This document shows positions 1 to 32,000 of a stretch of 32,000 bases of DNA, piece after piece. The position numbers and the translations under genes are program-made. The stretch covers positions 1,200,001 to 1,232,000 of the forward strand of contig NZ_CP013213.1 of NCBI RefSeq assembly GCF_001545095.1. Reading direction: 5' to 3'. Every line of letters begins with the position of its first letter. The first letter of the stretch is position 1. The notes under the pieces were generated by a model. It worked only from the letters and a program-made list of their open reading frames with translations. It did no database searches and was not told the origin of the DNA. Origin of the DNA: Erysipelothrix larvae (GTDB lineage Bacteria > Bacillota_I > Bacilli_A > Erysipelotrichales > Erysipelotrichaceae).

Positions 1-677
1 GTAATCGTTTGAGCTCCACGAAGACCCACTTCTTCTTGTACACTGGCACCAACATATAGATCAAATGGAAGATCTTTATCTTTAAGGTCGCGCATCAAGT
101 CAAGTCCCATAACACAGCCGTAACGATTATCAAAAGCTTTTGAGAGATAACGATCTCCATCAGCAAGTTGGGTAAAGGATCCTTCTAATACGACCATGTC
201 ACCAATTTGAATTCCCCACGCTTTAATTTCTTCTTTAGATACAGCACCTACATCCGCAATCATGTCTTCAATTTGCATTGGTTTATTGCGTTTTTCTGGT
301 GTTAACATATGTGGAGGTATACTTCCGATTGCACCTTGATATACTTTACCATGACGTGTCGTAACACGAATGCGATGTGCAAGTAGTGTTTGTGAGAACC
401 ATCCACCTACTGGGTGTAGTTTTAATACGCCGGTATCTGTGATATCTTTTACTAAAAATCCAACTTCATCCATATGTCCTAAAATCATGACTTTAGGCGC
501 GTTTTCTTTTGATGAAGGTTTGTGACAGACAATACTTCCTAATTGGTCTGTGATCACATCAAACCCCATTTTTTCATATTCATTTTTAAGATAATGCGCT
601 ACACTGCGTTCATGACCACTTACGCCATCAATTTGAGTACAGGTTTCAAACCATTCTAATTGTTGTTTATCAAGCAT
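1..677 (-). CDS. M42 family metallo-aminopeptidase (glutamyl aminopeptidase / YsdC-like), N-terminal ~225 aa; the 3' end lies beyond the window edge
   Basis: Hand translation from ATG 677..675 gives MLDKQQLEWFETCTQIDGVSGHERSVAHYLKNEYEKMGFDVITDQLGSIVCHK..VMILGHMDEVGFLVKDI..AFDNRYGCV..ASVQEEVGLRGA, the pattern typical of M42 peptidases. The ATG overlaps the trmB stop (ATGCTTGA). Absent from the ORF track because it runs off the window. Confidence 0.8.
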   Translation of the reverse strand, partial: MLDKQQLEWFETCTQIDGVSGHERSVAHYLKNEYEKMGFDVITDQLGSIVCHKPSSKENAPKVMILGHMDEVGFLVKDITDTGVLKLHPVGGWFSQTLLAHRIRVTTRHGKVYQGAIGSIPPHMLTPEKRNKPMQIEDMIADVGAVSKEEIKAWGIQIGDMVVLEGSFTQLADGDRYLSKAFDNRYGCVMGLDLMRDLKDKDLPFDLYVGASVQEEVGLRGAQTI

Positions 678-1308
678 CTTTCTTCCTCCAAATAGCTCGG
701 AAAATCGGTTGTCCTTTTTCCATAAATTTTCGTTCATATTCTGATGTTGGATCTTCTTTTTCCTGACTTCTAAAATCAACATCCAACTCGATTAAATCAA
801 ATCCATTTTGTGTTACCGTTACAACTGAATAATTAAATAGACCAACATTGTCTGTCTTCATCCAAATCTCTCCATTTTGAGATAACACAGTTTTATATAA
901 CTCCAATTTTGAGGGATGGGTTAAGCGACGTTTTTCATGACGCGTTTTTGGCCATGGATCACTGAAGTTTAAGTGAATCACATCAATTTCCCCTTCACCA
1001 AACATTTCAATTAATGACTTAGCATCATTATGGATGAATCGTTTGCGATCTTTACCATATGTTTCAAGTTTTTTTAGCGCAATTGCACCTGCAGTAAAAT
1101 CACGTTCCATACCTATAATACCATCGGGTTGGTATACATCTGCACAGTGGTGCCAATAATCACCTTTTCCTGAGCCGATTTCAAGTCTGAGGCGATCGAC
1201 ACGCATTGTTTCTTTCCAATTTCCTTTTATGTGTTCAAATTCATCGACAATAACGTCCTGATAATCTTCATATACGTCATTGCTCCATTTCTTTTTTCTT
1301 AATCTCAT
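670..1308 (-). CDS. trmB: tRNA (guanine46-N7)-methyltransferase TrmB
   Basis: ORF 670..1359. Protein matches TrmB (..LEIGSGKGDYW.., ..HLNFSDPWPKTRHEKRRL..). I place the start at ATG 1308..1306 (MRLRKKKW..), preceded by GAAGGAAGG. The track start at 1359 lies upstream of the predicted -10 element (1330-1335). Confidence 0.9.
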   Translation of the reverse strand: MRLRKKKWSNDVYEDYQDVIVDEFEHIKGNWKETMRVDRLRLEIGSGKGDYWHHCADVYQPDGIIGMERDFTAGAIALKKLETYGKDRKRFIHNDAKSLIEMFGEGEIDVIHLNFSDPWPKTRHEKRRLTHPSKLELYKTVLSQNGEIWMKTDNVGLFNYSVVTVTQNGFDLIELDVDFRSQEKEDPTSEYERKFMEKGQPIFRAIWRKKDA

Positions 1309-1329
1309 TGAAACCTTCCTTCGGTTAAT

Positions 1330-1338
1330 ATTGTACCA
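1330..1338 (-). promoter_or_regulatory. Extended -10 promoter element (TGgTACAAT) for trmB
   Basis: The minus strand reads TGGTACAAT about 7 nt upstream of a leader carrying the SD GAAGGAAGG and ATG 1308. Confidence 0.4.
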
Positions 1339-1383
1339 TGTTTTCATGATTTTTTTCATCTTTCATCATCTTTCACAAAAATA

Positions 1384-1392
1384 TGTTACAAT
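1384..1392 (+). promoter_or_regulatory. Extended -10 promoter element (TGtTACAAT) for tmcAL; places the transcription start at or next to ATG 1399
   Basis: TG at 1384-1385 and TACAAT at 1387-1392, then 6 nt (GTGCCT), then ATG 1399. No SD is present. Confidence 0.4.
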
Positions 1393-1398
1393 GTGCCT

Positions 1399-2463
1399 AT
1401 GAACTCACATAAACTTAAAATAGCAGGAATCGTCGTTGAATATAACCCATTCCACAATGGACACATCTATCACATTGAAAAGACACGAAATCTTACGCAA
1501 TGTGATGTTTTAATTGCGATTATGTCATCAAACTTTGTACAACGGGGTGAACCCGCAATTATCGATAAATGGGAACGCACACGTGCTGCATTAAATCATG
1601 GGGTGGATTTAGTTTTAGAACTCCCAACACATATTGTACTTCAAAGTGCACAACAATTCGCAACACATGCTGTCGACATGCTTGCTCTTGCAGGTGTTAC
1701 AGATTTAGTTTATGGAAGTGAAACTCTTGAAATACCGCAATTGACTGATTTCAACGCTGATTTGATTGATCAAGGGTTTAGTTATGCCAAAGCAAAAAAC
1801 AGTGATCATAAAGCACCTAATAATATCCTAGGAGCATATTATGAACAAGCTGCACAGAAACATCACATCACTACCCACCGCATTCTTCGAACCAATCAGT
1901 ATCATAGTGAAGAGATCAATGATTCGATTGTTTCAGCGAGTGCAATTCGAAAAGCTGTATTAAACTATCAAGACATCATACACACAACCCCCATGAGTCT
2001 TGATGTCAACGCACTCTATTCAATCGAAGATTACTATCCATTTATCCAGTATGAAATTATTAAAGAAAACAAAACGTTGAATTCTCGTTTTTTAATGCGT
2101 GAAGGGCTTGAAAACAAACTGTATAAAGAAGCGCTTCTTCATGATAAGTATGAGGACTTCTTAGAAGCATGTATCTCCAAACGGTATACAGCAAGTCGGA
2201 TTCGTCGGTCCCTGATGCATATCTATCTTCATACTCCCCAACACATGCCACCCCAAACAACACTGCGTGTTCTTGGGATGAATGGTGTTGGACGAAATTA
2301 CTTAAAAACACAAAAAAACAATGCCAAGTTTGCGACATTGTTTAAAGAAACACAATATAAAGACTTTGAAGAACGCGCATCTTTGTTGTATGCACTTCCG
2401 TATAAAGACCGCTTAACTTCCCTTTCTCAAAAAGAGAAAGAGGGTCCGATTATAGTCCCTTAA
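1399..2463 (+). CDS. tmcAL: tRNA(Met) cytidine acetate ligase TmcAL (YlbM/UPF0348 nucleotidyltransferase)
   Basis: ORF 1393..2463. The N-terminus ..IAGIVVEYNPFHNGHIYHIEK.. is the hallmark HxGH nucleotidyltransferase motif of YlbM/TmcAL. ATG 1399 is preferred over GTG 1393 (see promoter). Confidence 0.85.
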   Translation: MNSHKLKIAGIVVEYNPFHNGHIYHIEKTRNLTQCDVLIAIMSSNFVQRGEPAIIDKWERTRAALNHGVDLVLELPTHIVLQSAQQFATHAVDMLALAGVTDLVYGSETLEIPQLTDFNADLIDQGFSYAKAKNSDHKAPNNILGAYYEQAAQKHHITTHRILRTNQYHSEEINDSIVSASAIRKAVLNYQDIIHTTPMSLDVNALYSIEDYYPFIQYEIIKENKTLNSRFLMREGLENKLYKEALLHDKYEDFLEACISKRYTASRIRRSLMHIYLHTPQHMPPQTTLRVLGMNGVGRNYLKTQKNNAKFATLFKETQYKDFEERASLLYALPYKDRLTSLSQKEKEGPIIVP

Positions 2464-3547
2464 GGGCGATGATGGATTCCCATGGGAAACCATCACGACC
2501 AAAGTGACCAAAGTTCGCGGATTCACGGTAGATTGGACGTAATAAATCCAAAGTTTGGATCATTGACCCTACCTTAAAGTCAAAGTTATTCTTGATAATT
2601 TCTAAGATCTCATCCTGAGGTCTTTTTTCTGTACCATATGTTTCAATATGAATGGACAATGGATCAGTTAATCCAATTGCATAGCTTAATTGAATTTCTA
2701 AGCGATCACATAACCCAGCTGCAACGATGTTTTTCGCAACATAGCGTGCAAAATATGCAGCAGTACGGTCAACTTTTGATGGATCTTTTGAACTGAAGCA
2801 TCCGCCTCCATTACGCGCAACACCACCATAAGTATCCACAACAATTTTACGGCCGGTTGTTCCACTATCACTAAAGGGTCCTGCGATACTGAACGCACCA
2901 CTTGGATTGATAATAATTTTGGTATCGTCACGAAGCCATTTCGAATCAATCACAGGTTTAATCACTTCATTTAATATTGTGTCATGAATTTGTTCTTGTG
3001 AGATGTTTTCATCATGGGATGCGCTCACAAGCACTGTATGAACATAATGAGGTTTCCCATCTTTATATGCCACCGTGACTTGTGTCTTACCATCCGGTTT
3101 TAACCATGATATTTCTCTTTTCAAATCACTTAAGCGTTTTGATAGTTTATGAGCAAGGTCAATGGATAGTGGCATATATGATTCTGTTTCATTTGTTGCA
3201 TAGCCAAACATGATTCCTTGGTCCCCAGCCCCTACATGTTCCGTTGTTGTTACTGCAGAATTTATTTGTGGAGATTGTTTTTGAACTTTTGTAAAGACAT
3301 CAAAGTCTTCTGTATATCCAATATCTGCAACGACTTGTTTTGCAATATTAACATAGTCAATATTTGCTTGAGTATTTGCTTCACCGTATACAAAAATAAA
3401 ATCATCTTTAATCGTAGCTTCTACAGCCATTTTTGAATTTGGATCTTGTCTGAGCGCTTCGTCCAGGATTGCATCTGCAATTTGGTCACACATCTTATCA
3501 GGATGTCCATCGGTAACACTTTCTGATGTAAAAAACACGTCTTTCAT
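2450..3547 (-). CDS. metK: S-adenosylmethionine synthetase (methionine adenosyltransferase)
   Basis: ORF 2450..3547. Contains FTSESVTDGHPDKMCDQIADAILD, GAGDQGIMFGYA, DGKTQVT and GGGCFSSKDPSKVDR motifs. SD GGAGGAAA lies upstream. Confidence 0.95.
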   Translation of the reverse strand: MKDVFFTSESVTDGHPDKMCDQIADAILDEALRQDPNSKMAVEATIKDDFIFVYGEANTQANIDYVNIAKQVVADIGYTEDFDVFTKVQKQSPQINSAVTTTEHVGAGDQGIMFGYATNETESYMPLSIDLAHKLSKRLSDLKREISWLKPDGKTQVTVAYKDGKPHYVHTVLVSASHDENISQEQIHDTILNEVIKPVIDSKWLRDDTKIIINPSGAFSIAGPFSDSGTTGRKIVVDTYGGVARNGGGCFSSKDPSKVDRTAAYFARYVAKNIVAAGLCDRLEIQLSYAIGLTDPLSIHIETYGTEKRPQDEILEIIKNNFDFKVGSMIQTLDLLRPIYRESANFGHFGRDGFPWESIIALKGL

Positions 3548-3570
3548 TAATATTTCCTCCTCTAGATGCT

Positions 3571-3709
3571 AAAAAACCAGACGCAAACAACGACCTGGCT
3601 TAAATTACTGTATTTAAAAGCACTCATCGTCGTTAGCAGTACCACCTTGCTTCAGCAGGTTGGTATGAGGTTACTGAGCTAACTCTCTACCTCAACTCTT
3701 GATAATAGC
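3571..3709 (-). promoter_or_regulatory. SAM-I-like riboswitch leader of metK, including its intrinsic terminator (3571-3598)
   Basis: The minus strand reads CTATTATCAAGAG..GAGGTAGAGAGTTAGCTCAGTAACCTC..AACC..TGCTGAAGCA..GGTGGTACTGCTAACGACGATGAG, with P1 as TTATC/GATGA. A hairpin CCAGGTCG..CGTCTGG plus TTTTTT follows, just upstream of the SD. This is the expected context (metK). Confidence 0.7.
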
Positions 3710-3715
3710 TCCTAG

Positions 3716-3744
3716 ATTATAGCAAACCCTATACTATTATGCAA
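3716..3744 (-). promoter_or_regulatory. sigmaA-type promoter of the metK leader (TTGCAT-N17-TATAAT)
   Basis: -35 TTGCAT at 3744..3739, a 17-nt spacer, and -10 TATAAT at 3721..3716. The riboswitch P1 starts about 10 nt downstream. Confidence 0.55.
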
Positions 3745-3951
3745 TATCTAAAAATACTTGATAATAAAATAACTTTTGGTTTGGGTTTGAATGCACGTTT
3801 GCTTTGAGTATAAATAGAGAAAAAAGCTTGATGCATTTAACTGTTAAGTATAGTTTGCCTTCAAAAAACAATGCGTGTCATCTTTTAATCCTTTGATGTA
3901 CAAGTCAACATCACATGTGTAACTCAGATTACTTATCCCCTTCAAACCCAT

Positions 3952-3973
3952 AAAAAAACCACTAATCAAGTGG
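3952..3973 (-). terminator. Intrinsic terminator after yitT
   Basis: The minus strand reads CCACT-TGATT-AGTGG followed by TTTTTTT. The hairpin overlaps the TAG stop (3964..3962). Confidence 0.7.
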
Positions 3974-4831
3974 CTTCTGACGATAGTTTCCTTCAATGCG
4001 ATCCACAGAGGCAATCTCGATAAATGCTTTGGCATCTGCATCTTTGATTGCTTTCACAACGGGACGAATTTCAAATGAATTCACAACCATATAGAGCATC
4101 GTTTTGTCTTTTTGTGAATAGACGCCCTTCCCTTGAAATTCGGTAATCCCATGGCGCACAATCGACAAGATTGCTTGAGATACAACTTCAGGCTGATCGG
4201 TTATAATATGTAAGCTTGAGAGCTTGTAACGGTCATGATTCTTTGTGAGAATCTCAGTAGAAATAAATTGATAGATAATGGAATAGAGTGATAATTCCCA
4301 ATTACTACGCCAGCCATTATAAATGAGCATGCTCATATTAAAAATCATGATTTTATCCCACATTGGACGATTCTTAACGGTCGAGAAGAATATTGCGATA
4401 AAATCAGTGCCTCCTGTACTTCCGCCAACTTTTAATGCAACACTGATTGCAAGACCATTCACTACCCCACCAAATATTGCAAGCAATACGGGTTCGTGGG
4501 CAAGTTGATAGACAGGTAAAATATCCGAGAAAAAACTGGTAAGTACAACATGCAACAGGGATAATATTACAAATTGTTTACCCAAATGTTTAAATACAAA
4601 CAAGAGTATTGAAACATTGATAAATAAGTAAATTACACCAAATGATAGATTTACATTCAGCAATTCAAGCACTTCACGTTGAACAAGCATCGAAAGTCCG
4701 GTTACACCTGCTGGTACTAAATGTGCTGGACGCACAAAATTAACAATCGCAAATGAAGACATCAAAGACGAAAGGACGATACCAACAATATTTGTACTTG
4801 AGATTGATGGGATTAACTTATGCTTCGTCAT
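3962..4831 (-). CDS. YitT family membrane protein (DUF2179 C-terminal domain)
   Basis: ORF 3962..4993 trimmed to ATG 4831..4829 (MTKHKLIPSIS..). Multi-TM N-terminal region with ..GGSTGGTD.. and a soluble C-terminal ..GITEFQGKGVYSQKDKTMLYMVV..EIASVD.. region typical of YitT/DUF2179. The upstream 54 codons overlap ridA and look non-coding. Confidence 0.85.
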   Translation of the reverse strand: MTKHKLIPSISSTNIVGIVLSSLMSSFAIVNFVRPAHLVPAGVTGLSMLVQREVLELLNVNLSFGVIYLFINVSILLFVFKHLGKQFVILSLLHVVLTSFFSDILPVYQLAHEPVLLAIFGGVVNGLAISVALKVGGSTGGTDFIAIFFSTVKNRPMWDKIMIFNMSMLIYNGWRSNWELSLYSIIYQFISTEILTKNHDRYKLSSLHIITDQPEVVSQAILSIVRHGITEFQGKGVYSQKDKTMLYMVVNSFEIRPVVKAIKDADAKAFIEIASVDRIEGNYRQKPLD

Positions 4832-5267
4832 CACCGCAATCTCCACCACAATCATCCTCATCAATATCAAGTTGAAGATCTTGATCAGTTGTATCATACG
4901 CAATACATTCAACTTCAATTGATGCACCCATAGGCAATGCACTGACCTCATAACAAACACGTGCTGGATATGGTGGTGAGAAATAAATAGCATAGACTTG
5001 ATTTACTTGACTAAAATCATTCATATCTTGTAATAAAACGGTGGTTTTCACAACTTGTCGCAGTGACATATTGGAAGCTTTTAAAACATCTTCCATATTT
5101 TCAAATACTTGAGCGGCTTGTTTACGAATATCCCCTTCAACAAGTTTGTTTGTTTTAGGGTCTACAGGTAATTGCCCTGATACAAAGACAAGTGGACCGA
5201 CTTGTAATCCAGGTGAATAAGGTCCGATAGACTCTAGGCCATTGTTTGGTTTTATTGAACGTTTCAT
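4818..5267 (-). CDS. ridA: RidA family reactive-intermediate (enamine/imine) deaminase with an acidic C-terminal extension
   Basis: ORF 4818..5285. Contains ..IGPYSPG..FVSGQLP.., ..VKTTVLL.D.. and ..ARVCYEVSALPMGASIEVECIA. Start placed at the second ATG (5267), which follows AAGAGGA. Confidence 0.9.
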   Translation of the reverse strand: MKRSIKPNNGLESIGPYSPGLQVGPLVFVSGQLPVDPKTNKLVEGDIRKQAAQVFENMEDVLKASNMSLRQVVKTTVLLQDMNDFSQVNQVYAIYFSPPYPARVCYEVSALPMGASIEVECIAYDTTDQDLQLDIDEDDCGGDCGDDEA

Positions 5268-5285
5268 ACATTTTTCCTCTTTCAT

Positions 5286-5423
5286 CTATAGCAAATCTTG
5301 ATAATATTCATCATCTTTTGTTTTACGGAACATTTTATCAATCTTAAACGCAATAAATATACTTCCAATTACGACTGAGACAATCGCAATAAAACTTATC
5401 ATATCATTGAAATTTTCAATCAT
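5286..5423 (-). CDS. Small (45 aa) single-pass membrane protein, hypothetical; below the ORF-track length cutoff
   Basis: Hand translation: MIENFNDMISFIAIVSVVIGSIFIAFKIDKMFRKTKDDEYYQDLL*. The ATG overlaps the upstream TGA (ATGA). GAGGTG sits 7 nt upstream. It exactly fills the gap to ridA. Confidence 0.45.
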   Translation of the reverse strand: MIENFNDMISFIAIVSVVIGSIFIAFKIDKMFRKTKDDEYYQDLL

Positions 5424-5944
5424 AATGGCACCTCACTGTTGTTTGATTGATAATCAAACATTAATCTCACTAAAGTATAAACACAACCTGCACTAATTAC
5501 AAGCCCCGCGATGCAGGTGATCCAGCCAATTGTGTGTACAATCGATATTGCCCGACCTAAAGTCGAAAAGTTATTCATCATATAAGCCAACCCAAGAAGA
5601 AAGATACTTTGAGCGCCGATACCTACAATACAATGGACTCTATTTTGTAATTGCCATTTCTTATTTGGATGAAGCATTGCAAGCATCCCAAATGCACAAT
5701 AACCCAAAGGGATTGTTGAAGAAATATTTAATATGAATTCAAACACAGATCGATGTTGTGCTAATACTACATTAACAATTCGAACAACGAATAAATCTTG
5801 AGAAGACAATAATGTTGAGGCTTGTGACACTTGAATTACATTGGTTAATAAGACACCTAGATATGCAAAATGAACCCAAAATACAAGCATGATGCATAAG
5901 AACAAGGCCTGTGCTAACACTAGGAATTTATCACTTTTTGTCAT
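5420..5944 (-). CDS. Hypothetical polytopic membrane protein (about 5 TM)
   Basis: ORF 5420..5944. Hydrophobic segments throughout. ATGA overlap with the trmL stop (5941-5944). I recognise no family. Confidence 0.7.
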   Translation of the reverse strand: MTKSDKFLVLAQALFLCIMLVFWVHFAYLGVLLTNVIQVSQASTLLSSQDLFVVRIVNVVLAQHRSVFEFILNISSTIPLGYCAFGMLAMLHPNKKWQLQNRVHCIVGIGAQSIFLLGLAYMMNNFSTLGRAISIVHTIGWITCIAGLVISAGCVYTLVRLMFDYQSNNSEVPL

Positions 5945-6453
5945 TGTGAATCATCCAAAAAGTTTGCTCCTTTTTGGACCTCCTCAACACTTAAATGTGG
6001 ATACCCTTGTTGTCGTAAGACCTCATACACACAAATTGCTACAGTATTTGAAAGATTGAGACTGCGTGCTTCTTTTGCCATAGGTACTCTAAAACAATGA
6101 TCCAGATGTTCTTTTAAAATATTTAAAGGAATCCCTGTGCTTTCAGCACCAAACACTAAATAAATATCTTCATCGGTATCTTTAAAGTTAAACTCTGAGT
6201 GTGGTTTGTGACCATAGCGCGTTAAAAAGTAAACCTGACCTGATACTGTGGTCATAAATTCTTCAAAACTTGGATGAATTGTGTAGTGAAGGTAATCGAA
6301 ATAGTCCATTACCGATCGACGCACTCTTTTTTCATCAAATTTAAACCCTAAAGGTTCAATCAGATGTAAATGTGCTTCAGTTGCGACACATGTGCGCATA
6401 ATATTGCCTGTGTTTTGAGGAATCTCAGGATTATAAAGTACGATGTGAATCAT
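5941..6453 (-). CDS. trmL: tRNA (cytidine/uridine34-2'-O)-methyltransferase, SpoU/TrmH family (TrmL/CspR)
   Basis: ORF 5941..6453. Contains MIHIVLYNPEIPQNTGNIMRTC..LHLIEPLGF.. and ..LVFGAESTGIP..SLNLSN.. motifs. SD GGAGGG. Confidence 0.9.
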   Translation of the reverse strand: MIHIVLYNPEIPQNTGNIMRTCVATEAHLHLIEPLGFKFDEKRVRRSVMDYFDYLHYTIHPSFEEFMTTVSGQVYFLTRYGHKPHSEFNFKDTDEDIYLVFGAESTGIPLNILKEHLDHCFRVPMAKEARSLNLSNTVAICVYEVLRQQGYPHLSVEEVQKGANFLDDSQ

Positions 6454-7123
6454 GTTTTACCCTCCAATCTAAATAAGCGTATACACCCATTATTACTGCA
6501 AACAGTGATATAAATGCGATCACAATTCGTTGAACCATTGCACTAAAGAATGGTTCTGGGAACATTTGTATCATGCGGTCAGTACGCGGGTCTAAAAGCC
6601 ATAAGTCATTTGAGAAAAAGACTTCATGAAATTGAGTCCAAAATGCATTGAAATCAATGAAAGCATAAAAGGCAATGCCGCCAATTATCATGCCACTGAT
6701 AATCAAAGCATTTTGAAGGTTTTTCCTATTTTGAGCAAGATCATTATAGTGGTTTAGCCCCATTGCAATGAGCGCTAAAATTGCGGCATATAAAGCAAGA
6801 CCTGTACGAACCATCATCGCATTTTGGTATAAATCTCTCACATCAACCATATGTGCTTTTTCACGGGCATTAAACATTTCAACGTCGTATCCATTTACAT
6901 TCACCACAAGGTCAATTGAATCACGCGTTCCCTTAATATACTCAAGTAAAACTGCGGTTGCTTTATCGAGATCTTCTTCAGACATACGCATTGTTTCCGC
7001 GGTATTTAATTGATGATACATTTTTGTGAAAAAAACGAGGTTAAATGCTGTTATTGATATTACTGTAAGTAACAAAGAAAAGATAAGCGCAACAATCCCG
7101 CTAACATATACTTTATTTCTCAT
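6431..7123 (-). CDS. TIGR01906/DUF1461 family integral membrane protein
   Basis: ORF 6431..7153 (TTG start) trimmed to ATG 7123..7121 (MRNKVYVSG..). N-terminal TM, and a C-terminal ..WTQFHEVFFSNDLWLLDPRTDRMIQMFPEPFF.. block characteristic of this family. Confidence 0.75.
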   Translation of the reverse strand: MRNKVYVSGIVALIFSLLLTVISITAFNLVFFTKMYHQLNTAETMRMSEEDLDKATAVLLEYIKGTRDSIDLVVNVNGYDVEMFNAREKAHMVDVRDLYQNAMMVRTGLALYAAILALIAMGLNHYNDLAQNRKNLQNALIISGMIIGGIAFYAFIDFNAFWTQFHEVFFSNDLWLLDPRTDRMIQMFPEPFFSAMVQRIVIAFISLFAVIMGVYAYLDWRVKHDSHRTL

Positions 7124-7709
7124 TAGGAGTCTGTTCCTTAATATATTCAACAAACTTTCTTAAGGCAATTCCACGGTGAGATATTTGATTTTTAATATCT
7201 GAATCAAGTTGTGCATAGGTACACTCAAAACCATTTGGAATAAAAATTGGATCATAACCAAATCCACCATCACCAACGATTGAATGGGCAATTTGGCCCT
7301 TTACTTCACCGATAAATATTTTGTGTGTTTCATCTGTTACATATGAAATTGCACTTACAAACATACTTGAACGATCCGATTGCGTCTGGTAGAGTTCTAA
7401 GATTCGATTGTTTTTAATATCATAGGGTGTATCTTCTCCCATAAAACGGGCTGAATAGACACCTAATATATCTGGAAAAGCATTAAGTACAAGTCCGGAG
7501 TCATCGGCGATGGTTGGGATGTGACACAGATCGAATACATACTTTGCTTTTAAATAAGCATTTTCTTCAAATGTTGTTCCGGTTTCTTCAAAATGTTCAA
7601 GATCAATTCCGACATAATCAACGCCTAATACTTCATAACCATAATGTCCTAAAATTTCATTAAATTCTTTAATTTTACCTTTATTGTGACTCGCAACGAC
7701 AATCTTCAT
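7113..7709 (-). CDS. rdgB: Non-canonical purine NTP (dITP/XTP) pyrophosphatase, RdgB/HAM1 family
   Basis: ORF 7113..7709. Contains MKIVVASHNKGKIKEF.., ..ADDSGL.., ..GFGYDPIF.. and ..ISHRG.. motifs. SD GGAGGGAA. Confidence 0.9.
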   Translation of the reverse strand: MKIVVASHNKGKIKEFNEILGHYGYEVLGVDYVGIDLEHFEETGTTFEENAYLKAKYVFDLCHIPTIADDSGLVLNAFPDILGVYSARFMGEDTPYDIKNNRILELYQTQSDRSSMFVSAISYVTDETHKIFIGEVKGQIAHSIVGDGGFGYDPIFIPNGFECTYAQLDSDIKNQISHRGIALRKFVEYIKEQTPNEK

Positions 7710-7741
7710 GCGTTTCCCTCCTACAAATCATCCATACTTCA

Positions 7742-7750
7742 TGATATACT
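7742..7750 (+). promoter_or_regulatory. Extended -10 promoter element (TGaTATACT) placing the transcription start at or next to ATG 7757
   Basis: TG at 7742-7743 and TATACT at 7745-7750, then 6 nt (AACTCT), then ATG 7757. No SD is present. Confidence 0.4.
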
Positions 7751-7756
7751 AACTCT

Positions 7757-8581
7757 ATGAAAATAAAAGAATTAATCCATGAAATATTTGATGAATATCC
7801 AACAACTGTAACATTAATCCCTACAGGACTCACAAACAATAACTATAAAGTGTGCCTTCAGGATAAGACAGTTGTTTTAAGGGTACCTAAACCAGACAAC
7901 GCATCACTATTCGATTACGCGCACGAAGAAAAAGTACTTAGCCTTATTCAACCTCTAGATCTTGATACCCCACTGGTCTATTATAACAAACAAACGGGCG
8001 TTAAGTGCAGTACTTATATACCAAATGCCCAAACTTTTCGAGAAAATTTCACAAAGCGGGCCACTTTGTTGATTAAGAAACTCCATTCGCTCAATAAACA
8101 AAGTGGGAAAACTTTCCAAATCCGAGATATGATTAACCTCTATAAAAGCCAATGTACACATCCTATGTATGATCTTTCAATGTATGATACCTATGTTGAC
8201 ACCCTTAAACAAGAAAACTTAACCCTTTGTCATAATGATTGTGTTGAAGGCAACTTTTTATTTACAGATACAAAGGATTATCTCATTGACTTTGAATATG
8301 CAATGGACAACGATCCACTTTTTGATATTATGTCATTTATTACCGAAAACGATATTCAAGATCCTTCTCTTCGTAACCTTATTTATGAGACTTATTTTGA
8401 CGAACCCATTTCACTTGAACTTCGACACAAACTTAATCATTTTGAAATCGTTCACCATATCCTGTGGTGCACATGGGCCATGATGATGTGTGAGAAAGAT
8501 GACAACGATATTTTCTTGACAATTCGAGACTTAAAGTACAAACGTCTATTAGAAGCTGTTGAAAGAGATCGCACTTTATGA
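7757..8581 (+). CDS. Choline/ethanolamine kinase-like phosphotransferase (APH/ChoK superfamily)
   Basis: ORF 7757..8581. Catalytic-loop pattern ..LCHNDCVEGNFLF.. followed by ..LIDFEYAMDNDPLFD.. as in LicA/choline kinases. The substrate cannot be inferred. Confidence 0.8.
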   Translation: MKIKELIHEIFDEYPTTVTLIPTGLTNNNYKVCLQDKTVVLRVPKPDNASLFDYAHEEKVLSLIQPLDLDTPLVYYNKQTGVKCSTYIPNAQTFRENFTKRATLLIKKLHSLNKQSGKTFQIRDMINLYKSQCTHPMYDLSMYDTYVDTLKQENLTLCHNDCVEGNFLFTDTKDYLIDFEYAMDNDPLFDIMSFITENDIQDPSLRNLIYETYFDEPISLELRHKLNHFEIVHHILWCTWAMMMCEKDDNDIFLTIRDLKYKRLLEAVERDRTL

Positions 8582-9474
8582 ATAACTATCATGTAACTCG
8601 CGCATTTGACGGCATGCGCCTTGATGCATTTTGTACTGAGCACTCCCCTTTATCACGATCAAAGATCACAGAAATGATTCAATCACATTTAATTTTACTG
8701 AATGATAAACCAACAAAACCAAAGTCTAAAGTTAAATTGGGTGATATCATTACAATCCATGACTATATCCCTAAGGAAACACGCATTAAATCAGTCTCGA
8801 TGGATTTAGATATAATTTATGAGGATCATCATTTACTCGTTGTAAATAAACCACGTGGCTTGATGGTTCATCCTGCTAAAGGCGTACCTACGTTAACATT
8901 ACTCAATGGTTTAGTCTACCATTTCAATCAACAAGGGTTATACCATACACCAGGTATTGTCCATCGTATCGACAAAGACACTGAAGGACTTTTAGTTATC
9001 GCAAAAGATTCAATTACACATAATGCACTCGCATCACAATTGCTCGATAAGACGTTGAATCGCCACTACATTGCAGTGTGTCATAACCAAGCATCATTTG
9101 ATGAAACTGACGTTAATGAACCCATTGGTGTCAATCCCATAGATCCAACAAAAATGGCAATTCACGGACTTCAATCAAAACATGCACTCACACATTTTAA
9201 GCTTATTGAAAATCATCCGACATACTGTGTATTAGAATGTATATTAGAAACAGGAAGAACCCATCAAATTCGCGTACATGCATCATTTATCAATCATCCA
9301 CTTGTTGGTGATAAAGTTTATGGCCCCGACAAACAAGCAAGTGGACAAGCCTTATGTGCTTATAAGATTGCTTTCATACATCCTATTTCAAAAAAACCGC
9401 TTGAGTTTTCAATATCTACAAAAAATACACTTCAATACGCTCTAGACATCATAGATCAACCATCAAAAAACTGA
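8578..9474 (+). CDS. rluD: RluA-family 23S rRNA pseudouridine synthase (RluD-like, with N-terminal S4 domain)
   Basis: ORF 8578..9474. Contains ..YEDHHLLVVNKPRGLMVHP.., ..GIVHRIDKDTEGLLV.. and ..GRTHQIRVH.. motifs. ATGA overlap with the kinase stop. Confidence 0.9.
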   Translation: MNNYHVTRAFDGMRLDAFCTEHSPLSRSKITEMIQSHLILLNDKPTKPKSKVKLGDIITIHDYIPKETRIKSVSMDLDIIYEDHHLLVVNKPRGLMVHPAKGVPTLTLLNGLVYHFNQQGLYHTPGIVHRIDKDTEGLLVIAKDSITHNALASQLLDKTLNRHYIAVCHNQASFDETDVNEPIGVNPIDPTKMAIHGLQSKHALTHFKLIENHPTYCVLECILETGRTHQIRVHASFINHPLVGDKVYGPDKQASGQALCAYKIAFIHPISKKPLEFSISTKNTLQYALDIIDQPSKN

Positions 9475-9556
9475 ACACGATTCAACAATGATTGTTATTT
9501 CACACTCAATTAAATGTGACACAATCAAACCGTTGGTTCTGTTCAGTTTTCTTTTT

Positions 9557-10237
9557 CTATATGATCAGCAATACGTTTGATATGATAATGACAAGTAGCA
9601 TCGCTGGTAAGAAATTCGCAATATCCAAATCAATCAATTTCATCATTTTAAAGCCAATCGCAATTGTAAAAACACCACCTACTGCCACAAAATTACTCAT
9701 GACAACCCCTTGTAAAGCGGGTTCAATGGTAAGTGATAACACTTTAATGAGTGTTAGAATAATTATTTGGAAGACACTGATAAAACCAATCGCATATCCT
9801 GCAATTGAAGCAAAGATAATTGCGGTAAAAAAATCTAAAATTGATTTTGATAATAGAATAGTGGAGTCACCAGTCAACCCTTCCAAAAACGCTCCTAAAA
9901 ATCCTGTGCCACTAAAGCAAAAAGTTACAAAACCAACGGTTAGCAGCTCCATTCCAACCTTTGATTTTAAATTAAAACGTTTCGCAAGCTTTGAGCACAA
10001 TGCATTAATTAATGCGCCAAGGCGTAACATTTCACCAATAATATATCCAGTAATAATGGATAAAACAACAACTGTGAGATTATCCATGAGGATTACTTTT
10101 GTAACGCCCATTACAATTGAACATAAGCCGAATACAACCGGCAAACTATCTTTAAGTTTACGACTGATACCGTCTTTAAAACGTGCACCACATAAGCCAC
10201 CGATTAGCACCGATAAGCTGTTAACAATAATTCCCAT
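9557..10237 (-). CDS. DUF554 family membrane protein (YqgA/YdfK-like)
   Basis: ORF 9557..10237. MGIIVNSLSVLIGGLCGARFK.. is the typical DUF554 N-terminus. SD AAGGAGAA. The 252-aa plus-strand ORF opposite it is a shadow. Confidence 0.8.
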   Translation of the reverse strand: MGIIVNSLSVLIGGLCGARFKDGISRKLKDSLPVVFGLCSIVMGVTKVILMDNLTVVVLSIITGYIIGEMLRLGALINALCSKLAKRFNLKSKVGMELLTVGFVTFCFSGTGFLGAFLEGLTGDSTILLSKSILDFFTAIIFASIAGYAIGFISVFQIIILTLIKVLSLTIEPALQGVVMSNFVAVGGVFTIAIGFKMMKLIDLDIANFLPAMLLVIIISNVLLII

Positions 10238-10251
10238 AATTTCTCCTTAAA

Positions 10252-10279
10252 CGTGATAAAGCGAACATCAAATGTTCGC
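10252..10279 (-). terminator. Hairpin / probable intrinsic terminator or attenuator between chbG and the DUF554 gene
   Basis: The minus strand reads GCGAACAT-TTG-ATGTTCGC (8 bp) followed by TTTATCACGTTT. It starts 1 nt after the chbG stop and ends a few nt before the DUF554 SD. Confidence 0.5.
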
Positions 10280-11017
10280 CTAATCAAAGATTACATCATC
10301 CCATTTTCCAAGGTCATACCCCGCTTGGTGATATGCTTCTTTAAACGCACTACTGTTTACCACTTCATAATCAACAACACGTTGATCTGTTAAACTAGTT
10401 AATGCTTCAAGTGCTTCATCAACATAACCAATATGACATGGCAATTCAATAATATCATCTGTTAACATTGACAAAAAGTCATAGTGATCAATCTCAAGAT
10501 AATTTTTAAGACTTTTCACCGGTTTAAATGGATAGTTTTGTTTAAAGCATTCACACCGCATTGGTTTGTTATATGATAGGATTTTCTCATACAGCATAGG
10601 ATATATACCATAGAAATCAATCATATGATGATAATTGATATGTACCGGATCCATCTTAGTTAAGTGTTTGAATTGTTCAATTTGTGCTACAAACTCAGTA
10701 ATTAACTCGTGTTCATTTACTGTATGATTAAGCCACCATTTAGAAGAATGGAATATACCATTTTCGTCAACAAGTGAAGGGATTTTCTCAATGGGTGAAA
10801 TTGGGGTTCCCAGGGTAACGTTGATGTGAACCCCTACTTCATTTAATCCAAATTGATTCATCAGTGATACTGCATGCTGTGTTTTATCAACATTAACCAT
10901 CAAACTGCATGACGATATTGAATTATTTTGAAACGAACTCAATATGGCTTCATTAATCCCTTCTGTGAGTCCGAAATCATCGGAATTTATAATCATTTTT
11001 TTTTGCATACAACACAT
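10280..11017 (-). CDS. chbG: ChbG/YdjC family carbohydrate (chitooligosaccharide) deacetylase
   Basis: ORF 10280..11017. ..MIINSDDFGLTEGINEAI..SSCSLMVN.. is the YdjC signature. The start is ambiguous (ATG at 11017, 11008 or 10996). Confidence 0.8.
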   Translation of the reverse strand: MCCMQKKMIINSDDFGLTEGINEAILSSFQNNSISSCSLMVNVDKTQHAVSLMNQFGLNEVGVHINVTLGTPISPIEKIPSLVDENGIFHSSKWWLNHTVNEHELITEFVAQIEQFKHLTKMDPVHINYHHMIDFYGIYPMLYEKILSYNKPMRCECFKQNYPFKPVKSLKNYLEIDHYDFLSMLTDDIIELPCHIGYVDEALEALTSLTDQRVVDYEVVNSSAFKEAYHQAGYDLGKWDDVIFD

Positions 11018-11037
11018 CCATTCTAAAAGGCATCAAT

Positions 11038-12282
11038 TTATTCTTGATCATTGCTCTCTTTTGCAAGTAATGTTTTATCATACATTTTGTAGAATGGTAA
11101 GAACATACATACTGCTAGTGGAATCGCAAGCGCTTGCCATATAGCTACCATCCAATTTCCTTGAACAAGTCCATATAAAATTACAGGAACCTGCATTGAT
11201 ACTTGAGCACCAGATAATGGTGTAACAATACCACTTACAAATCCAAAATAGAAGAATAAGTTTGTTACTACAGGAACTAGAATTACAGTTGGGATAAACA
11301 TATATGGATTCAATACATTTGGTACTCCAAATACAATGGGTTCACCAATGTTGAATAGTGCTGCTGGGGTTGCGATTTTCCCGATTTGTTTTAATTGCTT
11401 TGATTTGCAGAAGAATATCATTACAATACAACAAGCCAATGTCGATTGACCAACAACAGTCATAAGAGACATACCAATAGGATTGGTGGTTTCACCAGCT
11501 AAACGAGCCATATCAATTCCTAAGAATATCGGCATCATAACTGACATAACAACATTAAATCCATGGATTCCAAACCACCATAGTAATTGAATCAACACTG
11601 TTGCAATTAAATAACCCCATAGTGATCCTCCTAATGCATACAATGGTGTTTGTAGCATTTGAAATACAAACTCATGCACATTTCCATACGATGTTAAGCT
11701 AAAAATATAAGTAATAGCTGTAAATAGCACTACAGATACAAAGCCTGGTACAAGCGATGTAAATGATTGAGTTACAAAAGGCGGAACGCCTTCTGGCATC
11801 TTAATGGTCCAGCCGTTTTTTATAATAAACACTGATATTTTTGCAACAATAATTGCAGTGATTAAAGCCACAAAGATTCCTTTAGATGAAAGCCAGTCAA
11901 ATTGATAGCTCATAATTCCTTCTTCACTTGTGACAAATGGTGTAATGACTAAAAACGAAATCAATGCGATTACAGCAATTGAAAACCCTTCTCCTGAATC
12001 TTCACTATAAGCATATGCAATTGAGAATACTGTGTACAAAGCAAGAAGTCCAATTGACACATTATAAGCAATTAAAACATAAGCAGCTAACCCTGAACTT
12101 GCTAACCAATTTGTCCATGCAGGAATTGGAAAGTTTGCAATCAGGTAAAACATTGATCCAATCATTGTAACAGGCAGTATTCTCATAAATCCCCGTGAGA
12201 CTGCTTGTAAACTTTTATTACCTGCTATTTTCTCAGAAATAGGTAATAAAGTATTTTCTAACATTTGTGTTATTTTTTCCAT
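11038..12282 (-). CDS. PTS lactose/cellobiose-family EIIC permease
   Basis: ORF 11038..12282, 414 aa. N-terminus ..LLPISEKIAGNKSLQAVSRGFMRILPVTMIGS.. and about 10 TM segments, typical of CelB/ChbC EIIC. No EIIB or EIIA gene in the window. Confidence 0.9.
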   Translation of the reverse strand: MEKITQMLENTLLPISEKIAGNKSLQAVSRGFMRILPVTMIGSMFYLIANFPIPAWTNWLASSGLAAYVLIAYNVSIGLLALYTVFSIAYAYSEDSGEGFSIAVIALISFLVITPFVTSEEGIMSYQFDWLSSKGIFVALITAIIVAKISVFIIKNGWTIKMPEGVPPFVTQSFTSLVPGFVSVVLFTAITYIFSLTSYGNVHEFVFQMLQTPLYALGGSLWGYLIATVLIQLLWWFGIHGFNVVMSVMMPIFLGIDMARLAGETTNPIGMSLMTVVGQSTLACCIVMIFFCKSKQLKQIGKIATPAALFNIGEPIVFGVPNVLNPYMFIPTVILVPVVTNLFFYFGFVSGIVTPLSGAQVSMQVPVILYGLVQGNWMVAIWQALAIPLAVCMFLPFYKMYDKTLLAKESNDQE

Positions 12283-12309
12283 TATGGTATGCTTCTCCTT
12301 TTTTATACA

Positions 12310-13179
12310 TTAACGGTTAAAACAGCGTGCAATAAAATCATAAACCACTTCTAAATTATCAGGCTGTTCAAAGGCTATATCTCCATGATTTGCGTTTTCA
12401 AGTACCTGATATGTAATATGTCCTTGGGCAAATCCAAACGTATCTGTTGCTTTTACAAATCGCTCGGACTGCTTGTATGGAACAACACGATCTACTGATC
12501 CGTGTTGGATTAACATTGGTGGTAATGATTCGTTGATATAATTTATAGGATTTGATCTTGCTAATTTATCAGTACTTTTAAGAACTGGCTCGCCAAGAAA
12601 CAAAGATTCTGGTGAATTATCAGCACTATGGTCCGGACTTTTTTCTAAGAGTCCTAACTCTTTCAGATCGTGATCCATTAACTCAAATGAAATTGGTGGA
12701 AACCATGATACAATCCCCGATATTGATGGTCGTGTACTTGAAGAAAACGATTCATCAAAATATGGATCATCAGTTATGCATCCACTCATTAATGAGAAAT
12801 AGCCTCCTGCTGAACCACCCCAAACTACAATATTAGTCGGGTCAAAGTTATAATTATGTGCATTGTCATGAATAAAACGTAATGCCTGTTTTATATCTTT
12901 AAGCGGTTCTGGAAATTGGGCTTCACCACTTAGCCGATAATTCACACCAACTACTGCATATCCAAGATCTAATCCAAGTAGCATCGGTTCTATCATCTCT
13001 TTGTCTCGCTTGTCACATTTTTTAAATGCGCCACCATGAATCGATACAATAACAGGATATGGTTTATCATGTGATTGTGGTAGGTAAATATCAAGAAGAC
13101 AGGTTGGTGATGCCGTACTGTATTGGACATCAAACTTTCCGGTGTATGCGTTTACATCTAAACGATCTAATTTCCCCAT
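12310..13179 (-). CDS. Alpha/beta hydrolase fold-3 esterase (carboxylesterase/deacetylase-like)
   Basis: ORF 12310..13224 trimmed to ATG 13179..13177, preceded by AAAGGAGGAG. Contains ..VIVSIHGGAF.. (oxyanion HGG) and ..VVWGGSAGG.. (GxSxG). The track start at 13224 lies upstream of the predicted promoter -10. Confidence 0.85.
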   Translation of the reverse strand: MGKLDRLDVNAYTGKFDVQYSTASPTCLLDIYLPQSHDKPYPVIVSIHGGAFKKCDKRDKEMIEPMLLGLDLGYAVVGVNYRLSGEAQFPEPLKDIKQALRFIHDNAHNYNFDPTNIVVWGGSAGGYFSLMSGCITDDPYFDESFSSSTRPSISGIVSWFPPISFELMDHDLKELGLLEKSPDHSADNSPESLFLGEPVLKSTDKLARSNPINYINESLPPMLIQHGSVDRVVPYKQSERFVKATDTFGFAQGHITYQVLENANHGDIAFEQPDNLEVVYDFIARCFNR

Positions 13180-13202
13180 TTTTGCTCCTCCTTTATAAAC
13201 TG

Positions 13203-13231
13203 ATTGTAACGGAACATATTCCAATTGTCAA
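13203..13231 (-). promoter_or_regulatory. sigmaA-type promoter of the esterase-EIIC-chbG operon (TTGACA-N17-TACAAT)
   Basis: -35 TTGACA at 13231..13226, a 17-nt spacer, and -10 TACAAT at 13208..13203. About 25 nt upstream of the SD. Confidence 0.6.
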
Positions 13232-13255
13232 CAATAAAAACGGAATTCATTCCAT
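13208..13255. promoter_or_regulatory. Two copies of a 17-nt operator-like motif (AACGGAAnnnATTCCAw) at the esterase-EIIC promoter
   Basis: Plus strand: 13208-13224 AACGGAACATATTCCAA and 13239-13255 AACGGAATTCATTCCAT (13/17 identical). Each holds an internal GGAA..TTCC palindrome. The starts are 31 nt apart. One copy fills the -35/-10 spacer and the other sits just upstream of the -35. Confidence 0.4.
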
Positions 13256-13261
13256 TGTTCA

Positions 13262-13304
13262 TTAAAATAAAAGCTTATTATCACGTTTAATATGAATAAT
13301 AAGC
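13262..13304 (-). terminator. Intrinsic terminator after the RpiR gene
   Basis: The minus strand reads GCTTATTAT-(14 nt)-ATAATAAGC (9 bp) followed by TTTTATTTT. Confidence 0.7.
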
Positions 13305-13311
13305 CTATTTA

Positions 13312-14076
13312 TTAGCTTAAATATGACAGCAATACTTGTACAAACACAGAATAAATTGGAACGTTTTCCAAAAGTGAACTTTCATTTCCAGATGCGACGG
13401 ATGGTAAGGTGATCGCTAAATCTACTTTTTGTTTGATACTCGTTTGTGAATTCATTGTAATGAGTATTATTGGGGTTTTACACCCTTCAGCAAGACGCAT
13501 TGTTTCTTTTATAATGTTTGATTCAGGGTTTGCATTTGCAGAGATTAGTAAAATAACATCGGAATCATTTGTAGACAAATCAATTGAAACTACTTCAGAA
13601 GCAGCTGTTAAGACATCAACATTATAGCCATACATTGCAAGAGCATAGCGTAACTGATAACAAGTAACAGATGAGTTGATTTCCCCAATACAACGTATAA
13701 TCCGCGCACTTTTTATAAACTCGACAATTTGTCTCATGTCGTTATCATCAAGCCACATATGAAACTGGCTAATCGTGTCAATATATCGCTGACTTACGTT
13801 TGTGATGAGACGATTTTTTTCATCATTCTTTTCTTCAATATTCTTTAGTGAGTTTACATATTTGATGCACTCAAAACGAAACTCAGTATACCCACTGTAA
13901 CCAATTTTCTGGCAAAAACGTAAAATTGTAGTTTTAGAAACATTAATCTCTTCAGACATTTTTGTAAGAGAGAGTCTTTGAACGCGCATTAGATTATCTA
14001 GGATTCGTTCACAAGCTTTCATTTCATTTTTAGTAAAACTACTTTTTTTATTTTCAATGTTGGAGATAAATGTCAT
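13312..14076 (-). CDS. RpiR/MurR family transcriptional regulator (N-terminal HTH_6, C-terminal SIS domain)
   Basis: ORF 13312..14076. Contains ..LSLTKMSEEINVSKTTILRFCQKIGYSGYTEFRF.. (RpiR HTH) and a SIS-like C-terminal half. SD AAAGGAG. Confidence 0.9.
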   Translation of the reverse strand: MTFISNIENKKSSFTKNEMKACERILDNLMRVQRLSLTKMSEEINVSKTTILRFCQKIGYSGYTEFRFECIKYVNSLKNIEEKNDEKNRLITNVSQRYIDTISQFHMWLDDNDMRQIVEFIKSARIIRCIGEINSSVTCYQLRYALAMYGYNVDVLTAASEVVSIDLSTNDSDVILLISANANPESNIIKETMRLAEGCKTPIILITMNSQTSIKQKVDLAITLPSVASGNESSLLENVPIYSVFVQVLLSYLS

Positions 14077-14103
14077 GATGGCTCCTTTTGTTCTTTAGCT
14101 ATT

Positions 14104-14132
14104 ATTATAGCGTTTAAGACTATAAATCACAA
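14104..14132 (-). promoter_or_regulatory. sigmaA-type promoter in front of the RpiR gene (TTGTGA-N17-TATAAT)
   Basis: -35 at 14132..14127, a 17-nt spacer, and -10 TATAAT at 14109..14104, in the 82-nt gap after the MBL gene. Confidence 0.55.
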
Positions 14133-14158
14133 TCACGAAAACTGAAGTTCTATTGTTT

Positions 14159-14872
14159 TTATACTTCACGTACTTTACTTTTTGCACGTACTAATACCCT
14201 TTCAAGTTGTGGTTTTGGATTTTCAAGTACATCTCCATGACCACAGCATAAATAGTCAAAGTCATAGTTTAGTATTTTTTCTACAGTTTCAATACATTTT
14301 GATAATGACCAGGTTCCCATCGTAACAAACGGGAAAAGCCAACGTGTATCTCCAGCAACAGACAATCCGCCTTGAACTTGTACCAAATCACCGACAATAA
14401 GTACTTTATTTGATCGATCTAATAACGACAACGAACCGGGAGTATGACCCGGTGTCATAATTACTTCGAGTGAACCGATTTTATCACCCTCACTTACAAA
14501 ATGATTGGGTTTATGACTGGTTTTTACACTGCTTCCTTTTATCTTTGGGCCTGTTTCATTATCAAGTAAATCAAAGCACCCCTCTAGAAGATAATTATCG
14601 CGTTTGGTTATGAATGTATCGATTGGGTTTTGATTTGATGAACAAAAATAATCCAACCCAGCCACATGATCACGATGAGGATGTGTTAACACAAGTCGAG
14701 TTACCGGTTTGTTCAAATTTTTACTGAGTGACAAAACATGCTTGGTAAATCTTTTTGTCCCAATATCAATCAGTGTTAAGCTATCTTCTTCTTCATATAC
14801 ATAACAATTAATTGGAAAAAGATGGTTCATAAACGTAATCTGATAAAATGATGATTTTTTCAAAACTCTCAT
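14159..14872 (-). CDS. MBL-fold metallo-hydrolase
   Basis: ORF 14159..14872. Contains ..LVLTHPHRDHVAGL.. (HxHxDH), ..TPGHTPGS.. and ..CCGHGD.. SD TAAGGAGG. Confidence 0.85.
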   Translation of the reverse strand: MRVLKKSSFYQITFMNHLFPINCYVYEEEDSLTLIDIGTKRFTKHVLSLSKNLNKPVTRLVLTHPHRDHVAGLDYFCSSNQNPIDTFITKRDNYLLEGCFDLLDNETGPKIKGSSVKTSHKPNHFVSEGDKIGSLEVIMTPGHTPGSLSLLDRSNKVLIVGDLVQVQGGLSVAGDTRWLFPFVTMGTWSLSKCIETVEKILNYDFDYLCCGHGDVLENPKPQLERVLVRAKSKVREV

Positions 14873-14895
14873 AATTCCCCGCCTCCTTACATCCT

Positions 14896-14924
14896 ATTCT
14901 ACGGGTAGCGACTCGTATTGTCAA
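14896..14924 (-). promoter_or_regulatory. sigmaA-type promoter of the MBL hydrolase gene (TTGACA-N17-TAGAAT)
   Basis: -35 TTGACA at 14924..14919, a 17-nt spacer, and -10 TAGAAT at 14901..14896, immediately upstream of the SD. Confidence 0.55.
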
Positions 14925-15087
14925 AGAAATGAGAAATCATTCATTTTTGATGTGAATTTCACAAGAAAATTAGTGGGATTATTTCATCGTCATGATGGGT
15001 TTCGTGATTTATTTTGTGAATAATAACAGGATTACCTAAATTATCGAATTATGGAAAAATTTTATAGGAATTCTAGGTAATTTAGGA

Positions 15088-15116
15088 TTGTAAAAAAGGG
15101 AGTCAGCTTATATAAT
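15088..15116 (+). promoter_or_regulatory. Candidate sigmaA promoter of the riboswitch-ABC-deaminase operon (TTGTAA-N17-TATAAT)
   Basis: -35 at 15088-15093, a 17-nt spacer, and -10 TATAAT at 15111-15116. This gives a ~250-nt leader. A weaker alternative is TTGACA 15173-15178, N18, TG-extended GTAAAT 15197-15202. Confidence 0.5.
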
Positions 15117-15243
15117 TGAACAGTTACACGACGTCTAGGGGCGAAACGTGATGTAACCGAACCAATATCGATTTGACAAATTATCCGCTACTATGGGTAA
15201 ATGTGTCATTTGGATATTAATTTTACGATTAATAGATTATTGA

Positions 15244-15312
15244 TTTTTATCATATATGCATTCAATTGGGAATGTGTTTCTACCTGGAACCGTAAATTCC
15301 AGACTATGATAG
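15244..15312 (+). promoter_or_regulatory. Purine riboswitch aptamer, guanine/hypoxanthine class (C at the discriminator position)
   Basis: ..TCATATATGCATTCAATTGGGAATGTGTTTCTACCTGGAACCGTAAATTCCAGACTATGATAG. It contains the invariant GTTTCTACC, CCGTAAA and GACTATG blocks. P1, P2 and P3 helices can be drawn by hand. C 15304 corresponds to C74. Confidence 0.85.
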
Positions 15313-15325
15313 AAAGTTCTTTTTG

Positions 15326-15358
15326 GCTTTCTTTCATTTGATTGAAAGCTTTTTTATT
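15326..15358 (+). terminator. Riboswitch expression-platform intrinsic terminator
   Basis: GCTTTC (15326-15331) pairs with GAAAGC (15344-15349) and is followed directly by TTTTTTATTT. Its 5' arm can instead pair with the 3' half of P1 plus AGAAAG (15307-15316), giving an antiterminator. Confidence 0.7.
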
Positions 15359-15376
15359 TAGATTTAGGAGGAAAGA

Positions 15377-16210
15377 ATGAAGAAAAGCATCTATACAACT
15401 CTTGTATTACCATGCTTTATTTTGGTTACAGTTGTACTAATTGTACCCATTGTAATGATTGTAATCCCTTCTTTCACAGAAGGAGGATTATCACTCACTC
15501 ATTATATTACGTTTTTGAGTGATCCATTTTACCAAGGAATTTTATGGAGAACACTCAAGCTCTCTGTGATCACAACGCTTATCTGTGCATTATTTGGAAT
15601 ACCTACTGCCTATTTCATTTCAATCCAAAAGAAATCGGTAAAAAGTTTACTTCAGGCGCTTGTCATGTTTCCCCTTCTTACAAACGCTGTAGTGCGTGGA
15701 TTCGCGTGGATGAATGTTTTAGGAAGAAATGGATTAATCAATAAATTCTTAATGAGTTTATCTCTGATCGAAGAACCCCTTTCTCTGATGTATACTGAGC
15801 TTGCAATTGTGGTTGGTTCTGTCTATCTGTTTTTACCACTTATGATTACAACGTTAACATCGGTAATGGAGAACATTGACAGCGATCTTGTGAATGCGAC
15901 CTTGAGTTTAGGTGCAAAACCATATCAAGTCTTCTTTAAAGTGATTATTCCATTATGTTTCTCAGGCATCTTAGTTGGTAGTGTTCTTGTATTTACTGGA
16001 ACATTGAGCGCGTATACAACCCCTTCATTATTAGGGGGTAATCAAAATATGATGCTCGCTACTTTGTTATACCAACAAGCGAACCAATTATCCAATTGGA
16101 CGAATGCCGGGATGATTTCACTCATCATGATTGTCTTATCATTAACAGTAATGAAAGGTATGAATCGACTCAGCAAACGGCTTGATAAGCGAGGTTATGA
16201 ACATGCGTAA
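15377..16210 (+). CDS. ABC transporter permease (PotB-like, binding-protein-dependent transport family)
   Basis: ORF 15377..16210, about 6 TM. EAA-type loop ..NIDSDLVNATLSLGAKPYQVFFKVIIP.. SD AGGAGG. Confidence 0.9.
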   Translation: MKKSIYTTLVLPCFILVTVVLIVPIVMIVIPSFTEGGLSLTHYITFLSDPFYQGILWRTLKLSVITTLICALFGIPTAYFISIQKKSVKSLLQALVMFPLLTNAVVRGFAWMNVLGRNGLINKFLMSLSLIEEPLSLMYTELAIVVGSVYLFLPLMITTLTSVMENIDSDLVNATLSLGAKPYQVFFKVIIPLCFSGILVGSVLVFTGTLSAYTTPSLLGGNQNMMLATLLYQQANQLSNWTNAGMISLIMIVLSLTVMKGMNRLSKRLDKRGYEHA

Positions 16211-16982
16211 AAACGTAGGAATAAACAGTATCGCACTCATCACTCTTTTATTTATTGGACTTCCTTTAATTATGATTGCAACTACAGCATTTGGAGAAGC
16301 TGCTGTTATTCAGTTTCCAATTCAAGGATTTACTTTTAAATGGTTTGGAGATGTACTAAATACCCGAAGCTTGATGACAAGTTTATGGACTAGTGTTCGC
16401 CTTGCAGTCATCGCATCGATGATTGGTTTGATGATTGGCTTACCAACAAGTTATGCCCTCACTAAAAATAACTCTAAGATGAGTCAGCGCCTCTTGTCAT
16501 TCTTTCTATCACCAAACTTAGTACCTGGCATTGTGATGGGGTTTGCACTATTTAAAACATTAACCCTCACCTTTAGATTAACTGTATGGACATCGTTGAT
16601 CTTAGGCCATCTCATGATTGTTTTGCCCTATACCATACGCATACTTGCAGCAAGCATGCGTGAACTTGATCCAAGCATTGAAGAAGCAGCACGCAGTTTA
16701 GGATGTAAACCAGTAGAAACGTTCATCCGGGTGGTGATTCCCAATCTAAAAGGATCTATCTTTGCAGCACTCATTATGTCATTTATCAATTCATTTAATA
16801 ACTTACCCGTATCTTTATTCTTAAAGGGACCGGGCGTAAATACATTACCTGCTGCATTAATGAATCATTTGGAGTATAACTTCAACCCTACAGTAAGTGC
16901 TTTATCGGTAATTCTAATGGTGATTACCTTTGTGATGATGTTACTTATTGAAAAAACAATCGGCTTATCGGAGGTGCGTTAG
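16203..16982 (+). CDS. ABC transporter permease (PotC-like)
   Basis: ORF 16182..16982 trimmed to ATG 16203 (MRKNVGINS..), which overlaps the upstream stop by 8 nt. EAA loop ..ELDPSIEEAARSLGCKPVETFIRVVIP.. Confidence 0.9.
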   Translation: MRKNVGINSIALITLLFIGLPLIMIATTAFGEAAVIQFPIQGFTFKWFGDVLNTRSLMTSLWTSVRLAVIASMIGLMIGLPTSYALTKNNSKMSQRLLSFFLSPNLVPGIVMGFALFKTLTLTFRLTVWTSLILGHLMIVLPYTIRILAASMRELDPSIEEAARSLGCKPVETFIRVVIPNLKGSIFAALIMSFINSFNNLPVSLFLKGPGVNTLPAALMNHLEYNFNPTVSALSVILMVITFVMMLLIEKTIGLSEVR

Positions 16983-17969
16983 ATGATAAAAGGTCAATTA
17001 AAAAATATCAGTGTCAGTTACAACAAGAAGGATTTAATCTTAAAGTCATTAAATCTTGACATCCATGAAGGAGAACTCTTATCACTTTTAGGCCCTTCGG
17101 GTTGTGGCAAATCTACAACCTTACGCACAATTGCTGGATTTCTAGATGTTGTAGATGGCAGTTTTATACTTGATGGTGACGATTACACACGCAAACATAT
17201 TCATGATCGAGATTTTGGTATTGTATTTCAAAGTTACGCATTGTTCCCCCACCTTAATGTTTTTGACAATGTTGCATTTGGACTTAAACTTCGAAAAATG
17301 GACAAGAAAACCATTCTGGAGAAGGTATCCCGGATGCTTGAAATCTGTAATCTAACTGGATATGAGAACCGTGTGCCTCAACAACTTTCAGGTGGGCAAC
17401 GTCAACGTGTTGCACTTGCCAGAGCTTTAGTGATTGAACCCAAACTCTTATTGTTGGATGAGCCTTTGAGTAATCTTGATGCACAGCTACGTATTCAGAT
17501 GCGTAATGAAATTAAACGAATTCAACGTGAACTCAATATCACGACAATATTCGTAACTCATGATCAAGAGGAATGCTTTGCGATTAGCGATCGAGTTGCA
17601 GTTATGAAAGATGGGATTATTGAACAACTCGATTGTCCTGAAACTATCTATGCACAACCTAAAACGGAATATGTTGCTCGATTTGTGGGTTTTGAAAATT
17701 TCATTGATCCCATGAAATTGCCATATGATACACAAAACCACCCCAATACCCTAGCATGTATTCGCCCCGATGATATTAAAGTCACTCAAACAGGTTGGCT
17801 AAAAGCTGAAGTGATGAGTCATGAATACTTAGGGAATCGTTATCAACTTGTTTTAAATACTGAACTTGGAATGCTTAAATGCATCCACACTCAACGTATT
17901 GAGGAAGCAAGCTCAATACTTATTGATTTACCAGAGCATAAAATATGCTATGTACAGGAGGAAAAATGA
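16983..17969 (+). CDS. ABC transporter ATP-binding protein (PotA/CysA-like)
   Basis: ORF 16983..17969. Walker A GPSGCGKST, signature LSGGQRQRVA, Walker B LLLLDEP and H-loop VTHD. Confidence 0.9.
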   Translation: MIKGQLKNISVSYNKKDLILKSLNLDIHEGELLSLLGPSGCGKSTTLRTIAGFLDVVDGSFILDGDDYTRKHIHDRDFGIVFQSYALFPHLNVFDNVAFGLKLRKMDKKTILEKVSRMLEICNLTGYENRVPQQLSGGQRQRVALARALVIEPKLLLLDEPLSNLDAQLRIQMRNEIKRIQRELNITTIFVTHDQEECFAISDRVAVMKDGIIEQLDCPETIYAQPKTEYVARFVGFENFIDPMKLPYDTQNHPNTLACIRPDDIKVTQTGWLKAEVMSHEYLGNRYQLVLNTELGMLKCIHTQRIEEASSILIDLPEHKICYVQEEK

Positions 17970-19012
17970 AAAAATTAGGATTAGGACTTATCGCTTCTTT
18001 AGTGCTTTTAAGCGGATGTAGTACTGGAAATAAAGATTCAGAAACGCGAGAACTTGTTATCTCAACATGGGGTTTAAGCGAAGACGTCTTAATGGAAGAT
18101 GTGTATGGGCCTTTTGAAGAGGCATTCAATGTAAAAATTGTATTAGATACAGGGACTACATCTGAACGCTATACAAAGCTCGCAAATGATTCAAATTCGA
18201 CAGTTGATATTATTGATTTATCGCAAAAAGCAGCAGCAGATGGTTATGAAGCTGGATTGTTTGAAAAACTTGACTACAGTAAAATACCAAATGCTCAAGA
18301 TTTAATTCCAAGCGCAAAATCACTTACAGAAACTGGTTTTGGACCTGCTTATACAATCAATAGTATTGGAATTATTTACAACCCTGAAACTGTATCAATT
18401 GACATCAAAGAGTGGTCAGATTTATGGGACCCTTCACTAAAAGGCCGCATCTCTATTCCTGACATCTCTACAACATTTGGTCCAGCTACAATCGTGATGG
18501 CTAGTGATGTGAAAGGCGTGGATATTAAGAGTGATAACGGTGCTGCTGCTTTTAGCGCATTAGAAGCACTAAAACCGAACGTATTGAAAACATATTCAAA
18601 ATCAAGTGACCTTGCAATGATGTTTGCAAATGGTGAAATTGATGTCGCAATTGTCGGTGATTTTGGATTCCCAGTTATAAAGAATGCTTTAGACACAGTT
18701 AAGTACATCGTTCCTGCTTCTGGAACTTATGCAAATTTCAACACTGTTGATATCAACGTGAACTCAAAGAATAAAGATTTAGCGTATGAGTTTATTAACT
18801 TCAGACTCAGTGTTCAACAACAACTTCAAAATGCTTCAGCACAAACCTTAAACGAAGCACCGGTAAATTCAAACGTTGAATTGTCTGATGAAGATGCCCA
18901 AAACAAAACATATGGTGACATTGCAAATCGTGCAAAGGCACTCGATTACAGCTTTATTAATCCATTAATGTCCGAATGGATTGACCAATATAACCGTATT
19001 ATGAACCAATAA
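17966..19012 (+). CDS. PotD/PotF-family extracellular solute-binding lipoprotein; ligand uncertain
   Basis: ORF 17945..19012 trimmed to ATG 17966 after AGGAGG (ATGA overlap with the ATPase stop). Lipoprotein signal MKKLGLGLIASLVLLSGC (lipobox LSGC). Confidence 0.9.
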   Translation: MKKLGLGLIASLVLLSGCSTGNKDSETRELVISTWGLSEDVLMEDVYGPFEEAFNVKIVLDTGTTSERYTKLANDSNSTVDIIDLSQKAAADGYEAGLFEKLDYSKIPNAQDLIPSAKSLTETGFGPAYTINSIGIIYNPETVSIDIKEWSDLWDPSLKGRISIPDISTTFGPATIVMASDVKGVDIKSDNGAAAFSALEALKPNVLKTYSKSSDLAMMFANGEIDVAIVGDFGFPVIKNALDTVKYIVPASGTYANFNTVDINVNSKNKDLAYEFINFRLSVQQQLQNASAQTLNEAPVNSNVELSDEDAQNKTYGDIANRAKALDYSFINPLMSEWIDQYNRIMNQ

Positions 19013-20676
19013 TGATTACACGTTTTACCAACATTAACGTTTTTAATACATCGCAACGGCAGTTTGAACTGCTTGATGTATATATTAAAGACACTATATT
19101 TTATTACATAGGGAATGACATCATTCCCTATGATGCTCTTGTAGATGGACAGGGTCGTTATATGATACCAGGTCTTATCGATTCCCACATGCACATCGAA
19201 AGTTCCATGACGACGCCACAAGAGTTCTCTAACACTGTGTTACCTTTAGGAACGACAACAATTCTCGCAGATGCTCATGAAGTGGGTAATGTTTTTGGCT
19301 ATGATGGTTTAGTCGAATACATGAACCAGACGCAACGACTGGATGTGTTTTATGCCATCCCCTCTTCAGTTCCTTCCACAAATCCGTCACTGGAAACAAC
19401 CGGTGGTTATGTAGATGAAACAATTGTATCAAAACTTGCATTGCATCCTAAAGTGATAGCTTTAGGTGAAATCATGAATTTTAAAGATCTTACTTCCGAT
19501 GAAGATACACTTACGAAACGTATTGTATCTACCTTTAAAGAGGTAAAACCGAATCATCCAATTGAAGGACATATTCCACGCATTTCAGGACTGGGTCTAT
19601 CAAAATTCATTATGCAAGGGATTGGTTCAGATCATACACAACAAACCCCACAATCACTGTTAGAGAAAACACGCAATGGTTTAATTATTCAGCTTCAAGA
19701 AAAATCATTGAATCGTGCATTGGTTGAGACCATCATTGACTATGATTTATTCAATTTTGTTTCGCTTGTCACAGATGATGTCATGCCTGATGACCTTCTT
19801 AATAAAGGTCACCTTAATCATCTGATAAAAAAATGCATTTCATATGGTATGAAACCTGTGGATGCGATATACATTGCAACCCACACACCAGCACAACGCA
19901 TCCAACGCTTTGATCGTGGTATGATTGCTCCAGGGAAAATAGCAGACGCTGTGATACTGGAGTCACTCGAACACTTTGAAATTTATGATGTCCTTAAATC
20001 TGGGAAATCAGTCAATCAACTTTCCAAAGATCCGATACCCTCGTTTCATGAAGCTTCATTAAATTCAATCAAACGCGCTCCCCTATCTTACGAAGATTTT
20101 GTTGTTACATCATCTAAAGCAGTTGAGACAGTGCGTATCATGTCTCGTGAAATGGGATCTACCTTTACACAAGAAAAGCATATTCAAGTCCCAGTAAAAG
20201 ACGGTTTATTATCATGGAAAGAGTGTGGATTGAACCTTATATGTGTCATTGAACGCTATGGACACAATGCACCACTCAAATTTGGATTTGTTGAAAATGG
20301 CTTTGATAAACCTTGTGCTCTGGCAACATCGTGGGCACATGATCATCACAACATCCTCGTTATGGGCAATGATATTCAAAAAATTGTAGACGCCGTAAAT
20401 ACTATCATTGTGAATCAAGGTGGAATCATTTGCATCAACGATGAATCAGTCTTCGCTCCTTTAAGTTATGGCGGGATTGTATCATTAGAACCAATGGATG
20501 TACTCGCAACTAAAATCGAAAAAATTCGAGATATGATGGCAAAATCAGGATATATCAGTCATAATGAAATCATGAGTTTCTGTGTTCTATCCTTGCTTGT
20601 ATCACCAGAAATTAAAATTAGCGATAAAGGATATGTAAACACGACAACCCAAGAAATTCTAGATTGGAGTGTATAA
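19012..20676 (+). CDS. ade: Adenine deaminase (amidohydrolase superfamily)
   Basis: ORF 19012..20676, 554 aa. ..YMIPGLIDSHMHIESSM.. and the overall length match adenine deaminase (AdeC/Ade). The start overlaps the SBP stop (TAATG). Confidence 0.9.
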   Translation: MITRFTNINVFNTSQRQFELLDVYIKDTIFYYIGNDIIPYDALVDGQGRYMIPGLIDSHMHIESSMTTPQEFSNTVLPLGTTTILADAHEVGNVFGYDGLVEYMNQTQRLDVFYAIPSSVPSTNPSLETTGGYVDETIVSKLALHPKVIALGEIMNFKDLTSDEDTLTKRIVSTFKEVKPNHPIEGHIPRISGLGLSKFIMQGIGSDHTQQTPQSLLEKTRNGLIIQLQEKSLNRALVETIIDYDLFNFVSLVTDDVMPDDLLNKGHLNHLIKKCISYGMKPVDAIYIATHTPAQRIQRFDRGMIAPGKIADAVILESLEHFEIYDVLKSGKSVNQLSKDPIPSFHEASLNSIKRAPLSYEDFVVTSSKAVETVRIMSREMGSTFTQEKHIQVPVKDGLLSWKECGLNLICVIERYGHNAPLKFGFVENGFDKPCALATSWAHDHHNILVMGNDIQKIVDAVNTIIVNQGGIICINDESVFAPLSYGGIVSLEPMDVLATKIEKIRDMMAKSGYISHNEIMSFCVLSLLVSPEIKISDKGYVNTTTQEILDWSV

Positions 20677-21974
20677 TGAAAACCTTTATAAATACAACGA
20701 TTGTGACATTGGATCGGTTTGATACCATTATTAAGCACGGATATATTCGAATTAATTCTGACCAAATTATCGAAATGGGACCCATGGATCAATGGGTTCC
20801 CATCGTCGATGAAACGGTTCATGACATGAATAATACGATTGTTATGCCTGGGCTGATCAATGCACACACCCATTTGGGATTAATTCCCCTTCGATCACTC
20901 AAAGATGATATGCCCGATCGTCTTCGATTGTTCCTATTCCCGATGGAACAGAAATATATGAGTGAGCAAACAGTTCGTGACGCATCACTTTATGGAGCGC
21001 TTGAATCCTTATTAAACGGTACGACGACACTGTGTGATATGTATTACTATTCAAATTCAGTGTGTGAAGTTTTAGATGAAGTGGGTGTCCGTGCATTTGT
21101 GGGACAGACTATTGTTAAGGATTCTCAAATTGATTATCAAACACAAGAGGCTGCCCTCAATCAGACAAAAGCACTCATTCGTAAGTGGCGTCAACATCCA
21201 TTAATTACACCGATGATTGCGCCTCACGGTACAACAACCCTTAGTGAGGAAATCCTAATTAAAATCCATGATTTATCAAAACAAACAGATACAAAAGTTA
21301 TGATGCATGTCTCAGAAATGGATTATGAAATGCGCGCATTTCTCCCTATGTCACCCATTGAATATTTAAATTCAATAAACATGCTTGATGATAACTTTAT
21401 CGCAGTTCATGTGATTCATACAAATAACAAAGACATTAAATTACTCGCGCAAACAAACACGAGTGTCGTAAGTTGCCCTGCAGCTAATATGAAAGCAGGC
21501 AAAGGGATCGTTGATGTTAAATCAATGATTGAGCACGGTATATGTGTTGGTCTTGGTACAGATGGTCCGATTAGTGGCAATACACTGGATCTTATGAGTA
21601 CCATGCGTCTTACAGGGTATGCTCAAAAAACAAATAATCATGATCGTGCTCTATTATCCAGTAAAGAACTATTAAAAATGGCGACAATAAATAGTGCTCA
21701 ACTTTTGGGCATCGATCATTTAGTTGGATCACTTGAAATTAATAAAAAAGCGGACCTTTTATTTGTTGATACGACACAATCAAATATGTTTCCAATCCAT
21801 GATGTTGAAGCAACACTTGTCTATCAATTCCAACCTCAAAACGTCCATACAGTGATTGTAAATGGTGTAATACAAGTCAGTAATCATAAACTTGTTAATT
21901 ATGACCTTAATGCGATAAAAAAGAGAATCATGCCTGTACTCGAACAGATTGCATCCCATACAAAGAACATTTAA
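20676..21974 (+). CDS. Amidohydrolase of the COG0402 / TRZ-ATZ family, MtaD-like (5'-methylthioadenosine / S-adenosylhomocysteine / adenosine-type deaminase)
   Basis: ORF 20664..21974 (TTG) trimmed to ATG 20676 after GGAG (TAATG overlap). Contains ..MPGLINAHTHLGL..LKDDMP..LFPMEQ.., ..HVSE.. and ..GLGTDGPISGNTLD.. motifs. Exact substrate not determinable by eye. Confidence 0.85.
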   Translation: MKTFINTTIVTLDRFDTIIKHGYIRINSDQIIEMGPMDQWVPIVDETVHDMNNTIVMPGLINAHTHLGLIPLRSLKDDMPDRLRLFLFPMEQKYMSEQTVRDASLYGALESLLNGTTTLCDMYYYSNSVCEVLDEVGVRAFVGQTIVKDSQIDYQTQEAALNQTKALIRKWRQHPLITPMIAPHGTTTLSEEILIKIHDLSKQTDTKVMMHVSEMDYEMRAFLPMSPIEYLNSINMLDDNFIAVHVIHTNNKDIKLLAQTNTSVVSCPAANMKAGKGIVDVKSMIEHGICVGLGTDGPISGNTLDLMSTMRLTGYAQKTNNHDRALLSSKELLKMATINSAQLLGIDHLVGSLEINKKADLLFVDTTQSNMFPIHDVEATLVYQFQPQNVHTVIVNGVIQVSNHKLVNYDLNAIKKRIMPVLEQIASHTKNI

Positions 21975-22000
21975 AGCACACTAATCTGTGCTTTTTCTTT
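21975..22000 (+). terminator. Intrinsic terminator of the ABC-deaminase operon
   Basis: AGCACA-CTAATC-TGTGCT followed by TTTTTCTTT, starting 1 nt after the stop. Confidence 0.8.
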
Positions 22001-22286
22001 ACGTATATTGAACACTTCTTATCATCGTGATGAGTGCAATTGACAAATAAACCCATTACACGTCTCAAAAGAATGATTGAACTAACGATTTGGATTGAGT
22101 TCAGTTTTATATGTGTTTCTTTTTTGTGTTATTGAAATTGCTAAAATCCGTATCTAAACCTTCTAAAGATTGGCTTTCACCAATCCATGATCTTAAATCA
22201 AAAAATCAATGTTAATGTTCATGAATCATTTTGTACGTGTGCATCTTAGAAGTAAAAGTTTGTCGTATACGATACAAAATGGGTTG

Positions 22287-22435
22287 AAAAAAACACTCAA
22301 TTATCGAGTGTTTTATCAAGGAGAATATTACATATCATCAAGAGCTACTCTCAGGTATTTGGCACCTACCTACAGAAATCTCAATGGATATATAATATCG
22401 AGAACACTTATAAAGTGTCTTCATATGGCAATAAC
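22287..22435 (-). ncRNA. Candidate ~150-nt small RNA (unassigned family)
   Basis: Bounded by a near-consensus promoter (22442-22470) and a hairpin ACACTC-N7-GAGTGT plus a U7 terminator (22311..22287). Internal 10-bp hairpin at about 22398-22420. UUCUCCUU lies just 5' of the terminator. The only ORF is 28 codons without an SD. Confidence 0.35.
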
Positions 22436-22441
22436 AAAATG

Positions 22442-22470
22442 ATTATACAACAACTTGAAAACGTTTACAA
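22442..22470 (-). promoter_or_regulatory. sigmaA-type promoter (TTGTAA-N17-TATAAT) of the candidate sRNA
   Basis: -35 at 22470..22465, a 17-nt spacer, and -10 TATAAT at 22447..22442. No protein gene lies downstream on this strand. Confidence 0.5.
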
Positions 22471-22643
22471 TATTGTTCATAATTTCACACAGTTTTCACG
22501 CTTTCCGTTTTCATCACACGAATCAATCATTGATTAAAAACCAAAGCGTATCCCTTTTCAAATAGTTGTATTATGTAGTGTGTCATAAGAATCAGCTTGT
22601 GTTGATTCATCGTTATTTTTTGTGGTTATTTTCTATTTTCTAC

Positions 22644-22672
22644 TTGAAATAATCACAGTAATGAGCTATTAT
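22644..22672 (+). promoter_or_regulatory. sigmaA-type promoter of tRNA-Leu (TTGAAA-N17-TATTAT)
   Basis: -35 at 22644-22649 and -10 at 22667-22672, 11 nt upstream of the mature tRNA 5' end. Confidence 0.5.
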
Positions 22673-22683
22673 ATTATAGCAAT

Positions 22684-22770
22684 GCCCAAGTGGTGAAATC
22701 GGTAGACGCACTGGACTCAAAATCCAGCGAGGTAAAACTCATGACGGTTCGAGTCCGTCCTTGGGCACCA
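22684..22770 (+). tRNA. tRNA-Leu (anticodon CAA), type II with long variable arm, CCA encoded
   Basis: GCCCAAG..CTTGGGC acceptor stem. Anticodon arm CTGGA-CTCAAAA-TCCAG. T-arm GGTTCGAGTCC. Ends in ACCA. 87 nt. Confidence 0.95.
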
Positions 22771-22787
22771 TATATATATTCACAATT

Positions 22788-22808
22788 CCACTCTTCAGTG
22801 GTTTTTTT
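22788..22808 (+). terminator. Intrinsic terminator after tRNA-Leu
   Basis: CCACT-CTTC-AGTGG followed by TTTTTTT. Confidence 0.75.
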
Positions 22809-23257
22809 ATGCTTTAACAGAGCGTGATGGTATAAAAACCTTTTCATTTACAATCTAATTCTCATTTTTAAATTCAATTATTTCTGATGTATGAATATCT
22901 TTCAGATCGAATAGCAGTTTATGTTTTCTTTGTTTAATTGATGAAAATTTAGATCTCCGTTTGATTTTTTATGTCATCAGAATTTGCAGAATTAACAGAC
23001 CCCTCAACCAAATCTTTATTGAACAGAGATTGCGCTATAAAACCCTATGATCCCACCATAAACCTAAGACTTGAACATAAGGTATCTCACGATGATCGAG
23101 CAAAGAAAACAGGATATACTTTCAAGATGGCACATATGCACTTAAGTCGTTTAAGATAACTCAAGAAACATCACGCAGGAATCTTATTGTGTCAATCCAT
23201 GAATCTTTGAAGCATGGATAATTGTTTTATCATAGATCAAACTATGCATAGTATACA

Positions 23258-23980
23258 CTACATTAGTCGTGTAAAGGTTGTATGCAATCCTAATACAAAA
23301 TACATGATGGTGAAGAAAGCTGTGTGGAAAAGGACAAACAATACAAAATCCTTCAAGACGCCTTTTTGTTTAAAATGTTTCCATAAGCGTTTTGTGAATT
23401 GAATGGGGTGTAGAATATCCCATGAGTTAAATCGAATATACCGTCCCATGTAAACCCCGATTGCAACAAAGAGATTGATAATAACAGCAGTCCCAATAAG
23501 TTTAAGCATCCCCTGTTTTGTAATTACTTCGGGGTCAATTGCAACAATAATAGTAAGCTGTACAAGAACGATGTTTGTAAGAGTATTAAAGATACCTGAT
23601 AATGCAAACGATAAAATCGATACTATGTCATACCAAATAGGGACTTCATGTTCGTCTTGTTCACGGTGATTTAAGTTCAGTTCAGTAATTAAATAACCTG
23701 AGTTAGGTAAAATAAGAAGCCAAATAAAAAGTCCAACGAAGAATACACCATAAGCTATGTAATTAAAGTAGCGTATTGAGAACACTGAATAGAAATAAAG
23801 CATTACAAAAAACAAACCAAGAAATGCGATGAGAATCACAAATGGTAAGAGGGATAACTTAAAGTTCCATACCATTGGTCTATACAGTGATACATGATAA
23901 ATCTTTGGTCTGAATCGAATGGTGATGTATGCAAATACATTAATTAATAGTACTGCAAGAAATAATGATTGAATATCCAT
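23258..23980 (-). CDS. DUF1361 family membrane protein
   Basis: ORF 23258..24004 trimmed to ATG 23980 after AAAGGAGA (MDIQSLFLAVLL..). Polytopic, with ..LPNSGYLITELNLNH.. resembling the conserved DUF1361 block. Confidence 0.8.
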   Translation of the reverse strand: MDIQSLFLAVLLINVFAYITIRFRPKIYHVSLYRPMVWNFKLSLLPFVILIAFLGLFFVMLYFYSVFSIRYFNYIAYGVFFVGLFIWLLILPNSGYLITELNLNHREQDEHEVPIWYDIVSILSFALSGIFNTLTNIVLVQLTIIVAIDPEVITKQGMLKLIGTAVIINLFVAIGVYMGRYIRFNSWDILHPIQFTKRLWKHFKQKGVLKDFVLFVLFHTAFFTIMYFVLGLHTTFTRLM

Positions 23981-24012
23981 AGTATCTCCTTTCTTTAAGA
24001 ACACGGTTTATT

Positions 24013-24058
24013 TAAAAAAGAGAAGCATGTGTGATTTTGAAGTCACCACGCTTCTCTT
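24013..24058 (-). terminator. Intrinsic terminator after ftsK
   Basis: The minus strand reads AGAGAAGC..(23 nt, partly paired)..GCTTCTCT followed by TTTTTTAAAT. Confidence 0.75.
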
Positions 24059-24060
24059 TG

Positions 24061-26415
24061 TTATGAACTTTGATTTGCTTCTTCGTATTCCTCGATTGTG
24101 CGATATCTAACTTCACGTGGTTTACTACCTTGTGGTGGCCCAATAATACCTTCTTGTTCCATTGCATCAATCAAACTGGCTGCTCGATTGTATCCAATAC
24201 GATATTGCCGTTGTAGAAACGACGTAGAAGCCTTTTGTTGCTTAATTACAAATAAGATAGCTTCCTCATAGAGTGGGTCATCTTGCGTCGCTACAAAGCC
24301 GCTAGAACCCCCGCCTGTGTCAAGTGAGATAAAGGAATCACTATATTGGGGTGCTGCTTGCTTACTTGCATACGAAGCAATTGAGTTTACCTCTTCATCA
24401 GATACGTAGACCCCTTGAACACGTGTTGGATTGGGCTCTCCCATCGGGATGTAAAGCATATCACCATATCCAAGGAGTTTTTCTGCACCTGTTGTATCTA
24501 AAATGGTACGTGAATCAACTGCACTGGATACAGCAAATGCGATGCGTGATGGAATGTTGGCTTTAATAATTCCTGTTACGACATCAACGGATGGTCTTTG
24601 TGTTGCGACGATTAAATGAATCCCTGCTGCTCGAGCAAGTTGGGTTATCCGTTGAATTGAAACTTCAACATCTTTACCCGCAACAGCCATCAAATCAGCA
24701 AGCTCATCAATGATTACAACAATCCAAGGCATGGGTTTCATGTCTGAATTTTCATGATGTGTTTTGACTTTTTCATTAAAACTTGTGATATTACGTACAC
24801 CGGATTTTGAGAATGTGTCGTAACGACGATCCATCTCTTCAACAACCAACTTCAATGCTGATGTTGCTTGCATCGGATCTGAAATTACAGGAGCCATGAG
24901 ATGTGGAATATTCGCATACGCGGTAAATTCCACTTTCTTTGGATCAATTAATAATAATTTCAATTCATCCGGCTTTTTCGTTAATAATATTGATGTAATA
25001 ATTGAATTCATACACACTGATTTACCACTACCAGTTGCACCTGCAACCAATAAGTGTGGCATTTTATTTAAGGCAACTGAAACAGGTTCCCCTAACAAGT
25101 TCTTTCCTAAAGCAACCCAAACATTATCCGATTCATAAAAGTTGGTGCTTTGTAATACAATATCTTTCATACGTACTGGCACCATCTCAATATTGGGTAT
25201 TTCAATACCAACTGCAGATTTACCCGGAATTGGTGCTTCAATACGCAATGATTTTACAGCAAGTTCCATCATGATATTGTCTTGTATGGATGATATTCTA
25301 CTGATTTTCACATTTGAATCAGGTTTCACTTCAAACTTTGTTACCGCAGGGCCAATATGGATATTGATTAATTCTGCATCAATTCCAAATTGTTTTAACA
25401 CTTCAATAAGTCGTCTTCCTTTTTCTTTAGCAGATCCTTGATTCGAATTTGATCGTGATCCAGTAGATCTTTCAAGCAGTGCCTTAGGTGGAAGTCGATA
25501 GTTTTCATAAGTATTCGGTAAGTTTTGTGGTGGTGTAATTGGTTGTGTAATGGTAGATGCTTGTGTATTTGAAGCATTCAAATGACGTTGCACATCAAAC
25601 ATTTCAGTTTGATCTTGCGCAAGTTGCGATTCATCTTCAAGTTCAAGTTCCATTTGTTTTCCAGGCTTCTCATCATAATCGATAAATAATGATGCGTTTT
25701 TAGAATCATGGCTTGGATTCATCTTTTTAATCAGACTTTCAGATTGATGATCTTGAACTAAATCATCCAAAGGATCATATTCATCATCTTGTGAGTCTGG
25801 ATTGTCATCTTTAACGGGAACCATTTTCTTAGCAACTTTTGAAACACCCTTAGCACCCTTAACAAGATGCTTTGATCCAGTTGAAATTGATTGCATGATT
25901 TTACGTGGTGTAAAGATTAAGGCAATAATGACAAGGATTAATAAAACAACGAAAACAATCGTTCCTTCACGAGCAATCAAAAAGCTTGAAATTGAATACA
26001 GCACCGATCCTATAATACCACCATAAGCATAAGCGCTTCTTTGAGAATAAACATCACGAATTGAATTAAAAAAGCTATTGAAGGCCTGTTGCCCTACTAA
26101 GTCTTGATCTTGGGGAAACCCTAATATCATCAAAAATGCAACGGTTGATAAGCACAGAGCTATAATATATCGTTTAGGTTGTTTCTTCACAAATTTAGGG
26201 CTGATCATTAGTGCACCAGTTAAAGCAATAATGATACCAAAGAGCACTTGAGGGTATTGACCAAATAGGACTCTAAACGACCCAAATAAAATTGTGCCAA
26301 GCCAACCTAACTCAAACATCCCAACAACCGCAAGTAAAATTACGATTAGTCCATAGACGAATCGTAAAAGGTCTTGTTGTTGTTGCTTTTTTGATTTTGA
26401 TTTAGATTTTGCCAT
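24061..26415 (-). CDS. ftsK: DNA translocase FtsK/SpoIIIE
   Basis: ORF 24061..26415, 784 aa. N-terminal TM segments and a Q/P/D-rich linker. Motor domain with Walker A GATGSGKS and Walker B VVIIDELADL. C-terminal winged-helix gamma domain (..ASTSFLQRQYRIGYNRAASLID..). Confidence 0.95.
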   Translation of the reverse strand: MAKSKSKSKKQQQQDLLRFVYGLIVILLAVVGMFELGWLGTILFGSFRVLFGQYPQVLFGIIIALTGALMISPKFVKKQPKRYIIALCLSTVAFLMILGFPQDQDLVGQQAFNSFFNSIRDVYSQRSAYAYGGIIGSVLYSISSFLIAREGTIVFVVLLILVIIALIFTPRKIMQSISTGSKHLVKGAKGVSKVAKKMVPVKDDNPDSQDDEYDPLDDLVQDHQSESLIKKMNPSHDSKNASLFIDYDEKPGKQMELELEDESQLAQDQTEMFDVQRHLNASNTQASTITQPITPPQNLPNTYENYRLPPKALLERSTGSRSNSNQGSAKEKGRRLIEVLKQFGIDAELINIHIGPAVTKFEVKPDSNVKISRISSIQDNIMMELAVKSLRIEAPIPGKSAVGIEIPNIEMVPVRMKDIVLQSTNFYESDNVWVALGKNLLGEPVSVALNKMPHLLVAGATGSGKSVCMNSIITSILLTKKPDELKLLLIDPKKVEFTAYANIPHLMAPVISDPMQATSALKLVVEEMDRRYDTFSKSGVRNITSFNEKVKTHHENSDMKPMPWIVVIIDELADLMAVAGKDVEVSIQRITQLARAAGIHLIVATQRPSVDVVTGIIKANIPSRIAFAVSSAVDSRTILDTTGAEKLLGYGDMLYIPMGEPNPTRVQGVYVSDEEVNSIASYASKQAAPQYSDSFISLDTGGGSSGFVATQDDPLYEEAILFVIKQQKASTSFLQRQYRIGYNRAASLIDAMEQEGIIGPPQGSKPREVRYRTIEEYEEANQSS

Positions 26416-26422
26416 AGTCCCT

Positions 26423-28084
26423 CTACTGAGTATTAATCTCGATAATTACTGGAAGAATCATCGGACGTTTTCCAGTTTCTTTATACATAAATCGTGAAAT
26501 TTGATCACGTGCTTCATTACGAGCACTCATGTTATCGTATTTGTTATCTTTTACAAATTGTTCAATCGTACGTTCAAGGATTGCGCCAACTTCTTTCACA
26601 ATATTATCTGCATCTTTTAAATAGATAACACCGCGTGATTGAACGTCTGGTCCTCCAAGAATCTCTTTGGTTTTATGATCAATAACCATACCCACAATGA
26701 TTGCGCCATCAGTAGCCAGTGTTTTACGATCACGTAAGACAAGTCCACCCGAATCTAAATGGTCATTGCCATCAATCAGAACTTCTTCAAGTTTAATGAG
26801 TTCTTGCATACCAGCAAGTTCACCATTTTCAAATGTCACAACTTGACCATTATCAAGTACAACAATATTTTTTGCTTGGATTCCTAAGTCAAGTGCGATG
26901 TTTGCATTCGCAACAAGGTTTTGGAATTCACCTTTAACCGGCACAACAAATTTTGGTTTTAAAAGGTATAACATCATCTTAATATCTTCTTCTGATGCAT
27001 GCATTGAGTACACTTCTTTATAATTTAGTGAATGAATGTTCACGCCTTCTTTAAAGAGTTCATTTTCCATTGCCCCTGCTTCAACTTCAGTACCTGGTAC
27101 AATTGGTGAACCAATAATTACGGTATCTGATTCGCGAAGTGTGATTCGTTTGTCTCCACCGATTGCAATGCTATTTAGGGTTCTAAACACATTTGGTCCA
27201 ACATCTGATACAATGACAAGAACATTTTCCATGTCATTTGAAAATTGACGATCAGAAAGTTCAAGTCCAGCAGGCATGTTATAATAGCGCAACTTTTCAA
27301 GATGACGCATTAGTTTCCGCTGATTCTCATTATAGAAGTAGATTTTTCGATTAAAACGGTTCGCCATTTCAATAACTTCAATCAGACGGTAAATATTTTG
27401 ATCATACAATGAAATGATGATTCGGTCATTAGTGTCTTCAAATACGCGTTCAATACGATCGGATATACGGTGACTTGGAGATGTAAATCCTGGACGTTTA
27501 GCACCAACGGATTCCACAGTCATCATGAATACACCTTTTTTGCCTAATTCAGCTAAAACGGAGACATCACTTCCAAATGATTTATAGCGTACATCAAAAT
27601 CAAATACATACTCAGCAGTATGAATCACATAGCCTTGATCAGTATCAAAAGCAAAACCAATGGTATCTTGAATGGAGTGTGTTAACCCAAAAGCAAACAC
27701 CTTTCGTCCATCAACCTTAAAATGGGCATTGCGTTTAATCCGATTAATTTTAATATTTTTAATTTTTTCTTCTTTAAGTTTATCTTCCAGTACAAGCGCA
27801 GTAAATGCTGTAGTATAAACCGGTGCTTTAACTTCTTTTAATAGAAAAGTAATTGCACCCATTACATCGTCGTGCGCATGCGTCAGAAAAACACCTTTTA
27901 CACGATCTTTGCGTGCAACAAGGTATGAAAAATCTGGAATGATATACTCGACGCCTAAAAACTCACCTTCTGGATAACGAACACCTGCATCAATTACGTA
28001 GATATCGTCATTTAATTCCAAAACGGATATATTCTTTCCATCTTCATCATTACCACCTAGTGTAAAAAAACGAATTTTATCCAT
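26423..28084 (-). CDS. rnj: Ribonuclease J (beta-CASP metallo-beta-lactamase RNase)
   Basis: ORF 26423..28084, 553 aa. Contains ..VFLTHAHDDVMGA.. (HxHxDH-type) and beta-CASP motifs. Length and C-terminal domain are typical of RNase J1/J2. Confidence 0.95.
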   Translation of the reverse strand: MDKIRFFTLGGNDEDGKNISVLELNDDIYVIDAGVRYPEGEFLGVEYIIPDFSYLVARKDRVKGVFLTHAHDDVMGAITFLLKEVKAPVYTTAFTALVLEDKLKEEKIKNIKINRIKRNAHFKVDGRKVFAFGLTHSIQDTIGFAFDTDQGYVIHTAEYVFDFDVRYKSFGSDVSVLAELGKKGVFMMTVESVGAKRPGFTSPSHRISDRIERVFEDTNDRIIISLYDQNIYRLIEVIEMANRFNRKIYFYNENQRKLMRHLEKLRYYNMPAGLELSDRQFSNDMENVLVIVSDVGPNVFRTLNSIAIGGDKRITLRESDTVIIGSPIVPGTEVEAGAMENELFKEGVNIHSLNYKEVYSMHASEEDIKMMLYLLKPKFVVPVKGEFQNLVANANIALDLGIQAKNIVVLDNGQVVTFENGELAGMQELIKLEEVLIDGNDHLDSGGLVLRDRKTLATDGAIIVGMVIDHKTKEILGGPDVQSRGVIYLKDADNIVKEVGAILERTIEQFVKDNKYDNMSARNEARDQISRFMYKETGKRPMILPVIIEINTQ

Positions 28085-28148
28085 AGAAACTCCTTAAATT
28101 ATATTTTTACTTTCATTTATATCTATTATACACGAAAAAGTTCGAATC

Positions 28149-28931
28149 TCACACACTTGGCGCTTCAACAAATGAAATTGTTTCGATTTTCACTGATTTT
28201 TTCGTGACATCATCAACACTAACCACAATTGCATTGATCATCGATTGTCCTTCGGCTACTTTAAAGTATGTTTTTTCACCCAATACCATCGATTGATACA
28301 GCTCATCAAAATCGCGTCCGATAATTGAATCCACAGCACCACACATTCCAACATCTGTTATATAGGCTGTACTGCCAATCATTCGTGCATCATTGGTTTG
28401 AACATGCGTATGTGTCCCAACAAGGCACCCAATTTTATCTTTGTATAAGGTCGCCATAAATTGCTTCTCACTGGTTGACTCAGCGTGATAATCAACAAAA
28501 TAATAATCAGCTTGAACCTTTTCCAATACATGTTCCATATAGGGGTATGGTGCATCCCCTACCCGATTCATAAACGCCTCTCCATACAAATTAACAACAC
28601 AAAGTGTCATATCCTTCACCTTATAAACTTTATAGTATTTACCAAAATCTAAAGGTTCAATATTTGCTGGAATGAGTAAATCTTCTGTGTCTGCATAAAA
28701 ATCATAAATTTCGCGTTTTGCAAAGGCGTGATTTCCTAGTGTAATACAATCAATACCCAGATTTTTGAATTGATTGTATATTTTTCGCGTGATTCCTTTG
28801 CCATGTGCAGCATTTTCACCATTGCATATTGTGAAATCAATGCTGTACTTGCTTTTTAAGCAAGACAAATGGTCAGCTACAATACGCCGACCACTTGCTC
28901 CTACTATGTCCCCTATAAAGAGAATATTCAT
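28149..28931 (-). CDS. ymdB: YmdB-family metallophosphoesterase (2',3'-cyclic-nucleotide 2'-phosphodiesterase)
   Basis: ORF 28149..28931. Contains MNILFIGDIVG.., ..ICNGENAAHGKG.., ..LGNH.. and ..GTHTHVQTND.. The start overlaps the rny stop (TAATG). Confidence 0.9.
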   Translation of the reverse strand: MNILFIGDIVGASGRRIVADHLSCLKSKYSIDFTICNGENAAHGKGITRKIYNQFKNLGIDCITLGNHAFAKREIYDFYADTEDLLIPANIEPLDFGKYYKVYKVKDMTLCVVNLYGEAFMNRVGDAPYPYMEHVLEKVQADYYFVDYHAESTSEKQFMATLYKDKIGCLVGTHTHVQTNDARMIGSTAYITDVGMCGAVDSIIGRDFDELYQSMVLGEKTYFKVAEGQSMINAIVVSVDDVTKKSVKIETISFVEAPSV

Positions 28932-30487
28932 TATTTTGCGAGTTCCTGTGCTCGTAATTCACGAATCACAGTAACTTTGATTTGACCTGGGTATGTCAAT
29001 TGTTCTTCGATTTCTTCACGAATTTCTCGTGCAAGTTTTGTTGTTTGTAAATCATCGACTTCGTTTGGAACAACCATAACACGAAGTTCACGTCCAGCTG
29101 AAATTGCGAATACGCGTTGAACACCTTCTTTGGTGCTTGCGATTGCTTCAAGATCTTCAAGACGTTGAATATAGTTTTCAAAGGATTCAAATCGTGCACC
29201 AGGTCTTGCAGCACTTAGTGCATCCGCAGCAGCTACAAGCACAGAAATTGCGCTAGTTGCTTCTGTATCACCGTGGTGTGATGCAATCGCATTGATAACC
29301 ACAGGGTGTTCTTTACATTTTTTCGCAAGACGAACACCAAGTTCGACATGGCTTCCTTCCATTTCAAAGTCAAGTCCTTTACCAATATCATGGAAAAGTC
29401 CTGCTCGTTTCGCAAGCTTTTGGCTTAACCCAAGCTCAGCTGCCATCATCCCCGCAAGGTGGGCAACTTCAACTGAATGCGAAAGCGCATTTTGACCATA
29501 CGAATAACGGTATTTCAATCGCCCTAATACGGCAACTAATTCTTTATCAACTTTACCAATTCCTAATTCAAAGAGTGTGTCTTGTCCTGTTTTTAGAATT
29601 ACTTGATTTAGGTCTTTACGAACTTTTTCAACAACTTCTTCAATACGTCCGGGTTGAATTCTTCCATCTTGAACTAATGTTTCAAGTGAAAGCTTCGCAA
29701 TCTCACGACGAATTGGATCAAAACAGGATACAGTAATTACTTCAGGAGTATCATCAATAATTAAATCAACACCTGTGGCTTGTTCAAAGGCACGAATATT
29801 TCGGCCTTCACGACCAATGATCCGACCCTTCATTTCTTCATTTGGTAACGAAATCACGGATGATGTATTATGGACTACTTCATCTTGTGAGTAACGAGAA
29901 ATCGCAAGCGAAATAATATTACGAGATATTTCTTCTGCACGTAAGTGCGCTTGTTCTTCTTGTTCTTTAATATAAGCTAATGTTTCATTTTCCATTTGCT
30001 TTTCTACGACATCAAACAATTCTGCTTTTGCAGCGTCTACTGACATATTTGATACGCGTTCTAATTCTGCAAGTTGTACATCAATTCTTTCTTGAAGTAC
30101 ACTCTCCATCTTATCCAATGAAGCTTTCTTGGACTCTAATTCACGTTGTTTTTTACTAATTTCTTTTTCTTTTTCAACTAGATTTGCATCTTTAAAACTC
30201 AGGTTATCTTCACGTCTCCCAAGTTTATTTTCAAAATCTTGTAGTTCTTTTCGTTGAACTTTAAGTTCTTTTTCTGCATTCAGTTTAATCTCATAAGCCT
30301 GTGTCTTCGCTTCTAAAGTAGCTTGGCGAACATGGTTATCAGCTTTTGTCTGTGCTTCGTTCATTAGGTTACGTGCTTCCATACGTGCACGATTTAATCC
30401 AAGTCTATCCATTACAATTGTAATTACGATTGTAACGACTAATACTATCAATGCGGATAAGATGCCAATCAATAATTCTTTTGGCAT
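28931..30487 (-). CDS. rny: Ribonuclease Y (membrane anchor, KH and HD domains)
   Basis: ORF 28931..30559 trimmed to ATG 30487 after AGGAGAG (MPKELLIGILSALIVLVV..). Coiled-coil region, KH domain ..GRIIGREGRNIRAFE.. and HD domain ..HSVEVAHLAG..LFHDIGK.. Confidence 0.95.
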   Translation of the reverse strand: MPKELLIGILSALIVLVVTIVITIVMDRLGLNRARMEARNLMNEAQTKADNHVRQATLEAKTQAYEIKLNAEKELKVQRKELQDFENKLGRREDNLSFKDANLVEKEKEISKKQRELESKKASLDKMESVLQERIDVQLAELERVSNMSVDAAKAELFDVVEKQMENETLAYIKEQEEQAHLRAEEISRNIISLAISRYSQDEVVHNTSSVISLPNEEMKGRIIGREGRNIRAFEQATGVDLIIDDTPEVITVSCFDPIRREIAKLSLETLVQDGRIQPGRIEEVVEKVRKDLNQVILKTGQDTLFELGIGKVDKELVAVLGRLKYRYSYGQNALSHSVEVAHLAGMMAAELGLSQKLAKRAGLFHDIGKGLDFEMEGSHVELGVRLAKKCKEHPVVINAIASHHGDTEATSAISVLVAAADALSAARPGARFESFENYIQRLEDLEAIASTKEGVQRVFAISAGRELRVMVVPNEVDDLQTTKLAREIREEIEEQLTYPGQIKVTVIRELRAQELAK

Positions 30488-30532
30488 ATTTTCTCTCCTA
30501 AATTTTTTTATCATTAGTTTCCTAATACATAT

Positions 30533-30561
30533 ATAATACTTTATTTTCGCTGTTTTCACAA
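30533..30561 (-). promoter_or_regulatory. Candidate sigmaA promoter of rny (TTGTGA-N17-TATTAT)
   Basis: -35 at 30561..30556 and -10 at 30538..30533, about 45 nt upstream of ATG 30487. Confidence 0.45.
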
Positions 30562-30562
30562 G

Positions 30563-30592
30563 TTGAAAGTGTTATATTGTGTGATTTAAAAT
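30563..30592 (+). promoter_or_regulatory. Candidate sigmaA promoter of the CapA-family gene (TTGAAA-N18-TAAAAT), back-to-back with the rny promoter
   Basis: -35 at 30563-30568 and -10 at 30587-30592. Confidence 0.35.
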
Positions 30593-30651
30593 CTTGTTTG
30601 ATTATTGATTTTAAGTATGGTATCGTTAAATTTGAATTACAGGAGGAAAAC

Positions 30652-31839
30652 ATGAAACAACGCAACCGATGGTTGTTACCGATACTTGCAATTTTGATTG
30701 TTGTATTTGGTGGTAGCCTTACTTACATTGCATTAAATAAAAACAAACAACCTGATATTGTTAAACCGACACCTGATCCAACACCTGAACCAACACCAGA
30801 TCCTGTTGATAAAGTTACAAGTGTGGATGTATTAACACTGGGTGATTTATTATATCATCAGTCATTTCTAGGAGATCCTTCTGTTGATGCATTCTCTTTA
30901 AATTTCAAGCATATGACATCGTATTTTGATGCTTCAGACCTTGTAATAGGAAATTATGAGACTACAACAAACCCAAACATGCAATATCAAGGATATCCAT
31001 TGCTCAACACACCTAAAGAAGCGATTACAGCTATCAAAAACGCAGGTATTGATGTATTAAACACCAACAACAACCACAGCATGGATTCTCGTTTAGAAGG
31101 CGTGAAAACAACGCTGGAACACATTCGTGCTGAAGGACTTAAAACTGTTGGAACAAATCTTGCTGGCGAAGACAAACGTCTTGACTTAGAAATCAATGAA
31201 ATTAAGATTGGAATTCTATCTTATAGCTTTGGTTACAATGGTTTTGAAGCTAACTTGACTCATGAAGAAATGACTACTTTATTATCGGTCATTGATGAAG
31301 GTCTTATGAAATCACAGATTGCAGAAAGTAAAGCAAAAAATGATGCAACCTTAGTAATCATGCACTGGGGTGTTGAATATCAAATCAATGCAAATTCAAA
31401 CCAAAAAGCATTGGCACAGAAACTCGCTGAATGGGGTGTTGATGTTGTTATTGGCGGACACCCACACGTCGTACAAGAAACTGAAATGATTGATAATACT
31501 TATGTGATCTATTCATTAGGAAACTTTGTATCCAACCAACGCTATGAATCGCTCAAAAGCGAGCCTGAAGTTACTGATGCATACGAAACAGAACGCGGGC
31601 TTGTCGCTGGATTTACAATCACAAAAGACCACCAATCCGGTAAAGTCACAATTGATAACAAAACATACATTCCAACATGGGTGAATCGTTACGAAATTAA
31701 TGGAAATCGTTATTATGAAGTAATCCCAACTGAAGACTATATTGCAGACTCTAGCAAATTTGATCACATCACAAGTGATTTAGACACTCGTATACGAAAA
31801 ACACAACAAATTATCATGGACCGTGTCAGTGGTTCTTAA
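30652..31839 (+). CDS. CapA/PGA_cap family metallophosphatase-like protein, membrane anchored
   Basis: ORF 30577..31839 trimmed to ATG 30652 after AGGAGG (MKQRNRWLLPILAILIVVFGG..). Contains ..LGDLLYH.., ..GNYET.., ..NNHSMD.. and ..MHWGVEY..GGHPHVVQ..YSLGNFVSNQ.. as in CapA-type proteins. Confidence 0.85.
   Translation: MKQRNRWLLPILAILIVVFGGSLTYIALNKNKQPDIVKPTPDPTPEPTPDPVDKVTSVDVLTLGDLLYHQSFLGDPSVDAFSLNFKHMTSYFDASDLVIGNYETTTNPNMQYQGYPLLNTPKEAITAIKNAGIDVLNTNNNHSMDSRLEGVKTTLEHIRAEGLKTVGTNLAGEDKRLDLEINEIKIGILSYSFGYNGFEANLTHEEMTTLLSVIDEGLMKSQIAESKAKNDATLVIMHWGVEYQINANSNQKALAQKLAEWGVDVVIGGHPHVVQETEMIDNTYVIYSLGNFVSNQRYESLKSEPEVTDAYETERGLVAGFTITKDHQSGKVTIDNKTYIPTWVNRYEINGNRYYEVIPTEDYIADSSKFDHITSDLDTRIRKTQQIIMDRVSGS
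30769..30804 (+). repeat. 3 x 12-nt imperfect in-frame tandem repeat encoding a (TPDP/TPEP) linker
   Basis: ACACCTGATCCA / ACACCTGAACCA / ACACCAGATCCT, encoding ..PTPDPTPEPTPDP.. directly after the membrane anchor of the CapA-like protein. Confidence 0.6.
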
Positions 31840-31842
31840 CGA

Positions 31843-31870
31843 AAAAGAAGCAGAAATTTCTGCTTCTTTT
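31843..31870. terminator. Bidirectional intrinsic terminator between convergent genes
   Basis: AAAAGAAGCAGAAA / TTTCTGCTTCTTTT is a perfect palindrome, with an A-run on the 5' side and a T-run on the 3' side. Confidence 0.8.
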
Positions 31871-31876
31871 CATATT

Positions 31877-31999
31877 CTATGACCGTTTAATTACAATTTT
31901 TACTCTAAATCCACGTGAACTATAATAAGAATCCGCACCATTATGGTATACAAAGACAGTATTATATCTAAAATCACAAAACAACGCTCCACCTAGGTC
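31877..31999 (-). CDS. C-terminal 40 codons of a convergent gene truncated by the window edge; product unknown
   Basis: Open frame on the minus strand: DLGGALFCDFRYNTVFVYHNGADSYYSSRGFRVKIVIKRS*. It ends at TAG 31879..31877, just before the bidirectional terminator. Confidence 0.35.
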   Translation of the reverse strand, partial: DLGGALFCDFRYNTVFVYHNGADSYYSSRGFRVKIVIKRS

Positions 32000-32000
32000 T

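Follow-up and report, generated by a model that had tools for sequence, protein, structure and literature searches.

The six genes at 15377-21974 of the analysed window (a stretch of 32,000 nucleotides from Erysipelothrix larvae, within which all coordinates are given) probably form, with a probability of roughly 0.6, a purine-scavenging module that would be shut off at ample guanine or hypoxanthine and would import a 6-aminopurine-type compound for deamination. Such cassettes appear as a fixed purine-controlled unit in many Gram-positive bacteria, with a transporter that is mislabelled as a polyamine system. Purine scavenging had already been proposed in a sequence-only reading of this DNA; the proposal is considerably strengthened because the cassette is conserved in all loci inspected and is placed under independent riboswitch or PurR-box control, and the parts that did not stand are the adenine deaminase and the MTA/SAH specifics.

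Features of the operon and its leader are listed in Table 1. A cmscan search of the leader returned an RF00167 match at 15230-15326 (+) over the full model length (69.7 bits against a gathering score of 37, E = 1.6e-10). The helices that had been folded by hand agree with the RF00167 alignment, and the cytosine thought to specify guanine does sit at the C74 position, which places the aptamer in the guanine class. In a de novo consensus fold of 8 cassette-linked aptamers, compensatory changes were found in 17 of 22 pairs. Sequence comparison thus confirms the predicted canonical guanine-class purine riboswitch.

Table 1. Features of the leader and operon (positions within the window)
Feature	Position	Strand	Basis
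Possible PurBox-like pair CGAA-N26-ATCG, one mismatch, upstream of promoter region	15142-15175		
Probable promoter: -35 TTGGAT (15210-15215), 17-nt spacer, -10 TAGATT (15233-15238)	15210-15238	+	leader alignment
Guanine-class purine riboswitch aptamer	15247-15312	+	RF00167 match, MFE fold, covariation
Aptamer P1	15247-15254 / 15305-15312	+	
U22/U47/U51 equivalents	15255, 15277, 15281	+	
Aptamer P2	15258-15263 / 15270-15275	+	
Aptamer J2/3 GUUUCUAC	15276-15283	+	
Aptamer P3, loop CCGUAAA	15284-15289 / 15297-15302	+	
Specificity C74 equivalent (C15304)	15304	+	
Antiterminator helix, one U·U mismatch	15306-15337 (15306-15318 : 15325-15337)	+	constrained fold
Intrinsic terminator, stem GGCUUUC / GAAAGCU then U6 tract	15325-15355	+	sequence, MFE fold
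ABC permease 1, BPD_transp_1, PotB/PotH-like below equivalog cut-offs	15377-16210	+	
ABC permease 2, BPD_transp_1, PotC-like below cut-off	16203-16982	+	
ABC ATPase with C-terminal TOBE_2 domain	16983-17969	+	
Lipoprotein substrate-binding protein (SBP), signal MKKLGLGLIASLVLLSG before lipobox C	17966-19012	+	
Ade-like binuclear amidohydrolase, Amidohydro_1 + Adenine_deam_C, 'DHT' clade	19012-20676	+	
COG0402 deaminase-type amidohydrolase	20676-21974	+	
Operon terminator, hairpin AAAGCACA...UGUGCUUU (21973-21994) then U-rich tail	21973-22000	+	

The MFE structure of 15240-15358 consists of the aptamer and the terminator (-29.5 kcal/mol, z = -4.2; 0/200 shuffles as stable). When the P1 5' strand is blocked, the constrained fold forms the antiterminator, which ties up the 5' arm of the terminator and has nucleotides 15306-15312 in common with the P1 3' strand; it recovers, in longer form, the pairing proposed earlier between 15307-15316 and 15327-15336. 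These two states support the OFF logic that had been suggested, and folding confirms the predicted platform as a terminator-based OFF switch opposing P1, antiterminator and terminator. Ligand-stabilised P1 would keep the shared nucleotides away from the antiterminator, the terminator would then form and transcription would end ahead of the genes; at scarce guanine the antiterminator would form and the genes would be expressed. In the leader alignment of relatives, the P1 3' strand GATAGA(C/T) repeats the terminator 3' arm, the competition logic being alike and the sequences different.

The genes are translationally coupled and end at a single terminator: ATG 16203 overlaps the stop codon at 16210, ATG 16983 directly follows the stop at 16982, ATG 17966 of the SBP gene (which has an AGGAGG ribosome-binding site) overlaps the TGA at 17969, and ATG 19012 and ATG 20676 each overlap by 1 nt the TAA of the gene before. 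A consensus scan for internal promoters gave 34 promoter-like matches against 33.7 expected, which is chance level. The layout supports a single predicted transcription unit, as had been claimed; the importer and the deaminases, described earlier as fused, are separate, co-transcribed genes. Upstream, the probable promoter aligns with the TTAGACA-N17-TACAAT stretch of related riboswitch leaders and lies under the consensus-scan threshold. The PurBox-like pair of the window is weak and alone not significant (about 0.18 one-mismatch matches expected per 400 nt, estimated from base composition), and is noted only since orthologous cassettes have strict PurBox pairs.

A synteny survey covered 27 cassettes from Bacillota and spirochaetes, and all 27 have the gene order permease-permease-ATPase-SBP-(Ade-like)-COG0402 amidohydrolase; the hosts are Erysipelotrichaceae, Clostridia, Peptostreptococcaceae, Enterococcus, Vagococcus, Carnobacterium, Bacillus, Peptoniphilaceae, Sedimentibacter, Tissierella and spirochaetes. 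Importer and COG0402 enzyme are present together in every locus and make up the conserved core; the Ade-like gene, found in 18 and missing from 9, is dispensable to the cassette. Flanking genes are unrelated between hosts. The Massilimicrobiota loci L006 and L021 each have an ORF beginning at the stop codon of the amidohydrolase gene or just ahead of it (that of L006, the one scanned, encodes an O6-methylguanine-DNA methyltransferase), a PF08713 DNA-alkylation-repair gene follows the Clostridium cassette L019, a gene for a PucR-family regulator lies downstream of the Tissierella cassette L020, and a Bmp-type ABC system, of a kind known for nucleoside uptake, adjoins that of L017. Other purine-catabolic genes (xanthine dehydrogenase, allantoinase etc.) were linked to the cassette in none of the loci inspected.

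RF00167 matches were found upstream of eight cassettes (L002, L005-L007, L009, L021, L086 of Peptoniphilaceae and L089 of Bacillus), all with C at the specificity position. These guanine-type riboswitches belong to three distinct groups, namely Erysipelotrichaceae-type loci (window included), Peptoniphilaceae and Bacillaceae. Using the PurBox definition of PMC8789054, strict CGAA-N26/27-TTCG pairs were found 60-170 nt upstream of L004, L015, L017, L019, L089 and L091, in each case as the sole strict match in the locus; L089 carries both elements. Enrichment was calculated on 16 loci without a riboswitch (L089 and L091 left out), where 4 strict matches fall in 2,029 nt against 0 in 210,707 nt, and 11 matches with at most one mismatch were observed against 0.395 expected (P = 6e-13). 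Riboswitch and PurBox scans of L003, L011, L018, L020 and L090 gave no recognisable purine element. The distribution of riboswitches in three groups and PurR boxes elsewhere indicates that purine control of the cassette was acquired repeatedly and independently.

GenBank annotates the transporter as a spermidine/putrescine PotABCD system, which would then be co-transcribed by chance with unrelated hydrolases; P0121 bears the NCBI name 'spermidine/putrescine ABC transporter substrate-binding protein', and in NCBIfam the permeases and the SBP match Pot proteins best. Every Pot score is, however, far under its equivalog cut-off (55 bits against 582 for the SBP with PotD), and the three most critical spermidine residues of PotD are replaced (E171 by A, W255 by N, D257 by N) in 21/21 family members aligned with it, D168 to I and W229 to G/A/S being invariant or nearly so. 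Together with the strict deaminase linkage and the purine-specific regulation, this makes a genuine polyamine transporter extremely improbable. The comparison with PotD, whose acidic and aromatic polyamine contacts are not retained, bears out the doubt already raised about the PotABCD label: because of the low score and the lost contacts, the label is misleading and the SBP is predicted not to bind polyamines. Its fold is that of PotD; the pocket, which has an invariant Y-x-N-F-N motif and is not of the polyamine type, appears re-tooled as an uncharged, Asn-rich one. The SBP shares 56-58% identity with the orphan structure 4EDP, whose title names no ligand and which was cited by name in no paper found by a literature search; the ligands of its fold neighbours are chemically diverse.

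Both enzymes carry full sets of the metal and catalytic residues of hydrolytic deaminases and look catalytically competent. The Ade-like protein retains every metal ligand and scores 339 bits with the adenine deaminase equivalog (cut-off 472.5); its Glu236 equivalent is Thr209, invariant in the clade, and the earlier identification as a bona fide adenine deaminase was rejected on these grounds. The COG0402 enzyme retains HxH, HxxE, His and Asp, with Arg82, Gln144 and Ala160 at the positions of Tm0936 W75, R136 and R148. Since the two SAH-clamping arginines are absent and an invariant Arg takes the place of Trp75, MTA or SAH, guessed earlier from an 'MtaD-like' resemblance, is not a safe assignment. 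These changes at active-site positions suggest that the substrates may be other than plain adenine, adenosine, MTA or SAH.

Catabolism of purines for nitrogen, in which adenine and guanine deaminases would release ammonia from imported purines, could be read from the PucR-family neighbour in Tissierella and from a subgroup of Tm0936 homologues that reportedly deaminates guanine. It is quite unlikely: the score with the guanine deaminase equivalog TIGR02967 is low (161 bits, cut-off 375), repression by guanine is the reverse of what catabolism needs, PurR boxes mark purine-limitation genes, and the catabolic genes named above are linked in none of the loci inspected. Another heterocyclic amine (pterin, pyrimidine or triazine-like), merely co-regulated with purine status, is an unlikely substrate; neither enzyme reaches any equivalog cut-off, and COG0402 and the cluster of PotD-fold SBPs each span very diverse chemistry, but both enzymes have as their closest characterised relatives deaminases for adenine- or adenosine-type compounds, and a guanine sensor was adopted in three groups and PurR in others.

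A tentative alternative, less probable than plain scavenging, keeps the regulation and changes the substrate class: importer and hydrolases would salvage or detoxify modified purines from nucleic-acid turnover (N6-methyladenine, N6-methyladenosine, O6-methylguanine, N2-methylated guanines, 2,6-diaminopurine, oxidised adenines), giving hypoxanthine, guanine or xanthine for salvage. Besides the altered active sites, it would suit two hydrolases per cassette acting on a family of related substituted substrates; more and more amidohydrolase-superfamily enzymes are found to prefer alkylated nucleobases (6-methyladenine deaminase, cytokinin deaminase, 5-methylcytosine deaminase, N2,N2-dimethylguanine hydrolase; PMC13054789, PMC8643624). 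The repair genes beside L006 and L019 fit as well, but represent just two lineages of about 15 independent contexts and are perhaps there by chance, and the known 6-methyladenine deaminase YerA keeps the glutamate that the Ade-like clade lacks.

Under the preferred purine-scavenging reading, the type-I ABC importer would bring in an exogenous 6-aminopurine-type compound (adenine, an adenine nucleoside or a close derivative), the cargo most likely being an adenine-type or modified purine; the Bmp-type system beside L017 argues mildly against ordinary nucleosides. The COG0402 metallo-deaminase, accompanied by the Ade-like enzyme in two thirds of cassettes, would hydrolyse the exocyclic amino or substituted amino group, and the resulting 6-oxopurine (hypoxanthine, inosine or guanine type) would enter IMP/GMP synthesis via housekeeping phosphoribosyltransferases and phosphorylases. 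In other Bacillota the cassette would be wired to an equal physiological signal via PurR/PRPP, instead of or besides the riboswitch.

In the purine salvage of B. subtilis, adenine compounds must first be deaminated to hypoxanthine or inosine before they can supply guanine nucleotides; a guanine riboswitch and PurR repress the genes for this salvage. With respect to characterised proteins, the window SBP shares the PotD fold but not its E171/W255/D257 spermidine contacts, the Ade-like clade has Thr where both Ade and YerA have Glu, and the COG0402 enzyme, unlike Tm0936, is devoid of the Arg136/Arg148 pair that clamps SAH.

A search of the operon leader with the Rfam purine model (RF00167) returned a full-length match at 15230-15326 (+), whose score of 69.7 bits (E = 1.6e-10) exceeds the gathering score of 37. 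When the Rfam alignment was read against the sequence, the helices that a sequence-only reading had folded by hand were reproduced exactly, the P1 of that reading being the inner six of eight pairs (see table). J3/1 is AC. Sensors of this class differ at position 74, which is C in guanine sensors and U in adenine sensors. The equivalents of the ligand-contacting U22, U47 and U51 are U15255, U15277 and U15281, and C15304 stands at the specificity position C74, on which the earlier call of guanine specificity had been based; these identities characterise guanine-I aptamers (PMC9295807). The single deviation from the guanine-I pattern is J1/2, which is UAU instead of UAA and is common to the closest (Massilimicrobiota-type) leaders. 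The minimum free energy structure of the 119-nt leader consists of the aptamer and a downstream hairpin with a U-tract (-29.5 kcal/mol, z = -4.2, 0 of 200 shuffles as stable). De novo consensus folding of eight cassette-linked aptamers recovered the three-way junction, with compensatory changes at 17 of 22 pairs and invariant junction nucleotides. The window leader is predicted to be a canonical guanine-class riboswitch, an ordinary member of a well-known class.

When the 5' strand of P1 was made unavailable, the minimum free energy structure paired 15306-15318 with 15325-15337 (12 pairs, one U·U mismatch), in the antiterminator register that had been proposed by eye, and the antiterminator of this constrained fold occupies the 5' arm of the terminator (GGCUUUC). 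Because 15306-15312 can be either in P1 or in the antiterminator, the design is a classical OFF one. Related leaders of different sequence follow a like logic: the 3' strand of P1, GATAGA(C/T), copies the terminator 3' arm GATAGAC-T7, with GTCTATC as the partner for which the two compete. The competing structures predict that the platform is a P1/antiterminator/terminator OFF switch.

Riboswitch elements of the leader and genes of the operon (window positions)
Feature	Position	Strand	Sequence	Basis
P1	15247-15254 / 15305-15312	+		Rfam alignment read against the sequence
P2	15258-15263 / 15270-15275	+	GCAUUC / GAAUGU	Rfam alignment
J2/3	15276-15283	+	GUUUCUAC	Rfam alignment
P3	15284-15289 / 15297-15302	+	CUGGAA / UUCCAG, loop CCGUAAA	Rfam alignment
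Permease 1	15377-16210			ORF
Permease 2	16203-16982			ORF
ATPase	16983-17969			ORF
Substrate-binding protein (SBP)	17966-19012			ORF
Ade-like protein (COG1001)	19012-20676			ORF
COG0402 amidohydrolase	20676-21974			ORF

All gene starts of the operon are ATG codons, which either overlap the preceding stop codon or directly adjoin it. The SBP start at 17966 is accompanied by an AGGAGG ribosome-binding site, and its product carries the lipoprotein signal MKKLGLGLIASLVLLSG/C, with the lipobox LLSG/C. Promoter-like consensus matches inside the operon numbered 34, against 33.7 expected from shuffles; since this is chance level, there is no evidence for sub-operons. The sole strong plus-strand terminator past the genes is at 21973-21994. 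The six genes are predicted to form a single operon, as had been proposed from the coupled starts and stops and the one end terminator; the description of the importer as fused to the deaminases did not hold, as the genes are co-transcribed and not fused. Two BPD_transp_1 permeases, an ABC ATPase and an extracytoplasmic lipoprotein SBP, all on one predicted transcript, make up a type-I ABC importer. In Erysipelothrix larvae the SBP is annotated as 'spermidine/putrescine ABC transporter substrate-binding protein', and the amidohydrolase is identical to AOC36_05665, annotated as 'hypothetical protein'.

Around the operon, a tRNA-Leu (anticodon CAA) lies at 22684-22770, 0.7 kb past the terminator (Rfam, 56.3 bits; ARAGORN), and a Ham1p-like gene (non-canonical purine NTP pyrophosphatase, ITPase-type; Pfam assignment taken from the gene table of the E. 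larvae-like locus L001) lies 8 kb upstream at 7113-7709 (-) and is probably unrelated housekeeping. In L001, an assembly from Logan SRR6161627 that is elsewhere 99.8-99.98% identical to the window (5331-9413 and 14174-22761), the 4.76 kb at 9414-14173 are replaced by about 146 nt. This segment carries DUF554, YdjC, PTS EIIC, BD-FAE esterase and RpiR regulator genes, and has the look of a sugar-utilisation island that varies between strains; it lies immediately upstream of the neighbour gene of the riboswitch operon.

When a single genome per species was scanned, a first set of 20 orthologous loci (SBP identity 45-64%) was found, in Erysipelotrichaceae (Massilimicrobiota, Thomasclavelia), Clostridia, Cellulosilyticaceae, Romboutsia, Clostridium, Tissierella and a spirochaete MAG. 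By tblastn with the six window proteins, the gene order was the same as in the window in 20/20 loci, with the COG0402 enzyme in 20/20 and the Ade-like gene in 11/20. Starting from more distant amidohydrolase or SBP matches, the complete six-gene cassette was found again, with unrelated flanking genes, in Enterococcus, Vagococcus, Peptoniphilaceae, Sedimentibacter, Bacillus sp. FJAT-27251, Treponema and Carnobacterium. The conservation of synteny, which the sequence-only reading had posed as a question, thus extends to 27 of the 27 cassettes for the importer and the COG0402 enzyme and to 18 of the 27 for the Ade-like gene. At least 1000 SBP homologues were found at E < 1e-20. In one Treponema sp. 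locus (L090), the first permease (5314-6131) and the COG0402 amidohydrolase (10762-12098) are each called as two ORFs, with frameshifts, pseudogenisation or assembly errors as possible causes.

The regulation of these cassettes was compared using riboswitch and PurR-operator scans (handles L002 to L091 denote homologous loci in other genomes). RF00167 matches were found upstream of the cassette in the Erysipelotrichaceae-type loci L002, L005-L007, L009 and L021, and also in Peptoniphilaceae (L086, 68.8 bits) and Bacillus sp. (L089, 80.2 bits), every one with C at the specificity position. The PurR operator consists of two inverted 14-bp AT-rich boxes (PurBoxes) with a central CGAA/TTCG and a 16-17 bp spacer, located by the promoter (PMC8789054), so that CGAA and TTCG are 26-27 nt apart. 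Strict CGAA-N26/27-TTCG pairs were found 60-170 nt upstream of the first permease in L004, L015, L017, L019, L089 and L091, each being the only strict match in its 7-17 kb locus; L089 has riboswitch and strict pair together. Enrichment was computed on the 16 loci without riboswitch, leaving out L089 and L091: strict pairs occurred 4 times in 2,029 nt of promoter-proximal sequence and 0 times in 210,707 nt of background, and with at most one mismatch 11 pairs were found against 0.395 expected (Poisson P = 6e-13), 8 of the 16 loci having a match. The window's own candidate at 15142 (one mismatch, GC-rich flanks) is not significant, about 0.18 such matches being expected per 400 nt, and was discarded as PurBox evidence. 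No recognisable purine element was detected by the riboswitch and PurBox scans in five cassettes (L003, L011, L018, L020 and L090).

Several layouts differ in detail. In L089 (Bacillus sp. FJAT-27251), riboswitch and terminator (4829 to about 5010) are followed by the strict PurBox pair (5112), a promoter-like TTGTCA...TATAAT and the permease (5231), an unusual order that tandem promoters, roadblocking by PurR or an orphaned riboswitch might explain. In L020 (Tissierella), a LacI-family regulator gene (255-962) ends 17 nt before the first permease and a PucR-family regulator lies downstream (6432-8081); these flanking regulators, in a cassette with neither riboswitch nor PurBox, may represent a third regulatory mode. 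Single AAACACGAAC PurBox-like half-sites, with no canonical inverted pair, occur upstream of the cassettes of L084 (Enterococcus, 1957-2234) and L087 (Sedimentibacter, 2037-2488), L084 having two of them in equal orientation about 90 nt apart; these resemble the single-PurBox arrangement of Lactococcus PurR.

The predicted PurBox pairs and riboswitches place the orthologous cassettes, as a putative group, in the purine regulon. Because the same cassette was repeatedly recruited to two mechanistically unrelated purine sensors, its product would be expected to relieve purine, and particularly guanine-nucleotide, limitation, and this recruitment is the strongest argument for such a role. A non-purine heterocycle as the substrate is hard to square with the repeated use of purine-specific sensors and seems improbable. 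Catabolism of purines for nitrogen is contradicted by the OFF switch and by the PurR logic, no linked catabolic genes were found, and we regard it as very improbable.

The SBP has the cluster-D periplasmic binding-protein fold (Pfam PF13416, SBP_bac_8, 102 bits), and scores far below the NCBIfam equivalog cut-offs of PotD (55.2 bits, cut-off 582) and PotF (49.4 bits, cut-off 636). For the comparison of binding pockets, 21 family members were aligned with E. coli PotD and PotF, the PotD contact numbering being confirmed on the E. coli sequence and SBP residues being counted from the 17945 start. PotD E171 is replaced by Ala (window A181, invariant bar one Ser), and W255 and D257 by Asn (N264 and N266, both invariant in the 21 members), the last two positions falling within the family motif Y-x-N-F-N. 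D168 is replaced by Ile (I174), W229 by Gly/Ala/Ser (G238), Y293 by Glu/Asp (E304) and Y85 by K95 in the window; W34 is kept, and at E36 an acidic residue is retained as Asp. With the acidic and aromatic polyamine contacts replaced, the polyamine pocket is predicted to be lost and the SBP not to be a polyamine receptor, in line with the doubt that the sequence-only reading had cast on a PotABCD label. That the system is a real polyamine transporter, as its annotation says, is contradicted by the pocket, the scores and the gene context alike, and is scarcely credible. A planar heterocycle able to form hydrogen bonds might fit a site with an aromatic residue and several Asn, Asp and Glu side chains. 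The pocket positions vary by lineage and do not correlate with whether a cassette has the Ade-like gene.

An AF2 model of the SBP, built from an alignment of database matches (pLDDT 90.6), superimposes on PDB 4EDP with a TM-score of 0.97 and an rmsd of 1.1 Å (identity 56-58%). This structure, deposited by structural genomics in 2012 and titled 'ABC transporter', is the orthologous SBP of Clostridium perfringens ATCC 13124; its title gives no ligand or function and a literature search found no paper on it, so that specificity is not resolved by 4EDP. The next Foldseek neighbours, about 20% identical, bind polyamines, Fe3+, opines, GABA, PLP or aminoethylphosphonate, and as these ligands are unrelated the fold is uninformative about the ligand. 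Ligand inference from AF2 and Foldseek was therefore rejected, only the fold and the orthology with 4EDP being confirmed.

The Ade-like protein has the Amidohydro_1 and Adenine_deam_C architecture (Pfam). Its binuclear metal ligands (E. coli H90, H92, E185, H214, H235 and D284) are invariant in 16 cassette proteins, and the auxiliary pairs H120/E121 and H473/D474 are kept. Neither equivalog is reached (TIGR01178, 339.2 bits vs 472.5; PRK10027, 244 vs 768). Where E. coli AdeD has Glu236, the residue after the second beta-metal His, an invariant Thr (T209, motif DHTQQ) is found; the N6-methyladenine deaminase YerA keeps the equivalent Glu232, listed as a metal ligand (PMC8643624). In the whole family at 50% clusters, the ~33 closest representatives all have no Glu ('DH[T/C..]') and 'DHE' dominates the rest (90/140), so the 'DHT' proteins are predicted to form a clade separate from the 'DHE' majority.

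Among solved structures, the COG0402 amidohydrolase scores best with PA3170 (an MTA/adenosine deaminase, 206 bits), Cv1032 (an MTA/SAH deaminase) and Tm0936, the range being 206-132 bits; it is below every equivalog cut-off (PRK09045, 322 vs 540; PRK07228, 5'-deoxyadenosine deaminase, 255 vs 522; PRK15493, MTA/SAH deaminase, 201 vs 779). Tm0936 was used as the alignment reference, the sequence being confirmed as 100% identical to 1P1M. The mononuclear metal site and catalytic residues of Tm0936 (H55, H57, H173, H200, E203, H228 and D279) are invariant in 27/27 family members. In Tm0936, according to Hermann et al. in 2007, Arg136 and Arg148 reportedly clamp the carboxylate of homocysteine and Trp75 contacts the substrate. 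The family has E/Q at R136, G/A/S at R148 and an invariant Arg at W75 (D-R-L vs [T/D/E]-W-L), Trp75 being kept in all five solved relatives shown, including PA3170, Cv1032, OLEI01672 and Xcc2270. Glu84 of Tm0936 was tried as a marker of base versus nucleoside (ribose) substrates and rejected, as it is invariant in the family and, to our knowledge, this 'FPxE' Glu is general in COG0402.

Both enzymes look like competent hydrolytic deaminases of uncharacterised clades, and may act on something other than plain adenine, adenosine, MTA or SAH. Modified or alkylated purines, handled under the same regulation, would be a doubtful variant, toward which the active-site substitutions in both enzymes point, as does the increasing number of amidohydrolases described with a preference for alkylated bases (PMC13054789). 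In Massilimicrobiota (L006:11068-11532 and L021:11022-11519), the start of a further ORF coincides with the amidohydrolase stop codon or slightly precedes it, that of L006 encoding an O6-methylguanine-DNA methyltransferase, and in Clostridium sp. (L019:11571-12293) the cassette is followed after 266 nt by a gene for a PF08713 'DNA alkylation repair enzyme'; these repair-gene neighbours may hint at alkylated purines or be coincidence.

In its general form, the preferred reading, to which we give a probability of roughly 0.6, is that the cassette provides guanine-limitation-induced import and deamination of a 6-aminopurine-type compound. Limitation for guanine or hypoxanthine would lead to expression of the ABC importer for an exogenous compound of this type, which would be deaminated (or de-alkylaminated) to a 6-oxopurine feeding IMP and GMP synthesis. 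This logic follows the established purine physiology of B. subtilis, where adenine compounds have to be deaminated before they can reach the guanine pool, and where guanine (through the riboswitch) and purine sufficiency (through PurR/PRPP) repress the salvage genes. More tentatively, the cassette could comprise the first PotD-fold ABC importer for a purine-type compound together with two new hydrolase specificities (the 'DHT' branch of the adenine-deaminase family and the Arg-for-Trp branch of the MtaD-like family), converting an unrecognised environmental purine derivative to guanine or hypoxanthine; methylated or alkylated purines, or other modified adenine from nucleic-acid turnover in gut-like habitats, would then be plausible substrates. 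If this were true, a widespread 'modified purine salvage' route under purine-regulon control would exist in Bacillota and some spirochaetes.

The riboswitch and the PurR boxes act as a functional label that places a large family in purine acquisition, and two so far uncharacterised deaminase subfamilies, whose active sites carry distinctive changes, come to light. Confirmation would correct a systematic misannotation ('spermidine/putrescine transporter', 'adenine deaminase', 'amidohydrolase', 'hypothetical protein') and would add a new transporter type for purine salvage. Among the hosts are gut commensals and pathogens (such as Clostridium perfringens, Enterococcus, Turicibacter, Erysipelothrix, Treponema), in which purine scavenging is a fitness determinant. 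Since a crystal structure of an orthologue (4EDP) exists, the ligand question is directly testable. In a 2013 JACS study, Hitchcock et al. are said to have assayed many Tm0936 homologues and defined substrate subgroups, and a cassette enzyme, e.g. that of C. perfringens, may already have in-vitro data in that set. Searches of the literature found no prior description of the cassette nor a described function for any member, and as far as the searchable literature shows the regulated cassette appears undescribed, its novelty lying in a transporter type not known for purines and two uncharacterised enzyme clades within a purine-regulon salvage unit.

Among known systems, E. coli PotABCD and PotFGHI share with the cassette two BPD_transp_1 permeases, a TOBE-domain ATPase and the SBP fold (Foldseek TM-scores of 0.6-0.74 with the PotD and PotF structures), whereas SBP identity is about 20% and regulation and gene partners differ. 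We know of no characterised PotD-fold SBP with a purine ligand. Nucleoside ABC importers of the Bmp/PnrA type handle purine compounds in Gram-positive bacteria and spirochaetes; they differ from the cassette in that their ATPase is duplicated, their permeases are of the BPD_transp_2 type and their SBP fold (Bmp, PF02608) is unrelated. In Clostridium sp. UBA4108 (L017:450-4012), a second ABC system with a 509-aa duplicated ATPase and two BPD_transp_2 permeases, called Bmp/PnrA-type from this architecture, forms a unit of its own directly upstream of the cassette; with the PurBox pair of L017 between them, the two systems make up a small island for purine uptake.

The Ade-like protein has the two-domain architecture and metal ligands of the COG1001 enzymes E. 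coli AdeD and A. tumefaciens Atu4426 (adenine deaminases) and B. subtilis YerA/Bsu06560 (N6-methyladenine deaminase), but is 25% identical to AdeD and has Thr for Glu236. Similarly, the COG0402 enzyme shares the metal and catalytic set of Tm0936, PA3170 and Cv1032 (HxH, His, HxxE, His, Asp) at about 30% identity, but is without the Arg136/Arg148 SAH clamp and has Arg for Trp75. The closest regulatory parallel drawn here is with B. subtilis xpt-pbuX, pbuG and nupG, which have a guanine-I aptamer with the same type of OFF platform; xpt-pbuX and pbuG are under dual riboswitch and PurR control (PMC8789054), to which correspond the promoter-adjacent PurBox pairs in other cassette hosts and the presence of both elements in L089. 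The purpose shared with these salvage units would be purine acquisition when guanine nucleotides are short, but their cargo is a secondary permease or phosphoribosyltransferase, whereas that of the cassette is a four-component ABC importer with two amidohydrolases.
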